From positions 960,001 to 1,024,000 of the forward strand of contig CAXXYH010000003.1 of NCBI GenBank assembly GCA_963677925.2: 64,000 nt of DNA, written 5' to 3'. The notes under the pieces were generated by a model. It made no database searches, had not been told where the DNA came from, and worked only from the letters and a program-made list of their open reading frames with translations. The translations under genes were made by a program, and so were the position numbers. Position 1 is the first letter of the stretch, and every line of letters begins with the position of its first letter. Positions 1 to 64,000 of the stretch are shown here, piece by piece. The stretch is from Spirochaetia bacterium. Lineage in GTDB: Bacteria > Spirochaetota > Spirochaetia > UBA9216.

Positions 1-2
1 CC

Positions 3-1373
3 ATCGGGCTCGGCGCTGCGGCGGTGCTGCATTCACGTGCTCTGGATGAATATGATGAGAATATCACCTATATAATGACTGATAATCCCCGGACGGCTAT
101 GGCATCATTATCTGCAGCCTTTTACGGCAATCCTGCAGATAAACTGATAACGGTTGGAGTAACAGGAACTGACGGTAAAACCACCACTGTATATCTCATA
201 GATCAGCTTATTGAGCTCTGCGGCTTAAAATCGGGCTTCATTTCAACCGCAGCCTGCAAGATTGCCGATGAAATAACCAAAAATCCATACAGACAGTCGA
301 CTCCTGAGGCCACAGAAATTCAGATGATGCTTTCACAAATGCTTGAGAACGGTAAAACTCATGCCGTAGTAGAGGCGACTTCACATGGACTCTCGCCAAA
401 AAACAACCGGCTGGGCAATCTTGATTTTAATGCAGCTGTATTTACAAATCTGACCCATGAGCATCTTGAGTTTCACGGCAGCTTTGAGCAGTACAGAAAA
501 GACAAGACGGAGCTTTTCAGAAAGCTCAAAATGAATACTAAAAAGCAGTCATTCGGGGTAGTAAACCTTGATGACGGAAGTTCCGCAGCATTCATTGAGG
601 CAACTCAAAACAGGGTATATACCTGCAGTACCCTGAATCCGGAGGCTGACTACTTTGCTGATGAAATCAGACAGGAACCGACTGGAAATCAGTTCAGGCT
701 TAATATTAGAAAAGACGGAAAAACCCAGTCATTTCAGACCTCAATTCAGCTCCCGGGCCTGTTCAACATTGAAAATGTGCTTGGAGCCTTCGCTGTAATT
801 CACAATCTCACACCTATATCACCTGCCCATCTTGCCGGACTGCTGCCGAAGCTTCAGGCCGTAAAAGGCAGGATGAAACTGATTACCGGCAGGCAGTCCT
901 TCACCGTAATAGTGGACTACGCCCACAGCCCGGGATCTTTCAGGAAAGTTTTTCCGGTATTCAGAGAAAACTGCCGCGGCAGGCTTATAAGCGTTTTCGG
1001 TTCTGCAGGCGAACGGGATATTGAGAAACGGTCCATCCAGGGAGCGATTGCCGCGGAATATTCCGACATCCTTTTTATCACGGATGAGGACCCCAGAGGC
1101 GAGGTTCCGATGGATATAATCAGACAGATTGCCGCCGGCGCGGAAGGAAAATCAGAAGAGCCGGTTTCAACCCCCAAAACAGAGGGTGATAATCTGTTTC
1201 TTATACCCGATCGAAAGACGGCCATCCTTGAAGCCTTTAAAACAGCATGTGAAGGCGATACTGTAGTGCTTCTGGGAAAGGGGCATGAAAGCACCATAAT
1301 ATACGCCGACGGTCCCATAGACTGGGATGAGCAGACAGCCGCGGAAGAAGCCCTCAGAGAGCTCGGATACTGA
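3..1373 (+). CDS. murE: UDP-N-acetylmuramoyl-L-alanyl-D-glutamate:diamino acid ligase (5'-partial, frame open to window edge)
   Basis: P-loop GVTGTDGKTT, STPE, VEATSHGL, FTNLTHEHLEFH, VDYAHSP, LLGKGHE motifs of MurE; frame has no stop upstream of 24. Confidence 0.95.
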   Translation: MGLGAAAVLHSRALDEYDENITYIMTDNPRTAMASLSAAFYGNPADKLITVGVTGTDGKTTTVYLIDQLIELCGLKSGFISTAACKIADEITKNPYRQSTPEATEIQMMLSQMLENGKTHAVVEATSHGLSPKNNRLGNLDFNAAVFTNLTHEHLEFHGSFEQYRKDKTELFRKLKMNTKKQSFGVVNLDDGSSAAFIEATQNRVYTCSTLNPEADYFADEIRQEPTGNQFRLNIRKDGKTQSFQTSIQLPGLFNIENVLGAFAVIHNLTPISPAHLAGLLPKLQAVKGRMKLITGRQSFTVIVDYAHSPGSFRKVFPVFRENCRGRLISVFGSAGERDIEKRSIQGAIAAEYSDILFITDEDPRGEVPMDIIRQIAAGAEGKSEEPVSTPKTEGDNLFLIPDRKTAILEAFKTACEGDTVVLLGKGHESTIIYADGPIDWDEQTAAEEALRELGY

Positions 1374-1379
1374 AGGACC

Positions 1380-3719
1380 TTACATATCCATAAGACCGCC
1401 GGTGTCAGCCCTTGACAGTATAACCTGAGCCGCATTCAGTATTTCGGCGGTCTCAACATCTATAAGCCTGCTGAAAACAACAACAGATCCGGGCATAGGA
1501 ATGACCGTCCCGGTCACAATGTAACGGACGGCAAGCAGATTTCCAACCTCTACTGCGGAATCTGTATCAAGCAGCCCGGTAAGCCCCAGTTTCTGTTCCT
1601 CAAGAATTTCATCAAGCTTATTGCGTTCAATCAGACTGATTCCGGAATTCCTTGAAAAAGTAAGAGACGATATTTCCTCCAGGTAACCGAGCATCGGGTA
1701 TTCCACTCCGTCCTTTGATGAAAAGCCCGACAAGGCAACTGTCGGTTCATCTGCTCCATCAAGTTCCAGAAGTATTTCATTGCACAGATCGGTTATTCGC
1801 AGATCCAGCGCCCTCAGTGAAATTGAAGGATCTATTTCTGTATTATTCTTCTGTTCAGCAATTAAAACTGAATCAATTCCCATATCCTCGCCCAGGGCGG
1901 TAATATAATTATCAAGGATGGTAATCTGATCGGTGAAATAGTCTTCCTGATCAAGCCTCAGCCTGGCATTTAAAAGCTGCTTTTTCAGGGCGGATGTCAA
2001 TTCCATCGCGTTTTTCAATTTTTCAGTTCCGGCCGCTTCATCACCCTGATAATTTATAAGAGCCAGTGCTGTATAGTAGAGTTCCCCTATCTCCTTCAAT
2101 TTCTCTGCAAAAAGCATCATATTGCCCGAATGAAGCAGCATGGCATCTGAAATTCCTGTAACAGGAGCTTCTCCTTCAACAACTGTGAGCCGGTGGGCAA
2201 GAGGGGCTATTCTCCCCGGTTTACCGAAAAGATCGGTATAGTTAATATTCAGACTTCCAACGGGAAGTTCACCTGCGGAACTCTGTTCGGGCAGAAAGTA
2301 TTTAAGAAGGATGGTTTCATAATCAGCCAGATGGAGTGTGGGCAGGTAGTATGATACTGAATTTTCATTAATTTCATGGTTATATCCCCAGGTATCAAGG
2401 ATTCGCACATCAGTATCAAATGTAAACTCAATATTCAGATCTCTTGCAAGCGGTACTGCCATCCTGGCAAATTCGGACCCGAAGATTTTCTCCATTTCAT
2501 CCCTGCCGGATATAAAACGGGAGCTTCCTCCGCCCTCTTTAGCCAGAGTAGTCATCATATCGACATCAAATTCGACTCCGACTCCTATTGTGGAAATATT
2601 TATACCCATATCCTTATAGGCTGAAGCCAGCTCGTAGATACTGGCCTTTTCCCTCTTTATCGAACCTGATGTCTTGTATTCAAACTCGGCAACCTGAACT
2701 TCGGTCTTGGCGCCTTTAATTGTTCCTTCAAAATGACTGTACTCATCACCGTTCTTAATTTCTACGCTGAAGGGAAACTCCCCCTTAAACGGTTCATGGT
2801 ACGAGTAATTTACAACAGAAACACTGTAAGTGCCGGCAACAGCGGCTCCTTCTCCCCAGAAAATATTTTCAACGGGCTTGCTGCTTTTTTCACCCCCGGC
2901 ATTCATATCAACATCAAGGCGGCCGCCTGATCTCGATATTCTCTGGGCATAATTAATTTTCTCACCTCCGGGAGCTCTAACATGAAGGTCAAGATCATTA
3001 TAGTTTTCCCATATCAGAGAGATCCTGATATCGCCGCTCTGTGCCCCCTCGCGAGCAAGTCTGGAGGAAAATTCCGTACCGTCAGAGAGAAAAAGGACCC
3101 GGTTTATATATTCAGTACGGTAATTCGCAAGAATCTGTTCATAACCGGTTTCAAGCCCGGCTTCCAGATTGCTGCCTCCGGAGGGATTGATATTCAAGAC
3201 CGCATCCCTGAACCTGCGGCGTTTTTCGGGTGAATCCATCCTTGTGGAAGAGAAAACAACCTCAGGTTCATCCGAAAAGGTTACAAGCGACAGATAATCC
3301 TGATCACGTATCTTATCCAGAAATATTTCAAAACCCTGCTTTACCCACTCAATCTTATCTTCATCATTCATGGAACTGCTGGTATCTATCACATATACAA
3401 GATTCATAGGCGGCAGCTGTTCAAATGCAAGATCGCTTCCCTGTATACCGAACTGAAGCAGAACTTCCTGACCGAGACTTGAGACCTGTTTATTGGAGCT
3501 GTACAGGTATACGCCGAAACCTTCATCAGGCACTGGATAACCGTAATCTATGGATGCAATGTAGGAGTTTGTATAAACCTCTTCCGGAGGGATAACAAGA
3601 CCCTGTTCAGCCAGATATAAACCTCTTTCTGATGAAGAAGCGCTTTCCTCTGAACCGGCGGCGAAGATCATGCCGCAGATACAGACAAATAAGAGAACTG
3701 TAATAATACCGGATTTCAT
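1380..3719 (-). CDS. Secreted VWA-domain protein (YfbK-like) with an inserted YfaP/DUF2135-like domain and C-terminal CsgG/FlgO-like domain
   Basis: Signal peptide; MIDAS DTSSSM...LSDG; DLDLHV..GGRLDVDMN..PVENIFW insert; C-terminal IERNKLDEILEEQKL..SRLIDVETAEIL; RBS GGAGG upstream. Confidence 0.8.
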   Translation of the reverse strand: MKSGIITVLLFVCICGMIFAAGSEESASSSERGLYLAEQGLVIPPEEVYTNSYIASIDYGYPVPDEGFGVYLYSSNKQVSSLGQEVLLQFGIQGSDLAFEQLPPMNLVYVIDTSSSMNDEDKIEWVKQGFEIFLDKIRDQDYLSLVTFSDEPEVVFSSTRMDSPEKRRRFRDAVLNINPSGGSNLEAGLETGYEQILANYRTEYINRVLFLSDGTEFSSRLAREGAQSGDIRISLIWENYNDLDLHVRAPGGEKINYAQRISRSGGRLDVDMNAGGEKSSKPVENIFWGEGAAVAGTYSVSVVNYSYHEPFKGEFPFSVEIKNGDEYSHFEGTIKGAKTEVQVAEFEYKTSGSIKREKASIYELASAYKDMGINISTIGVGVEFDVDMMTTLAKEGGGSSRFISGRDEMEKIFGSEFARMAVPLARDLNIEFTFDTDVRILDTWGYNHEINENSVSYYLPTLHLADYETILLKYFLPEQSSAGELPVGSLNINYTDLFGKPGRIAPLAHRLTVVEGEAPVTGISDAMLLHSGNMMLFAEKLKEIGELYYTALALINYQGDEAAGTEKLKNAMELTSALKKQLLNARLRLDQEDYFTDQITILDNYITALGEDMGIDSVLIAEQKNNTEIDPSISLRALDLRITDLCNEILLELDGADEPTVALSGFSSKDGVEYPMLGYLEEISSLTFSRNSGISLIERNKLDEILEEQKLGLTGLLDTDSAVEVGNLLAVRYIVTGTVIPMPGSVVVFSRLIDVETAEILNAAQVILSRADTGGLMDM

Positions 3720-3857
3720 ATTGAACCTCCCCTGTAGAAATGGGACAGCTATATTATTAATTATATGAACACAGGGATCTCAACACAAGTATTATAAGGT
3801 TTGGCAAACCATATGAAATATTCGGAATCAGATGAGACTCCAATTATAAAAATTAAT

Positions 3858-3886
3858 TTGAAATTATTTTAAAGCAGCCCTACCCT
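3858..3886 (+). promoter_or_regulatory. sigma70-type promoter, probable leaderless transcript
   Basis: TTGAAA-N17-TACCCT-N6-ATG(3893); no Shine-Dalgarno. Confidence 0.55.
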
Positions 3887-3892
3887 TTCTAT

Positions 3893-4489
3893 ATGAAAGT
3901 ACCAGATATTAAATTACCCCCGCCCCAGACAGATATTACTTTTCCTCTCATGAAAGCTTTAGAACAAAGACGTTCCAAAAGAAGATTCTCCGGGGAGCCG
4001 CTGTCTCTTCAGCAGATATCCAATATTTTGTGGGCAGCGTGCGGAATAAGCCTCACTGAAACTAAAAGAAGTAAAAACAGGCGAACCGTACCCTCAGCAT
4101 CCAACTCTCAGGAAATCAGCGTATACATCATTATTGAATCAGGAGTATTCCTATACCATCCTGATCAGCATAGTCTGAAGTGTATTAAAGTGGATGATCT
4201 GAGGTCGGATATTGGAACACAGAAGATGATGAAAAATGCACCTCTTGGGCTTGTGTATGTTTCAGACTATTCAAAACTGAAGAAGTATCTGGCAAAAAAT
4301 GATGATCGAAAATATTTTGTTTCAGGAACCGATACAGGTTTTATCAGTCAGAATGTATATCTTTACTGTACCGCTGCAGGTCTTAACACATGCATCATAG
4401 GCTTTGTGGACCGTGAAAAGCTTCACAGTAAAATGGGGCTGGCTGAACAGCAGAAGATAATTTACACTCAGGCGGCAGGATGCGCATAG
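3893..4489 (+). CDS. SagB/ThcOx-like nitroreductase-family flavoprotein
   Basis: QRRSKRRFS, RTVPSASN, TGFISQNVYLYCTAAGL motifs. Confidence 0.85.
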   Translation: MKVPDIKLPPPQTDITFPLMKALEQRRSKRRFSGEPLSLQQISNILWAACGISLTETKRSKNRRTVPSASNSQEISVYIIIESGVFLYHPDQHSLKCIKVDDLRSDIGTQKMMKNAPLGLVYVSDYSKLKKYLAKNDDRKYFVSGTDTGFISQNVYLYCTAAGLNTCIIGFVDREKLHSKMGLAEQQKIIYTQAAGCA

Positions 4490-4532
4490 ACCTGCAAAAT
4501 TGCAAATGCAGTAAGCTTAATCCCGGAGAAGG

Positions 4533-5561
4533 TTATCTGATTTTATAGAACTCCTCTACGTATTCCATCCAGTAGTTTCTGATAAACACCATGATTGGTA
4601 CTGCAAAAAGCACTCCGGCTATTCCGAAAATCCCTCCGAAAAGAAGTATACCCAGTAGAATAACAAACCAGTTCAGCTCCATTCGATCACCCTGGATACG
4701 CGGAGATAAAAGCCATACCTCAATCTGATTACCAAGCATCAGAACAATAGCTACTCTCAGCAGCCCCCATCCGCCGTAATGCGACAGGCCCAGAAATATC
4801 GAAGGAACCGCTGCTGTGATGATTCCGAAATATGGAATAAAATTAGTGACGAAGGATAAGAAGCCGAGGAAAAGTGAATATGGTATTCCCGCTATTTTCA
4901 TTCCAACGCCGACAATCAGCCCTACACAGGCGGCAATAAGCATCTGTCCGTTTATAAAAGATTTCAGACTTGTATAATAATCTTCAACAAAACCTATGGC
5001 CTTGTCTCTTGTTGAGGCCGGGAAAAATCTCCAGAGGTTTGTCTTTATGACCGGAATTAATACTGTAAGATATGAAGCTGCAATGATAAAGACAATTGAT
5101 GCTGTAAGTGCGTCCGGAATTACCTTTATAAGGTTATTCAGAAGCGAAATACCGGCGGAAGAGAAAGCATTAAAAATGCGTGTTCCCAGCATATCAACCA
5201 GCTGATGGATGGTATCGCTGTATTTCATATTTTCAAAAAATACGGGCAGCGTCAGATTAAATCCCTCGGCGGTAATTGCATTGAATAATTTCTTTCCTTC
5301 ATCAAACACAATTGGAAATATCTGAACAACAGTAATTGCCAGAAGTGCAAAAATCAGAATTGATGAGATAATAACCGCAGCCTTCCGGTGAATAAACTTG
5401 ATTTTGGCAAGGAGTCTTGCAGGAACCATAATGATCATTGACAGATACAGCCCCAGCATTAATGCACTAACAATCACCGGCGAAAGTATGTACAGCAGAA
5501 TAATGATTCCAAAATATAACAGAAAAGTCCATGTTGCAGGATCTATGGCTTTCTTCGGCAT
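4533..5561 (-). CDS. AI-2E family transporter
   Basis: Multi-TM protein with NFIPYFG, NQIEVWLLSPRIQG, GGIFGIAGVLFAVP signatures. Confidence 0.9.
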   Translation of the reverse strand: MPKKAIDPATWTFLLYFGIIILLYILSPVIVSALMLGLYLSMIIMVPARLLAKIKFIHRKAAVIISSILIFALLAITVVQIFPIVFDEGKKLFNAITAEGFNLTLPVFFENMKYSDTIHQLVDMLGTRIFNAFSSAGISLLNNLIKVIPDALTASIVFIIAASYLTVLIPVIKTNLWRFFPASTRDKAIGFVEDYYTSLKSFINGQMLIAACVGLIVGVGMKIAGIPYSLFLGFLSFVTNFIPYFGIITAAVPSIFLGLSHYGGWGLLRVAIVLMLGNQIEVWLLSPRIQGDRMELNWFVILLGILLFGGIFGIAGVLFAVPIMVFIRNYWMEYVEEFYKIR

Positions 5562-5663
5562 TGCTTAATTCACTCCCCACTACCGTAATTTACAAGTAAA
5601 GACTTTAACATTATAATGACAATCGGCCGAAAAGACCAAGTATAATCAGCTAAGAAGGGAATT

Positions 5664-6779
5664 ATGGACAAAAAAAACATCTGCATACTCTACGGGGGAA
5701 AATCAGGGGAACATGAGGTTTCGATGCTCTCTGCGGCTTCTGTAATAAGCCACCTTGATCGAGGATTGTATGAGATAACTGCAGTTGGAATATCCAAAGC
5801 AGGCAGATGGTACCTCCAGCCGGAGGCGACAGCCGATGTTGATGCAGGCAGGGGCCTGTCAATTACTGCCGATGAAGATCTGCTGGTCTATATTGCTCCC
5901 GGAGCCGGTCTTTTCTGTGAAGGCAGAAGACTTGATGCCGATTTTGTATTTCCGGTTCTTCACGGAACCTTCGGTGAAGACGGCACAGTACAGGGACTGC
6001 TCGAACTTGCCGATCTTCCATACGCCGGATCAGGCGTTTCCGGGAGCTCAATCGGTATGGACAAGGAAATCATAAAAAAGATATGGATAGCAGCAGGTCT
6101 GGACACTGTCCCCTGCCGCTCACTTAATGTTGATTTATACAGCAGCAGTGAATTTTCACTGACAGATTTTGCATCTGGGCTTGAGAATGAGTACGGGTAT
6201 CCCCTTTTTATAAAACCTGCAAGAGCAGGCTCATCTGTAGGAATAAGCAAGGCTGATGATTACGCTGAATTCGCCGAAGCAGTTACAAAAGCCTTTAAAT
6301 TCGATTCAAGAATAATTTTTGAACCTGCCGTTGATGCAAGAGAGATAGAATGTTCAGTAATCGGAAACTTCACAGCCGAAGCATATCTTCCGGGAGAGAT
6401 AGCTCCGACTCACGAGTTTTATGATTATGAAGCAAAATACATAGATGAAAACGGAGCCGCATTAATAATCCCTGCTGACATCCCCGAGGAACTGATCGAA
6501 AGAGTAAAAAAGACAGCAGTAAGAGCATATCTTGAAGCCGGAATTGAAGGGATGGCGAGGGTGGATTTTTTTATTGACCGCAAATCCGGAAAGCTTCTGC
6601 TTAACGAAGTAAATACTATACCGGGATTTACAAGCATAAGTATGTTTTCAAAAATGTGCGAGGCCGGCGGACTACCCTACTCTAATATGCTTGATAAGCT
6701 TATAACCCTTGGTGAAGAACGTTTTAACTCAAGAAATAAACTTTCCTTCACTCTTGCAGAGGAAGCAGAAACAGTTTAA
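5664..6779 (+). CDS. ddl: D-alanine--D-alanine ligase
   Basis: GGKSGEHEVS, FPVLHGTFGEDG, KPARAGSSVG, FYDYEAKY, NEVNTIPGFT. Confidence 0.97.
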   Translation: MDKKNICILYGGKSGEHEVSMLSAASVISHLDRGLYEITAVGISKAGRWYLQPEATADVDAGRGLSITADEDLLVYIAPGAGLFCEGRRLDADFVFPVLHGTFGEDGTVQGLLELADLPYAGSGVSGSSIGMDKEIIKKIWIAAGLDTVPCRSLNVDLYSSSEFSLTDFASGLENEYGYPLFIKPARAGSSVGISKADDYAEFAEAVTKAFKFDSRIIFEPAVDAREIECSVIGNFTAEAYLPGEIAPTHEFYDYEAKYIDENGAALIIPADIPEELIERVKKTAVRAYLEAGIEGMARVDFFIDRKSGKLLLNEVNTIPGFTSISMFSKMCEAGGLPYSNMLDKLITLGEERFNSRNKLSFTLAEEAETV

Positions 6780-6810
6780 GAAGCTTCCTATAAAACCAGA
6801 ACAGACGGCG

Positions 6811-7509
6811 TCAGATGTTTTTAAGATACCAGACGCCGGTATATTCCCTGATAACTGAGAGCTTCCTATCCATGATATCGCGGCCCATATTCTCACCGAA
6901 GAAGAATCCGCAGATCCTTGCAGCATCGCCAATGCTTTTAAATTTATAGTCGGTTCTTAGCTCATTTCGTTCGAAACCTGCTTCATTCTCAAGAAAGGCG
7001 TGAAAATCACTAAGCGCCTTATTTGCTATACCGGCTTTTTCTACATGAGTACCCAGAGATTCAACAATCAGAATATCTCCACCCGGTTTAACAATCTCTT
7101 TAATCCTGTTAACCATCTGTCCGCAGACATCGGGAATTGTTTCTTCGTACTCATCGGCAGTATGTCCAAGGCTCCAGCCTTCAATAAAAATATCTGCTTT
7201 TACAGCCGGTACAGGCAGATCCAGGTTTTCAGCTTGACCCAGCATAATTTTATCCATGAATGAAGCAAGATTACTGCGGCATTTTTCAAGCATATGCATT
7301 TCCCTGTCATATCCCGAACAGGAAGCTGCCGACTCAATATAGTATTTTGTCATACGGCCTGTTCCGATTCCGGCCTCATAGACATTTTTGCCGCTCCAGT
7401 TTATTTTACTACGGAGAAAGGATCCAAGATTATCCTGATAATCCTCGGCGCTTACAAGCTCATCATATTCTGCAGAGTGATTTTTATAAATTTCAAACAT
7501 AGTGGGCAT
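6811..7509 (-). CDS. Class I SAM-dependent methyltransferase
   Basis: VYEAGIGTGR motif I, VKPGGDIL motif. Confidence 0.8.
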   Translation of the reverse strand: MPTMFEIYKNHSAEYDELVSAEDYQDNLGSFLRSKINWSGKNVYEAGIGTGRMTKYYIESAASCSGYDREMHMLEKCRSNLASFMDKIMLGQAENLDLPVPAVKADIFIEGWSLGHTADEYEETIPDVCGQMVNRIKEIVKPGGDILIVESLGTHVEKAGIANKALSDFHAFLENEAGFERNELRTDYKFKSIGDAARICGFFFGENMGRDIMDRKLSVIREYTGVWYLKNI

Positions 7510-7590
7510 TGAAGGTGCTCCTTATTTTTAAATTTCCGGATGAATTATAACATACTTAAAATTAGATTTTATTCGTAAAAAATATAATTT

Positions 7591-8133
7591 CTACCAGTGG
7601 TTTCTTGAAGTTATTGAAGAAAGAGGTTTCCGTTCCCTGAGGCTGTCACGTTCACTGTCTGACAGCTCCGGATACCCGACAGCAAGTAGAAGAACAATAC
7701 TCATTTTATAAGGAACAGTCAGGATTTCACCCATCTCCCGTTCATCATATGTAGTAATCACACAGCCGCCCAGTCCCTCTGCATTAGCCTGAATAAGCAT
7801 AAAAGATGCAGCAAAACTGAGATCGATTGGATGTGAAGGCTGACCGTTTGGCATTTTATAATCTACATTGGTTGTTCCAAGTGCGATAAGAACCGGAGCC
7901 TGTCCGACATGCTCCTGTCCATAGGCGGCTTTTTCAACCTGCTTGCGGACATCCTCATCAGTGATAACAATAAAACGCCAGGGCTGTCTGTTTTTTGCTG
8001 ACGGAGCTATTCTTCCTGCCTCAAGGATACTTTCAATCTTTTCTTCTTCTACGGGACGGGCAGAAAAGCTTCGTATGCTTCTGCAGTTTTCAATCTCGGG
8101 TAGCAGCTTTGATTTTAAATCTTGACGAATCAT
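7591..8133 (-). CDS. Nitroreductase family protein
   Basis: RSIRSF, APSAKNRQPWRF, AEGLGGC. Confidence 0.9.
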   Translation of the reverse strand: MIRQDLKSKLLPEIENCRSIRSFSARPVEEEKIESILEAGRIAPSAKNRQPWRFIVITDEDVRKQVEKAAYGQEHVGQAPVLIALGTTNVDYKMPNGQPSHPIDLSFAASFMLIQANAEGLGGCVITTYDEREMGEILTVPYKMSIVLLLAVGYPELSDSERDSLRERKPLSSITSRNHW

Positions 8134-8159
8134 TGTAATTTCCCTTATTGTGAAACATA

Positions 8160-10268
8160 ATGAAAAGACTGTGCTTCTCTATAATATTATGTCTGATAAC
8201 TGCAAGCGTTTCATTCCCAGAGACTATAATAAACGATATTAACTATTTTTCCAAGCTTTTTCCCAGAATTGAGGGGTCTTCTAACGAAAAAGAAACTTTC
8301 AGCTATATAAAACAGCGTCTAAATGAAATCGGAGTCGAATATTCTGAAAGAGACTTCAGTGAATCCGAGGGCTATCACTCCTTTTCTTCAGCGGTAGAAG
8401 CTGATATTACAGGTGAGTCAGAGAACATTCTGGTAATCGCAGTACCGGTAGATACAGCCTTCGATGAATCAGAACAGAGCTCCGGAAGTTTTACAATCGC
8501 AGCTGCACTGAAAGCAGCGGATTACTTCCTCTCAAACAAACCGGCTGTTTCCATAAAAATCCTTTTTCTGGGAGCAGAGTTCGGCAGAAACCGTAATTAT
8601 CCGCTGGGCTCAAGGAACTTTCTTGACTCATTCTATCCCGAAGTCCCTGCAGCAGTTATCTATCTGAATTTGCAGAAGCCTTCCAATACCATCCGGATAA
8701 TTTCGGGTACAGACGGCTATACAACACCTTTCTGGCTGTTCAGTTCGACATCTGATGCATTGAAAACTGCAGGATTCAAAACCCTCCATTCAAAAACTCA
8801 GTCGGTTCTTTACAGACTCAAATCTTCAGGAGAGAGCAACCTTATTAAACTCTATCTGGAAGAGGAATATCCCGCTGTTGAACTTCAGGCAGAGTCAGGC
8901 CGGACAGCTGAGGAACCCGAAGAAGCCGCAGAAAAACTGCTCACATTTATAGAATCATTTACAGCCGCGGAATCTGAAGGATTTCCTGATGAATGGGACA
9001 GCCACTATGTATTCGGGTTGGGTGAAACTGCCTATATTTTTCTGCTGCTTATAATTATTGCTCTGCTGATGATCTATCCGATATTCAAGCGCAGGCATTT
9101 CGGCTGGTATATGCATACGCTTTCAAAGAATCTCTGGTCCCTGCCTATGCTCTATATTGTCACATTCAGCCTTCTGGCACTGGGGACGCTGCTTACCTCA
9201 ACCATACTGAACCTGATGTCTTTTCCTGATTTATGGGAATACAATCCCGGTTTGATTTTCATATTTAAAATATCACTTTCAATGCTGTTTTATTCACTGA
9301 TCATGCGGCTTCTTATCAAGCTGCCATTTTCCCGAAAAGGGAGCTTCTATTCGATTTCAGCAATATTCTTTCTTGTGATAAGTCTTATTGTACTAACAGT
9401 TATTGATATATCCCTATCCTATTTCAGCCTATGGGCTCTGTTTTTTATTTTCATATTTTCAGTTGTAAAAAAAACATGGATGAAAATTGTAATGCTGGTT
9501 CTTTCTGTATTTCTTCTGGCGACAGGCCTCTTAGAAATATTCAGGCTTCCCTCACTGACTGTGATAAGAATGATAACTCTGTCTCCGCTTTCCGGAAACC
9601 TGGTGCTCAGCGTTATAATTCTCCCGTTTATTCTGGCAATCATCCGCATAGACATGCTTATTTCACCGTCCAAATACGTAACCAGACTGGCACCAATACT
9701 TTTTGCCGCAGTGACAGCAGGAATCTTCATTTTTCTGATCAGCTATACACCTTTCAATGACCGGAATCCCCAGCCTGTACAGATAACAGGCCTTACAGAT
9801 GAAACTACAGGGACTCATGAGCTGTCAATCAGCAGTCCGGCACCGATTAATGAGGCAACCGCGGCTGAACTGTATGCAATGGCCGATCACGGACCTGTTC
9901 ATGAAAGTCAGATAGGCTTCGAGCTGGAATCCCGTAATTTTCTTAACCGGCGTGTAATAGAAGCGGAGATCAGCTTTGAAGATAATCCTGATGAATTAAG
10001 TATTGAAATTAATTCCGATAAGGACCTGATACTTTTTGACAGCAGCTTTCCGTCAACATATTTTCCGGGTGAGCGGCGTATAGAGATTTATACCGGTAAA
10101 AACCCTCCGGCACCGCTGGATTTCATGCTGACAATTAATGCTGCGGCTATAATTAATATTACAGTTGAGGCAAAGTACTTCACTCCTCCTGCCCTACAGC
10201 AGATTCAGGGACAGCCGCTTCTTATCAGCTCTGATCTGAGCATCATTTCCCGGTATTCCGATGATTAA
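8160..10268 (+). CDS. Membrane protein with N-terminal M28 peptidase-like domain (metal ligands look degenerate) and about 8 TM helices
   Basis: Signal peptide, PRIEGSSNE, ILFLGAEFG..PLGS; hydrophobic block around aa 290-530. Confidence 0.65.
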   Translation: MKRLCFSIILCLITASVSFPETIINDINYFSKLFPRIEGSSNEKETFSYIKQRLNEIGVEYSERDFSESEGYHSFSSAVEADITGESENILVIAVPVDTAFDESEQSSGSFTIAAALKAADYFLSNKPAVSIKILFLGAEFGRNRNYPLGSRNFLDSFYPEVPAAVIYLNLQKPSNTIRIISGTDGYTTPFWLFSSTSDALKTAGFKTLHSKTQSVLYRLKSSGESNLIKLYLEEEYPAVELQAESGRTAEEPEEAAEKLLTFIESFTAAESEGFPDEWDSHYVFGLGETAYIFLLLIIIALLMIYPIFKRRHFGWYMHTLSKNLWSLPMLYIVTFSLLALGTLLTSTILNLMSFPDLWEYNPGLIFIFKISLSMLFYSLIMRLLIKLPFSRKGSFYSISAIFFLVISLIVLTVIDISLSYFSLWALFFIFIFSVVKKTWMKIVMLVLSVFLLATGLLEIFRLPSLTVIRMITLSPLSGNLVLSVIILPFILAIIRIDMLISPSKYVTRLAPILFAAVTAGIFIFLISYTPFNDRNPQPVQITGLTDETTGTHELSISSPAPINEATAAELYAMADHGPVHESQIGFELESRNFLNRRVIEAEISFEDNPDELSIEINSDKDLILFDSSFPSTYFPGERRIEIYTGKNPPAPLDFMLTINAAAIINITVEAKYFTPPALQQIQGQPLLISSDLSIISRYSDD

Positions 10269-11445
10269 GAAGCGTATTTTTCATGTAGATCTTGATGCCT
10301 TCTATGCTGCTGTTGAGCAGCGTGAAAATCCTGAACTTATCGGCAAGCCTGTCATCATCGGAGGCAATCCCGGTTCAAGGGGTGTAGTTTCAGCCTGCTC
10401 CTATGAAGCAAGAAAATACGGGGTGCATTCGGCAATGCCGACAGTAACAGCTTCACGGCTCTGTCCGGAGGGAGTTTTTCTGCCGGTACGTATGAAACTC
10501 TACCAGAGCGTTTCCGCTGGAATCATGAAGCTCTTTGAAGAGTTTACTCCTGATATCATGCAGATATCCATAGATGAAGCCTTTCTGGATATGACTGGAA
10601 CTCACAGACTGTTCGGCAGTGTTTATGATACAGGCATGATGATTAAAAAGAGGGTAAAAGAAGAATCGGGGCTGAATATCTCTATAGGTGCCGCTCAGAC
10701 AAGGTTTCTTGCAAAACTTGCATCCGATTACGGCAAACCAGACGGATTATGCATAGTAAAAGAAGGAGAAACCGAAGCCTTCCTCGACAGGCTTGAGCTG
10801 AAGGATATCTGGGGACTCGGTAAGAAAACCCTGGAAAAACTGTCTGATCTCAATATAAAGACAATTCCTGAACTCAGGGCTTTCAGTGAAAATGCTCTTA
10901 TGAGTATATTCGGAAAATCAGGCGGTGAATTCCTGTATAAGGCCTGCCGTGGAGTAGATCTTGACATCTACAATACGGCAGTTAAAAGCAGTTCAATCAG
11001 CAATGAGACAACCTTTGCCTCGGATGTGAGAGACAGGGAAGTCCTTGAGAAAATGCTTCTGGAGTTGTCCCATCACGTGATGTTCCGGATGATAAAGGAT
11101 AATAAAAAAAGCAAAACCCTGTGTCTGAAAGTCCGGTTCTCCGACTTCACATCAACAACAGCGCAGAAAACACTTAACCGCTATGTAACATCGGCAGAAG
11201 AGCTGTTCCAGCATTCCATTGAACTGCTTAATACAAGGTGGAACGGAACCGAGCCTGTCAGACTAATAGGTACAGGCTTCAACAGTGTAGAGAACGCTGA
11301 TTCACCTGAACAGCCGGAGCTGTTTGAGGATCCGTTTGAAAAAAAATACCGGGTTGAAAAGGCTGTTTTTTCAATAAAAACAAAGGGCAGTAAAGTCACC
11401 AAGGCCAGCCTTCTCAACTCCGAACACAAGGCAAAAAAAGAATGA
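10261..11445 (+). CDS. dinB: DNA polymerase IV (Y family)
   Basis: HVDLDAFYAAVEQ, CSYEARKYGVHSAM, SIDEAFLD, LAKLASDYGKPDG. Confidence 0.96.
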   Translation: MIKKRIFHVDLDAFYAAVEQRENPELIGKPVIIGGNPGSRGVVSACSYEARKYGVHSAMPTVTASRLCPEGVFLPVRMKLYQSVSAGIMKLFEEFTPDIMQISIDEAFLDMTGTHRLFGSVYDTGMMIKKRVKEESGLNISIGAAQTRFLAKLASDYGKPDGLCIVKEGETEAFLDRLELKDIWGLGKKTLEKLSDLNIKTIPELRAFSENALMSIFGKSGGEFLYKACRGVDLDIYNTAVKSSSISNETTFASDVRDREVLEKMLLELSHHVMFRMIKDNKKSKTLCLKVRFSDFTSTTAQKTLNRYVTSAEELFQHSIELLNTRWNGTEPVRLIGTGFNSVENADSPEQPELFEDPFEKKYRVEKAVFSIKTKGSKVTKASLLNSEHKAKKE

Positions 11446-14261
11446 AAAGTAAATTAGTTTTAATTGTGCTGATTTTATACAGTACAGCTGGTGTCCTGTC
11501 AGCATCAGCAGCGGAATTGCTTCAGCGGAATACCGAACACTTTAAATTTATTTACAAGGAATCCGAGACCGGGGCTGTTGATGAACTGCTTTTCTTTGCA
11601 GAAGACATATACGACAAGGTGGCAGGCTATTTCGGAGTGTATCCGGATAATATCAAAGTCGTTGTAACTAATGATATGGATACAGCAAACGGATATTTCA
11701 GCCCTGTGCCGCCCCAGATTACAATATTTGTCACAAGTCCCAAGAGCCCGTGGCTGGGTGCCGGAAATGAAAACTGGCTTAAATACGTATTTACACATGA
11801 ACTTACCCACTATGTTCACATAACATGGCCTGAAGGCATATATCATAATATTTCAAAGATCTTCGGACCTGCCGCTCTGTCCTGGCGAGCCGGAGGAGTA
11901 CCGGGCTGGGCACTTGAGGGGATAACCACAAATCTCGAAACAGAGTTCACTGACGGAGGAAGAGGAAGAAATCCCTTTTTTGAACTTTATTACAAGGCTC
12001 CCATTATTGAGAACAGCATGTTCAGCCTTGAGGAAGCCGGGTTCAGTTCGCCCTACCCGCCTTCAGGACGAATCTATGTCGCAGGCTACATCATCGTAAA
12101 TTACATGATGGAACACTTCGGGAAGGATGTATTCGCCAGGGTGGTCAGGAAACAGAACAAAGAGCTTATGAGTTTTGAAGATGCAGTTAAAGAGGAAACC
12201 GGAGAAAGCCTTGAGAATATATTCGCAGAGATGAAGATAGAATTGACAAGACAATATGCAGATGATCTGAAATTAAACCGTGGTAAAATCATTTCGCCCA
12301 GAAAAAACGGATACAATTACAGTTTCCCGAAACAGATTGGAGATAAATGGTACTCATACCGTTTTAATGCAGACTCAATTCCGGCAATCGTAAGTTTCAG
12401 CGAAGATCCGGACAAGCCAAAATATCCTGAAAATGAAGAAACTGTAATTGAGACATCCCTGCCCACGCGGGATTCCTACTGCATAAGCAGTGACGGGCGA
12501 TATATATACTTCGCAGCCGCACGCTCAAAGGCAGGCCTGCCCGGAATATCCGAAACGGAAACTGATCTATGCTGCTTCGACACTGAAACCGGAAAAAAAG
12601 AAATCCTGCTTAAAGATTTATCAGTTTATGATCTGGCATTATCACCAGACGGAGGCTATATAGCTGCCGCCCAGTCATACGCAAGCTACTCAAGGCTGAT
12701 TCTAATAAATACGGAAACACTCACAGTGACAAAAGTCTTTGAAGAGCCGCAGACAGCGGTTTTCACCCCTGTGTTTGCTGAAAACGGAAGAGAAATATTT
12801 TTTTCAGCGAGCCTCAGAGGCATGCAGGATCTGTACAAAACAGAACTGCTGTCCGGAAAAACCCTACCGCTTTTTGCTGCGGACCATGCCGGAGACTATA
12901 ATCCGGTAATAGGCGATGACGGCAGTGTCTACTTCTGCAGGGAGGATGACGGCAGACTGAAACTCTTCAGGTTTTCAGAAGACTCAGGGGTTCTTGAATG
13001 CATTGCAGAGGATTCAGTCGGCATACTGAAGGGAAGACCGGTTGACGGAAGCATAGTTTATGAATCTTACAGCGCCCAGGGATTCTGCGTTAAAGTAATG
13101 GATGAACCCGCATCTTCCTTTTTTACAGCCGAGATAACCAGCGGACAGATTCCCCCGGCATATAATTTCGATGTTCAGGAGACGGAACATCAGGCCGGGC
13201 AGAGCTTTCTTAATCTGCCGCTGCCTGTATTATGGCTTCCGATTGCTTCGATGTCACCGCGGCCTGCATCTATTGCCTTCGGTGCAGGTATTACGGCTGC
13301 CGGCTGTTCACTCAGCAGCAGTTACCTTGATTTTGAGTCAGCATGGAGTGCGGCGGCTGCCTTTTATCCTGAAGATCTGAGACCTGAGCTTGAACTGGTA
13401 ACTCTTTTCAAGGCCGGCCCCGGAAATGTGTATGGAAGCCTTTCTCATGAATACAGCGGTGAACTTACATCCGACTACAGCAGCCTGTATACTGAAAAAA
13501 CAGCTGTAACCGGTGCATACTTTTTGCCATTTATAGCTGAACACCAGTTCAGCCGCAGCATCTATCTCACAGCAAACTCTGCATTCAGCTATGAACTCTC
13601 CCGTTCATCCGACTCAGGCTTCGGGCCCGGAGATTCCGGCAATGGAATAACAGCTGCTGACGGTCTTACAGCAGCTGTCGGGATGTATTTTTCATATGTC
13701 AAGGATGCCTCGGCATTAAGCGGTTTAAGCCCGCTCAGGGGTGAGCTGAGTGCCGAATATCTGTTTGAGCCTTACAATATAAACGCTGATACTGAATACG
13801 CTTCACAGGCCGTTCTGGCAGGCTCTTTCCGCTTTCCCTTATTCCGGGATATTTTTCTGCTGGAAACGGAATTTTCAGGCTCATATTCAACAGCCCCCTG
13901 CTCTTTCAGTGCCGCGGCAGGGCCCTACGGTTATGCCGAAATTCCTGACGGGCCTGATGACGGCATACTTTCGGCGGGAGTAAATATTCTGGTTTCAGTA
14001 ACCGGGGGCATGTACATGTTTCTCTCAACTCAAAAAAAGGCTGATTTCTCAATTATTTCGCCATCCTTTGATATTGATGAGTATACATATTATTCATACG
14101 GTATGGGCCTGGATGCCTCAGCTTTAAGCATTAAGGCAGGGCTGACAGTTCCGGCTTTAGAGGAATATTATCTGTTTGAACCTGAGCAAGGATCCATGTT
14201 CATTAAGCTGAACATGGACGGAGCATTTCTTTTTCAGGGACTGCAGCTTATCCTGGATTAA
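11442..14261 (+). CDS. Exported zinc-metallopeptidase (gluzincin) with TolB-like beta-propeller and probable C-terminal beta-barrel
   Basis: Signal peptide; HELTH plus WALEG third ligand; SPDG/SSDG propeller repeats; aromatic-rich beta-strand C-terminus. Confidence 0.7.
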   Translation: MKSKLVLIVLILYSTAGVLSASAAELLQRNTEHFKFIYKESETGAVDELLFFAEDIYDKVAGYFGVYPDNIKVVVTNDMDTANGYFSPVPPQITIFVTSPKSPWLGAGNENWLKYVFTHELTHYVHITWPEGIYHNISKIFGPAALSWRAGGVPGWALEGITTNLETEFTDGGRGRNPFFELYYKAPIIENSMFSLEEAGFSSPYPPSGRIYVAGYIIVNYMMEHFGKDVFARVVRKQNKELMSFEDAVKEETGESLENIFAEMKIELTRQYADDLKLNRGKIISPRKNGYNYSFPKQIGDKWYSYRFNADSIPAIVSFSEDPDKPKYPENEETVIETSLPTRDSYCISSDGRYIYFAAARSKAGLPGISETETDLCCFDTETGKKEILLKDLSVYDLALSPDGGYIAAAQSYASYSRLILINTETLTVTKVFEEPQTAVFTPVFAENGREIFFSASLRGMQDLYKTELLSGKTLPLFAADHAGDYNPVIGDDGSVYFCREDDGRLKLFRFSEDSGVLECIAEDSVGILKGRPVDGSIVYESYSAQGFCVKVMDEPASSFFTAEITSGQIPPAYNFDVQETEHQAGQSFLNLPLPVLWLPIASMSPRPASIAFGAGITAAGCSLSSSYLDFESAWSAAAAFYPEDLRPELELVTLFKAGPGNVYGSLSHEYSGELTSDYSSLYTEKTAVTGAYFLPFIAEHQFSRSIYLTANSAFSYELSRSSDSGFGPGDSGNGITAADGLTAAVGMYFSYVKDASALSGLSPLRGELSAEYLFEPYNINADTEYASQAVLAGSFRFPLFRDIFLLETEFSGSYSTAPCSFSAAAGPYGYAEIPDGPDDGILSAGVNILVSVTGGMYMFLSTQKKADFSIISPSFDIDEYTYYSYGMGLDASALSIKAGLTVPALEEYYLFEPEQGSMFIKLNMDGAFLFQGLQLILD

Positions 14262-14280
14262 CTGATAAAGAACACTGTCT

Positions 14281-16158
14281 TTACTTCAGGTGCTCACCAA
14301 GGGGCTCAGGAACCATGTAGTACCGGTTGGACATATTCCAGAGTGTCCAGCCTGAAGAATCCGCCTCACGGCAGGCCTCCAGCTGAATCAGAAGATAACG
14401 GTAGTATTCTTCCTCTTCCATATAGTACTCGGAGGGAAGCAGGAATGCCTGAACATAGGGCCGGATAAGGCTTCTGCCTTCAGTAATTTCCGCAGCTCTC
14501 AGGGTGCCCTCATTATAAATCTTCCCGGCCCGTTCGATGTAGGGAACGTCCCTCATGAAACTCCGGGGGAAATGGGACGGATAGTACATAGGACATATTA
14601 CATCAACGTAGTCTGCCAGCATCTCAATATTCTGCCCGATCCAGTTGCCCATACGGTAGTAAGTATTGAAACCGTAGAGATCGGTACTGATAGGTACGTG
14701 AATGCGTTCCCTGATCAGCCTGAAAAAGGATTCGAGTGCATTTATGCGGGTCATCCCCGGGCGGATAGCGTTAAACTTGATTCTTGATGTATTGCCGTCG
14801 GAGGGAAAGCGGATATAGTCAAACTGTATTTCATCAACACCGCGTTCCTGCAGCTCCTCTGCAATATCGGCATTATACTTCCAGACAGCAGGGTTAAATG
14901 GGTCTACCCAGTACTCACGCTGCTCATAACTGACCTCTCCGGTATCATCATCAACATTCTTAATCAGATACCGCCAGGGCTCATCACTGTATTTGTCCCA
15001 TAGGGCATACTTGTGATTTGAATAATTAAACAGCTGCTGATCTTTGAATACAACAATGCGGCCTATAACGTAGAAGCCGCGTTCATGAGCCCGGCTGATA
15101 AGATAATCCAGATCGGTCCGTTTTTTTACAGCTCCGATGGACAGCGGAAACTCAAGCCTGGAATCATAGGTAAGGTAGCCGAAGTCATCCTTTATATCAA
15201 TAACAATTGAATCAAGGCCGTTTCTTTCCATGAAATCCAGATGATTTTCAAGTCTCTGGCCTGTTGTATGCCCCGGGCCTATATACAGACCTGTGTGATC
15301 AGCCGCAGCATCCAGGCGTGCCGATCTTGCAGGTCCTGCCGGCTCCCTGTAAAAAGCATCCGGAAAAATATCGCTCCATGTATCATCTGCCGTAAAATAT
15401 TCAGCCTGCTCAAGTCCAAAATCTACCCTTATACATCCGGTACTAATAAAATAGGCGTTCTGCATGCTTTTATTTTCTGTAAAACCTGCGATCGGGCTCC
15501 ATATTTTCCGGGAACTATCACTTTTATAAAGACCGTTTCCGAAGGAATACGCAACATACAACGCTCCGTTTTCATCTGGAGCATAAAAAGCGGATGCTAT
15601 TTCTTCGTTGAAGCCGGCTCCGCGGTAGATAATTTCCTTTTCAGCAATTTCCTTCCAGGTTTTTCCTGAATCAACAGTCTCAAATATGCCGCTGAATGAG
15701 GTGGAAATGAGAATTCTATTATGATCTTCCGAATTGAGGGAAACTGATGTTAAATAATTGGAACGGGCTATGGGCTCTCCAAGAGGGACTGCCTTCCAGG
15801 ATTTGCCGCGATCGCTGCTTATATACAATCCGTAGGCAGTTGTACATGCAACACGGCTGTCGTCAGCGGGGTCATAAGATATTGAAGTTAGAGTTTCAAT
15901 CTCATCGTGGTCAAACGGATAGACGATCTTCGCCGGCAGCCCGTCATTGCGCCTTTCCCATTTATTACCGCCGTCTGTCGAGAGCATAAATCCGTAATCT
16001 GGTGCTGATGCATAAAGCGCACCGCCGGGAGTCTCAATAACCATCGAAGGTTTGATAAAACGGTTTTCAATTAAATCACTGCTGAAAGCTGCCGAAACAG
16101 TAATGAGTGATAGAATAATCAGATGTACAAAATAAAATATCCTGTTTTTTAATAGCAC
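14281..16158 (-). CDS. Putative glycoside hydrolase (DUF4015-like TIM barrel) with N-terminal BNR/Asp-box repeats
   Basis: STDGGNKW/SSDRGKSW/TVDSGKTW Asp-boxes; VIDIKDDFG, GRIVVFKD, DEIQFDYIRFP, CPMYYPSHF; GTG start. Confidence 0.8.
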   Translation of the reverse strand: MLLKNRIFYFVHLIILSLITVSAAFSSDLIENRFIKPSMVIETPGGALYASAPDYGFMLSTDGGNKWERRNDGLPAKIVYPFDHDEIETLTSISYDPADDSRVACTTAYGLYISSDRGKSWKAVPLGEPIARSNYLTSVSLNSEDHNRILISTSFSGIFETVDSGKTWKEIAEKEIIYRGAGFNEEIASAFYAPDENGALYVAYSFGNGLYKSDSSRKIWSPIAGFTENKSMQNAYFISTGCIRVDFGLEQAEYFTADDTWSDIFPDAFYREPAGPARSARLDAAADHTGLYIGPGHTTGQRLENHLDFMERNGLDSIVIDIKDDFGYLTYDSRLEFPLSIGAVKKRTDLDYLISRAHERGFYVIGRIVVFKDQQLFNYSNHKYALWDKYSDEPWRYLIKNVDDDTGEVSYEQREYWVDPFNPAVWKYNADIAEELQERGVDEIQFDYIRFPSDGNTSRIKFNAIRPGMTRINALESFFRLIRERIHVPISTDLYGFNTYYRMGNWIGQNIEMLADYVDVICPMYYPSHFPRSFMRDVPYIERAGKIYNEGTLRAAEITEGRSLIRPYVQAFLLPSEYYMEEEEYYRYLLIQLEACREADSSGWTLWNMSNRYYMVPEPLGEHLK

Positions 16159-16276
16159 AGTAAAACTCTCATAATCAGGTTTGATAGGACGCCCCTATTC
16201 TTTCAGAAATCATGCTGTATTGCAAGACTAAACTTTGCTTTCAATTCCGGGAATTATACTGTAAAATTGGCTGGTT

Positions 16277-16666
16277 ATGAGTAAAGAATATACAGAAGAT
16301 TTATTAATTGATTTCGGACCGGACGGAGAAACGCTGATTCCGGTAGTTACCCAGGATGTAAATACCAAAGAGGTTTTAATACTTGCATTCGCGAATAAGA
16401 CTGCTTTTGATGAAACAATTAAAAGCGGTTATGCCACCTACTGGAGCCGAAGCAGGAAGGAACTCTGGAAAAAGGGAATGACAAGCGGTGACATGCTCAA
16501 AATAGAAGAAATAAGGATCAACTGCGAGCAGAATTCCCTTGTCTATATGGTTGTTCCTCAGGGTAAAGGTGCCTGTCACGCCAAAAAAGAGGACGGCGGA
16601 CCCCACACATCCTGCTATTACCGTAAAATTACACCTGATATGAAGCTGGAGTTTGTTGAAAAATGA
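16277..16666 (+). CDS. hisI: Phosphoribosyl-AMP cyclohydrolase
   Basis: IPVVTQD, YWSRSRKELWKKGMTSG, C..GACH..SCYY zinc ligands. Confidence 0.92.
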   Translation: MSKEYTEDLLIDFGPDGETLIPVVTQDVNTKEVLILAFANKTAFDETIKSGYATYWSRSRKELWKKGMTSGDMLKIEEIRINCEQNSLVYMVVPQGKGACHAKKEDGGPHTSCYYRKITPDMKLEFVEK

Positions 16667-17712
16667 GTGATAACCAACTTATTATCGGAATGCCCGCCGG
16701 CTCTCTTGCAAATCCGGGACGCGGAGGAAACCTTATTAATCTGCTTGAAGAAGCAGGCTTTAAAACTAAAGGATATGAATCCGGAGGGCCCACAAGCTTT
16801 CAGACGGTAAATTACTTTTTCGGATGGGACGGCCGTCCTCAGGAATTCGGTGCCCAGATGATGCTCAATGAACTGGATGTTGCCATAGCCGGTGATGACT
16901 GGATTCATGAACGCGAAGCCGAGCTTTCAATTGAATATGGAAAAACCCTTGATGCCGAAAAGGTTCTGTCACTTAAAAGAGGCGGCGTCAGAATTGTAGG
17001 TATAGCAAACGGAGATGACCCCGCAGATAACATTAAGGATCTGCTGAAGCGCCTGTGCTCAGAAAAAAAACTGATAAATGTAGTTTCGGAAATGCCATAT
17101 CTTGCAGTTGAATGGCTTCATAAGAACCTGAAAGAGATTGGAGAGTATGACCGTTTCAGCAAATGGTCGGTACAAAAATATAAAACCCCTCCAAAAAATG
17201 ACAGCGGTATTGTTGTCTATGAAACCTGGGGCAAGACGGAAGCCAAGGTTAAAAACGGAGGCGCTGATCTTGGTATTGAGATAACCCAGTCCGGAAGCGC
17301 ACTAAGAAGCTACGGACTGAAGATCATCGATGAAATAATGACCAGTGAAACCGGTATCTGGATTAACAAATCAGTGAAAGAGGATCCGGAGAAAACAGAG
17401 CTTCTCAGGATGTTTCTGCTAAACCTTTACGGTTCAATAAACGCTGAGAACAAGGTACTTCTTGTTTTCAATGTCCCTTCAGCCTCAGAGGCTGCAGTTA
17501 CCAAATACCTTTCACAGAATAATCTTTTTGCCGATGAGCCTACAATAAACGAGGGAAAAACATTCGCACAGTATTCAATTCAGATTGAAACAAACAATTC
17601 TGATGTACCGCTGGCAAAGATTAGATATGAGCTTGCAAAGCTCGGAGCAAGAAGTATCGATACACTTCCGGTGCTGTCATCGATTCCGGATCCGGAAGTG
17701 CTGGGGTTCTGA
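16663..17712 (+). CDS. hisG: ATP phosphoribosyltransferase, divergent long form
   Basis: MPAGSL, RPQEF, DVAIAGDDW, WGKTEAK, ADLGIEITQSGSALRSYGL; ATGA overlap with hisI. Confidence 0.8.
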   Translation: MSDNQLIIGMPAGSLANPGRGGNLINLLEEAGFKTKGYESGGPTSFQTVNYFFGWDGRPQEFGAQMMLNELDVAIAGDDWIHEREAELSIEYGKTLDAEKVLSLKRGGVRIVGIANGDDPADNIKDLLKRLCSEKKLINVVSEMPYLAVEWLHKNLKEIGEYDRFSKWSVQKYKTPPKNDSGIVVYETWGKTEAKVKNGGADLGIEITQSGSALRSYGLKIIDEIMTSETGIWINKSVKEDPEKTELLRMFLLNLYGSINAENKVLLVFNVPSASEAAVTKYLSQNNLFADEPTINEGKTFAQYSIQIETNNSDVPLAKIRYELAKLGARSIDTLPVLSSIPDPEVLGF

Positions 17713-17736
17713 TTAACTGAAGAAATTAACAAAATT

Positions 17737-17772
17737 ATAGCGGCTTTGAATATTCACAGCCGCTATTTTATT
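17737..17772. terminator. Probable bidirectional intrinsic terminator between convergent hisG and hybrid kinase
   Basis: ATAGCGGCT(17737-45)/AGCCGCTAT(17758-66) stem with flanking A/T tracts. Confidence 0.7.
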
Positions 17773-20700
17773 TTCAGCTTACGCAGATTATCCAGAGCCT
17801 TCTCAAAATCATAATTTTCAACACACTTTACAAATTTCCTGAATGCCGGTGTGAACTGCTTATTTCCGGCAGCCTCGATGAAGGTTTCAAGATAGATAAC
17901 TGCCTCTGTGTCATTTTCTGACAGAAGATGCTCCATCTTATCAACCATTTCATTTGTCAAAGAGGGCGCTTTATCATTTTCTGAATCGTGGCCTTCAGGC
18001 TGCAGTTTTATTACATTCTCTTTGATATCGGCAATTAAATCGCTTAGATTCAGATTTACACGTTCAATTAAATAATTGAGCTCATTATTTTCAGCCTTGT
18101 CTCTGCAGGCAGCCTCAAGCTGCGAGGCTGCTTTCCTTACAGCAGTTGCACCTATATTTCCCGAAGAGCCTTTTAGCGAATGAGCAAGACTGGTTGACGC
18201 TTCAGGGCCTTCAGCAAGAGCTTTTTTAAACTGCTCAGAAAAATCATCATACATCTCAACATATTTACCCAGAAGGCGCATATACAGAGCTCTATTGCCC
18301 TGGACCACAAACAATCCTGCCTCTGTATCCAATCCTGGTATATCAATCATTTCGGTTAAAATTCCATCACCTTCTAAAATATCTTCATCGTCGAGTTCAA
18401 TTTTCGTCTTCTGTATCCATTGCCCAAGTACTGAAAACAGCTCTGCTGGATTAACAGGTTTTCCGACATGGTCATTCATTCCGGCTTTAAGTGATTTCTC
18501 TCTATCTCCTGAAAGTACATTTGCTGTCATTGCAATTATAGGAAGGTCTGAATAGGCACTGTTTTCCCTGATTTTACTGGTAGCCTCATAACCGTCCATA
18601 ACAGGAAGCTGACAGTCCATGAGAACACCATCGAACCCCTCTTTAAAAACAAGCTCTACAGCCTCCAGGCCGTTTTCTGCAAGAGTAACATCAATTCCCG
18701 CACTGGAAAGAAGCTCAATAGCTACTTCCTGATTTATTGCATTATCCTCAACAAGTAGTATTCGGGCCCCCTTTAAGCCCGACTTCACAGTATCAAGAAG
18801 CTCCGTATGCATATCAATCCTTCGGGCACTTCTGACTTTGCTGCCTGTCGCAGCAAGAACCGCATCAAGAAGAGATGAGGGCATTATAGGCTTGGAAAGA
18901 TATTCTGCAATATTCTCTACTCCTCGGCTGGCGCTAATAGCATCATCACGGCCGTATGCGGTCATCATTATCACTAACGGTTTGTGTGAAATCTCTTCAG
19001 ATTTATTAATCATTTTTACAGTATCGATGCCGTCCCTGCCGGGCAGATTCCAGTCCATAAGCACAAGATCGAATTTTTTATCCGTTCCGGAAAGTTTTAA
19101 AACCGCCTCTTCAGAAGAGGAAGCAGTATCAATGTCAAATTTAAAACTGACCAGAATTTCAGAGAGAATAAGCAGAGAAGTAGAGTTATCATCAACGATA
19201 AGGATTTTTAGTTCATCAATACTGCTGTGATCAGGAAATCGCTCATGTTCATCTTCCTGTCTGGCAAGATTCACAGTGAAGTGAAATGTACTGCCCTTGC
19301 CGGCTTCACTATCCACCCAGATTTCACCATCCATTAACTGAGTGAGTTTCCTGCAGATAGCAAGCCCGAGACCGGTGCCGCCATACTTTCTGGTTGTGGA
19401 AGTATCCGCCTGACTGAACTGCTTAAAGAGCTTATTCTGCTGTTCAACTGTCAAACCGATGCCAGTGTCACGGACCCAGAAATGATACTCGCAGCTTTTC
19501 CCGGTACAGTCATCAGCCCTCACCCCGATGACTATCTCACCTTTTTCGGTGAATTTAACAGCGTTATTGGCAAGGTTAATCAGGATCTGCTCAAGCCTTA
19601 GAGGATCTCCGTTAAGAGCAGTTGGTGTTGAAGGTGATATGTCAAACATAAGCTCAAGACCTGAATCTTCGATTCGATAGCTTATTATATTGGCAAGATT
19701 CTCAAAAACATCCTCAAGAAAGAAATCAATATTTTCCAAATCAATTTTACCGGCTTCGATTTTTGAAAAATCAAGAATATCATTAAGGATCCCCAGCAGA
19801 TTTTCTGCAGCACGGTAGACCTTTGATATATAGCCCTGCTGCTTAGGGTTAAGTCCTGACTGCATTGCCAGATGCGACAGTCCGATTATAGCATTCATGG
19901 GAGTTCTGATTTCATGGGACATGTTGGCAAGGAAGTCTGATTTCACCCTGGTGGCCTCTTCCGCAGCTTCCTTTGCTTCTGCAAGCTCGAGCTCAGCCTT
20001 TTTACGCATGGTGATATCTTCAAGCAGGCCGTCAATAGTAATTATATTTCCATCATCATCAAAAACAGGGTGATGGGCGATCATCAGGGTTCTGATATCA
20101 CCATCAGGATGACGGAATTCCATCTCAAACTGATTAAAAAGGCTTGTGCCGTCGTAGAATGTTTTAACGTATTCAGCTGCGCGTTCTACAGAACCGGGCA
20201 TCCAGTCAAATTTCTCCTGCCATAACTCCCCGATAACCTCTTCTTTGGAAACGCCGAATACCGTACTTACTCCCTCACTTGCAAATTTCAGAACACCATT
20301 TATATCGTGGCTGAAAATAAGGAATTTGGCACCCAGTTCATCAATGAGGCGCTCATATTTCATACGGCTTTGACGAAGCTCATCTTCCATCTGCTTTCTT
20401 TCGGTAATATCAACATTCCATCCAAGAATCCCGGGTTTACCGTCATAATCGAATGGATAAACTGAAAGCAGAACATCCCTTATCCCGTCAAAACCGTTCA
20501 ATCTGGTTTCAAAATTCGGACAGTATCCGTTTGACCGGAATATTCTGAAAACTTCATCGTGATCGGCTTTATCTGTATAAACGTCGGCTGCCAATTCACC
20601 CACTTCCATTCCCATCAGCCTCATTGTTGAATTGGCATAAACGGTCTTTTCATCGACAACAATACCGACGCCTACAGGACTTGATTCAAGGATGGTTGCC

Positions 20701-22529
20701 AGATTTTCCTTTTCACGTTCAACAGACTGCTGCACCAATAGTTCTGCAGTTATATCCCTTGCCATTGCAACAATATACTTCTCATTTTCAATTTCAGTTT
20801 CGCTCGCAGCAATCTCAATGGAAAAATGAATATCACCCTTTTTAAGCGCAGAAATCTGATGCCGCCTGCCGAGAAATATCGGCTCACTCCCGTTTCTGAA
20901 ATTCTCAAGAGCCGTATGAACTCTTGATCGATGGGGTTCAGAAAGGAGCATTTCAAAATTGGTCCCTAATATCTCCTCAGATTTATAATCAAAGAGCTCT
21001 TCGGCTGAAGGACTGAAGAATGTTATTACACCGAAATGGTCCATAACTATTATACCGTTCATCGCGGTATCAAGAATTGACTTAAGCCTTGCAGTTCGTT
21101 CTGCAACTCGTTCTTCAAGCACAACTCTAGACTGCTCAAGTTCTCTTGTAGCCTTTTCCAGCTCAGTAATATCTGTAAAGGTTTCAAGTATGTATTGCTT
21201 TCCATGCCGTTCAATACGGCTGACAGATTTAATTACAGGTATTTGGGTTCCATCTTTTGAAAAAATTGTGTGCCTTATATTCTGAAAAGTACTGCTGCCG
21301 AAATCCCGGTAGCATATTCCGTTTTCGGGACAGGTAATACCCTTGCATCGATGACCGATAACATCTATCCGCTCACGCCCGAGAAGCTTAAGAGCATGCA
21401 TATTGATTTCTTCAATCTTACTGGTTTCCGGATCAATAAGGTATACACCGGTCGGTATTGAATTAAGAAGTCTGGTAAGAAACTCTTCATTAGTTACAAG
21501 CGTCATACGCGATTCTTCGATGGTATCCAGCATGGAATTTATTCCAATGCTCAAGCTGGCAATTTCATCATTACCGGAGGCAGAGATTCGTTTAGTAAAA
21601 TCCCTCTCCTCAGACAATTTGGTGAGTTCAGTTGAGATTCCAACGATCCGTCTGATGATATTTTTTTCAATAAAACGAAAGGCTACCGTGGAAACAAGGA
21701 CAAGAATCAGTATGATAATTGTTGCATATATGACTACTCCAAACCGGACGCTGTTAAATTTACTGCCGTCATCAATTATTTCAAGACTGAAATTTTTACG
21801 GCCCAGTAAATCCTTATAAATAACAGATGCGTGAGCATCCCTTACAGAATCTACATAAAAATTTATCAGAGTTCCGGGAATATAATCCTGCGTTGAAGTT
21901 ATATCAACGCTGTTAAGCATCAGCTTGAACCCCAGTATCTTTTCGTAACTGCCAAGCACCTCATTGGTAAGTGACGATATGAATAACATCCAGCCGCGCT
22001 GCTCACCTATTCCGCTGTTTTTAAATATCGGCCTTCTTACAATCAGATAAATATCTCCGTCTGTACCTTCAGCAAGACCGCCGCTTGTTCCGGTCTGCGA
22101 ATCAATAACAGGATACTTTGTTCTGAAATAGGATGCCGATGTAAAGTTCAGATCAGATACAGAATTTGATTCTGCATCGATAAAATCAGTGTAAACAGGA
22201 TTAAGCTTATCATCCAGAAACACGATTCCCCTGAGTTCAAGATATGAAAAATATTCGACATCAAGATTCTCTTCCTGATATTCAGTATTAAAATCTCCGG
22301 CGAATTCCCAGGTATCATCCCAATAAGCATAATCACGAAGGGTGTTATCAATCGTAATCATCCTGAATTTAAGAAAGGTATCAAACTGTTCTGCATTTTT
22401 TTGAATTTCAGTTTTCTGTAAATCCTGAATCATTCTTTCAACAGCAATTCTTATTAGAAACATTTGAATCGTAATAATCGAGATAAGAGCAATTGTGAAA
22501 CCGATTCTGATGAATTTTTTTATACGCAA
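17763..22529 (-). CDS. Hybrid sensor histidine kinase (CHASE4-HAMP-multiple PAS-HisKA-HATPase-REC-REC-HPt)
   Basis: DYAYWDDT (CHASE4), [33 protein letters not shown], two receiver domains (LMDWNLP, LMDCQLP), [12 protein letters not shown]; TTG start abutting upstream stop. Confidence 0.93.
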
Positions 22530-23579
22530 TTATTTCTCCGGAAAACTGCCATGATGATCTGAATTACTATCCTTAATTTTGATAATTTCATCCAGGTTAT
22601 CCAGAAAAGTTTCTATAAGTACAGGATCAAAATGCCTTCCGCTTTCATCCCGCAGCAGATCTACAGCCCGCTCAACTGTCCAGGCTTCCTTGTACGGCCG
22701 TACACTTGTCAGGGCGTCAAAAACATCGGCTACGGCAGCTATTCTGCCTATTATAGGTATTTTCTCACCGGCCAGCCGGTTGGGATAGCCGGTTCCATCC
22801 CATTTTTCATGATGAGTCAGGGCTACTTCCCTTGCAGCCTGAAGCATTGAATCATCATGTTCTCCTATGATATCGGCTCCGAACTGGGCATGCTTCTGCA
22901 TTATAATTATCTCATCATCCGTCAGCCTGCCGGGTTTCTGCAGGATCTTATCCGGAATACCGATTTTACCTACATCGTGCATTGGAGTAGCATTAAGAAT
23001 GATATCAGTTTCAATACGGGGAAGACCTATTCCTTTGGCTAGAACATGACAGTAGTAGCTCATACGTTCAACATGAAGCCCGGTTTCATTATCCTTGTAT
23101 TCAGAGGCAAGCCCCAGCCTTCGGATTATTTCAAAACGGCTGCGGGCAAGTGCCGTAGTACGTTCAGCAACCTTTCGTTCAAGCTCCCTGTTCTGATCAT
23201 AAAGAGCAAGGTGATTTTTAACCCGTGCCAGTACGATGGGAGGACTGACAGGCTTTGTAATGTAGTCTGAAGCACCGTAATCAAAGCCTGTCTTTTCATC
23301 TTCGACCTCGCCGAGAGCGGTGATGAAAATTATTGGAATGTGCCTTGTCCTTATATCTTTTTTTAGAGTTTTACATACTTCGTATCCATCAAGTTCGGGC
23401 ATCATTATATCCAGCAGAATCAGATCCGGTGGCGTATCAAAGGCTATTTTTATAGCTTTATTACCGCTGTTTGCAGCCTTTACCTTGTAGTTCCCGGCAA
23501 GGATACTTGAAAGCAATGAGATATTATCCGGCATGTCATCTACAACAAGGATTGTCTGTTTCTGCTGTTTAGAATTCAT
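22530..23579 (-). CDS. Response regulator with HD-GYP c-di-GMP phosphodiesterase domain (RpfG-like)
   Basis: ILVVDD..LLDIMMP receiver; HDVGKIG, HHEKWDGTGYP, ADVFDAL; start moved to ATG 23579 (MNSKQ) from promoter geometry. Confidence 0.93.
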   Translation of the reverse strand: MNSKQQKQTILVVDDMPDNISLLSSILAGNYKVKAANSGNKAIKIAFDTPPDLILLDIMMPELDGYEVCKTLKKDIRTRHIPIIFITALGEVEDEKTGFDYGASDYITKPVSPPIVLARVKNHLALYDQNRELERKVAERTTALARSRFEIIRRLGLASEYKDNETGLHVERMSYYCHVLAKGIGLPRIETDIILNATPMHDVGKIGIPDKILQKPGRLTDDEIIIMQKHAQFGADIIGEHDDSMLQAAREVALTHHEKWDGTGYPNRLAGEKIPIIGRIAAVADVFDALTSVRPYKEAWTVERAVDLLRDESGRHFDPVLIETFLDNLDEIIKIKDSNSDHHGSFPEK

Positions 23580-23585
23580 ACAACA

Positions 23586-23614
23586 AATATATTTTATTAG
23601 GGGGGAATTTGCAA
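23586..23614 (-). promoter_or_regulatory. sigma70-type promoter, probable leaderless transcript
   Basis: TTGCAA-N17-TATATT-N6-ATG(23579). Confidence 0.6.
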
Positions 23615-23656
23615 GAAAATCAGCCCATAACCTGGATATATAGCTACAGCTATATA

Positions 23657-23685
23657 AAACAAAAAGGAATCCCATAAGGGATTCC
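23657..23685 (-). terminator. Intrinsic terminator of the AAA ATPase gene
   Basis: GGAATCCC-N4-GGGATTCC stem followed by TTTTTGTTTT on minus strand. Confidence 0.7.
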
Positions 23686-23729
23686 CTGTCATCTATTATT
23701 CAGGCAGATTATAAATATCGTTTTCTGGC

Positions 23730-25310
23730 TTACATACCCCAGATTTCAATTTCACCGCCGTCGAATCTGCTGACCTGATGAAAGGCTTTTCTTTCATATG
23801 ATTTCATTCCCATAGGGTAAAAAAGAACCAGATGACCATTGCTGAGACCGTGCTCCTTCATCTCTTCCTGGAGAAAGGGTACAGCTGCATTCATTGTAGA
23901 TTTTACTGATGAACTGATATCACGTGACGAAACAATGAAGGTCTGATCTTCCATTCCATGCGGCCAGTTGAGCACAAGGCTTATCTGATTTCTTGAGATA
24001 CCGTAATACCGTGTAATGCTTCCGCCTCCGTCAATAATTCTCTGCAGATAAGCCTGCAGAAACAGATGTGAGCCGGCTTCACGGTAGAGAAACTGCTCAT
24101 TCCAGCTGGGCGCATGCTTACGGAAGAAGGGCTGGAAGGTTCTCATAATTTCATGGATGTTAAGGTTCGCATTTTCATCAAGGTAATTAGCCAGATCGTA
24201 TCTGATGATACGCTTTGTCGGGTTAACAAGGGCCCGGGGAATAATTTCATGATAAATAGGATTTGCAATATCAATCATGCCTGAATTATTAAGCTGAATT
24301 ATTCCGAGTTCAGTCAGATACCTTAAGTCATCATCACTCAGTTCCTCCGGAAAGTCCGAACCAATCAGAATCGGGGTAATTACCTTTCTTACACGGTCTT
24401 CTTTCAGCCTGTCCATCAGTGATTTTATATGGATTTCCTGTCTCTGAATGATGTTTTCCATGGCTTCATCAACTTCAATCTTTGTGATCTTTTTGATATT
24501 GGCTTTTCGTGGAACCATCTCTTCAACAATTTCGTATGCTATCGCATTTACAAGCCAGGGCTGCCCTCTTGTTATTTCATAAAGACGTTTCGCAGCATCT
24601 TCACTGAAGTCAATTTCACGATCCTTTTTAAGATCCTGCAGAACATTTTCAATTTCCGGCTGGGTTAGCGTTGAAAGTTCAATAGATTTCGCTTCAATAT
24701 TGAAAAGATCTCCGCCGGTTATATCCTTGTCATCATCCTTCTGAACAATCTTATACCTGATATCCTCAACACCGCATAGAATAATACTCTGCGGAAAGAG
24801 TTTCGGGCGCTTGTCAAAACCGGCTCTTAACTGCTTGAGAAAAGAAGCAAGGACATCTCCCTCAAGTTTATCCACCTCGTCAATCAAAAGAACAATGGGT
24901 TTTTCAGAGTTCTTGGACCAGAGGGTAAGTAGCTCATTAAGCGCGAATCCCGGCCCCTTTTGCTGCAGAAGCTCAAGCCCCTTCTCTTCCGGATATGAGT
25001 CGTCAAGATAGTCTCTGGCTCTGGATGCCAGTTCGAATATTATACTTTTAAAACACTCACCCGGATTATCCAGGTAGAGGACCGAAGGCTCAACATTGAG
25101 ATACAGGGCTTTAACATCACCCTTTTTATTAAGTTCATTTGCAATTGCAAGCAGCAGACTTGTTTTACCAGTCTGCCTGGGTGCATGAAGCACAAAATAT
25201 TTCTTCTGTTCAATTAAACGTAAAATATCTTTAACCTGGGGTCTTTCAAGCAGGTTTACAGCATAATGATCTTCAAAGTTGACAGGTCCTGCAGTATTAA
25301 AAAACAACAT
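23730..25310 (-). CDS. AAA-family P-loop ATPase (FFNTAGPV-type) with degenerate C-terminal nuclease-like domain
   Basis: Walker A APRQTGKTS, Walker B LLIDEVD, TRGQPWLVNA, IANPIYHEIIP. Confidence 0.8.
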   Translation of the reverse strand: MLFFNTAGPVNFEDHYAVNLLERPQVKDILRLIEQKKYFVLHAPRQTGKTSLLLAIANELNKKGDVKALYLNVEPSVLYLDNPGECFKSIIFELASRARDYLDDSYPEEKGLELLQQKGPGFALNELLTLWSKNSEKPIVLLIDEVDKLEGDVLASFLKQLRAGFDKRPKLFPQSIILCGVEDIRYKIVQKDDDKDITGGDLFNIEAKSIELSTLTQPEIENVLQDLKKDREIDFSEDAAKRLYEITRGQPWLVNAIAYEIVEEMVPRKANIKKITKIEVDEAMENIIQRQEIHIKSLMDRLKEDRVRKVITPILIGSDFPEELSDDDLRYLTELGIIQLNNSGMIDIANPIYHEIIPRALVNPTKRIIRYDLANYLDENANLNIHEIMRTFQPFFRKHAPSWNEQFLYREAGSHLFLQAYLQRIIDGGGSITRYYGISRNQISLVLNWPHGMEDQTFIVSSRDISSSVKSTMNAAVPFLQEEMKEHGLSNGHLVLFYPMGMKSYERKAFHQVSRFDGGEIEIWGM

Positions 25311-25376
25311 ATATCATTCCTATATTCAAATTAATCCATTCATACTATAACACTTAGTGGTTTTTTCGTCATCCAT

Positions 25377-26231
25377 TTAAAAAATAACTATAACTTTCTG
25401 CTCCCGAAGCTTTTCTATCAGACTTCTGTCAGATACCGGATTTCCAATCAGGTTAACAAATTTAAGTTCAGCAAGATTAAGTAAGGGACTGATATCTTCA
25501 ATATCATTGTCGGAAAGCTCGATAATCTCAAGAAAATCCATCCCTGACAGCGGTGAAAGGTCTGAAATCCGGTTTGAAGCAGCATAAAGTTCTTCAAGCT
25601 GATGAAGTTCTGCCAGATCATGGATATTGGATATATCATTTCCCGAAATATTCAGTATCCTGACATTACGGCAGTATTCAAGCCCCTCCGTATCCTCAAA
25701 ACCGTAGCCCGAGACATCCAGAACACCGTCAATCTGGCCCAGATCCGAAGCATCAACCGGGTACGGATGATTGCCAAAAATTTCAGATTTGACAGCGGCA
25801 ATAAAATCATTATCCGCGAAATCAGAATCGTAATACTCATCCTCGTCGGCACTGAAACCCATTGATGCATCAGCATCATTGTAAAATACTTCTGAATAGT
25901 CAAAGTCAAAGCGTTTCTGCCGTTCTTCGGCCACCCTTAGCTTCAGCTCAAGAAGTTTTCTGATAGCTGACAGCCGGCCGGTGTCTGAGGTACGGCATGC
26001 AGTCTCAAAATCATCCGACAGAGCAGAGAAGCGATCAGGATGAACCGCTTTTATAAGAGTGTAAAAAAGGTTTTTACGACTCTTACCCTCGGTATTGATC
26101 CCGAGAGTCCCTGCAGCAGAGCTGATGAAAATATCGTCGCCGGCCCTGTATGCATTTATAACGGTAGTGGAAATCTGCTCCAGCTTTTTTCTGCTCAGGT
26201 TCTTTCTGATAAATTCCGCGTTTTCGCGCAT
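25377..26231 (-). CDS. Leucine-rich repeat protein with N-terminal HPD-containing helical domain
   Basis: About five internalin-type LRRs (LxxLxLxxNxIxDLxPL); LIKAVHPDRF; acidic linker; RBS GGAGG. Confidence 0.8.
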   Translation of the reverse strand: MRENAEFIRKNLSRKKLEQISTTVINAYRAGDDIFISSAAGTLGINTEGKSRKNLFYTLIKAVHPDRFSALSDDFETACRTSDTGRLSAIRKLLELKLRVAEERQKRFDFDYSEVFYNDADASMGFSADEDEYYDSDFADNDFIAAVKSEIFGNHPYPVDASDLGQIDGVLDVSGYGFEDTEGLEYCRNVRILNISGNDISNIHDLAELHQLEELYAASNRISDLSPLSGMDFLEIIELSDNDIEDISPLLNLAELKFVNLIGNPVSDRSLIEKLREQKVIVIF

Positions 26232-26246
26232 TATACCTCCGGTATT

Positions 26247-26876
26247 TCAGTTTCTGTTATCTACAGTTATATCACTGTTTTTATTCAAAAACTCTTTAAT
26301 TTCTTCGGCGGAATTAAGATTAGTGAACACTTCCCAATCGTTTGTAAGTTTATTGATCTCATTGTAAGACAGGTATTCTGTATTAACTGTTTTATGAAAA
26401 GCAGCAAGTGCCCGACCGCCGTTTTCTATAAATTCTAAAAGATTCTCTGTGATTGTATTGCTGTAAATGGAATTAAAAGGCTCAGGTCTATTCATTGAAT
26501 CGGAACTGGACAAAATATCTATTTCTGAGATGGAAAATTTATTAACAATAAATCTGATAAACTGAGGAGAAACATAGGGCATATCACAGGCTGTTAAAAA
26601 GACAGGTTTACCAAGATAGTTCAATGCAGAATACAGCCCGCCTGCCGGTCCGTTGTTTCTCAGGGTGTCGCTGATAACCTGAAAATCCCAGTCAGTGTAC
26701 AGCTCCGGTGTATTTGATATTATCAGAATTTCAGGAAAAATCACTTCAAGAATCTTCCCTATATAAACAGCTGCAGGCATGCCCTTGATCAGCAGCTGCT
26801 GTTTGTCAAAACCTGCCCGGCGGCTTTTACCGCCGGCAAGGATCACTGCGGTTTTACATAAATCTTCGTTATACAT
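26247..26876 (-). CDS. mobA: Molybdenum cofactor guanylyltransferase
   Basis: ILAGGKSRR.G.DK, GPAGGL, TACDMP, FTNLNS. Confidence 0.85.
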   Translation of the reverse strand: MYNEDLCKTAVILAGGKSRRAGFDKQQLLIKGMPAAVYIGKILEVIFPEILIISNTPELYTDWDFQVISDTLRNNGPAGGLYSALNYLGKPVFLTACDMPYVSPQFIRFIVNKFSISEIDILSSSDSMNRPEPFNSIYSNTITENLLEFIENGGRALAAFHKTVNTEYLSYNEINKLTNDWEVFTNLNSAEEIKEFLNKNSDITVDNRN

Positions 26877-26918
26877 ATACTGGAGCCATGATATAATTAT
26901 TCAGGAGGTTCCTGCAAT

Positions 26919-27833
26919 ATGAAAGACTATGGATTTACTGCTCTTGACGGCACTGAAATTTACGCAGCACTATGGGAATGCCCTTCCCCGAAGGCGGTTG
27001 TACAGCTAATTCACGGGATGGCGGAACAGATCAGCCGCTACAATGATTTTGCCTTATACCTTAATTCACTGGGAATTGCTGTTGCCGGTGAAGATCACAG
27101 AGGGCATGGAAAAACAGCCGGATCACTTGAAAACGCCGGGTGGATCGCTGAAACTGAAGGCTGGCAGAAAATGGTCGGCGACAATATTCAGCTGGGCAAT
27201 AAGCTTAGAAAGAATTACCCTGATCTTCCGTTTTATATCATTGGTCACAGCATGGGTTCATTTATTGCACGGAATCTGATTGCAGATAATCCTGAAAGCA
27301 TAGATAGAGTGATACTTTCAGGAACCGGATGGTTTGAGAGTTCCCAGACTGCCCCCTTAAGAATGATCGCAAAAATGCAGAAAGCCTTTCAAGGTTCAAA
27401 AGCCAGAGCAAAGCTCATAGACAAGCTTGCTTTCGGAGGAAACAACAAGCAGTTTAATCCGGGCCGGACCGGATTTGAATGGCTGAGCAGGGACGAAGAA
27501 CAGGTGGACCTGTATGTGGCTGATCCGTATTGCGGGTTTGTCGCGACAGCAGGATTCTATGTTGATTTTGCAGAAGGTCTGGATATCATTTCAAATGAGC
27601 AGACTTTCAGAAAAACACCGGCAGATCTGCCGATACTGCTGTACTCCGGTGAAAATGATCCAGTCGGAGGAAATGGTGCCGGTGTAAAGAAAGTATTTGA
27701 AATGTATAAGAACACCGGTCACAGCAGGGCAGAGATGATGCTTAACCCCGGCGGGCGGCATGAAAGCCTTAATGAAACCAACAGGACCGAGGTATATAAG
27801 ATATTTGCCGACTGGCTCAGCGGAAATTCCTGA
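26919..27833 (+). CDS. Alpha/beta hydrolase, lysophospholipase (PldB-like)
   Basis: HGMAE, DHRGHG, GHSMGS, DPVG, RHESLNE. Confidence 0.9.
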   Translation: MKDYGFTALDGTEIYAALWECPSPKAVVQLIHGMAEQISRYNDFALYLNSLGIAVAGEDHRGHGKTAGSLENAGWIAETEGWQKMVGDNIQLGNKLRKNYPDLPFYIIGHSMGSFIARNLIADNPESIDRVILSGTGWFESSQTAPLRMIAKMQKAFQGSKARAKLIDKLAFGGNNKQFNPGRTGFEWLSRDEEQVDLYVADPYCGFVATAGFYVDFAEGLDIISNEQTFRKTPADLPILLYSGENDPVGGNGAGVKKVFEMYKNTGHSRAEMMLNPGGRHESLNETNRTEVYKIFADWLSGNS

Positions 27834-28869
27834 GCAGATTTTCTTTAAAGGGCGGACTCACTATTCCGTTCTCTGTAATAAACCCCGTAATAAGGCTGCT
27901 GGGTGTAACATCAAAGGCGGGGTTTCTTACCTGGATCCCCTCCGGTCCTGTGCGCCTGGCACCGAAACTTGTAACCTCATCAGGGTCACGTTCCTCAATA
28001 ACAATGCCTTCGCCGTCAGGAGTGTTCAGGTCAAAGGTTGATGATGGACAGGCCACATAAAACGGAATATTAAAGTGGGAAGCCAGGATAGCGACCCCCA
28101 TAGTCCCTATTTTATTAGCGGTGTCACCATTGGCGGCAACCCTGTCTGTTCCTACAATAACAAGGTGTATAAAACCCTTTGACATCATATAAGCTGCCAT
28201 ATCATCACATATGAGCGTTGCATCGAGGCCTGCCTGCTGAAGCTCCCAGGCGGTTAATCGTGCTCCCTGCAGAAGGGGTCGTGTCTCATCTGCGTATACC
28301 TTGAAGTTAACACCATCCTCATGAGCAAGGTACATCGGAGCGGTAGCAGTTCCCAGTTCGGAGGCACAGAGATGCCCGGCATTGCAGTGAGTCAGAACTC
28401 CCATTCCATCCTTGATAAGCCCTTTTCCATTCCGGCCTATTCCGTAGCAGAGTTCAGTGTCTTCCTTATGGATGGCAACAGCTTCCTGCTCAAGCACCTC
28501 ATATATCCTGACGGGACTCATCCCCTCACATGATTCCGCCTTAGCGACCATCCGCTTAAGTCCCCAGCTCAGATTCACGGCAGTGGGCCGGGATGAATCA
28601 AGGTATGCCGCTTTTTCCTTCAGCTTCTCGATAAAAACTTCAGTGGAGTTGTTTAGAATCTCGCGTGCACCGTAGAGCAGACCGTAAGCGCCTGCCACAC
28701 CAATAGCGGGAGCTCCTCTTACCTTCAGTTTTTTAATGGAATCCCATACCTGCTCAATACTCTGCTGAGGTTCATTTACAAGCTCAAGAGGAAGTTTAGT
28801 CTGATCAATAATTGTAAGTATTCCATCCTTCCATGAAAGTGTTTTTGCGAGGTCTGAATATCCGGCCAT
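27817..28869 (-). CDS. mtnA: S-methyl-5-thioribose-1-phosphate isomerase
   Basis: DQTKLP, VRGAPAIG, SRPTAVNL, LTHCNAG, DETRPLLQGARLT, NPAFDVTP. Confidence 0.96.
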   Translation of the reverse strand: MAGYSDLAKTLSWKDGILTIIDQTKLPLELVNEPQQSIEQVWDSIKKLKVRGAPAIGVAGAYGLLYGAREILNNSTEVFIEKLKEKAAYLDSSRPTAVNLSWGLKRMVAKAESCEGMSPVRIYEVLEQEAVAIHKEDTELCYGIGRNGKGLIKDGMGVLTHCNAGHLCASELGTATAPMYLAHEDGVNFKVYADETRPLLQGARLTAWELQQAGLDATLICDDMAAYMMSKGFIHLVIVGTDRVAANGDTANKIGTMGVAILASHFNIPFYVACPSSTFDLNTPDGEGIVIEERDPDEVTSFGARRTGPEGIQVRNPAFDVTPSSLITGFITENGIVSPPFKENLLRNFR

Positions 28870-28907
28870 CAGTTTCTCCAGGTTTTTATTTTAATTCATA
28901 CTATCAT

Positions 28908-28935
28908 AAAAAAATCCCCTTTTCAGGGGATTTTT
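28908..28935 (-). terminator. Intrinsic terminator
   Basis: AAAAATCCCCT-tttc-AGGGGATTTTT stem with T tail, downstream of the CDS ending at 28973. Confidence 0.75.
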
Positions 28936-28972
28936 CATATAACAGATTTATCGATGAAATACGTCTGACTGC

Positions 28973-29476
28973 CTATAGAGCAAATCTGACGCCGATACCG
29001 CTGCAGTATGCGCTGCCTACACTGGTATTCTCAAGAAAAATCCACATATTTTCATTCATCAACCATGCAAGCTGTTCAATATGTGCAAATCCTAGAGGAA
29101 AGCCTGAAGTGGTATAGTATCCGAGACCGAGACCGATGTTGAAATCAAAATCAAGCCCCTCACCCAGACTGAATCCCTTGTGCAGTGTACCAAGACCGCC
29201 TACACCAAAATCAAATCCGCTGAAAAAGCCAAAATCCATTACAGCTCTTGCGGCAACTCCCCATTCGAGAGGAAAATCTTCGATATCGATGATACCTACG
29301 ATATATTCAGCTCCGGCTGCCGCGGCAAGTCCGCCGCCCCAGCCAACAGTTACATTCGCATTTATCTGCCCCGGTGCATTAAAGTCAGTGTCAAAAGTGA
29401 AATCTACATCATCAGCAAATAGCTGACCGGCAACTGCAACTGAAAGAAGCAGCATAATAAGTAACGCTTTTTTCAT
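28973..29476 (-). CDS. Exported hypothetical protein, probable small outer-membrane beta-barrel
   Basis: MKKALLIMLLLSVAVAGQLFA signal; Gly/aromatic alternating strands; ends GIGVRFAL; start moved to ATG 29476 behind GGAG. Confidence 0.65.
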   Translation of the reverse strand: MKKALLIMLLLSVAVAGQLFADDVDFTFDTDFNAPGQINANVTVGWGGGLAAAAGAEYIVGIIDIEDFPLEWGVAARAVMDFGFFSGFDFGVGGLGTLHKGFSLGEGLDFDFNIGLGLGYYTTSGFPLGFAHIEQLAWLMNENMWIFLENTSVGSAYCSGIGVRFAL

Positions 29477-29547
29477 TTGTTTCTCCAAAAAATAAAGTTT
29501 CTTAACTGTCTGAAAATCAGATCACAATATACTAAATCGTTTTGTCT

Positions 29548-29584
29548 AAAAAAAAAAGCCGTATAAAACTGGTATACGGCTTTT
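29548..29584 (-). terminator. Intrinsic terminator of the thioredoxin-like gene
   Basis: AAAAGCCGTATA/TATACGGCTTTT stem plus a 10-nt T run on minus strand. Confidence 0.8.
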
Positions 29585-29610
29585 CATGTTAAAGTTTGTA
29601 TAATTTTTTA

Positions 29611-30240
29611 TCAGCTCTGAAGGCTTCCAATATATTCTTCGATAGCACTCGTAAAACCGTCACGAAATGACGCTTTCTGCTCTTCATCAATCGCAGGCAT
29701 ATCCTCATTCAGATGCCTGATGTATTCAGCAGCTCCTCCTTCACGGTAGCCGGTGACCATAACAGGAGTAAGATCCTGTTCTAATAGCCATATTGTCGGA
29801 TATCCCTGAACTTCAAGCATCTGGGCCAGTATCTGGTTGTGCTGAACCTGTTCCTCAGAAAGCTCGAAAGTATTCGGAAAATCAAGAAAAAGGAGGACGA
29901 GATTCTCATCAGCATAAGCTTTGAACTCATCTGTTGTAAAAACTTCGGCACTGAGCTTCTTGCACCAGACACACCAGTCGGAACCGGTAAAATCGACAAG
30001 AATTGATTTATCTTCGGCCATTGCGGTTTTATATGCTTCACGTATATCTGTTACCCATCCCTCAGGCGGATAAACAGCCTGTGGTGCATCAGTCTCAGAG
30101 ACTTTCTGTTCCGAATTTTCTGTGACAGCAGGGGTTTCAGTTGATGGCTCTGCAGTTTCACTCTTACCCGCACTGCATGCTGTGGAAGTTAAAATTAATG
30201 ATGTAACAATAAAAAATATCCCGATAAAGTGCTTTTTCAT
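29611..30240 (-). CDS. Exported (probably lipoprotein) thioredoxin-family thiol-disulfide oxidoreductase
   Basis: FTGSDWCVWCKKL, LFLDFP, VQGYPT; signal peptide ending STAC. Confidence 0.88.
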   Translation of the reverse strand: MKKHFIGIFFIVTSLILTSTACSAGKSETAEPSTETPAVTENSEQKVSETDAPQAVYPPEGWVTDIREAYKTAMAEDKSILVDFTGSDWCVWCKKLSAEVFTTDEFKAYADENLVLLFLDFPNTFELSEEQVQHNQILAQMLEVQGYPTIWLLEQDLTPVMVTGYREGGAAEYIRHLNEDMPAIDEEQKASFRDGFTSAIEEYIGSLQS

Positions 30241-30246
30241 ATTATG

Positions 30247-30275
30247 AATATACTACTTCATCGGGATGACGACAA
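30247..30275 (-). promoter_or_regulatory. sigma70-type promoter, probable leaderless transcript
   Basis: TTGTCG-N17-TATATT-N6-ATG(30240). Confidence 0.55.
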
Positions 30276-30333
30276 TATATAATTTTTTTTATATTGAAGA
30301 TTATAAAGTTATTAACTTGTCATTTTGTCTGTA

Positions 30334-31653
30334 CTAAATAAATCCCATTGCCCGGGCCTGACCGCTCAATTCTTCCCTGAAATCAGGATGAGCTATTTCA
30401 ATAAGCTGCTTTGTCCTGGAGCTTACGGTCCGCCCTCTCAGGTGGGCCACTCCGTACTCGGTTACAACATAGTCAATATCGTGTCTTGGAACAGAAACTA
30501 TCGAACCCGGTGTTAAAGTCGGCGTTATGGTCGATATTGATCCGCCTTTGGCTGTTGAACGCAGGGCTATAATTCCTTTTCCATTCCTGCTCATAACTGC
30601 ACCCCGGTGAGTATCCAGCTGTCCGCCGGTACCGGAGAACTGAGTGGTACCGATAGACTCGGAACAGACCTGTCCGGTCATATCAACTGAAAGCGCTGTA
30701 TTTATGCTTATCATGTTGTCATTCTGAGCAATGACATAGGGGTTGTTAACATAGCTGCCTTTAAGCAGCAGAACACCCGGATTATTGTCTATCCAGTCAT
30801 ACATATTCTGAGTTCCCATAGCAAAAGTACAGACAAATTTGCCGGGCCAGAAATTCTTGCGAAGGTTTGTAACAACTCCCTCTTCAAATAGTTCAATCAT
30901 TGATTCGGTAAACATCTCGGTATGGATTCCCAGATCCTTTTTACCTTTAAGAAGTTTAGCTACGGCATTTGGAATTCCTCCGATGCCAATCTGAAGAGTC
31001 GAGCCGTCACCGACAAGTTCTGCAATATGTGCAGCTATCTGTTCTTCTGTTTCACTGGGCTGGGGAATTGGTATGGTGGGAAGCGGATTCTCATATTCTA
31101 CAATCGCATCAACCTGAGATATATGAACCTGAGTCTCTCCATGCATGTACGGTACTCTAGGGTTAACTTCAAGTATGATTTTATCGGCGAGTGCCATTAC
31201 TTCATGCTCATAGACATTGGAAATACCGAGGTTGAAATATCCAGATTTAGCCTGCATCGGTGTAACAGCACCCCAGAAAACAAGATAATTCCCCTCCTCT
31301 TTCTCGGCCATAGCCTTTTCAAGTCCTGCCCGATGGAGGTTATTAGGCATATAATCTACAATTTTATATCCGAGTTTCGCAGCCTTTCTTGTTGAAGGAC
31401 CGAAAAACCAGTTGTCGTTACAGAATTTACCTTCGTATTTTTTTTCCTGACAGAACGGAAAATCTCCCAGATTCAGACAGGAGCCGACCTTCAGAAAATC
31501 AAAATTATCCTCATATTTATGAACCTGTGTAAGAAAGCCCTGGGCTTCCATGGCGGCCATTCCAACGATTACCGTAGCTTTTCTCGGTAATGTTTTAACA
31601 GCTTCTTCGATTGATTTAAATTTTTTCTTATATTCATCTTCCCACTTTGTCAT
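30334..31653 (-). CDS. Acetyl-CoA hydrolase/transferase family CoA transferase (4-hydroxybutyrate CoA-transferase-like)
   Basis: LQIGIGGIPN, GIHTEMF, SGTGGQLD, VVTEYGVAHLRG, IAHPDFREEL; start moved to ATG 31653 behind GGAGGT. Confidence 0.9.
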   Translation of the reverse strand: MTKWEDEYKKKFKSIEEAVKTLPRKATVIVGMAAMEAQGFLTQVHKYEDNFDFLKVGSCLNLGDFPFCQEKKYEGKFCNDNWFFGPSTRKAAKLGYKIVDYMPNNLHRAGLEKAMAEKEEGNYLVFWGAVTPMQAKSGYFNLGISNVYEHEVMALADKIILEVNPRVPYMHGETQVHISQVDAIVEYENPLPTIPIPQPSETEEQIAAHIAELVGDGSTLQIGIGGIPNAVAKLLKGKKDLGIHTEMFTESMIELFEEGVVTNLRKNFWPGKFVCTFAMGTQNMYDWIDNNPGVLLLKGSYVNNPYVIAQNDNMISINTALSVDMTGQVCSESIGTTQFSGTGGQLDTHRGAVMSRNGKGIIALRSTAKGGSISTITPTLTPGSIVSVPRHDIDYVVTEYGVAHLRGRTVSSRTKQLIEIAHPDFREELSGQARAMGFI

Positions 31654-31670
31654 AGTACCTCCAATTATGC

Positions 31671-31713
31671 ATGAATCACCTCTCATTTTAAGGCTATAAA
31701 TTCTATCTGTCAA
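31671..31713 (-). promoter_or_regulatory. Promoter plus cluster operator copy 1 (CoA transferase)
   Basis: TTGACA(31713-08)-N17-TAAAAT(31690-85) overlapping ATGAGAGGTGATTCAT(31686-71). Confidence 0.85.
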
Positions 31714-31728
31714 GTTTTTATATGCTTA

Positions 31729-32871
31729 TCAGCTTTTAAGGCCGCTGCACATGGGTCCTGCAAGTTCTTTTACGACCTCAACAGGATCTTCGATATTTCC
31801 GCTGAAATAAAATTCAATACCAAGAAAATGCGCAATACCGATAAGAAAGTTCGATGCAACAACCTTGTCATCGATACGAATATCTGTCAGATTTTTAAGG
31901 TATCCGCTCTCAAATTTATTGTAATATTCTCGGGCAGTAGGCCTGATTATAAACTCGGCTTCCCGCACTATCTGATAATTTTGAATATGTGTTTCAAAGT
32001 ATTTCAGAAAAATAATCATCCCCTGAAGCTCAGCTTCCATACGTCCAAGATCTCTGGACAGATAGATGGAAATATATTTTCGAAGCTGTACTCCGAAAAA
32101 CAGGACAACTTCTCTGAAAAACTCTTCCTTGCTGCTGAAATAAATATAAAAGGTCCCTACCGCATAACCGGCAGCCCGCGTTATTTCATAGATATTGACC
32201 TTATAAAAGCTGTGTTCGGCAATGAGCTTGGTCCCTGCCAGAATCAGTTTGGTCCTGGTATCACAGTCATCCATAGAATCTGCAGCGGAGGGGGCTTCAA
32301 TTTTCAGGAAATCAAAGTCTGCCGGCGGATCAACCGAAAATATTCCCTGATATACAAGGTCTTTTAAAAACTCTGCCGTTACATGATCCCGTGTAAAGCA
32401 GGGCCGTCTAAGAAGAAAACGGATACTCCCTACTATATAGAGGTACTCGCTGATCTTCATATCCCTGCCGTAAACAGCTTTCAGTACAGACAGGTATATA
32501 TCCCTCAGTCTCCGCTCATACTCGGGAAACCGGTACTCACCTTCGCGGAAAATATTGATATAAGCGAGGTCATTGCTGTTGCTTTCAAGAATAAGACTGA
32601 AAAAGGAAACAAGACGCTGTTCAACACTATCTCCGTTTAAACGGGTAAAACGCTTAGCATGAATCTCAAGAAACTCATCGAGTATGGCGGTGAATATTTC
32701 TTCCTTGTTTTTAAAATATCGATAAAAAACACCGTTGGACAGCTCAGCCGAACGGCAGATCTCTGCTATTGAAATAGCATCATACCAATTCTCTGAAAAA
32801 AGCATTGTAGCCGATGCTATAAGTTTTTCCCGGGTGATGGTTTTTCTGTCTTTATCTGCCGTCGAACTCAA
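31729..32871 (-). CDS. Tandem (double) TetR/AcrR family regulator
   Basis: Two TetR HTHs: SIAEICRSAELSNGVFYRYFKNKEEIF and NIYEITRAAGYAVGTFYIYFSSKEEFF; probable TTG start at 32871 behind GGAG. Confidence 0.9.
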   Translation of the reverse strand: MSSTADKDRKTITREKLIASATMLFSENWYDAISIAEICRSAELSNGVFYRYFKNKEEIFTAILDEFLEIHAKRFTRLNGDSVEQRLVSFFSLILESNSNDLAYINIFREGEYRFPEYERRLRDIYLSVLKAVYGRDMKISEYLYIVGSIRFLLRRPCFTRDHVTAEFLKDLVYQGIFSVDPPADFDFLKIEAPSAADSMDDCDTRTKLILAGTKLIAEHSFYKVNIYEITRAAGYAVGTFYIYFSSKEEFFREVVLFFGVQLRKYISIYLSRDLGRMEAELQGMIIFLKYFETHIQNYQIVREAEFIIRPTAREYYNKFESGYLKNLTDIRIDDKVVASNFLIGIAHFLGIEFYFSGNIEDPVEVVKELAGPMCSGLKS

Positions 32872-33619
32872 TAAGTATCTCCATGAAAAGCGCAGGATCT
32901 TCAATCATCAGAGAGTGGCCTACATGACTGATCTCTTTGTAATCACCATGGAAAGCTTCGGCTGTCTGCCTTCCCATATCCTCAGTGATTAGAGGATCAA
33001 GTGCACCGCGTACAAATAAAACCGGCTCACTGAATTTTGATGCTTCAGTGCTGTAATCAGCACGCTCAAGGGCCCTTGGGTTTCCCGCATAGGATAATTT
33101 ATTCATTAACATAGCTTCATCTGCTAAAAGATTCAAGATATCCTCATCCTTACAGGTTGGAACCATAGCGGCGATGGCGGCCTTTATCATATCACGGTTG
33201 GTCTTATACAGTTCAATGACACTGTAATGCTCTTCCGGAGTTTTAAGACCGTATACAGGGCCGGAATCAATAAGCAGCAGTTTCCCGACCTTCTCAGGAT
33301 AATGCAGGCCGAGAGCCATGGCGACAGGACCTCCAAGTGAATGACCGACAACCAGACATCCCGAAATTTCAAGTTCATCCAGAAGATCATTCAGGTAATC
33401 TGCATATAAATTGATATCAGATTCTTCAATCTGATCCGAACGTCCGAAATTAATCATATCAGGAGCGATAGTCCGGTATCCGGGAATATCCATTACTTCC
33501 CGGAACCAGACATGGGATCCTGTATTACCATGGATATAAAGAACCGGGCTGCCCTCACCTTTTTCCTGATAATACAGTTTGTGATTCTTAATACTTATGT
33601 ATTTGCCCGGTTTATCCAT
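32852..33619 (-). CDS. Alpha/beta serine hydrolase (esterase/depolymerase-like)
   Basis: IHGNTGS oxyanion region, GHSLGG nucleophile, Asp in ALDPL, His in VGHS. Confidence 0.88.
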   Translation of the reverse strand: MDKPGKYISIKNHKLYYQEKGEGSPVLYIHGNTGSHVWFREVMDIPGYRTIAPDMINFGRSDQIEESDINLYADYLNDLLDELEISGCLVVGHSLGGPVAMALGLHYPEKVGKLLLIDSGPVYGLKTPEEHYSVIELYKTNRDMIKAAIAAMVPTCKDEDILNLLADEAMLMNKLSYAGNPRALERADYSTEASKFSEPVLFVRGALDPLITEDMGRQTAEAFHGDYKEISHVGHSLMIEDPALFMEILIEFDGR

Positions 33620-33640
33620 CTTTACATCCTTATTTGAATT

Positions 33641-34342
33641 CTATATTCCCAGATAAGCCTGCAGAACATGCGGATCGTTAGCCAGCTTTTCTGACGAATT
33701 CTCCATAATTATACTTCCGTTTTCCAGTATATACCCTCTGTCAACTGCCCGGAGGCTTTCCTTTACATTCTGCTCTGTAACCAGAACAGAAATATCCTTC
33801 TTCATGTCCTTCAGTATTGTAAATAATTCAGAAACGATCGAAGGCTGAAGCCCCAGAGAAGGTTCATCAAGGATAAGAAGCTTCGGAATCGACATAAGGG
33901 ATCGGCCGATTGCCAGCTGACGCTGCTGACCGCCGCTCATGGTCCCTGCATGCTGAGCCTTCCGCTCCTTAAGGATCGGAAAGATTGCATAAACTTTCTC
34001 AAGCATTTCTTCCTGCCTAGTCTTCGCATGCGGAATAAATGAAGAACCTAAAAGAAGGTTCTCATAAACTGAAAGAAAGGGAAAAAGCTCCCTTTCCTGG
34101 GGAACCAGGGCTATGCCCGACCGTGCAACCAGATGAGTTTCCATGCCGGTTACAGGCTTTCCGTCAAAAATAATTTCACCTGAAGCAGGCTTTACCATAC
34201 CCATAACAGCGTTAATCAGGGTTGTTTTTCCTGCACCGTTGGGGCCGAAAAGTCCGACAGATTCTTCACCGATCGACATGCTGAGATCTCTGATTACATG
34301 CAGCTTTCCGTAATAACAGTTAAGATTTTTTATTTCAAGCAT
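33641..34342 (-). CDS. Liv-type ABC transporter ATP-binding subunit (LivF-like)
   Basis: GPNGAGKT, MSGGQQRQLA, LILDEPSLGL. Confidence 0.93.
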   Translation of the reverse strand: MLEIKNLNCYYGKLHVIRDLSMSIGEESVGLFGPNGAGKTTLINAVMGMVKPASGEIIFDGKPVTGMETHLVARSGIALVPQERELFPFLSVYENLLLGSSFIPHAKTRQEEMLEKVYAIFPILKERKAQHAGTMSGGQQRQLAIGRSLMSIPKLLILDEPSLGLQPSIVSELFTILKDMKKDISVLVTEQNVKESLRAVDRGYILENGSIIMENSSEKLANDPHVLQAYLGI

Positions 34343-35061
34343 CAGAGTGCACCTCCGAGATAAGCTTTGATTACTTCAGGATTCTGAACAACCTTTTCGT
34401 ACGGGCCTTCTGCAATCAGTTCTCCGGAATCAAGAACAACAACCCTGGTGGTAGTTTCCTTGATAACACCCATAACATGCTCAACAACCCCTATTCCCAG
34501 ATTCTGTTCAACAGCTATCTTCTTTACAAGATCGATAACATTATGTGTTTCATCGGCATTAAGCCCTGCCATGATTTCATCAAGGAACAGAATCGTCGGA
34601 CCGGTGGAAAGTGCATGGGCAATTTCCATCATCTTTATTTCAAGAATATTAAGCTTACTGACAGGCCTTGTAATATTTTTCAGACCAAGGTAATCACAGA
34701 GTTTTTCAGTCTCTGCGGCGGCTTTACGCTGCGACATACCCTGCGCAAACACAAAACCTACCATTATATTCTCTTTTAAACTGAGATTCTCGAGCGGGTG
34801 TATAAGCTGATATGTACGGGCTATACCCATTCTTGCTCTCAGATGCGGAGCCATATAAGAGATATCCACACCGTTGAAGTGGATGGTTCCTGATGTGGGA
34901 TTTATAACTCCCGAGATCAGGTTAATAAGCGTTGTCTTACCTGCTCCGTTCGGTCCGATTATACCGACGATTTCACCGCGTGATATTGTCAGATCAACAC
35001 CGTTAACAGCCTGCAGACCGCCGAAGCGCTTGGTTAAACTTTTGATTTCGAGATCAGCCAT
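34342..35061 (-). CDS. Liv-type ABC transporter ATP-binding subunit (LivG-like)
   Basis: KRFGGLQAV, GPNGAGKT, LFLDE, VEHVM, VIKAYLG. Confidence 0.93.
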   Translation of the reverse strand: MADLEIKSLTKRFGGLQAVNGVDLTISRGEIVGIIGPNGAGKTTLINLISGVINPTSGTIHFNGVDISYMAPHLRARMGIARTYQLIHPLENLSLKENIMVGFVFAQGMSQRKAAAETEKLCDYLGLKNITRPVSKLNILEIKMMEIAHALSTGPTILFLDEIMAGLNADETHNVIDLVKKIAVEQNLGIGVVEHVMGVIKETTTRVVVLDSGELIAEGPYEKVVQNPEVIKAYLGGAL

Positions 35062-35987
35062 TATTTTGCCTCCCTTGAAAATCTTGATTTAATCAGGCCG
35101 GTGATTCCGGCAGGCATAACAAGTATAACAAACACAATAATGAGTCCGTAAACAATCAGATGACCGTATGGTATATAGAGCTTTAGGTACTCCGAAACTA
35201 TTCCAAGCAGAAGGGCGCCTACAACCGGGCCCCATGTTCCGTACATTCCGCCCAGCAGCGACATGGCCAAAGGCAGAAGGGTGTAGTCAGAACTGAAGCT
35301 GCTGTCCGGAGTTACAAAACCGTACATCTGGGCATAAACACCGCCGGCAAGGCCCTGTATACCTGAAGTAATACCGAATACGACTACAAGATACATAAAG
35401 ATATTTATTCCGCTGGTTCTTGCTACAATTTCATTATTACGGATTGAAGTAAGGGCCAGGTGAAACTTTGAACGCTCAAAATACATAGATGCGGCAATGG
35501 CTCCTATAGCGAGGGCAAGGGTCAGAAAGTACATTCCGTAGGAATTACCGCCGAAGATTACATCTTTTAAAACAAGACCTTCAGGTCCTCCGGTAACATC
35601 ATTCCAGTTCCTGATGATTATTTTGAAAATTTCGGCAGCTGCAAGAGTCGTTATCGCAAAATACATACCCCGGAGCCTCAATACTATGAATCCCATACCA
35701 AATGCCACAAGACCGACAAGAACTCCACCAATCAGGATAGACGGTAAAGCTGGAATACCAAGTTTAAGACAAAGCAATGCAGAAAAATAGCTGCCGATTC
35801 CGAAAAATCCGGCAATACCGAATGACAGCTGTCCGGAACGAATCAGCATATCCCAGCTTACAGCCAGCGCCATATAAGTCATCACTGTACGTGCTATTGA
35901 CTGAGGATATGGACCTGAAAAAAGCGGAAACAGTATTGCAAACACCGCTACTAAAGCGGCAGGAATTATCATTTTCAGGTTTTTCAC
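35061..35987 (-). CDS. Liv-type ABC transporter permease (LivM-like)
   Basis: GQLSFG, LRLRGMYFAITTLA, TGGPEG, LGGMYGTWGP; GTG start. Confidence 0.92.
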   Translation of the reverse strand: MKNLKMIIPAALVAVFAILFPLFSGPYPQSIARTVMTYMALAVSWDMLIRSGQLSFGIAGFFGIGSYFSALLCLKLGIPALPSILIGGVLVGLVAFGMGFIVLRLRGMYFAITTLAAAEIFKIIIRNWNDVTGGPEGLVLKDVIFGGNSYGMYFLTLALAIGAIAASMYFERSKFHLALTSIRNNEIVARTSGINIFMYLVVVFGITSGIQGLAGGVYAQMYGFVTPDSSFSSDYTLLPLAMSLLGGMYGTWGPVVGALLLGIVSEYLKLYIPYGHLIVYGLIIVFVILVMPAGITGLIKSRFSREAK

Positions 35988-36910
35988 AGTTTCCTCCCCT
36001 TTAACGAACGGCTTAGAATTACAACAACAATAAGAACAAAGAATATTATATTTGACCAGCCGCTGAAGCCTCTGAATGATGAGATGAAACTTTCAGCTAC
36101 ACCAAGTCCTATACTTCCCAGAAGTACTGCAGGAAGATTTCCTATTCCGGCCATTGCAACCAGACAGAAAGATTTCATGGTGAAGGGTCCTCCGGCTGTG
36201 GGAAATATTGACATCTTTGTGAGAAAGAATGCGCCCATGATTCCAAGAAGTGCTGATGATATTGAAAAAATAAGCATGTATGTTAAATGTACATTAATTC
36301 CGACTATTGCGGCGCCTCTTGGATTCTGGCCGACGGCAAGTGCTGCCTGACCAATCCTGGTCTTCTTAAGAAAAAGAAGGAGGCCGACAAGCATGATAAC
36401 AGCCACCGCAACAAAAATAAAATCGTAGGTACCGAAACTCAATTCACCGATTTTGGCAGAAGCCGTTACATAATCGAGTGAGAGTTTTCTCGGCTGTGAT
36501 GTTGCAAAAAGGTTGATCCCCTGACTGATGACCATTGCAATACCGAATGTAAGTATCAGCTGATTAAGCTCGGGTGCGCTTATTGCTCTTTTAATAGTAA
36601 TCTGATAAAGGATTGCTCCGATTACGAACATTACAGCTGCCGTAAGAAACATTGCAATAAGAGGATCAATACCAGTCATCCTGCTTATGTTATAGGTCAT
36701 GTAGGCCGCAAGAATCATCAGCTCGCCGTGGGCAAGGTTGACGATGTGAACAATTCCAAGGACAAGAGCCATTGGAAGAGCAATAGCCGCATACAGACCG
36801 GCTCTCTGGACACCGAATATCAGAACAGTCGGTTTCCATATAAGCAGAATCACTGCAATAATGATGGATAGCGCTACCGGTACAATTACCTTTAGCTTTC
36901 TATTCGACAT
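35984..36910 (-). CDS. Liv-type ABC transporter permease (LivH-like)
   Basis: IVNLAHGE, KTRIGQA, AAIVGIN. Confidence 0.92.
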   Translation of the reverse strand: MSNRKLKVIVPVALSIIIAVILLIWKPTVLIFGVQRAGLYAAIALPMALVLGIVHIVNLAHGELMILAAYMTYNISRMTGIDPLIAMFLTAAVMFVIGAILYQITIKRAISAPELNQLILTFGIAMVISQGINLFATSQPRKLSLDYVTASAKIGELSFGTYDFIFVAVAVIMLVGLLLFLKKTRIGQAALAVGQNPRGAAIVGINVHLTYMLIFSISSALLGIMGAFFLTKMSIFPTAGGPFTMKSFCLVAMAGIGNLPAVLLGSIGLGVAESFISSFRGFSGWSNIIFFVLIVVVILSRSLKGRKL

Positions 36911-36937
36911 ATAAATTCTCCTGTGGATGGGTGAAAG

Positions 36938-36963
36938 AGGGAAACCTCAGCTGAGGTTTCCCT
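36938..36963. repeat. Perfect 26-bp palindrome (stem-loop) between binding-protein and permease genes
   Basis: AGGGAAACCTCAG/CTGAGGTTTCCCT. Confidence 0.8.
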
Positions 36964-36978
36964 TCTTTTTAAAAGATA

Positions 36979-38202
36979 TTATCTTTTGCCCCAGGGTGTA
37001 AACGGGTAAACAGGTGCGGCTGTTGCGTATTCGAACGGCCATATAACTTCCTGTGAACCATTCTGCCACTGCAGAATTTTCTGGTTTCTGATTCCCTGGT
37101 TCTGAATTACATTTGACGGGCTGAAAGTGATGGTTTCTCCAAGAGGAGATTCATAGCTTGTTTTCTTTGTAGCTGCTACGAGAGCTTCGGTATCAAGTGT
37201 ACCTGCTCTTTCAATAGCTTCTGCAACAATGTAAACAGCTGAGTATGAAAGCGGTGCAAAGTATGTAGCCGGAACATTACCGTATTTAGCCTTGTATCCT
37301 GCTGTAAAGTTTTTACTTACATCACTTACCTTGTCGATTGAAGGTGCCCACATACCGTAGAGAGTTACGTTTTCTGCAAGTGCAGAATCACCGAAGTCTG
37401 AAGGCCATCCTGGAGGAGCTCCAACGTACAGAGGAGGATTAAAATCCATGGCTTTTGACTGTTCCATCAGAGGAAGAGCGTCTGCATCATAACCTGCCCA
37501 GATGAATACATCAGGCTTGTAGGCTTTTGCATGCTCAATTACTGCACTGTAATCTCCGCCGCCTGCTGCTGCTGACTGGAATGACTCTCCGTCGATGTCC
37601 ATGTCTGCAAAAAGGTACTTGGTTGCATCAAATGAAGCCTTGCCGAAAGGACCTTCTTCATAAGCGAGGAACCATCTGTCAATTTTAATCTGGGGGAATT
37701 TTTCAGCAATTGCAGCCCAGCCTTCTACATAGCTTGCGCCCTGGTTGTAGTCCCATGGATGAAGATGGAAATACCAGTCGGCATCTGCGCCCATTGCTTC
37801 TTCTGCAGTGTGGGAAGCCGCACCTGTCCAAACGGTAAGTTTCTTATACTTTTTAAGTGTAGGAATCTGACCAAGATGAACACCGCTGGACATACCGCCG
37901 ATGAAAACATCTACATTTTCTACTGTCGCAAGTCTCTCAAGAGCTGCGGCACCCTTCTCAGGTTTGAACTCACTGTCAATTACGACCAGTTCAAGAGGTC
38001 TTCCAAGAACACCGCCGTTCTTATTGATCTCATCAACTGCGAGCTGAGCAGCCTTGCTTCCCTGATCTCCGGTTATATCAGCAAGCGGCCATACACCACC
38101 AAGCTTAATCGGATCTTTTCCACCTTCCTGTTGTCCGCCGGCAAACAGTACTGCAGTACTGAGCAGAAGAACTGCAAGAAGCATTAGCTTTCGCATTGTC
38201 AT
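36979..38202 (-). CDS. Liv-type ABC transporter substrate-binding protein
   Basis: Signal ending LFAGGQQE; IKLG, LAVDEINKNGGVLGRPLELV, AEAIERAG; start at 38202 or 38196 behind GGAGGT. Confidence 0.92.
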   Translation of the reverse strand: MTMRKLMLLAVLLLSTAVLFAGGQQEGGKDPIKLGGVWPLADITGDQGSKAAQLAVDEINKNGGVLGRPLELVVIDSEFKPEKGAAALERLATVENVDVFIGGMSSGVHLGQIPTLKKYKKLTVWTGAASHTAEEAMGADADWYFHLHPWDYNQGASYVEGWAAIAEKFPQIKIDRWFLAYEEGPFGKASFDATKYLFADMDIDGESFQSAAAGGGDYSAVIEHAKAYKPDVFIWAGYDADALPLMEQSKAMDFNPPLYVGAPPGWPSDFGDSALAENVTLYGMWAPSIDKVSDVSKNFTAGYKAKYGNVPATYFAPLSYSAVYIVAEAIERAGTLDTEALVAATKKTSYESPLGETITFSPSNVIQNQGIRNQKILQWQNGSQEVIWPFEYATAAPVYPFTPWGKR

Positions 38203-38225
38203 ATCTACCTCCAAAAAAATGATAA

Positions 38226-38272
38226 CTGAATCTTCTCTCATTTATTATTGAATGACTATTTGCCGTTGTCAA
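38226..38272 (-). promoter_or_regulatory. Promoter plus cluster operator copy 2 (ABC operon)
   Basis: TTGACA(38272-67)-N17-AATAAT(38249-44), then ATGAGAGAAGATTCAG(38241-26). Confidence 0.8.
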
Positions 38273-38280
38273 GAAAAAAC

Positions 38281-38327
38281 TTGCGTCAAAACTGCCCTGA
38301 TGTTAATATTTTTGAGAGGTGATTCAG
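38281..38327 (+). promoter_or_regulatory. Promoter plus cluster operator copy 3 (alpha/beta hydrolase)
   Basis: TTGCGT(38281-86)-N17-TAATAT(38304-09, extended TG), then TTGAGAGGTGATTCAG(38312-27). Confidence 0.8.
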
Positions 38328-38344
38328 TTATTAGGAGGAATTTC

Positions 38345-39166
38345 ATGTCAGAAGTGATGATAAACGGAATAAATATCTATTACGAGGAAAAGGGTGACCC
38401 GACCTCGGGCGCGGCGCTTTTCTTCCTGAACGGCGTTATGGCATCAACCGGAAGCTGGGATCTGATGCTTCCCGTTTTTGAAAAAGCTGGGTTCCGCATA
38501 ATCCTTCATGACTTTCGTGCCCAGCTTAAATCCGGAAAACCCGAACAGACGCCGACATTCGATGAACATGTTGAGGATCTCAAAGGACTGATGGATCATC
38601 TTGGAATTTCAAGAGCATCATTTATAGGAACAAGCTACGGCGGCGAGGTTTTCATGTACTTTGCGGCTAAATACCCGCAGAAATGCTCCTCAGGTGTGAT
38701 CATCGATTCTGTGAGCGAATTAAGTCCCCTGCTTGAAGCGGCTGTAGGTTCATGGCTGACAGCTGCAGAACTCGGCAATGGCGAAGCATTCTATAACATC
38801 ATGCTTCCATGGCTTTACAGCAGCAGCTATCTTAAGAATAACCGTGATTTTCTCCTGCAGAGAGGAAGTCAGATGAACAGCCTGCCCGCAGATTACTTCA
38901 GCGGACAGGCGGATCTCTACCGTACTTTTCTTACTGTGGACATCACTTCCAGACTTCATGAGATAACAGCACCAGTTCTTGTATTGTGCGGTAAAGAAGA
39001 TATACTGAAACCGCCGACCTTTTCAGAAATAATTGCTGATAATATTCCTTCGGGAGAATTTATTTTAATCCCGGACTGCGGGCATGTGGCAATATTTGAA
39101 AAAGCCCATGAACTGAACGAACTGATCATGGGCTTTTATGAAAGGAAAAGACTTATCCCATCCTGA
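38345..39166 (+). CDS. Alpha/beta serine hydrolase (enol-lactonase/esterase-like)
   Basis: LNGVMAS, HDFRAQ, GTSYGG, EDILKP, CGHVA; start moved to ATG 38345 behind AGGAGG. Confidence 0.88.
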   Translation: MSEVMINGINIYYEEKGDPTSGAALFFLNGVMASTGSWDLMLPVFEKAGFRIILHDFRAQLKSGKPEQTPTFDEHVEDLKGLMDHLGISRASFIGTSYGGEVFMYFAAKYPQKCSSGVIIDSVSELSPLLEAAVGSWLTAAELGNGEAFYNIMLPWLYSSSYLKNNRDFLLQRGSQMNSLPADYFSGQADLYRTFLTVDITSRLHEITAPVLVLCGKEDILKPPTFSEIIADNIPSGEFILIPDCGHVAIFEKAHELNELIMGFYERKRLIPS

Positions 39167-40172
39167 TTACACAGGCAGCCCAGACAAAGCCTATACCGCC
39201 TGCAACAAAGACAACATTGTCTCCGTCTTTAATTCTGCCCAGTTTCAATCCTTCTTCAAGTGAAATCAGCTGGTCGTTCTGGCCTATATGGCCGTAATCT
39301 TCAAGATAAAAACTCTGTTCCGGTTTTAGATTGAATTCGTTTAGAAATGCTTCGTGCGTCCTGCGGTTGAAATGCAGAATACCAAGATAATCCAGACCTG
39401 AATCATCAAGCCCTGACTGCTCCAGAGACTCCCTTATAACAGCATAGAAATTGGGAACTGTTACCTCCTTGAGTTTCTCTTTAAAAAGATCATTATCCTC
39501 GATTGTGAAATACATCTTTTCTGCGTCTTCCGGCTTCATCGGCCAGTGTTTCGTGCCGCCGTATTTTACAGTACAGAGTTCAGAAAAACTTCCGTCGCCC
39601 TTGAAAGAAGATCCCATCAGGATATTCTTTTCGTAGCCGCCCTGAAGAATGGCCGCGCTTCCGCCGGCTCCAAGGTCGTACATAAAGGTAGTTTCAGAGA
39701 CCTTGTAATTAATAAAATCCCCGTTGCGGTATCCGCTGGCAAGAAGAACTGTTTTACATCGGCCTGAAGCGATAAGGCCCCTGGCTACTTCAAACCCGCT
39801 GATCATCGAACCGCACATAGCCTCCATATCGAATGACCAGGCGTTTTTAGCACCAAGCTTATCGGCAATATTAAGACCGGCAAGCCAGCAGACATAATCC
39901 TTATGCTGACCGCCGTTGTAAATAACGCAGTCAATAGCCATGGGATCTATATCCGCCATGGCTATAGCTTTTCTGGAAGCCTCCAGCGCCATAAATGCGG
40001 TTGTCTCATGCTCCTGAGCCATAGGCTTGCGTTTAAAACCCAGTTTTTCAATAACTATATTCTCGGGAACCCCGCTCTCTTCAGAGACCTTTGCCGCGTC
40101 CCAGAAAGTTTCAGGAATATACGTTCCCCATCCTCTTAATCCCACACAGGGATTATCAAATTTCATCTGCAT
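39153..40172 (-). CDS. FabH/KAS III-fold enzyme, non-canonical (Cys-His-His plus Asp)
   Basis: AWSFDMEAMCGS, ILHFN, DYGHIGQNDQ, GIGFVW. Confidence 0.88.
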   Translation of the reverse strand: MQMKFDNPCVGLRGWGTYIPETFWDAAKVSEESGVPENIVIEKLGFKRKPMAQEHETTAFMALEASRKAIAMADIDPMAIDCVIYNGGQHKDYVCWLAGLNIADKLGAKNAWSFDMEAMCGSMISGFEVARGLIASGRCKTVLLASGYRNGDFINYKVSETTFMYDLGAGGSAAILQGGYEKNILMGSSFKGDGSFSELCTVKYGGTKHWPMKPEDAEKMYFTIEDNDLFKEKLKEVTVPNFYAVIRESLEQSGLDDSGLDYLGILHFNRRTHEAFLNEFNLKPEQSFYLEDYGHIGQNDQLISLEEGLKLGRIKDGDNVVFVAGGIGFVWAACVIRMG

Positions 40173-40180
40173 AGTTTCCT

Positions 40181-40978
40181 CTACTTTGCGATTTGACGGG
40201 AACCGAATGTTACGCCTCCGGTAATTTCAATGGTAGTTCCGTCAATGGCTTCATTATCAACAACATGAAGCATCAGCTTTGCAATTTCTTCAGGAGCTAT
40301 CAGTCTTCCGATATGGACATCCTTCAAAATGGCATTAAGTGCATCCTGATTCATATTTGTCAGCATCGGAGTTCCAACATATCCCGGAGCCAGACCGACT
40401 ACCCTGATATTGCTTATACCCTTCATGTGAAACTCACCTGCAAGCAGCTTCGGCCACATTCCGACTGCTGATTTGGTAGCTGAATAGTTAAGCTGCCCCA
40501 CCTGCCCGATCTTGTTGACTGATGAAATTGTAAACAGAACACCTTCCCATCCGTTATCAACCATGATTGCTGCGGCTTCTCTGAGAGTCAGGAAGGTTCC
40601 TGAAAGATTTATGTTTATTACAGACTGAAAATCATCAAAACTCATTGTCCGTTTAACCTTTCCGGTTTCCTTGTCTGTATTAATCATAAGTCCGTCACGG
40701 ATAATTCCCGCACAGGGAACAACGATATTAACTGAACCATAGGTTTCGGCTGCTTTTTTCATCAGCTCTTTAACCTGATTCTCATCAGTAACGTTTACTG
40801 TAGTACCTGCAGCCTCTCCGCCTGCAGCCTGAATGTCAGCAACAACTCGATCGATGCTCTCCTGGTTTATATCACCAAGAAATACTTTTGCCCCGGCTTT
40901 TGCTATCGTCTTTGCTACGGCCTCACCGATGCCGCTTCCACCGCCTGTAACAACCAGAACTTTTCCCTTAATATCCAT
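40181..40978 (-). CDS. Short-chain dehydrogenase/reductase (FabG/PhaB-like, probably NAD-dependent)
   Basis: TGGGSGIG, LGDIN, AGIIRDG, YSATK, APGYVGT. Confidence 0.9.
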   Translation of the reverse strand: MDIKGKVLVVTGGGSGIGEAVAKTIAKAGAKVFLGDINQESIDRVVADIQAAGGEAAGTTVNVTDENQVKELMKKAAETYGSVNIVVPCAGIIRDGLMINTDKETGKVKRTMSFDDFQSVININLSGTFLTLREAAAIMVDNGWEGVLFTISSVNKIGQVGQLNYSATKSAVGMWPKLLAGEFHMKGISNIRVVGLAPGYVGTPMLTNMNQDALNAILKDVHIGRLIAPEEIAKLMLHVVDNEAIDGTTIEITGGVTFGSRQIAK

Positions 40979-40995
40979 ATAGCCTCCTGTTTATA

Positions 40996-41037
40996 CTGAA
41001 TCACCTCTCATTATAGTGCAGTTTTTATTACTGTCAA
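40996..41037 (-). promoter_or_regulatory. Promoter plus cluster operator copy 4 (SDR-FabH operon)
   Basis: TTGACA(41037-32)-N16-TATAAT(41015-10) overlapping ATGAGAGGTGATTCAG(41011-40996). Confidence 0.85.
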
Positions 41038-41045
41038 GAAAAAAA

Positions 41046-41091
41046 TTGACAGATAAAAGGCTTATGTTATAATAAATGAGAGATGATTCAC
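41046..41091 (+). promoter_or_regulatory. Promoter plus cluster operator copy 5 (thiolase-FabH operon)
   Basis: TTGACA(41046-51)-N16-TATAAT(41068-73, extended TG), then ATGAGAGATGATTCAC(41076-91). Confidence 0.85.
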
Positions 41092-41119
41092 TTATAACTT
41101 AACAAATGGAGGTTAAAAA

Positions 41120-42376
41120 ATGAGTAAAACCTGGATCACAGGTGCCTATAACACCAAATTCGGAACATTCTCTACAAAAAACAGAGAGACCGGCGAGATT
41201 ACAGATAATTACAGTTTTTATGAACTGATTAAGGAAGCGGGTAACGGAGCCCTTGAAGATGCAGGGCTTAACCCTTCCGAAATAGATGCGATTTGGATTG
41301 GGGCCTGTTCCCCCAGTCTGTTTGTAAACCAGGAGCATATCGGCCCCCTTGGACTTGAGGTTAATCCTGATAAATTCCGCTTTCTGCCCACAACAAGAGT
41401 AGAAGGAGCCTGCGCTTCATCTTCACTTGCACTCTATAACGCAATCTACGGAATTGAATCCGGCCGGTTCAAGAGAGTCCTTGTAATCGGTGCGGAGAAG
41501 ATGTCGCTGCTGCCGACCAGGGGAGTAACACATACTCTTGCCTGTTCTTCATACTGGCCTGAGGAAGGCGCAAACGGGATGACCTTTCCAGGGCTCTTCG
41601 CTGAATATGCGAAGGGATATCGCGATCACTATAAACTGGGCGATGAGACACTTGCAGATATGCTTGCAAATGTATCTGCACTTATGTACCGCAATGCTCT
41701 TGACAACCCGCTTGCCCACTTCGGCAAAGGTGCAGTACCGGAAAAGCTGGGCCTTTTTACCGCAGAAGCCATAAAAAACCTGCCTGACGAAAAGAATCCG
41801 ATGATCGCCGAACCGCTTAGACTGCATGACTGCTCGCTGGTTACAGACGGCGCTGCAGCAGTCATTCTTACCAATGAGGAGTTCTCGAAATCTGCATCAA
41901 AGCCGGTTCATGTTGCAGGAATCGCACAGGTTACCGAAAGGCTTCCGATAAGCGTACGACCCAATATGCACGAACTGATCGCAGGGAAAAGGGCTGTAGC
42001 CCAGGCATACGGAGAAGCCGGCATCACAGCTGCTGATGTGGACATTGCCGAAGTTCATGACTGCTTTACCATCAACCAGCTGCTGTGTACCGAAGCACTG
42101 GGATTGTCTGAAGACGGCAAATCGGGTTATGAATACATGGAAGGACGCTTCGACAAGGATGACAGGTGTCCGGTGAACCTGTCCGGCGGCCTGAAGGCAA
42201 AGGGTCATCCGGTAGGGGCTACAGGAGTATCGATGCATGCACTGCTTTATAAACAGCTCTGCGGCGAACCCATCGGTGCTGCACCCTCTGCGGGTACACC
42301 TGAAACTGCTGCAGTCCTGAATGTAGGCGGTTCTGCTGTCACAAACTGTGTTACAGTACTAAGAAGGGAGAGTTAG
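41120..42376 (+). CDS. Thiolase, SCP2/archaeal type (acetyl-CoA acetyltransferase)
   Basis: VEGACASSS, DCSLVTDGAAA, AEVHDCF, SGGLKAKGHPVGATG, LNVGG. Confidence 0.92.
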   Translation: MSKTWITGAYNTKFGTFSTKNRETGEITDNYSFYELIKEAGNGALEDAGLNPSEIDAIWIGACSPSLFVNQEHIGPLGLEVNPDKFRFLPTTRVEGACASSSLALYNAIYGIESGRFKRVLVIGAEKMSLLPTRGVTHTLACSSYWPEEGANGMTFPGLFAEYAKGYRDHYKLGDETLADMLANVSALMYRNALDNPLAHFGKGAVPEKLGLFTAEAIKNLPDEKNPMIAEPLRLHDCSLVTDGAAAVILTNEEFSKSASKPVHVAGIAQVTERLPISVRPNMHELIAGKRAVAQAYGEAGITAADVDIAEVHDCFTINQLLCTEALGLSEDGKSGYEYMEGRFDKDDRCPVNLSGGLKAKGHPVGATGVSMHALLYKQLCGEPIGAAPSAGTPETAAVLNVGGSAVTNCVTVLRRES

Positions 42377-42377
42377 A

Positions 42378-43388
42378 ATGGATGGAGTAATAATTGCCGG
42401 TACAGGGCTCTATGCCCCCGGTGATCCGATCTCAAATGAAGAAGTGCTTAAGCTCGCCGGTGTCGAGTTTGATGCACAGAAGATTGAAGATAAAATCGGC
42501 ATTAAAACAAGGCATATTGCACACCTCAGGGGCCTGGATGAGACTACTGCAGATTTCGCCGAAAAAGCATCAGCAAAAGCCATCGAAGCAGCAGGAATCA
42601 GTCCCGAAGATATTAATCTTTTTATAGTTGCAACAGACACCCCCGAATATATTTCGCCTGCTACTGCCATCCTTGTGCAGGGCCGGCTTCAGAAGGGACA
42701 GCGTAATACCGGAGCCTTTGATATTGCATCTTCATGCGCAAGTTTCACTTCTGCACTGGATGCTGCTGCCAGAATGACAGCCTGCGATCCTGAGATAAAA
42801 TACGCTGTTGTTGCAGGCGTGTACAATATGCCGGCTTTTTTCAGACCGGGGGACGCCTTCGGCTATTCGATTTTTGCCGACGGCGCAGGTGCAGTTGTCC
42901 TTAAAAAATGTACTGATGGTGAAGAAAACAAATATATCACCGGGCATAAACTCGCCGACGGCACCCAATGGGACTATATTGGCGTATATTCCGGCGGAAC
43001 AAGACAGCCGGTAACAAAAGAAAGACTTGATAATGATGAATGGGGGCTTCAGCTTCTTCAGCGGCTTCCGGGTGACCGTAACATAACACTCTGGCCGGAA
43101 TTCACTCTTGAGATGATTGAAAAGGCCGGATATACCGCAGATGAAATAGACCACTATATATTCACACAGATCAATGCCAGTGTGATAAAAGAAGTTATGT
43201 CCATACTTAAGCAGCCGATTGAAAAGGCTGTGATGGTGATGGATAAATACGGATATACCGGCTCCGGCTGCATTCCGATGGCTTTAGCACATGCCATATC
43301 AGAAGGAACAGTTAAACCAGGCGATAAGGTATGCACCGTAGCATCAGGCGCAGGACTCTCGGTCGCCGGGAATATTTTTGTAATCTGA
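42378..43388 (+). CDS. FabH/KAS III-fold enzyme lacking the His/Asn decarboxylation residues
   Basis: AFDIASSCASF (Cys kept), FADGAGAVVL, FTQIN and YGYTG where PHQAN and YGNTS are canonical. Confidence 0.88.
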   Translation: MDGVIIAGTGLYAPGDPISNEEVLKLAGVEFDAQKIEDKIGIKTRHIAHLRGLDETTADFAEKASAKAIEAAGISPEDINLFIVATDTPEYISPATAILVQGRLQKGQRNTGAFDIASSCASFTSALDAAARMTACDPEIKYAVVAGVYNMPAFFRPGDAFGYSIFADGAGAVVLKKCTDGEENKYITGHKLADGTQWDYIGVYSGGTRQPVTKERLDNDEWGLQLLQRLPGDRNITLWPEFTLEMIEKAGYTADEIDHYIFTQINASVIKEVMSILKQPIEKAVMVMDKYGYTGSGCIPMALAHAISEGTVKPGDKVCTVASGAGLSVAGNIFVI

Positions 43389-43446
43389 CCTGAATACTTT
43401 ATTTCTGCCTTCGCGGTTCCTATAATTTAAACATCAGGAGCAAATG

Positions 43447-43677
43447 ATGGCAGACAAAAAAGATAAAGTTGTAGATAATACAGCCGGAAGGTATTATATT
43501 GATTCCGGCTGTATAGCCTGCGGCTTATGTATAAACGAAGCACCGAAGTGCTTTAAAATGACAGAAAGTGAAGACTACGCCTATGTCTGCAGGCAGCCGG
43601 AAAACGAAAAAGAAGAAGCTGACTGCGCTGCAGCGATGGAGATGTGCCCGGTTAATGCTATCGGGAATAACGGCTGA
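43447..43677 (+). CDS. Monocluster ferredoxin
   Basis: CIACGLC...CPVNAI; AGGAG RBS. Confidence 0.9.
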   Translation: MADKKDKVVDNTAGRYYIDSGCIACGLCINEAPKCFKMTESEDYAYVCRQPENEKEEADCAAAMEMCPVNAIGNNG

Positions 43678-43692
43678 AAGGCGGAATAATCA

Positions 43693-44442
43693 ATGTATGA
43701 ACTTATCTCACCCATTTATTCAGAACTTTTTCCTTCAGAAAATCGAAAAACTGAGTTCTGCCTTGCAGAGGCTGAACGTGCAGCAGGTGCAAGTAAGATC
43801 TGCAGAATCCTTGATGTCGGCTGCGCGGACGGAGAACTTGCAGTGCTGCTTGCAGAGGACGGACATAGAGTCACAGGGATCGACCTCAGTACCGAAATGA
43901 TTCAAGCGGCAAAGCTGAGAAAAGCAGATACAGCTGATCGGATTCGGCAACAATTAGATTTTCAAGCAGCAGGAATGAAGGATATATCCTCATTCGGAAG
44001 TTTCGGACTGATATTATGTCTTGGAAACACCCTCCCCCACCTGAGTTCTGAAGATGCAGTAAAAACTTTTTTCAAAGATACACAAAAAAGCCTTCTTACC
44101 GGAGGCATATTCATACTTCAGATTCTGAATTTTGATTTAATTTTGAAAAACAGAAATGTGTCATTTGATGAGATAAAGACAGACCGTCATATCTTCAAGC
44201 GCAGCTATGAATTTACTGCTGATGATCGTATCAACTTTCACATTTCCCTTACTGACAGAAAATCCGGAATGACAGATTCCGACAACACAAAGCTGCTGCC
44301 GTTAACCAGACAGTTTATAGAAACGGAACTTAAGGCGGCAGGCTTTGATATAATAGAAGTTTTCAGCGGTTTTGACAGAATTACAGCGGGCGGCGGTTCC
44401 GCCGGCGGGACAGAGTTTGCCAGAGTTTACCTTGCCAGATAG
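43693..44442 (+). CDS. Class I SAM-dependent methyltransferase
   Basis: ILDVGCADG, GIDLS, CLGNTLPHL. Confidence 0.85.
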   Translation: MYELISPIYSELFPSENRKTEFCLAEAERAAGASKICRILDVGCADGELAVLLAEDGHRVTGIDLSTEMIQAAKLRKADTADRIRQQLDFQAAGMKDISSFGSFGLILCLGNTLPHLSSEDAVKTFFKDTQKSLLTGGIFILQILNFDLILKNRNVSFDEIKTDRHIFKRSYEFTADDRINFHISLTDRKSGMTDSDNTKLLPLTRQFIETELKAAGFDIIEVFSGFDRITAGGGSAGGTEFARVYLAR

Positions 44443-44896
44443 AACTATACTCCTTCATTGCGGCGGCCTTATCAGCAATACAGACAACTAAAGCTTCTGC
44501 TGTAACTGGGGGCATAGGGGTAAGCGGAAACATATGCCGAAGAATAATATCCTTTTCAACCCTGTTAATACTGAAATATCCTGAAGCATTCCGCAGCGCA
44601 ACCATAGGGTGCCGAAAGCCGTGAAAGGGCGGGCATCCTTGATGCCAGTCATACAGATAAAAATCATGAAGCAGTGCCCCTCTGATCAGAGAAACCCGAT
44701 CAACACTGATTTTTGCGGTAATATCAAAGGCAATCTTTGCTACCTTCAGGCTGTGTGAATGACAGCTTATTGTATCATGATGCATATAATCTGCAGTCTG
44801 AAGAAAGAGCCTGTGCTCGAGTATTTCAAGGATCGACTGCTCTTCAAAAAACAACGCAGGTAATGATTTTTGTAATTCCTGGTTTCCCGCTACCAT
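44381..44896 (-). CDS. HD-domain phosphohydrolase
   Basis: HS..VA, GALLHDFYLYDW, HGFRHP, HMFP, CIADK. Confidence 0.85.
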   Translation of the reverse strand: MVAGNQELQKSLPALFFEEQSILEILEHRLFLQTADYMHHDTISCHSHSLKVAKIAFDITAKISVDRVSLIRGALLHDFYLYDWHQGCPPFHGFRHPMVALRNASGYFSINRVEKDIILRHMFPLTPMPPVTAEALVVCIADKAAAMKEYSSIWQGKLWQTLSRRRNRRPL

Positions 44897-45444
44897 CTGA
44901 ATATTCTGTTCAAATTCTCTTTTAACTTCTGAAGTCTCGCTTCAGTAAAAAGGGCGGAGATAACAAGATCTGTAACCATAATAAGTAAAATCATTCTGTT
45001 TAAATAGAAGGCTCCGGAATCTGCAAGTACTGATACAAAGTCTGTAAAAAACGGCAGAATGAAGCGGCTTCCGGCAATACCGATAATAACCCAGCCCATC
45101 GAATATAGAGGACAGACATAACCCATAATATTGAATCGGTTTTCGGAATAATCCCAGTACCTGCGGTCAAAAACCTTCTCAAGTAATATTCCGGCACCAA
45201 GTTCCAGCAGACTGAAGACTGTAAAATAATATACAGCAGCCGTCAGTATTCCATAATGAAAAAGAAGAACCCGGCTTAAATGCATTATCAGTCCCCCAAA
45301 ACCGTAAAGAGGCAGCCAGGGACCATGGAGCATTCCCGGATTTACAATCCTCCTTTCATACAAACTTCTGAATATAAACTCAATAATCCATCCGGTAACT
45401 GAAAACAGAAGAAAATAAATGAAAACAGAATCATCAATCCTCAT
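44890..45444 (-). CDS. Membrane protein, DUF1113/putative ABC permease family
   Basis: GWIIE, NPGMLHGPWLPLYG, RYWDYS, FNIMGYVC. Confidence 0.85.
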   Translation of the reverse strand: MRIDDSVFIYFLLFSVTGWIIEFIFRSLYERRIVNPGMLHGPWLPLYGFGGLIMHLSRVLLFHYGILTAAVYYFTVFSLLELGAGILLEKVFDRRYWDYSENRFNIMGYVCPLYSMGWVIIGIAGSRFILPFFTDFVSVLADSGAFYLNRMILLIMVTDLVISALFTEARLQKLKENLNRIFRW

Positions 45445-46020
45445 TTATTCAAAAACCTCCCGAAAACTGGAATTTCCTATAAAGGAGCGAATATAAAAAT
45501 CGATATCTGACGATACGGAATCTGAATCAAAATCAACCCCTTCTTCTGATATTTTCTTCTCAATTCCGCCTATCATGATCATAAGGCCCTCAATCAGCCT
45601 TCTCTCCTCTTCATCCCTGAGCCGTCCCCGGTCAAAAAAAGAAACAAGCCCCTTTCTGAATACAATATTCAGCTTTATTCTGAAGTCACTGATAACCGGG
45701 AGTTCTGTGCTGATTTCCTTATCTACTATAAACTTCAGCTTGTTTATAAGATTCAGTCTGGCAATAATGAGTTCTCTCAGGCTTTCAAAGAATCTGCTCT
45801 TAGCAGCGGCTTTTATCTCAATTATATGAACCATTGATTTGAGATTTTCATCCAGAACGGCCCTTATAATGCCTTCCTTGTTGCCGAAATTATTGAATAT
45901 AGTGGCACGGGAGACCGATGCTCTTGCAGCGATGTCATCGACCGCAGTTTTGGATATTCCAAACCTGTTAAAAAGATTCTCAGAGACTTTTATTACCTGT
46001 AAATAGACTTCACTCTTCAT
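45445..46020 (-). CDS. TetR/AcrR family regulator
   Basis: LFNRFGISKTAVDDIAARASVSRATIFNNFGNKE HTH. Confidence 0.88.
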   Translation of the reverse strand: MKSEVYLQVIKVSENLFNRFGISKTAVDDIAARASVSRATIFNNFGNKEGIIRAVLDENLKSMVHIIEIKAAAKSRFFESLRELIIARLNLINKLKFIVDKEISTELPVISDFRIKLNIVFRKGLVSFFDRGRLRDEEERRLIEGLMIMIGGIEKKISEEGVDFDSDSVSSDIDFYIRSFIGNSSFREVFE

Positions 46021-46024
46021 ACTC

Positions 46025-46051
46025 TTAGACTAATTTAATCTAAAAGTCTAA
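46025..46051. promoter_or_regulatory. Inverted repeat, probable autoregulatory operator of the adjacent TetR
   Basis: TTAGACT-N13-AGTCTAA, 4 nt before the TetR ATG. Confidence 0.6.
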
Positions 46052-46066
46052 ATAAGTAAAGTAAAA

Positions 46067-48448
46067 TTACTTCCTGTATGCCTTAATAAGTTCAGTGAAT
46101 GAATCAAAAGACAGCGGCCTGGAAAAATGGTACCCCTGGAATTCAATGTTTACACCGCTTTGTTTTATGTATTCGAATTGCTCCTCGGTCTCAACACCTT
46201 CGATTATCAGCCGCTTACCTGCGGAAATTATCATCTGTACTGCAGCATCAAAGAAACTGCAGGCTTCCGAACTCTCCGGAATTTCCAGAATAAATTCACG
46301 ATCAAGTTTTATCACCTGAAAGGGAAGCTTCCTAAGCGAGGCAAGCGAGGAATAACCGGTTCCGAAATCATCCATTGATATTATGAATCCAAGCGCCGAC
46401 AGCCGGCTTATCTTCTCAAATAAAAGATTTCGATCCCGCATAAAAGTAGTTTCAGTAATCTCAAGATGAACCTGATTAAGAGGAATACCAGCCTGCATAG
46501 CAGAATTATGAATTTTACTGATAAACGACCGGGTCTGCAGCTGAACCGGTGAAATATTGACCGAAACAAAAAGATCCGGATTCCGGCTCAGTATTTTTAC
46601 AAAATCTTCGAAGGCTTTATTGTATATCCATTCGCCGAGAACTTCCATAAGACTGGTAGTTTCTGCTATCTCAATAATATCCTGAATCGAGAATCCGCTT
46701 CCGCTGCCGTCCCATCTCAGCAGCGCCTCATATCCCGCAATTCTGTATTCCGATTCGAAGATAGGCTGATAATGAAGATAAAATTCATCCTGAACCAGTG
46801 ATTTTTTCAATGTTTCAGTTATCTGAAGTCTTACCATAGCATCTGTATTAAGTGATTCAGATGAGAAGATATAAGGTGAATCAGATTTCTTGGCATGAAT
46901 GAGGGCCAGCTCAGCATTCTTGTTCAGGACCTCTCCCGTATCACCATCGGAGGGATAAACAGCTATTCCCATATTAATTTCAATATTGATACTCATACTG
47001 TCAATTTTTAGCGGTTCTCTGAATAATCTGAGTATTTTTTCTGCAATTTTAATAACATCGCGTTCACGGCTGACTGCAGTAAGAATAACAGCAAAATTAT
47101 CGCCATTAGTTCTGAACAGTCTATCGGTTTTCCTGATCATATTTTTAATCTGGAAAAATACTATTTCAAGAACCTTATCACCCACTCTGTTTCCGTGAAC
47201 CATATTGATATCACGGAAACGGTTGATATCAATTAGCAGAAGAGAAAAGTAGACCGGCGAAGTAAATCCGCTGTAGCCCTCTGCAATAGAATCCAGAACA
47301 TCAAGATAAATCTTCCTGCTGATCACCGACAAAGCGTATTCAGGTCCGGAGAAGCGTTCATTATACCGGACCTCTGTCGTAATTTCATTTGATTCCTTGA
47401 AGATTCTCAAACTGCCGTTTGAATCACCTGTAAGCAGTGCCTTTTCCCTGATCCATTTTATGCCTTCATCTGTATTTATACGGTATTCTAATAAAAGCTC
47501 AGATTCTGGTGCAAGGCTTTTATAACTTCTGAAAACATAATCAAAATCATCTTCATGTATTGATTCCACCCAGAGTTTATATTTTTCAGCCGGCAATGTT
47601 CTGGTATTCAGCCATATTCGGTCGAAGGTGGAATTGACATATTCAATCTGTTCAGTCTCAGGATCCACGACCCAGCAGACAGCCTCTTTTTTAATGCTTG
47701 AACTTCTGAGATCAAGCTCACCTTTAATGACATTACTGAACACAGAACGTATCCACTCAACGTGTCTTCTGTGCTGGGTATGCCGGTTTCCTGTCAGTGA
47801 AAATATGATAATAAGTGCAAATGTAATAAACATTCTTATGATATTTAAAGGATTACCAAGAGGCTCAACCGTATTCAATGAAGATATAAGAAAATCATCA
47901 AAAATAAGAAAACCTGAAAAGAAAACAGATTCAACAGGAAGTTTGCCGGAATACTCGACAACCTCGAGCATATCGCTTTTTCCGCTCGATACAATTATCA
48001 GAAAGAAGGCTAAAAGAAAAAAAACATACTTAAACAGTGAGGGAATCCCCCAGCTGAGAAGAAATTCCCCGGACGGGCTGTTTGTGATGTCTACAAAATA
48101 TTGAGGTGTTAATAAAATTATCATTAAAAATGCTGCAGTCAAAGCAGAACTTATTATTTTAGCTGTTTTAATATTCGTGAAAAAAATCAGAAAAACAAGA
48201 TAACTCATAATCACAAATGATTTTATCTGATAGATATCGGGAACCGCCCATGGAGTCTCTTTAAGATAGAGCAGCGAACATGAATATACTTCCAGCAAAG
48301 AATAAACTATTGAAACAGCAAAAATTGCAATATAATGGATGTAATTCTTGTTTTTGCTTCTATAAAACAAAATTAGATATGCGGTGGCTACAAATGAAAG
48401 TATTCCAATTAAAAAAACAGGAAACAGCAAAGCAACAAGCTGGTACAT
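46067..48448 (-). CDS. Membrane PAS-GGDEF(degenerate)-EAL protein, probable c-di-GMP phosphodiesterase
   Basis: N-terminal TMs; NGDNF replaces GGDEF; YEALLRW, SVNIS, LEITE, DDFGTGYSS, EGVE intact. Confidence 0.9.
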   Translation of the reverse strand: MYQLVALLFPVFLIGILSFVATAYLILFYRSKNKNYIHYIAIFAVSIVYSLLEVYSCSLLYLKETPWAVPDIYQIKSFVIMSYLVFLIFFTNIKTAKIISSALTAAFLMIILLTPQYFVDITNSPSGEFLLSWGIPSLFKYVFFLLAFFLIIVSSGKSDMLEVVEYSGKLPVESVFFSGFLIFDDFLISSLNTVEPLGNPLNIIRMFITFALIIIFSLTGNRHTQHRRHVEWIRSVFSNVIKGELDLRSSSIKKEAVCWVVDPETEQIEYVNSTFDRIWLNTRTLPAEKYKLWVESIHEDDFDYVFRSYKSLAPESELLLEYRINTDEGIKWIREKALLTGDSNGSLRIFKESNEITTEVRYNERFSGPEYALSVISRKIYLDVLDSIAEGYSGFTSPVYFSLLLIDINRFRDINMVHGNRVGDKVLEIVFFQIKNMIRKTDRLFRTNGDNFAVILTAVSRERDVIKIAEKILRLFREPLKIDSMSINIEINMGIAVYPSDGDTGEVLNKNAELALIHAKKSDSPYIFSSESLNTDAMVRLQITETLKKSLVQDEFYLHYQPIFESEYRIAGYEALLRWDGSGSGFSIQDIIEIAETTSLMEVLGEWIYNKAFEDFVKILSRNPDLFVSVNISPVQLQTRSFISKIHNSAMQAGIPLNQVHLEITETTFMRDRNLLFEKISRLSALGFIISMDDFGTGYSSLASLRKLPFQVIKLDREFILEIPESSEACSFFDAAVQMIISAGKRLIIEGVETEEQFEYIKQSGVNIEFQGYHFSRPLSFDSFTELIKAYRK

Positions 48449-48499
48449 ACTATATATTAATCAGTAATTTTATTGAGTTGTCAACTTTTTTACTTTTTT

Positions 48500-50263
48500 T
48501 TAACATTGGAGTTCAATTTTATATCTGAAAAAATCGGTATACTCAAAATCATACAAACTTCCGATCTGCTCGGATAGAATATTGACAAGCTCTATCTCCA
48601 GCAATGCCTCTGCATCGGGCTCAACTATCATCCCGCTGCTGCAGTCTGCACTTAATTCAAGAAGACACTTCCCTTCTTCTTCCATAAATTCCATTGATAT
48701 TGTAATTTTTCTGCAGGCATCCGGTTCTTTTGTTGTCTTGATGATAAGCGAAATAAGCTCATTGATAATCAATCCGCACAATATGGTTTCATTTCTGGAA
48801 AGTGAAATATCCTCAATCTTCTTGATAATCTGAATCCTGCCGGTATCAATTTTAAAAAGGCTTATAGCCGAGCTAATAAAATCATCAAGAAAACTGCTGA
48901 TATAAACCTTATCTTTTTTGAACTGCTCATTATCAACAGACAGATGAGTATAAACAATGGCCATTGCATTAATCCTGTTCTGGGTAGTGGCAAGTGCAGA
49001 ATAGGTCTCACTGGAAAGGGATTCCTGCAGCATCTGAAGATTCAATATACTGATTATTGTCTGCAGGTTATTCATTACCCGGTGCTGAATTTCAGAGAGC
49101 AGAAAGTCTTTTTCTTTTATGGACTCCGACAGCTGGAGGCTTTTTCGTTCAAGATTTTCCATAAAATGATTCAGATTTTTACCGAATTCTGCAATTTCAA
49201 GAAGCTTACCGGTCCTCACACGCAGACTTAAGTCTTCTTTATCAAGCGAATCGGACAGCATTCCTGAAAGCTGCATGATTTCATGTTCAAACAGCTTATT
49301 GGACTTGAAAATAATAATAAATATAATTGCGGCCATAATGAAGGCAACCAGGGTATCTATCATAACTACAAAGCCCAGATTACTGTTAAGTTCAGACTTA
49401 TATACCGATGTTCCGATTATCCAGTCAAAGTCCTTTACATACTTCAGGTATACTATTTTCTCACGGTATGCTGCATTTTTTGAATCACGCCACGAATACG
49501 ATGTAAATCCATCTTTTTTAGTTATAACCTCGTTTATAAAGGTTGAGAACTCCTCATCAGAGATTATCTCATCTTCCGGCTTGTCATTAAAATGGGGGTG
49601 AAAAAGGATTTTTCCTGATGAATCCAGAATATAAGGAATTACAGTACTTCCGGATATTGTAGAAAGCATAGCATTTTCTATTTCAGTAAAATCTATCATA
49701 TTGATAAACTCGTTTCGGTATCCTGATGCAGTAAGGATTAGATCAAATTCGGGCAGATACTTCATGTAAAGGCCTTTTGCCCGCGGCTCCTTCTCGTTTG
49801 TATTCCGCCAGTAATATTCGTAATACCCTTCCTTTACTGAAAGCTGATATTTAAGCGGATCTGTTTTCGACAGATCCATCCCTACGATGAAAGAGTCCGG
49901 ATGGAAGATGATGATCCCTTTAGAGTTCATTCCGTAAAAATAACCGTTTTTGCCAATATCACAGTTTAAAATACGGCTGTAAACCTTTTCCAGAGGTATG
50001 CCCTCGGCATAATCATGATAAATAACTTCTGCAGCGGAATCAACTTTGGACGCCAGATATGATCTGACTCCGGTATTAAGCATTGATTCTGTGAGGTTCT
50101 GGATAACAGTTGATGTATTCTCAATCTGCCTGATCAGGTTTCTCGCGGAGATGTTGTAAATTAATATTGTAGAGGTTGTAACGGTAATGAAAAATGGTAG
50201 AGATGCAAGAATTACAACGAGTAAAAACCTGCTCCGTATAGAATATCTGCCCTTTCCGCTCAC
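48500..50263 (-). CDS. Cache-domain sensor with HisKA_2-type DHp and degenerate ATPase domain
   Basis: Two Cache-like units (GYFYGM..FHP; YILD..FHP..DWIIG); EIQHRVMNNLQ; N and G boxes eroded; GTG start. Confidence 0.8.
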   Translation of the reverse strand: MSGKGRYSIRSRFLLVVILASLPFFITVTTSTILIYNISARNLIRQIENTSTVIQNLTESMLNTGVRSYLASKVDSAAEVIYHDYAEGIPLEKVYSRILNCDIGKNGYFYGMNSKGIIIFHPDSFIVGMDLSKTDPLKYQLSVKEGYYEYYWRNTNEKEPRAKGLYMKYLPEFDLILTASGYRNEFINMIDFTEIENAMLSTISGSTVIPYILDSSGKILFHPHFNDKPEDEIISDEEFSTFINEVITKKDGFTSYSWRDSKNAAYREKIVYLKYVKDFDWIIGTSVYKSELNSNLGFVVMIDTLVAFIMAAIIFIIIFKSNKLFEHEIMQLSGMLSDSLDKEDLSLRVRTGKLLEIAEFGKNLNHFMENLERKSLQLSESIKEKDFLLSEIQHRVMNNLQTIISILNLQMLQESLSSETYSALATTQNRINAMAIVYTHLSVDNEQFKKDKVYISSFLDDFISSAISLFKIDTGRIQIIKKIEDISLSRNETILCGLIINELISLIIKTTKEPDACRKITISMEFMEEEGKCLLELSADCSSGMIVEPDAEALLEIELVNILSEQIGSLYDFEYTDFFRYKIELQC

Positions 50264-50289
50264 GTTCTAATTTTAAGACCTATGTCTGC

Positions 50290-50523
50290 TTATGTAAAGC
50301 CGGTTTCTGAGGATCGGGATTTCTCAGTTCCCCCCGCTCCATCGGTGATGTAGACCGGATTGTAGCTGAATCCGGACCTGTTCATGCTGCTTATAAAACT
50401 TCGCATATGATTTCTGGAACCTTTAAGCAGAAGTCTCTCTGAAACCTTACCGGACAGCGCAGTCCCGGCGGCAGGAAATACTGTTGATATACAGATTAGC
50501 AGAAAAAAAATCCATTTCTTCAT
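50290..50523 (-). CDS. Small secreted hypothetical protein (77 aa) or gene remnant
   Basis: Signal-peptide-like MKKWIFFLLICISTVFPA; AGGTG upstream; fills the gap between same-strand genes. Confidence 0.5.
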   Translation of the reverse strand: MKKWIFFLLICISTVFPAAGTALSGKVSERLLLKGSRNHMRSFISSMNRSGFSYNPVYITDGAGGTEKSRSSETGFT

Positions 50524-50571
50524 ACACCTATGTATAGAAAGAAACGGATTAAAAGCAATTTAATATGTAAT

Positions 50572-51756
50572 TTATTTAACTCTGTTTCCGGCAAGCATAT
50601 TCTGGTAGCATCGTTTACAGGCAGGGAAAAGACCCTCGGGAGAATCGATAAGCTCCTTCCTGAAACGTTCGGCTTTTTCTCCATTGTAAATATCTATCAG
50701 CCTGTTATCCTTGATATTCCCTATAACATATTCAGGATAATCTGCGCAGAAATGAACATCACCGTTGTAATTGATATCACATCCGAACCAGGGATAATAA
50801 CATTTATTGCGCACAATCATATCCAGATCAGAGTAATATTTCCCGATTACCCTGTGATCGATTACAGGTACGGTAATTATAGGATATCCGGGGTCCATCC
50901 GCTGTACCTTATTAAGGATACGGGAGAAGGCTTCACCGTCTATGCCCTCATTGTATCCGCTTGTAAAACCCTTCCAGGAAACAGCATCTATATCAAGTTT
51001 CTCTTTCATATAGGCAGTATGCCGCTGACCGATTTCTTCGTTCACGTAGGTTCCCAGGTTGATTATATGCCAGGCAAGACCCATTTTACTAACGGATTCA
51101 GTCATTTTATCAAGATACATGTAGTTGAGGTTTGTTATGGTTGTTACGATACCTATAAGAGGAAAAGCTGATTTCTGCCGGGCTTTCTCACGATTGATAG
51201 CCTCAATGCCTTCCATTACCTTCCGGAAAGAGCCCTTTCCGCGAATCTGATCATTCACATCCTCAAAGGAATCGAGTGATATAAAAAGGCTGGTCCATTT
51301 ATCTGCAACTATCCGCTCAGCGTGTTTTGCAAGCAGGGTGCCGTTTGTATTTACCGAAAAGAAGGGAAGTTTCTTCTTGAAATATGCCGCAAGATCCATA
51401 AAGTTCGGATACAGCATAGGCTCACCGCCCCAGATGTATACTATAGGCTTTTTGGGAGCTATATCATCAATAAGTTTCTTATAAGTATCAATATCAATTA
51501 TTTTTTTATTTTCTTCTAATGCAAGATCGTCCTTTAGAATCCCTTTTTCACCGCGCTGTCCGCACATAACACAGCGAAGATTGCATAAAGGCGTAATCTT
51601 AAAAGTCACAAGCTTAAGCTGGCGTCCTTTGGTTCGTTTTAACCTGTAGTCCAGATGTCTGGCCTTCTGCATTCCCAGAAAACCGTTAGCAAGGTGGTAA
51701 GCACTGATTGGACTGTGCCTTAATGCTTTTCTAATAACAGCATTGTTCTTTTTCAT
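50572..51756 (-). CDS. Radical SAM protein with twitch/partial SPASM domain
   Basis: CNLRCVMC, GGEP, NTNGTLL, ISLD; C-terminal CYYPW..GDVHFC..IGNI..CKRC. Confidence 0.9.
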   Translation of the reverse strand: MKKNNAVIRKALRHSPISAYHLANGFLGMQKARHLDYRLKRTKGRQLKLVTFKITPLCNLRCVMCGQRGEKGILKDDLALEENKKIIDIDTYKKLIDDIAPKKPIVYIWGGEPMLYPNFMDLAAYFKKKLPFFSVNTNGTLLAKHAERIVADKWTSLFISLDSFEDVNDQIRGKGSFRKVMEGIEAINREKARQKSAFPLIGIVTTITNLNYMYLDKMTESVSKMGLAWHIINLGTYVNEEIGQRHTAYMKEKLDIDAVSWKGFTSGYNEGIDGEAFSRILNKVQRMDPGYPIITVPVIDHRVIGKYYSDLDMIVRNKCYYPWFGCDINYNGDVHFCADYPEYVIGNIKDNRLIDIYNGEKAERFRKELIDSPEGLFPACKRCYQNMLAGNRVK

Positions 51757-51938
51757 TTACTGTCCTGTAAAATCGGTATTTAAGATCAAATAAATCCAAA
51801 AATATAATCAACGATACACCATAGATTATTTTTTGATTCGAGTCAAATATTCTTTGACCTACTGACGGGTGATCTTCCCGAATCAGAAATGTTCATCGAT
51901 TCTATCATAATTTAAGGAAAATCTGCAATTATTTTACA

Positions 51939-51969
51939 GATTTCTAACACTCTATATCTGTTAGAAATC
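51939..51969. promoter_or_regulatory. 11-bp inverted repeat upstream of the MCP gene
   Basis: GATTTCTAACA-N9-TGTTAGAAATC. Confidence 0.5.
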
Positions 51970-52029
51970 GATTAAACGATATATATTTACTCAATCTTAT
52001 TCAAAGACAAAGGCACCGGAGATTTACAG

Positions 52030-53907
52030 ATGAAGCGCATCAGCATCAGTCTAAAACTTATTATTCCAATGGCGGCATTATTCGCTGCATTTTCAATTAT
52101 AACTATTCTTACCTTCAGTTCACTGATTCAGAGGCTTGAATCGGCAGTCACCGACTATACAACCCAGATCATCAATGATGGATACCGACAGGAACTCAAA
52201 AGTACAACAGAATCTGCAGTAACAGCGATGCAGGCAATTTTTGAACAATCCGGATTAACCGATGACGAAAAGCTTGATCTAAGCAGGGAAATAATTGGAA
52301 AGATCAGATTCGGAACCGACGGCTACTTTTACGGATATAAAAAAGGAAACGGCATTAATGTAATTCACGGGGGAAATCCGGATAATGTCGGAAAAAATCT
52401 TTGGGATTTACAGTCTCCTGATAAAAAACAGTACATCATTAGGGAACTAGATAAAGCGGCTTCCGACGATACCATGTTTTTGGAATTCTACTGGTCAAAA
52501 CCTGGAGAGCCTCAGAATGTTGTATTCCCCAAACTCGGGACAGCCATGATGGTGCCTGGTACCGATATATGGATTGGAACCGGGGTATATACCGATGAAA
52601 TTGAGAAAGCAGTATTATCGCTTGAATCAGAGCTGGATACCCGTACCGGCTTTATTGTCAGGATTGTTTCTCTTACTCTGGCCGGAATATCACTTGTCCT
52701 GGTAATTTTTTCATTCTTCAGGATTCGCATTTCAGTAAATCCGCTGATAAAACTGTCGCATTTCATGGACAGTACCGGAGGAAGCGACTTCAGCAGAAAA
52801 ATGCCGGTTAAAAAGCACCGTATGCTGCCTGACGAAACCGACACCCTTATTATCAGCTTTGAGCAGATCATCGAATCAGTTTCAGGCCTTGTGCTTAATC
52901 TGCAGAATCAGCTTAACAGGATGAGCCTCTCCGGTAATAATCTCAACACCCAGATTGTATCTGCCAATGATGAAATAATCAAAATTATTGAGAAGACCGA
53001 TTCGATAAGAGATGTAATACTCAGTCAGTCTGCATCAACCGATCAGACAGCAGCGGCAGTAGAACAGCTTTCACGGAATGTTGACAGCCTTAAAAATACC
53101 GTATCAAGGCAGACTGACAGTATATCCGAATCAAGCAGTGCCATCGAGCAGATGATTGCCGGCATAAACTCAATTTCCGACAGACTCTCCGGTGCGGAGC
53201 AGGACGTTTCCGAGATGAATGCCAGCACCGAACTTGGGCGCCAGTCTATGCTGAATGTAATAGAGCTTATAAAAACCATAGTCGTTGAATCGGAAAAACT
53301 GATTCAGGCTAATGATCTTATATCAAACCTTTCCAGCAGAACAAACCTGCTCTCTATGAATGCGGCGATTGAGGCTGCTCACGCAGGTGAAGCCGGAAGA
53401 GGTTTCTCGGTTGTGGCAGAGGAAATAAGACTGCTTGCTGAGCAGTCAGCTGAACAGTCCAAGGGTGTTAAGCAGAACCTTAATACTATAAGACAATCGA
53501 TTGAGCAGGTTTCCGCCGCAGCCGCCGGAACGGATCGGGATTTTGAGAGAATAATCAACTCAATCAGCAATGTGAGTAATCTTTTTATGGAAATTGAAGC
53601 CGGAACCGGAGAGCTTAACGCCGGAAGCCGCCTTATCATAGACAGCCTTGATCAGCTTAAGGATACAGCGGCTTTTGTTGAATCAGCTGCCGGAGAAATG
53701 GCCGGAGGAAATTCCCAGATACTTAATGCTGTTCAGGAATTAAAATCTTCGAGCAGTATCTCAAGTGATTCAATTAAAACTATTCACAGCGGAATAAGCA
53801 GCCTGAAAGATTCGATTGATAATATACAGAAGATAGGCGAATCAAATCTGAGCGATATTCTTAAAATTGAAACAGATGCAGCGGTGTTTAAAACCGCTTC
53901 GGAATGA
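52030..53907 (+). CDS. Methyl-accepting chemotaxis protein with single Cache domain
   Basis: [23 protein letters not shown]; [34 protein letters not shown]. Confidence 0.95.
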
Positions 53908-53924
53908 GCAGTTCCTGATACGCT

Positions 53925-54638
53925 TTAATCCTGATTATCAAAAATATCTCTGTATTCAAATTTATGGATAATAATGGAAAGTATGCCGTCCCCGTACGGC
54001 TGCTGTCCATCAAAAAGCCATGCATTGATATGAAATCTGCTTTTGGTGTTCCTGGGAATATCAGGACCATCATACTCCCAGCTGCTGATAACCCGGCCTT
54101 TATTGTCAAGCAGTGTAAAAAGAATGAATTCACTTGTCCAGCTTATCAGCAGTCTAAACTTTTTCATTGGAGCATCCTTTGAAAAACTTATACTGTTTCC
54201 GGTTTTTTCATACGGCTGAACAGTGAACTGGCAATTATTATTTTCTGAGTTTCCCCACCGTGCTATTTCAAAATCAATTTCGTTATAGAGCGGCGGAATT
54301 TCCCTATTATATAAAAAAAGTCCGAATACAGCATTGCTGTCAATCCTGGATACTAATGAAAATTCCAGATCGAAGGTTCCATAAGAAAATGTCCCGAAGG
54401 TAAATATTTCTGCACACTGCCAATTACCGTCAATCTTTTTAATCTCAAGCTTTATTCCATCCGGTGAAGCTTGAATGCCTTCCGATCCAAAGATATTCGG
54501 CCCCGGCCCTGAAGGTCCTACGGAATTACGCTTAACCCAGCCTGTTCCTCCGAATTGAAATTCGTGACTGTTCAGGAATGCCCATGATGGTAATATGTTA
54601 ATCAGTATTAAAATCAGCACTAAAGTTATAGTCTTCAT
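53925..54638 (-). CDS. Secreted glycoside hydrolase family 16-like protein
   Basis: Signal peptide; YGTF, EIDFE catalytic motif, INAWL. Confidence 0.75.
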   Translation of the reverse strand: MKTITLVLILILINILPSWAFLNSHEFQFGGTGWVKRNSVGPSGPGPNIFGSEGIQASPDGIKLEIKKIDGNWQCAEIFTFGTFSYGTFDLEFSLVSRIDSNAVFGLFLYNREIPPLYNEIDFEIARWGNSENNNCQFTVQPYEKTGNSISFSKDAPMKKFRLLISWTSEFILFTLLDNKGRVISSWEYDGPDIPRNTKSRFHINAWLFDGQQPYGDGILSIIIHKFEYRDIFDNQD

Positions 54639-54645
54639 TCTTTGA

Positions 54646-54673
54646 ATACTAAGATAAAACAGCTGATTTGCAA
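54646..54673 (-). promoter_or_regulatory. sigma70-type promoter, probable leaderless transcript
   Basis: TTGCAA-N16-TAGTAT-N7-ATG(54638). Confidence 0.55.
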
Positions 54674-54735
54674 TGGGTCTGCCTGCAGTTATTTAATCAC
54701 CGATTTCACGACTGAATCATTACATGATGAAAGTG

Positions 54736-54776
54736 AAAAGAACAGTACCGGTGATAAGGCTATAACCGGTACTGTT
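54736..54776 (-). terminator. Intrinsic terminator of the DUF4139 gene
   Basis: AACAGTACCGGT/ACCGGTACTGTT 12-bp stem followed by CTTTT on minus strand. Confidence 0.7.
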
Positions 54777-54795
54777 TACACAACTTTTACACCGT

Positions 54796-56805
54796 TTATA
54801 ATTTAAGCGAAGCTATATAATCCTTAAGCCTGTTCTGAGCCTGCAGAAGCTCTTCTGCAAGAGCTTCTGCTCTTGTGTTCAGCTGCTGAATGTCGGTCTC
54901 CTGCTTTTCAAGCTGTCCCGAATAACGGATATATAAATCTGAATCTTTGTCCAGCACCTTCATGTTCTCTCTAACCCTGTTCTGATCCCTTTCGAGCCTG
55001 CTCAGAGAAGATGAGTTCAGGGAAGCTTCTGAGCGGATTCTCTCAATATCTTTTTTAAGCTCAGCGATGCGCTGAAGAGCTGATTTCATGGAGGCTGATA
55101 TTTCCTTCCATTCAATCCATAACGCGATATCATTGAGACCGCTGTTCTCCAGTCCGTACTGGTAGGAAACCGGATATTCCTCGGTTACAATAACCTTGTC
55201 ATGATCGGTCCCGACAATAAAACGGTACTCGCCGCTGTTTTCTTCAAATACTTCAGGACCTTCCACCATTTTCCATCCGTAAGCTTTCGGATGAATAATG
55301 ATCAGCTTCTCTTCGTTCCCGTTTATCCGGTATTCAGTATTCTTTCTGCGGATATCAGAGCGGTACAGAATACCGTCAACGATCTTCATTGCAGATATAC
55401 GCTGTGAAATAGAGCCCTCGCTTTTTACAACCTCCGAGGTCCCGTGTACTGCATATGTAACAAGCTGGTCAGCATCAGGAATGATATCAGGAACAATAGT
55501 ATCTCCGGCATAGGCACGGCCCTCCAGAACTGTAGCCGGACCGTAAGACCAGTGTGCCCGGGTATCATTCTCAAGCATTACACCCTTGAATACAAGATCG
55601 TAGGCAGGGTCGTACACTCCAACCGGAAATCCGGCGTCGGTATCGACAATTACCGGAACCATTGCTGAAGTTCCGGCCTTCACGGTCACCGGTTTGCTCA
55701 CTTCATATCGGTAGAAGTTACCGCTTCGTTCACCGCTTGCCTGTACCGCGGCAGGCGCGGGCGCGGGCAAATATGCTTCTTCTTCAACATAATCATAAAG
55801 ATTGTCGGCAGCCATACTTCGCATCGGAGCCTCGGCATAGCTTTTAGCGGTTGCAGAAGAACCGTAAGCGCGGTCATATTCAACAGCCGCTACGGGAGCA
55901 TCGGGACGGTTGCTTATTGTCTGCCGGTCCACATAAACAGGTGTAGCAAGATCCATGATAAATGCGTTGGGGCTTCCGGCGGTAAAAGTCAGCTTTATAT
56001 CCTTCCAGTCTGAAGTGCCGGTATTCTGTACGATTGCCCAGCCTTCAAGCAGGGTACTGCCCTTTTCGTCAAGCCTGAGCCGGTAGCTGGTTTTCCAGAG
56101 AGGTACTTTTCTTATATAGCTTATACGTACATCTCTATCGCCGGTGCCCCTGAAGGAAAGGCCGACATTTCTGCGTGTGCGGACCCTTGAACCTGATATA
56201 AGCTCAAGGGCTGATTCAAGCTCCTGCTGCAGGGAATCATCTGCAAAGCTGATTCTTCGAAGCCCGCTAAGCGAAACAGGTTTCAGGCCTGAGGATGTCA
56301 TCAGATTAAGAACAGCTGAGTCCGGGCCTCCTTCATAGCCATCCTCAACGCTGAAAATTCTGCCACTGAATAACCCTGATCCGGTAATTAATGAAACTTC
56401 CTCTCCCTGAAGTTTAGACAGAAAAGAATAAAGAGAATCAGCACCCGACGGATTGATCCGCAGATCCTGCAGGGCGGCATACAGCGGTTCACTGCTGTCG
56501 AAACTGATAACATCTACATAACCGCCGCCGAGATCCTCGGCAACCAGGCTTTTCAGAATATCGTTTATATCATCAGGGTTCACATCAAGATTGATGACAG
56601 CATCACCGCTGACCCTTCCCGTCTGAACCACCTGTGCAAGTCCTGATGAGTACAGATTTACCGATGTTACCGGAAGAGAAATTTCCTCAGCAAGGGCATC
56701 AGAGGATGCGCCAGCAGCATCCAGGGTTCCGGCCGCTGAAATATTAAATGGATTAAAAAAAATGACAAGAATTACAAAAATAATAAATGAAGTATGCTTT
56801 TTCAT
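54796..56805 (-). CDS. Exported DUF4139-like protein with C-terminal coiled coil
   Basis: LPVTSVNLYSSG, INDILKSL, PLWKTSYRL, LEGWAIVQN, DQNRVREN. Confidence 0.8.
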   Translation of the reverse strand: MKKHTSFIIFVILVIFFNPFNISAAGTLDAAGASSDALAEEISLPVTSVNLYSSGLAQVVQTGRVSGDAVINLDVNPDDINDILKSLVAEDLGGGYVDVISFDSSEPLYAALQDLRINPSGADSLYSFLSKLQGEEVSLITGSGLFSGRIFSVEDGYEGGPDSAVLNLMTSSGLKPVSLSGLRRISFADDSLQQELESALELISGSRVRTRRNVGLSFRGTGDRDVRISYIRKVPLWKTSYRLRLDEKGSTLLEGWAIVQNTGTSDWKDIKLTFTAGSPNAFIMDLATPVYVDRQTISNRPDAPVAAVEYDRAYGSSATAKSYAEAPMRSMAADNLYDYVEEEAYLPAPAPAAVQASGERSGNFYRYEVSKPVTVKAGTSAMVPVIVDTDAGFPVGVYDPAYDLVFKGVMLENDTRAHWSYGPATVLEGRAYAGDTIVPDIIPDADQLVTYAVHGTSEVVKSEGSISQRISAMKIVDGILYRSDIRRKNTEYRINGNEEKLIIIHPKAYGWKMVEGPEVFEENSGEYRFIVGTDHDKVIVTEEYPVSYQYGLENSGLNDIALWIEWKEISASMKSALQRIAELKKDIERIRSEASLNSSSLSRLERDQNRVRENMKVLDKDSDLYIRYSGQLEKQETDIQQLNTRAEALAEELLQAQNRLKDYIASLKL

Positions 56806-56811
56806 AATTAC

Positions 56812-56839
56812 AGCATATCATCGTTTGCTGAAATTTCAC
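56812..56839 (-). promoter_or_regulatory. Extended -10 promoter, probable leaderless transcript
   Basis: GTGAAA-N16 (ending TGA)-TATGCT-N6-ATG(56805). Confidence 0.5.
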
Positions 56840-57303
56840 ACAAGATCTGCTATTTCTGCGGATACAGTCTCAATCAGATCACCTGGCGACAGATGAACCT
56901 GCATGCCGCGTACTCCGGCGCTGACGTACATTCGCTCATGCAGAATGCATGTTTCATCTATATATACCGGGTAATTTTTTTTCATTCCAATCGGCGAGCA
57001 GCCCCCGCGGATATAACCGGTGAGCGCAAGTATTTCTTTCATCGGAACAAGATCACATTTTTTTGAACCGGATGCTTTCGCAGCCTTTTTCAGATCAAGT
57101 TCGCTGTTTCCGGGAATTACACAGACAAAAACTTCGCCCCTGTCGGTCCGAAGGACAAGGGTTTTAAATACGGCTTCAATATCCTGCCCGAGCTTAGCCG
57201 CAACAGACTGGGCGCTGAGATCAGATTCATCTACCTCATATTCAAATATATCAAAGCCGATTTTCAGAGATTCAAGTATTCTAATCGCGTTTGTCTTTCC
57301 CAT
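56836..57303 (-). CDS. ybaK: Cys-tRNA(Pro) deacylase
   Basis: KTNAIRIL, VFKTLV, LDLKK, TGYIRGGCSPIGMKK, VSAGVRG; start moved to ATG 57303. Confidence 0.95.
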   Translation of the reverse strand: MGKTNAIRILESLKIGFDIFEYEVDESDLSAQSVAAKLGQDIEAVFKTLVLRTDRGEVFVCVIPGNSELDLKKAAKASGSKKCDLVPMKEILALTGYIRGGCSPIGMKKNYPVYIDETCILHERMYVSAGVRGMQVHLSPGDLIETVSAEIADLV

Positions 57304-57310
57304 AAACGGT

Positions 57311-57345
57311 ATTTTATTGACTGCAGAGAAACTTGTCACTATCAT
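57311..57345. promoter_or_regulatory. Two interdigitated divergent promoters, both leaderless
   Basis: Minus: GTGACA-N17-TAAAAT-N7-ATG(57303); plus: TTGACT-N17-TATCAT-N6-ATG(57352). Confidence 0.65.
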
Positions 57346-57351
57346 TTAAGA

Positions 57352-58371
57352 ATGATTACAAATGATCACAAAAGAATACTCCCCTACCAGCCGTCTGATG
57401 AACGTTATTCAAAGGATATTTATCACAACTGCGGCCGAAGCGGGCTGAAACTTCCGGCACTGTCGCTTGGCCTGTGGCATAATTTCGGCGACAGCGCAGA
57501 TCTTCATAAATCAAGGCAGACACTTAGAAAGGCCTTTGACTGCGGGATAACCCATTTTGATCTTGCCAATAACTACGGACCGCCCTACGGTTCAGCTGAA
57601 GTGAATTTCGGCAAAATGTTTAAAAATGATTTTCAGCCCTACAGGGACGAACTGATAATCTCTTCCAAGGCGGGATTTGATATGTGGGACGGCCCCTACG
57701 GCAGCGGAGGTTCAAAAAAGTACATCATTGCAAGCTGCGAGCAGAGCCTGAAGCGTACAGGGCTTGAATACTTTGACATTTTCTACCACCACTGCCCCGA
57801 CCCGAATACCCCGGTTGAAGAAACTGCTGAGGCACTTGCCCAGCTTGTGAGACAGGGAAAGGCACTGTATGCCGGTATTTCAAACCGCTACGACGCGGCT
57901 TCTGCCGATGAAGCAGCAGGGCTGCTGAAATTGCATGGGATTCAGCTTCTGGTTAATCAGATTCGTTTTTCGATGTTCGATCGAAGGGCCGAAGCGCTTG
58001 CGGACAGTCCGGATAGAAACGGTTACGGTCTCATGCCCTTCAGTCCGCTTGAACAGGGAATACTTGCCGGACGATATCTTGAGGGTATACCGGAGGGTTC
58101 AAGACTTGCAGATGAGAGTTCATATCTGGATGAAAACAGTGATACGGCAGTTAAGATAAGGAAGGCAAAGGAACTTAATAAAATAGCGCAGGAGCGCGGT
58201 CAGAGCCTTGCACAGCTGTCTGTTTCGTGGCTGCTTAATAAAGCTCAGGTAGCATCTGTACTGATCGGAGCAAGTTCTCCGGAACAGATCACTGAGAACA
58301 TCTCAGCTGCACAATTCAGCCCTTTCACTGAAGATGAACTAAAAAAAATAGACCGGATCTGCGTTGAATAA
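57352..58371 (+). CDS. Aldo/keto reductase, YghZ/Gpr (L-glyceraldehyde 3-phosphate reductase) family
   Basis: CGRSGLKLPALSLGLWHNFG, THFDLANNYGPPYGSAE, SSKAG, FSPLEQG, LIGASS. Confidence 0.9.
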   Translation: MITNDHKRILPYQPSDERYSKDIYHNCGRSGLKLPALSLGLWHNFGDSADLHKSRQTLRKAFDCGITHFDLANNYGPPYGSAEVNFGKMFKNDFQPYRDELIISSKAGFDMWDGPYGSGGSKKYIIASCEQSLKRTGLEYFDIFYHHCPDPNTPVEETAEALAQLVRQGKALYAGISNRYDAASADEAAGLLKLHGIQLLVNQIRFSMFDRRAEALADSPDRNGYGLMPFSPLEQGILAGRYLEGIPEGSRLADESSYLDENSDTAVKIRKAKELNKIAQERGQSLAQLSVSWLLNKAQVASVLIGASSPEQITENISAAQFSPFTEDELKKIDRICVE

Positions 58372-58397
58372 GCGCTAATCCGGTCTCTGAAATTAAT

Positions 58398-58970
58398 TTA
58401 TCTTTTTACTGCGTCAAGTTCACCGTTGATTGTAAGAATATCTCCGTTAAGAGCTGCCTTAAGGCTGCCTTTCCAGTAGAACATAGCGTTGGGATCGGGC
58501 ATATCACCTACATCTTTTCCGTCTGTCATCTTGATGAAGGTACCGTTAGTAAGACTGATATTTCCGTTTCTGTCTGTAACAATCTTGTATTCTGATCCGC
58601 GGTGTGAATATTCAATTGTTATAACACCATTGGATGCTTTTGAAGCCTTAAGACCGTCACCCTTTGCCTGCTCGCCGCCTGCAACACCGAAAAGAAACAG
58701 ACCTCTAAGTCCGTCAGGCATTACTTTTTTTCCTTCAACATCGTTTCTGTACGGCTGAAATAGATGAGTTGAACCCTTAAGAGATGCTGATGTTGCACCA
58801 TCGTAATGATCCTGCTCTGCAGCCATGTAGCGGATAGGACCTGTGAAGGTAAAATAGCTTACTCTTGTTTTGCCTGTAACATCAACCTTGAAATCAATCT
58901 TAAGATCCTGTGCGAATGCACCTGCAGCTGATACTGCAATAATTACAAGAACTAAAATGAGTTTACGCAA
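58398..58970 (-). CDS. Exported hypothetical protein
   Basis: TTG start behind AAGGAG; signal peptide ending AFA; beta-rich; no recognised family. Confidence 0.75.
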   Translation of the reverse strand: MRKLILVLVIIAVSAAGAFAQDLKIDFKVDVTGKTRVSYFTFTGPIRYMAAEQDHYDGATSASLKGSTHLFQPYRNDVEGKKVMPDGLRGLFLFGVAGGEQAKGDGLKASKASNGVITIEYSHRGSEYKIVTDRNGNISLTNGTFIKMTDGKDVGDMPDPNAMFYWKGSLKAALNGDILTINGELDAVKR

Positions 58971-58981
58971 TGTTTTCTCCT

Positions 58982-59028
58982 TTGCTAATGATTAGTAATA
59001 TTATCAGGCATTAATTTCATATAGTCAA
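58982..59028 (-). promoter_or_regulatory. Promoter with a Fur-family-like 7-1-7 palindrome over the start site
   Basis: TTGACT(59028-23)-N17-GATAAT(59005-00); TTGCTAAT-G-ATTAGTAA at 58982-58998. Confidence 0.55.
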
Positions 59029-59110
59029 ATTAATATTGATAAGAAATTCTCTATATGCACAGGAACTTATTCTGGATTTACGATACAATATACTTCAAAA
59101 GGAGATTAAT

Positions 59111-59560
59111 ATGAGTAAACAGCCAATAGTTATTCTGGCAGCAGCTCTAATGCTGATAGCCGGCTGTACAACCACATTCGAGAATATAAAATCAAAACCG
59201 GAGATTTATGCCGGAACCGACGCCAGGATACGTGCGGAAGTTGAGCTTGAGATTCCAATTCCGTTTATGAAGTATTCGGTTTACAAGCTGAATGATGACA
59301 CTGATATCATGTTCATGTTTTCTTCAAATGAATATACGATCGGTGACACTATCTCCGCTAATGTCCATGTGATTGGAATGACTGAGGCTTCAGCTGAGGG
59401 GTTTTCCAGAAGGATAATGGACCAGACTGCCGACTACCTTGTTGAAAAGGGAATTACAGAGAGAGAGAATGCTGCATCCGTCAGCCGGAAAATAGTGGCG
59501 CTGATATCCACCCTCGGCAGTCTTACCGAGGGCAGCTACTTCCTTATGGAGAATCAGTAA
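59111..59560 (+). CDS. Lipoprotein, possible OB-fold
   Basis: AGGAG RBS, lipobox LIAGC, YKLNDDT; start moved to ATG 59111. Confidence 0.75.
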   Translation: MSKQPIVILAAALMLIAGCTTTFENIKSKPEIYAGTDARIRAEVELEIPIPFMKYSVYKLNDDTDIMFMFSSNEYTIGDTISANVHVIGMTEASAEGFSRRIMDQTADYLVEKGITERENAASVSRKIVALISTLGSLTEGSYFLMENQ

Positions 59561-61140
59561 ACAACCGGACAGTCAATTACTGCAGGAACAGAAAGAGAAA
59601 GTGCATCTTCAAGGACCGGCTTCAGCTCAGCAGCGGATGTAATTGAATAGCCTTTCAAACCCATACTTTCAGCCATCATCCGGAAGTCAGGGTTTGAGAA
59701 ACCAGTCATCTCGGCAGCGCCGAACTTCTCTTTCTGCTTCATTGAGATTAACCCGTATTCGTTATCCCTGAAAATTAGAGTGACAAAATTTATTCCCTCT
59801 CTTCTTGCCGTTTCAAGTTCCTGGGCATTCATCATGAAGCCGCCGTCACCTGTTACTGCAAGTATCTTTCTATCAGGATATACAATTTTCGCAGCGACCG
59901 CGCCGGGAACAGCTATCCCCATTGCAGCGAATCCGTTTGAAATAATGCAGGTATTGGGGCGGTAGCAGTGATAATACCTTGCGATTGACATTTTATGGGC
60001 TCCGACATCAGAAATCAGAATGTCATCCTCCCCGAGAACTGCCCTCACATCATACAAGATTCGCCTCGGATCCATAGGAAATGAATCTATAGCCGCTGCC
60101 GAATGATATTCTTCAAGCAGCTCTTCCTTTAACTGGTAGGCAGCCTCAGGTTTTTCGGTACGGACGGATCGCCTTATTATCTCGGTTATAGAATCAGATA
60201 TGTCTCCGATAATATTTACAATCGGCTGGTAGTACTTGTTCACTTCTGCCTCATGGGAACCTATATGTATTACATCGATATTTCTCTCTGAATTCCACAT
60301 TTTGGGTGCGTACTCAATAAAATCATAACCGATACAGATAACAAGATCGGAACTGTCAAAAAGTTTATCAATAGCCATACGGTGATTAAGACCGACACTG
60401 AACATCGAATACCTGCTGGTGAACGGTATTATCCCCTTCCCCATGAAGGTATTTACTACCGGAATCTGCAGGCTTTCAGCCATCCTTAAAACAGTTTCCC
60501 CTGCTTTACAGCGAATCACCTCATTTCCCGCCAGAATCACCGGATTTAACGCGCGGGATATGGCAACGGCCGCCTTTTCAACACTTCCGTAAGCGGCAAA
60601 ACTCTTCTCATCGGTCAATGTCTTCCTGATAGGTTCCGCCTCTGTGGTCATTGCCCCGATATTATTCGGCAGATTTATATGTACAGCACCCGGTTTTTCA
60701 CGGACTGCAAGCTTGAAAGCTTTCCGAACCACTTCCGGTGTAATATCGGGACGGACGATCTGCTTGCTCCATTTAGTGACAGGCTGAAACATGTTTACAA
60801 GATCAAGGTACTGATGCCAGGTTATATGCATCTTATCTGTTCCAACCTGGGCTGTTAATGCTATCAGCGGGGCTCCGTCGAGGTTGGCATCTGCAACTCC
60901 TGTCATCAGATTTGTCGCTCCCGGTCCCAGGGTGGAAAGACAGACGCCGGGATTTCCGGTAAGCCTGCCGTAGACATCCGCCATAAATGCCGCCCCCTGC
61001 TCGTGTCTGGTGGTTATAAACCGAATCGGAGACCGAGTAAGTGCGTGGATGATATCAATGTTCTCTTCTCCGGGAACACCGAAAATATACTCCACATCCT
61101 CCTGTTCAAGACATCTAACAAGAAGTTCTGCTGTTGTCAT
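59554..61140 (-). CDS. ThDP-dependent enzyme, acetolactate synthase large-subunit family (2-oxoglutarate decarboxylase-like clade)
   Basis: FGVPGEEN, RHEQGAAFMA, TLGPGATN, SDVGAHK, SNGFAAMG, GDGGFMMN. Confidence 0.9.
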   Translation of the reverse strand: MTTAELLVRCLEQEDVEYIFGVPGEENIDIIHALTRSPIRFITTRHEQGAAFMADVYGRLTGNPGVCLSTLGPGATNLMTGVADANLDGAPLIALTAQVGTDKMHITWHQYLDLVNMFQPVTKWSKQIVRPDITPEVVRKAFKLAVREKPGAVHINLPNNIGAMTTEAEPIRKTLTDEKSFAAYGSVEKAAVAISRALNPVILAGNEVIRCKAGETVLRMAESLQIPVVNTFMGKGIIPFTSRYSMFSVGLNHRMAIDKLFDSSDLVICIGYDFIEYAPKMWNSERNIDVIHIGSHEAEVNKYYQPIVNIIGDISDSITEIIRRSVRTEKPEAAYQLKEELLEEYHSAAAIDSFPMDPRRILYDVRAVLGEDDILISDVGAHKMSIARYYHCYRPNTCIISNGFAAMGIAVPGAVAAKIVYPDRKILAVTGDGGFMMNAQELETARREGINFVTLIFRDNEYGLISMKQKEKFGAAEMTGFSNPDFRMMAESMGLKGYSITSAAELKPVLEDALSLSVPAVIDCPVVY

Positions 61141-61148
61141 GGCTTACT

Positions 61149-61313
61149 TCATTTCAGTTTTTTGGGATCACAGATTAGGTCTTTCTTCTCTGCTGTCCGG
61201 AGACACTGCTTGCAGATGAATTTTGCATTTAAGGCGTTCTCAACAAACAGTTCCTTATTTTCTTTGAAATCATCCTTGGAATATTTACACATCTTTCGTT
61301 TGAGTTCTGTCAT
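61149..61313 (-). CDS. Small basic 4-Cys protein (54 aa), possible zinc binder
   Basis: MC..KFICKQCLRTAEKKDLICDPKKL; AGGGGG RBS; candidate promoter TTGAAA-N16-TACACT at 61357-61330. Confidence 0.7.
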   Translation of the reverse strand: MTELKRKMCKYSKDDFKENKELFVENALNAKFICKQCLRTAEKKDLICDPKKLK

Positions 61314-61370
61314 ATTTCCCCCTAAGATGAGTGTAATAACAAAACTGCGGATTTCAAAATATTTTCGGTG

Positions 61371-61481
61371 AAAAAAAGAGGCTGGCCGCTGAATCACGGC
61401 AGCCTATTAAGGAATGGAATACAACCTGACAGGCTGTATTTGGTTTAACCGGTGAACTGACCGGCTAAATGGTAAATCGCA
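61371..61481 (-). ncRNA. Candidate small non-coding RNA (~110 nt)
   Basis: Two ~10-bp hairpins (61444-61469, 61418-61440), each with a G-U pair that works only on the minus strand, then a terminator hairpin (61379-61405) and U7; no ORF. Confidence 0.6.
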
Positions 61482-61487
61482 GTACAG

Positions 61488-61516
61488 ATTATAGAGAAAG
61501 TTGTTATATATTGCAA
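61488..61516 (-). promoter_or_regulatory. Strong sigma70-type promoter for the candidate sRNA
   Basis: TTGCAA(61516-11)-N17-TATAAT(61493-88). Confidence 0.75.
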
Positions 61517-61543
61517 CTTACATATTTATAGAAAATGCCGTCA

Positions 61544-64000
61544 TTATTGTATTTGGGTATCTACTCCCAGATACACCTGTTCCGAATCCTTAATGATACC
61601 GCGTTTAAGAAACTCCCGGAAGGCATTGATATCCTCCTCAGGAATGAACTGATCAGGTATATACACTTCTCTTGTACAAATCAGCTTTTTAGACTCAAAA
61701 GTATAGCTGTATTTCATATAGCTTTCGCCATAATTATAATCAGTGCTTTCAGGGAGGCTGCTTAATGTAAAATTATCCGGAATATCAATGATAGAAGTCT
61801 GTACCTGAGGAGTTGATAATGGAGATCCGGTAATTGAGATTCCATTTGTACTTTTATTTACACCAAGCCAGGATCTTACACGCAAATCAATAATATCTTC
61901 CCATGCAGGCGATATACAGAACAGCTCATTACCGGCTGATTTAAGAACAGGAGGAACTGTGCCGGTAAAGGAGATTATAGGATCAAAGAGCAGGTCTTCG
62001 ATATTTTTAGTATTAAAATCTTTGAGCAGCATCCCGGGCATCCAGGTATTCAATGCGGCGGAATAATATTCTTTCTGCTGCTCGCTGTTCCGCCAGTTAA
62101 ACGCCGCTCTGAGATCTCCGGCTGAGCGGCCCTGATATACAGCAGTTCCTTGAATCTCGGTATTTCCTGTAATACCTGACATCTCAATTAATGTATATGT
62201 TCTGTCTGAATCATCTGCTTCATTAATTTTTACAAGATTCCCGCCCTCGGTAACCGGGAGAACCCAGGTATTATAAAGCAGTTCGGGCATTTCTCCGTAT
62301 GTATAGTTGGTACCGGTAGGATCCAGAAACTCATCCCTGTCATTAATGGGTACGGCTACAATTGCATGCGTAAACCTGGGAGACGGCAGATACGGATGTT
62401 CTCCGTAATAACCCGGAGTACTTAGGACCAGATATGAATCAATGCCTGCAGCTTTCAGCATCGACACCAGAAGTACGCTCTGATCCTTGCAGTCACCGTA
62501 ACCTTCTCTGAATATTGATTCAGCAGTCTGAGGAACAAAATTACTGTACTGAAACGAAAGATCCTCATATTCAATTTGCGCAGAAACATAATTAAATATT
62601 GCAGCGATTATATCATCGGTTTTTTCAAGGCCCGAGCATAAGTCTTTTACTTTCTGTTCAATACTGCTGTCCGGATCCGTCTGACCAAGATAAAGGGTTT
62701 TGTACCAGTCAACAATATCTGTCCACTCAGATATGGAAGATATATCAACCCATGGGGCAATATCACGCAGAGGTGGCGACATGGCATCAACCTGAATGGC
62801 CTTTGCCTGACTGACAGTAAATACTGTTCTTTTATATCCTTCAATAAAATTATCTGTTACCTTCTCAACTTCATCTTCGGCTACATTATTATAATTATAT
62901 GAAAGTTCCGTATCTTCCGGATATATCAGCTGGAACTTCATCCTGTATACGGGATAATAATTTTTCAAATATACAGATGACCATAGTTCATTATTTATCT
63001 GACCTGACATATAGCTGTTTATTCTATATTTCATTACTATAAAATCTCCGGCGCTAAGACCTGGAAATGCAAGTTTTCTGCCGGATCTTTGAGCATAGAT
63101 CTTTGTTCCGTCGTCCTTAAGGATAAAAGCCTCATCGATATCGCCGTTTCCGTATGCCGGATTAAACTCGAGGTATTGATAACGGTTATCTTCTACCCCT
63201 CTGGCACTTAATACCTTTAGAATGAAATGCTGCATCGTGAACGAAGCACCGTCACCGAAAGAGACTTCAGTCCTGTCATCAAAAACAACTACAGCATCAG
63301 CATCTTCAAAGAAAAAGCCGGACTTCCGGTAATCATCAACAACAGAATAACTGTCTGAAATCTTAAGTTCCTTTCCAAACAGGCTCTCCCCGTTCAGCTC
63401 CCTTAATTCATCCCGGGTTTCCATATCCTGAGGATAGTATTTCACCAATTTGCCAAGAGCATCACTGTAGGCGGCTTTCTCCTTGTAATACATGGATTTG
63501 AATTCACTGCTTAAACCTGTATTATTTTCCGACTTAACTGCTTCAAGCTGCCGGTAAACATATCTGGACTGGCTTTTTTCCTTTGACATAATCTCATAGG
63601 ACATGGGGAAAGTGCCTGCGACCTCTGTAGTTTTTGCTCTTATATCACTTAATTTGGCATTTCCTTCGTCAAAAAGAAGATTTATATAATCAACCCACCA
63701 GGATTCGTTAATCGGATAATGTGCCAGATATTCTGTTATATATTTCTTTGCGAGTGTAAAATTATCGCGGTTGCGGTTTACCCTGTAGTTATAGACAAGT
63801 GCAGACCGGTACCCGCCTGTCCGGCCGAGACCAGAAATAAACTTAGAGAGCTGCTCATCTGAAAGGTTATCTGCATATCTGAGCATTGTATAATAAGGCA
63901 GAGCTAAACCCGGAAACTTTTCAGTAATTTTTCCCATCAGAGATGCGGCGGCTTTAGTCTCCTTGTTGCTCAGAAGAAGCCTGAGCCTTCCCTGCTGATA
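61544..64000 (-). CDS. DUF3857/transglutaminase-like domain protein with N-terminal helical repeats (5'-partial)
   Basis: Catalytic triad in GDCKD, FTHAI, FLDPT; frame open to window end. Confidence 0.85.
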   Translation of the reverse strand, partial: YQQGRLRLLLSNKETKAAASLMGKITEKFPGLALPYYTMLRYADNLSDEQLSKFISGLGRTGGYRSALVYNYRVNRNRDNFTLAKKYITEYLAHYPINESWWVDYINLLFDEGNAKLSDIRAKTTEVAGTFPMSYEIMSKEKSQSRYVYRQLEAVKSENNTGLSSEFKSMYYKEKAAYSDALGKLVKYYPQDMETRDELRELNGESLFGKELKISDSYSVVDDYRKSGFFFEDADAVVVFDDRTEVSFGDGASFTMQHFILKVLSARGVEDNRYQYLEFNPAYGNGDIDEAFILKDDGTKIYAQRSGRKLAFPGLSAGDFIVMKYRINSYMSGQINNELWSSVYLKNYYPVYRMKFQLIYPEDTELSYNYNNVAEDEVEKVTDNFIEGYKRTVFTVSQAKAIQVDAMSPPLRDIAPWVDISSISEWTDIVDWYKTLYLGQTDPDSSIEQKVKDLCSGLEKTDDIIAAIFNYVSAQIEYEDLSFQYSNFVPQTAESIFREGYGDCKDQSVLLVSMLKAAGIDSYLVLSTPGYYGEHPYLPSPRFTHAIVAVPINDRDEFLDPTGTNYTYGEMPELLYNTWVLPVTEGGNLVKINEADDSDRTYTLIEMSGITGNTEIQGTAVYQGRSAGDLRAAFNWRNSEQQKEYYSAALNTWMPGMLLKDFNTKNIEDLLFDPIISFTGTVPPVLKSAGNELFCISPAWEDIIDLRVRSWLGVNKSTNGISITGSPLSTPQVQTSIIDIPDNFTLSSLPESTDYNYGESYMKYSYTFESKKLICTREVYIPDQFIPEEDINAFREFLKRGIIKDSEQVYLGVDTQIQ

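Follow-up and report, generated by a model that had tools for sequence, protein, structure and literature searches.

Sequence analysis of a regulon with a tandem TetR regulator, an ABC importer and two altered FabH-like proteins in a Spirochaetia bacterium

Gene content of the locus

The window (the whole 64,000-nucleotide stretch analysed, to which positions refer) was searched with Pfam. All 13 genes that the original prediction had placed at 30334-43388 were recovered as described: an AcetylCoA_hyd_C CoA transferase, a 391-aa double-TetR_N protein, two alpha/beta hydrolases, two ABC ATPases (one with BCA_ABC_TP_C), two BPD_transp_2 permeases, a Peripla_BP_6 binding protein, an SDR, a Thiolase_C_1/Thiolase_N thiolase and two ACP_syn_III proteins.

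30334..31653, minus strand: family-I CoA transferase, 4-hydroxybutyrate / butyryl-CoA:acetate type, 439 aa, own promoter (AcetylCoA_hyd_C, 8.9e-65; 282 bits on TIGR03948, below its 674.8 cut-off)
31729..32904, minus strand: tandem (double) TetR-family repressor, 391 aa, two TetR_N stretches (2.2e-24), final gene of the transporter operon
32852..33619, minus strand: alpha/beta serine hydrolase ABH1, 255 aa, predicted cytoplasmic (Abhydrolase_1, 6.2e-25)
33641-34342, minus strand: LivF-like ABC ATPase (ABC_tran)
34342-35061, minus strand: LivG-like ABC ATPase (ABC_tran; 1.4e-31 and 1.6e-25 for the pair, with BCA_ABC_TP_C at 4.1e-10)
35061-35987 and 35984-36910, minus strand: two HAAT-type permeases (BPD_transp_2, 1.5e-35 and 1.7e-29)
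36979..38202, minus strand: periplasmic substrate-binding protein, 407 aa including signal peptide (Peripla_BP_6, 4.8e-51)
38345..39166, plus strand: alpha/beta serine hydrolase ABH2, 273 aa, predicted cytoplasmic (Abhydrolase_1, 9.2e-25)
39153..40172, minus strand: KAS_A, FabH fold (ACP_syn_III + ACP_syn_III_C), Cys120 / Leu266-His267 / His295
40181..40978, minus strand: short-chain dehydrogenase (SDR), 265 aa, candidate 3-hydroxyacyl-CoA dehydrogenase (adh_short, 2.7e-42)
41120..42376, plus strand: SCP2-type thiolase, 418 aa (Thiolase_C_1, 4.7e-30)
42378..43388, plus strand: KAS_B, FabH fold (Pfam), Cys120 retained, His replaced by Thr263, Asn by Tyr293, extra Cys298

Three ORF starts had first been read too far upstream because the operator described below holds an in-frame ATG/TTG. 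They were reset to 31653 (CoA transferase, at the ATG behind the RBS), 38202 (binding protein) and 38345 (ABH2). Intergenic gaps in the cluster total less than 500 bases, so genes for an ACP, FabD, FabZ, an acyl-CoA ligase or PhaC cannot fit, and their predicted absence was confirmed.

Operator sites and regulator

A 14-base motif, TGAGAGRWGATTCA, was identified as the operator. It directly follows the -10 box (immediately 3') at all five cluster promoters, in the orientation of the gene. With at most one mismatch it was matched five times in the 64 kb, each time inside the cluster (0.10 expected), and 0/100 shuffled controls reached five matches. The region's top four sigma-70-like sites (12, 12, 11 and 11 of 12) all belong to this set of promoters.

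31672..31685, minus strand: operator copy 1, TGAGAGGTGATTCA, CoA-transferase promoter, next to its -10 box (TTGACA-17-TAAAAT at 31713-31685)
38227..38240, minus strand: operator copy 2, TGAGAGAAGATTCA, transporter-operon promoter (TTGACA-17-AATAAT at 38272-38244)
38313..38326, plus strand: operator copy 3, ABH2 promoter
40997..41010, minus strand: operator copy 4, SDR/KAS_A promoter (TTGACA-16-TATAAT at 41037-41010)
41077..41090, plus strand: operator copy 5, thiolase/KAS_B promoter (TTGACA-16-TATAAT at 41046-41073)

The tandem TetR gene contains an internal DNA repeat with a spacing of 576 nt. The operator motif was present in 27 of 37 related loci with the tandem-TetR ORF family and in 9 of 43 other loci; none was found in Bacteroidales-type loci without the regulator. 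Motif and regulator thus travel together across relatives. The tandem TetR would bind the asymmetric operator abutting each -10 box and block transcription until an effector, probably a short acyl-CoA, frees the site.

A sixth operator site

Seven exact matches were found in the whole 5.04 Mb genome. Five are those of the cluster, one falls within coding sequence and is probably a chance match, and one, at G000:C4:1733933, repeats the cluster layout (-35/-10/operator/RBS) upstream of MaoC, acyl-CoA dehydrogenase, EtfB and EtfA. One operator for the five units was borne out, and it also occurs outside the window. The regulon comprises about 17 genes (13 of them in the window), six promoters and one repressor.

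The MaoC-type dehydratase in the sixth operon carries the sole MaoC domain of the genome, and the dehydrogenase is the only canonical-length match of two to Acyl-CoA_dh_1 (the other is weaker, in a 575-aa frame). MaoC enzymes are (R)-specific. MaoC, acyl-CoA dehydrogenase and Etf were found within 10 kb in 0/80 related loci, and an exact operator scan of five other KAS_B-carrying genomes returned one match only, so the sixth operon is demonstrated for the present genome alone. Seven strong (S)-type 3HCDH_N matches, four crotonases and three HpaB_N (AbfD-like) genes are also encoded in the genome, and the shared acyl-CoA dehydrogenase may therefore serve other pathways.

Conservation across genomes

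A KAS_B relative was encoded in 576 of 596 candidate stretches from species-representative genomes. The best 80 were analysed as loci, and co-conservation was counted in the 44 with at least 5 kb on each side. KAS_A, a hydrolase and a transporter each occurred in 40 of these, the CoA transferase in 38, the SDR in 35 and a thiolase in 34. The co-conservation on which the original prediction had staked itself was thus found, and it spans phyla. The thiolase is SCP2-type in 13 loci and classic PhaA/BktB-like in 29; the transporter is a Liv ABC system, a second ABC type or a sodium:solute symporter; the SDR is MFE-2-like or FabG/PhaB-like. These three steps persist by non-orthologous replacement.

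Hydrolases, SDR and thiolase

Both hydrolases are intact, as had been proposed: S94/D208/H235 of ABH1 (n=18) and S97/D219/H247 of ABH2 (n=10) are invariant in orthologues. Neither has a signal peptide. In 5/80 loci the ABH1 orthologue and an ABC permease form one fused protein. Scores against the PHA-depolymerase model NF050089 were 93 and 78 bits (cut-off 300). Matches to a wide range of models for esterases, lactonases and C-C hydrolases were equally weak.

The first PDB match of the SDR was the (3R)-hydroxyacyl-CoA dehydrogenase 2et6 (1.1e-34). Type-II HADH came next (3.6e-31); this (S)-specific match is nearly as good as that to the (3R) enzyme. Residues C98, H313-D-C-F316 and H363 of the thiolase are invariant in 10 orthologues. 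For the binding protein even the best solved structure is a distant and uninformative match (4.5e-15).

The FabH-like pair

Two altered FabH-like enzymes, widespread as a pair, stand at the centre of the regulon. By alignment to E. coli FabH, Cys120, Leu266 in place of the FabH His (with His at +1) and His295 in place of the FabH Asn are invariant in 51 KAS_A orthologues. In KAS_B, Cys120, Thr263, Tyr293 and Cys298 are invariant (sets of 18 and 69 orthologues). The altered triads (n=51 and n=69) bear out the earlier description of both enzymes as non-canonical. KAS_B is probably catalytic, because its cysteine is invariant. A KAS_B model (pLDDT 84.2) was closest in fold to FabH and BioZ, and KAS_A and KAS_B were modelled as a two-chain FabH-like dimer with an ipSAE of 0.93, against 0.47 for the best control.

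KAS_A passes the NCBIfam model PRK06840 '3-oxoacyl-ACP synthase' (399.8 bits, cut-off 315), and public records label the FabH-like proteins ketoacyl-ACP synthase III, the fatty-acid-synthesis labelling that had been foreseen. The system is mis-annotated there. A canonical FabH lies with FabD, FabG, FabF, FabZ and FabV about 160 kb from the cluster, so the pair is distinct from the housekeeping enzyme, as anticipated.

Solved structures related to KAS_A include CerJ and PqsC (4.9e-9 and 4e-11). ChlB6 belongs with CerJ and PqsBC to a group of KAS III-fold acyltransferases and heterodimers. Like the KAS pair, CerJ and PqsBC have a FabH fold with the nucleophilic Cys kept and His/Asn altered, but they share little sequence identity with it and differ in their residue sets (Cys/Leu-His/His in KAS_A; Cys/Thr/Tyr plus Cys298 in KAS_B). 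The known KAS III-fold acyltransferases and heterodimers are biosynthetic, whereas the KAS pair lies in a catabolic, importer-linked regulon.

Proposed pathway and alternatives

The regulon was interpreted, with middling confidence, as a TetR-repressed system that takes up short (R)-3-hydroxyalkanoate esters, for example 3-hydroxybutyrate oligomers, de-esterifies them in the cytoplasm and dismutates the products with the help of CoA. The substrate, direction of flux, effector and KAS-pair reaction given here are those that we infer. The Liv-type ABC system would import a small carboxylate ester, for which an (R)-3-hydroxyalkanoate oligomer or ester, e.g. of 3-hydroxybutyrate, is the likeliest candidate. 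Its ester bonds would be opened by the two cytoplasmic serine hydrolases, possibly also by a KAS_A/KAS_B heterodimer, and the CoA transferase would form 3-hydroxyacyl-CoA. One share may be oxidized by the SDR, with the thiolase then releasing acetyl-CoA; the other may be dehydrated by MaoC and reduced by acyl-CoA dehydrogenase/EtfAB to a saturated acyl-CoA, whose CoA would be handed back to incoming acid.

An imported ester is suggested by hydrolases without signal peptides and by the permease-hydrolase fusion. The sole MaoC and one of the two Acyl-CoA_dh_1 matches under the operator, the (3R) enzyme as nearest solved relative of the SDR, and KAS_B beside a class-III PhaC-like gene in 1/80 loci (L032) point to 3-hydroxyacyl chemistry. 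PhaA/BktB-like thiolases and FabG/PhaB-like reductases in orthologous clusters were counted for a 3-hydroxyacid ester, as was the absence of a PhaC_N match in the 99.6% complete genome, which would make any polyester used foreign. Against this reading count the weak hydrolase matches, the uninformative binding protein, the nearly equal (S)-specific match of the SDR, the top score of the acyl-CoA dehydrogenase on AcrC, the absence of MaoC, dehydrogenase and Etf from the related loci, and the possible other duties of the dehydrogenase. Monomers could be processed without the KAS pair, although the pair is the best-conserved part, so the favoured model leaves the central enzymes unexplained. Thiolysis of the ester by the pair with CoA is an attractive idea of rather low probability.

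A general short/medium-chain acyl-ester or fatty-acid fermentation/beta-oxidation regulon (crotonate, butyrate esters, lipid-derived esters), importing something other than a hydroxy-acid ester and with 3-hydroxyacyl-CoA as a mere intermediate, was judged rather unlikely. It would account for the complete set of thiolase, dehydrogenase, hydratase, acyl-CoA dehydrogenase/Etf and CoA transferase; the hydrolases are generic esterases (top solved relative of ABH2, the metagenomic carboxylesterase MGS-M2, 4q3l, 4e-42), and the TetR weakly matches the Bacillus FadR model (59.9 bits). However, complete oxidation of saturated acids is unfavourable in a fermenting anaerobe unless a partner is present, the regulon hydratase is MaoC-type despite four crotonases elsewhere in the genome, and the KAS pair is likewise left without a role.

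Improbable, too, is a scavenging-biosynthesis route in which an imported acid, activated by the CoA transferase, primes a special lipid or polyketide through KAS_A (Cys/His/His, like KAS I/II), while KAS_B assists without catalysing, in the way that PqsB assists PqsC. KAS_A does retain Cys120, two His, Asn269 and Arg271, the last at the Arg position of the organism's own FabH; in E. coli FabH this Arg is an ACP-docking residue. BioZ, among the nearest folds, is with a CoA transferase a precedent for unusual acyl-CoA priming, and the PhaC-like gene of L032 would fit. Yet genes for an ACP, a malonyl transferase, a dehydratase or tailoring enzymes are absent from all 80 loci; the constant companions are hydrolases, importers and thiolases; a reductive Bcd/Etf operon shares the operator; and the invariant cysteine argues for a catalytic KAS_B.

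Catabolism of 4-hydroxybutyrate, lactones, poly(4HB), or acrylate and 3-hydroxypropionate instead of 3-hydroxybutyrate has a similarly small chance. The top PDB matches of the CoA transferase are 4-hydroxybutyrate CoA-transferases (3.7e-99), ABH2 comes nearest to the 3-oxoadipate enol-lactonase model PcaD (105 bits, cut-off 256), the dehydrogenase to the acryloyl-CoA reductase AcrC (559 bits, cut-off 640) and the TetR to AcuR (below cut-off), and the genome has the three HpaB_N genes. Every supporting model score is under its cut-off, however, the genome-wide scan placed an exact operator at 0/3 HpaB_N genes, and the conserved thiolase and 3-ketoacyl/3-hydroxyacyl SDR would be superfluous in either route.

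The annotation as it stands, branched-chain amino-acid uptake plus fatty-acid synthesis genes as neighbours without common function, follows Pfam, NCBIfam and public-record names and is very improbable given one operator for all units, co-conservation across phyla, a binding protein that scores only 57.4 bits on the LivJ/K model PRK15404 (cut-off 477), altered KAS triads, a full FAS II set elsewhere, and no aminotransferase or keto-acid oxidoreductase in the regulon; the regulon is neither of the two.

Comparison with known systems

The favoured dismutation resembles, at the level of steps, 3-hydroxybutyrate/PHB fermentation by Ilyobacter polytropus and I. delafieldii. Every step needed is encoded: CoA transfer, an oxidative branch with thiolysis to acetyl-CoA, and a second branch of dehydration and reduction that ends in butyryl-CoA. 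The ABC importer, two cytoplasmic esterases, tandem TetR and two FabH-like proteins are extras over that textbook pathway. PMC10096456 gives -59 kJ for 2 3-hydroxybutyrate -> 2 acetate + butyrate. At such a yield, an ATP-driven importer would probably pay only with oligomers.

In Ralstonia eutropha, PHB is thiolysed with CoA to 3HB-CoA by PhaZ1/PhaZa1, an intracellular depolymerase, according to PMC3430594 (citing Uchino et al. 2007), a precedent for the CoA cleavage of a polyester bond proposed for the KAS pair. PhaZ1 has an alpha/beta fold and acts on granules inside a PHA producer; the KAS candidates have a thiolase fold in a host without PhaC_N.

Mce3R of Mycobacterium tuberculosis is described in PMC13492129 as an atypical asymmetric TetR-type regulator of lipid-metabolism genes with non-palindromic operators. 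The likeness lies in architecture and operator type (two TetR_N in one chain; a non-palindromic 14-bp motif here); phylum, regulon and operator all differ.

The top solved relative of the window thiolase (6esq_A, 1.2e-54) is the thiolase of an archaeal acetoacetyl-CoA thiolase/HMG-CoA synthase/DUF35 complex, to which PhlACB is comparable. A FabH/HMGCS-fold gene follows the window thiolase gene 1 nt on. No DUF35 gene is present, and other loci have another type of thiolase or place it elsewhere, which makes a fixed thiolase-KAS_B complex unlikely.

Peroxisomal (R)-specific beta-oxidation by MFE-2/SCPx uses the same trio of MaoC-type hydratase, SDR-type (3R)-hydroxyacyl-CoA dehydrogenase (2et6) and SCP2-type thiolase. 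Here these are separate bacterial proteins with an anaerobic Etf-linked dehydrogenase, and part of the flux probably runs in the reductive direction.

Best reading of the cluster

The cluster at 30334-43388 is best read as a regulon for the catabolism of an ester or 3-hydroxyacid, a reading given about an even chance, with oligomers of 3-hydroxybutyrate (3HB) as a plausible substrate. This part of the original prediction gained from the co-conservation of the genes, from a permease-hydrolase fusion and from the MaoC, acyl-CoA dehydrogenase and Etf genes found under the operator; the identity of the substrate and hydrolase scores below depolymerase cut-offs are its weak points. What is new, relative to known systems, is a form of short-chain hydroxy-acid fermentation centred on two widespread enzymes that are uncharacterised and mis-annotated. 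No paper describing the cluster or the pair was found by full-text search of the literature outside subscription journals.

Gene content and reading frames

All 13 predicted genes were recovered by ORF listing and Pfam scans.

Genes of the cluster (window coordinates)
Family-I CoA transferase, start 31653, after a GGAGG box
391-aa protein with two TetR_N domains (tandem TetR)
ABH1, alpha/beta hydrolase, last structural gene of the transporter operon
Two ABC ATPases and two HAAT permeases
Peripla_BP_6 binding protein, start 38202, after a GGAGG box
ABH2, alpha/beta hydrolase, start 38345, on the strand opposite to the preceding genes, after a GGAGG box
KAS_A (FabH-fold protein) and SDR
SCP2-type thiolase, followed 1 nt later by KAS_B (second FabH-fold protein), divergent from SDR/KAS_A

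The intergenic gaps sum to less than 500 bases, leaving no room for further genes. ACP, FabD, FabG, FabF and FabZ were all absent from the cluster in the Pfam scans, in agreement with the predicted lack of ACP, FabD and FabZ. Starts of the CoA transferase, the binding protein, ABH2 and also MaoC were over-extended by 11-31 spurious residues in the mechanical ORF finder, which was misled by an ATG or TTG within the operator. Such a codon is in frame with the downstream gene at four of six sites (31713, 38241 and 38252 in the window).

The binding-protein gene and the first permease gene are 68 nt apart, and this gap holds a perfect 12-bp GC-rich hairpin (36937-36964), which could stabilise or attenuate the transcript within the operon and so favour binding protein over permease. 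A separate small unit (44381-46020, reverse strand) follows immediately downstream of the cluster, encoding a single-domain TetR, an ABC_trans_CmpB-family membrane protein and an HD-domain protein. The operator motif is absent from this unit.

Operator, promoters and regulator

The motif TGAGAGRWGATTCA was found in five copies in the 64-kb window by repeat finding and pattern search, all inside the cluster, with 0.10 expected; five copies were reached in 0 of 100 shuffles. Each lies at a cluster promoter, bearing out the prediction of five units under one operator. Alignment of the sites gave a common layout of extended -35 (TTGACA), 16-17 nt spacer, -10 box, motif immediately after it, RBS and start codon, and the four best sigma-70-like matches in 30000-44000 are cluster promoters with the operator.

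Promoters carrying the operator
P_sbp, binding-protein gene through TetR gene (given as 8 genes)
P_coaT, CoA transferase unit
P_abh2, ABH2 unit
P_sdr, SDR and KAS_A
P_thl, thiolase and KAS_B

Across the host genome (G000; 5.04 Mb, 99.6% complete, 4 contigs) the exact motif occurs seven times, five of them in the cluster. The sixth copy (G000:C4:1733933; locus L081, 5887-9563) lies outside the window with the same -35/-10/motif/RBS layout, and 3' of it are genes for a MaoC-like dehydratase, an acyl-CoA dehydrogenase, EtfB and a ferredoxin-domain EtfA. With this promoter-associated copy the regulon comprises six promoters and about 17 genes. The seventh copy (G000:C4:1906140) was rejected as a member: it falls within a coding sequence, a 526-aa ORF that starts with a signal-like stretch, and it lacks promoter context, so that chance is the probable explanation. 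The motif was also considered as a translated leader, its ATG being in frame at 4/6 sites, and was rejected in that role, since an RBS is lacking, the -10 box is directly adjacent, and the frame soon reaches a stop codon at two sites.

The 391-aa regulator contains two PF00440 (TetR_N) stretches, and NCBIfam models match it at residues 20-100 and 211-311. Among the best 80 of at least 576 KAS_B loci (L numbers), the motif with at most one mismatch was present in 27 of the 37 loci with the tandem-TetR ORF family, compared with 9 of the other 43. In two of these nine, L004 and L063, tblastn did detect the TetR; Bacteroidales-type loci, which do not have the regulator, are not represented among the nine. 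On these counts, the putative operator travels with the tandem TetR and is kept in relatives. The motif is not palindromic, which fits a TetR that is a fused pseudo-dimer. Mce3R is described as an atypical, asymmetric TetR regulator acting on non-palindromic operators (PMC13492129); the host protein resembles this type in having two TetR_N domains in one chain and a non-palindromic putative operator. When five other genomes with KAS_B were scanned for the exact motif, a single match emerged, adjoining KAS_B in G288, so the regulon is not extendable by such a scan. With six sites and one motif, the regulon is well suited to the study of tandem TetR proteins whose operators are asymmetric.

CoA-thioester enzymes

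The CoA transferase belongs to family I (Pfam AcetylCoA_hyd_C, 8.9e-65). Among solved structures it is closest to 4-hydroxybutyrate CoA-transferases (3eh7, 3.7e-99 over residues 7-434) and scored 282 with the butyryl-CoA:acetate equivalog model, for which the cut-off is 674.8; the 4-hydroxybutyrate or butyryl-CoA:acetate type is a candidate specificity. For the SDR, a search of solved structures (PDB; threshold 1e-24) gave as best relative the (3R)-hydroxyacyl-CoA dehydrogenase of yeast MFE-2 (1.1e-34), with (S)-specific type-II HADH close behind. The thiolase (Thiolase_N, Thiolase_C_1) is closest to archaeal acetoacetyl-CoA thiolase among solved structures, and C98, H313-D314-C315-F316 and H363 are invariant in 10 orthologues; an HDCF motif and a nucleophilic Cys are marks of SCP2-type thiolases. 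A DUF35 partner was not found for it, and the 110-aa ORF downstream has no significant family. The cluster thus differs from thiolase/HMGCS/DUF35 or PhlACB-type complexes in having no DUF35 scaffold subunit.

The MaoC gene under the sixth operator encodes the sole MaoC domain in the genome, and MaoC-type hydratases are (R)-specific. Elsewhere in the genome the (S)-type is represented by seven strong 3HCDH_N matches, and there are four crotonases; the regulon therefore carries its own hydratase, (R)-specific by type. The acyl-CoA dehydrogenase under the same operator is one of two Acyl-CoA_dh_1 matches in the genome, and on the contrary side its best model is acryloyl-CoA reductase. Three HpaB_N genes (4-hydroxybutyryl-CoA dehydratase/AbfD-like) in the genome are a further contrary point; the positions for the host's HpaB_N, 3HCDH_N and crotonase genes are C4:1600710, C3:1585762, C4:2482210 and C3:756-763 kb. 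Since only two Acyl-CoA_dh_1 genes stand among many of these, the operator-controlled dehydrogenase/Etf may serve several butyrate-forming routes.

Importer and hydrolases

The importer has the LIV-I/HAAT architecture of a Peripla_BP_6 protein, two BPD_transp_2 permeases and two ATPases. The binding protein scored 57.4 bits with the LivJ/LivK model PRK15404 (cut-off 477), and its best solved relative matched at only 4.5e-15, too distant to inform on the ligand, which is a weak point of the reading. The subunit set is thus shared with the branched-chain importer LIV-I, whereas the host binding protein does not appear to be a LivJ/LivK equivalent.

Both hydrolases proved intact, as predicted: ABH1 and ABH2 have a Ser/Asp/His triad invariant in their orthologues, and neither has a signal peptide. 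In five of the best 80 loci (L023, L033, L049, L075 and L077) an ABH1 orthologue is fused in frame to the second permease (BPD_transp_2) as an ORF of 579-587 aa (L023:1032-2771, reverse strand), which argues that the transported compound is hydrolysed on arrival. The hydrolases reach no curated cut-off for a PHA depolymerase or 3HB-oligomer hydrolase. With NF050089 (PHA depolymerase, cut-off 300) ABH1 scored 93.3 and ABH2 78.4 bits, over the N-terminal half only, and the TIGR02240 test gave 42.6 (cut-off 250.6). Against the polyester reading, PHA depolymerase, enol-lactonase, C-C hydrolase and esterase models are matched about equally, far below cut-offs. The nearest solved relative of ABH2 is a metagenomic carboxylesterase; a literature search on the MGS-M2 esterase found no paper.

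The FabH-fold pair

KAS_A and KAS_B have ACP_syn_III and ACP_syn_III_C domains (Pfam), and the predicted model of KAS_B superposes on FabH structures with TM 0.80-0.87. They share this fold and these domains with FabH but differ from it in the triad and in lacking a FAS II neighbourhood. A canonical FabH (C/H/N) is encoded with FabD, FabG, FabF, FabZ and FabV at G000:C3:836-845 kb, about 160 kb off. The Cys-His-Asn triad is complete in neither protein of the cluster. Compared with E. coli FabH, KAS_A keeps Cys120, Asn269 and Arg271, with Leu266 at the catalytic His position, His267 at +1 and His295 at the Asn position; Cys120, Leu266 and His295 are invariant in 51 orthologues, as are Lys91, Tyr148, Arg149, Asn150 and Asp152. 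KAS_B keeps only Cys120 of the triad, with Thr263 for His and Tyr293 for Asn (invariant in 69 orthologues) and an extra invariant Cys298. The description of both as non-canonical is therefore upheld, the altered sites being invariant in 51 (KAS_A) and 69 (KAS_B) orthologues, and on these residues the active site of KAS_B cannot be that of FabH. Sequence searches of solved structures with both proteins returned FabH-type relatives only, and neither Foldseek with the KAS_B model nor the protein atlas pointed past the FabH fold.

A complex of KAS_A with KAS_B was modelled with an ipSAE of 0.93 in 3/3 runs, while the best of three controls scored 0.47; the high score may reflect likeness to solved FabH homodimers and PqsBC, and each chain may form homodimers instead. 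The runs agreed in at least 94% of contacts, with a partner pLDDT of at least 89; 58 of 80 solved complexes attain the mark used, as do 2 of 110 mismatched pairs. As modelled, the two FabH-fold chains may form one dimer of the PqsBC type, in which residues 87-95 of either chain would border the pocket of the other. No other part of the cluster is conserved as well as this pair, and the monomer pathway does not need it.

Proposed function

Together, the families of the regulon could carry out the dismutation of 3-hydroxybutyrate to acetate and butyrate. For 2 3-hydroxybutyrate -> 2 acetate + butyrate a yield of -59 kJ is given in PMC10096456; at this yield an ATP-driven importer would be economical only for oligomers. 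PhaC_N was not found in the 99.6% complete genome, so any polyester would be foreign.

KAS_A and KAS_B might together form a heterodimeric ester thiolase, a FabH-fold enzyme adapted to a new task. From an imported oligo-(R)-3-hydroxyalkanoate ester, Cys120 would accept the acyl group, which CoA would then release as 3-hydroxyacyl-CoA. Like the phosphorolysis of imported oligosaccharides, this would conserve the ester-bond energy, and strict fermenters of at least five phyla could then subsist on storage polyester of foreign origin even with an ATP-driven importer. This CoA-dependent role, already put forward in the original prediction, is speculative and improbable on present evidence. A chemical precedent for passing an ester acyl group to CoA is PhaZ1 thiolysis (PMC3430594), and CerJ, among the solved relatives, is a KAS III-fold acyltransferase that gives a precedent for acyl transfer by the pair. 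Ester cleavage with CoA would, if true, be a new reaction for the thiolase superfamily, with a use in turning waste bioplastic back into CoA esters. Should debris of storage polyester be the substrate, the regulon would mark an unrecognised guild of anaerobic PHA-oligomer consumers.

Co-conservation and distribution

A scan of species-representative genomes gave at least 596 candidate stretches, at least 576 of which encode a KAS_B relative. Databases name these relatives ketoacyl-ACP synthase III, and the expectation that annotation would label such genes fatty-acid synthesis was correct. Because KAS_B belongs to a catabolic, importer-linked regulon and has a non-FabH site, metabolic reconstructions of anoxic sediments, digesters and guts would wrongly assign these genes to lipid synthesis and amino-acid uptake.

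The 13 proteins were compared with the best 80 loci by tblastn, and counts were made on the 44 loci with at least 5 kb either side of KAS_B.

Families found near KAS_B (of 44 flanked loci)
KAS_A, 40
CoA transferase, 38
SDR, 35
Hydrolase (any), 40
Transporter (any), 40
Thiolase (any), 34
Tandem TetR, 22

The two FabH variants thus co-occur as anticipated, along with the transporter and, in half of the loci, the tandem TetR. KAS_A is missing near KAS_B in L001, L008, L032 and L069. The motif still precedes the KAS_B region in L008 and L011, so the regulon there looks dispersed, not absent.

Among the best 80 loci are representatives of Spirochaetota, Bacteroidales and Clostridia, together with one MAG each of Gammaproteobacteria and Bacteriovoracaceae. 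KAS_B relatives as a whole cover Spirochaetota, Bacteroidota, Clostridia, Pseudomonadota and Bacteriovoracaceae, and Marinitoga-type Thermotogota join these through the search with KAS_A; Spirochaeta isovalerica, Oceanispirochaeta and Marinitoga piezophila are cultured carriers. A KAS_B orthologue (E <= 1e-80) was present in 13 of 301 sampled Spirochaetota genomes and 7 of 126 genera, a patchiness that indicates an accessory capability, not core metabolism. Across the best 80 loci, ORF clustering with Pfam and NCBIfam gave a classic PhaA/BktB-like thiolase in 29 loci versus the SCP2 type in 13, and most have FabG/PhaB-like SDRs in contrast to the longer SDR of the window. The transporter is a Liv-type ABC, a second ABC type or a sodium:solute symporter (19 loci); symporter-type loci, mostly Bacteroidales, have the gene order thiolase, SDR, symporter, CoA transferase, KAS_B, KAS_A, porin, hydrolase. 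Pathway steps, as assigned from these families, persist although different proteins fill them. On the contrary side, no MaoC, acyl-CoA dehydrogenase or Etf protein was found within 10 kb in the best 80 related loci.

In one of the 80 loci, L032, a class-III PHA synthase-like gene (5990-7183, forward strand; TIGR01836, 303 bits, cut-off 365) precedes the stand-alone KAS_B at a position two genes upstream, and is a hint only. In Bacteroidales-type loci (L057:12223-17405 and the same region elsewhere) a conserved set follows 3' of KAS_A: a family-less protein of 168-277 aa, an Alginate_exp-like porin, an alpha/beta hydrolase of 316-332 aa with an N-terminal extension, and proteins of 132 aa and about 477 aa that have no family. 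This set could be an outer-membrane capture module.
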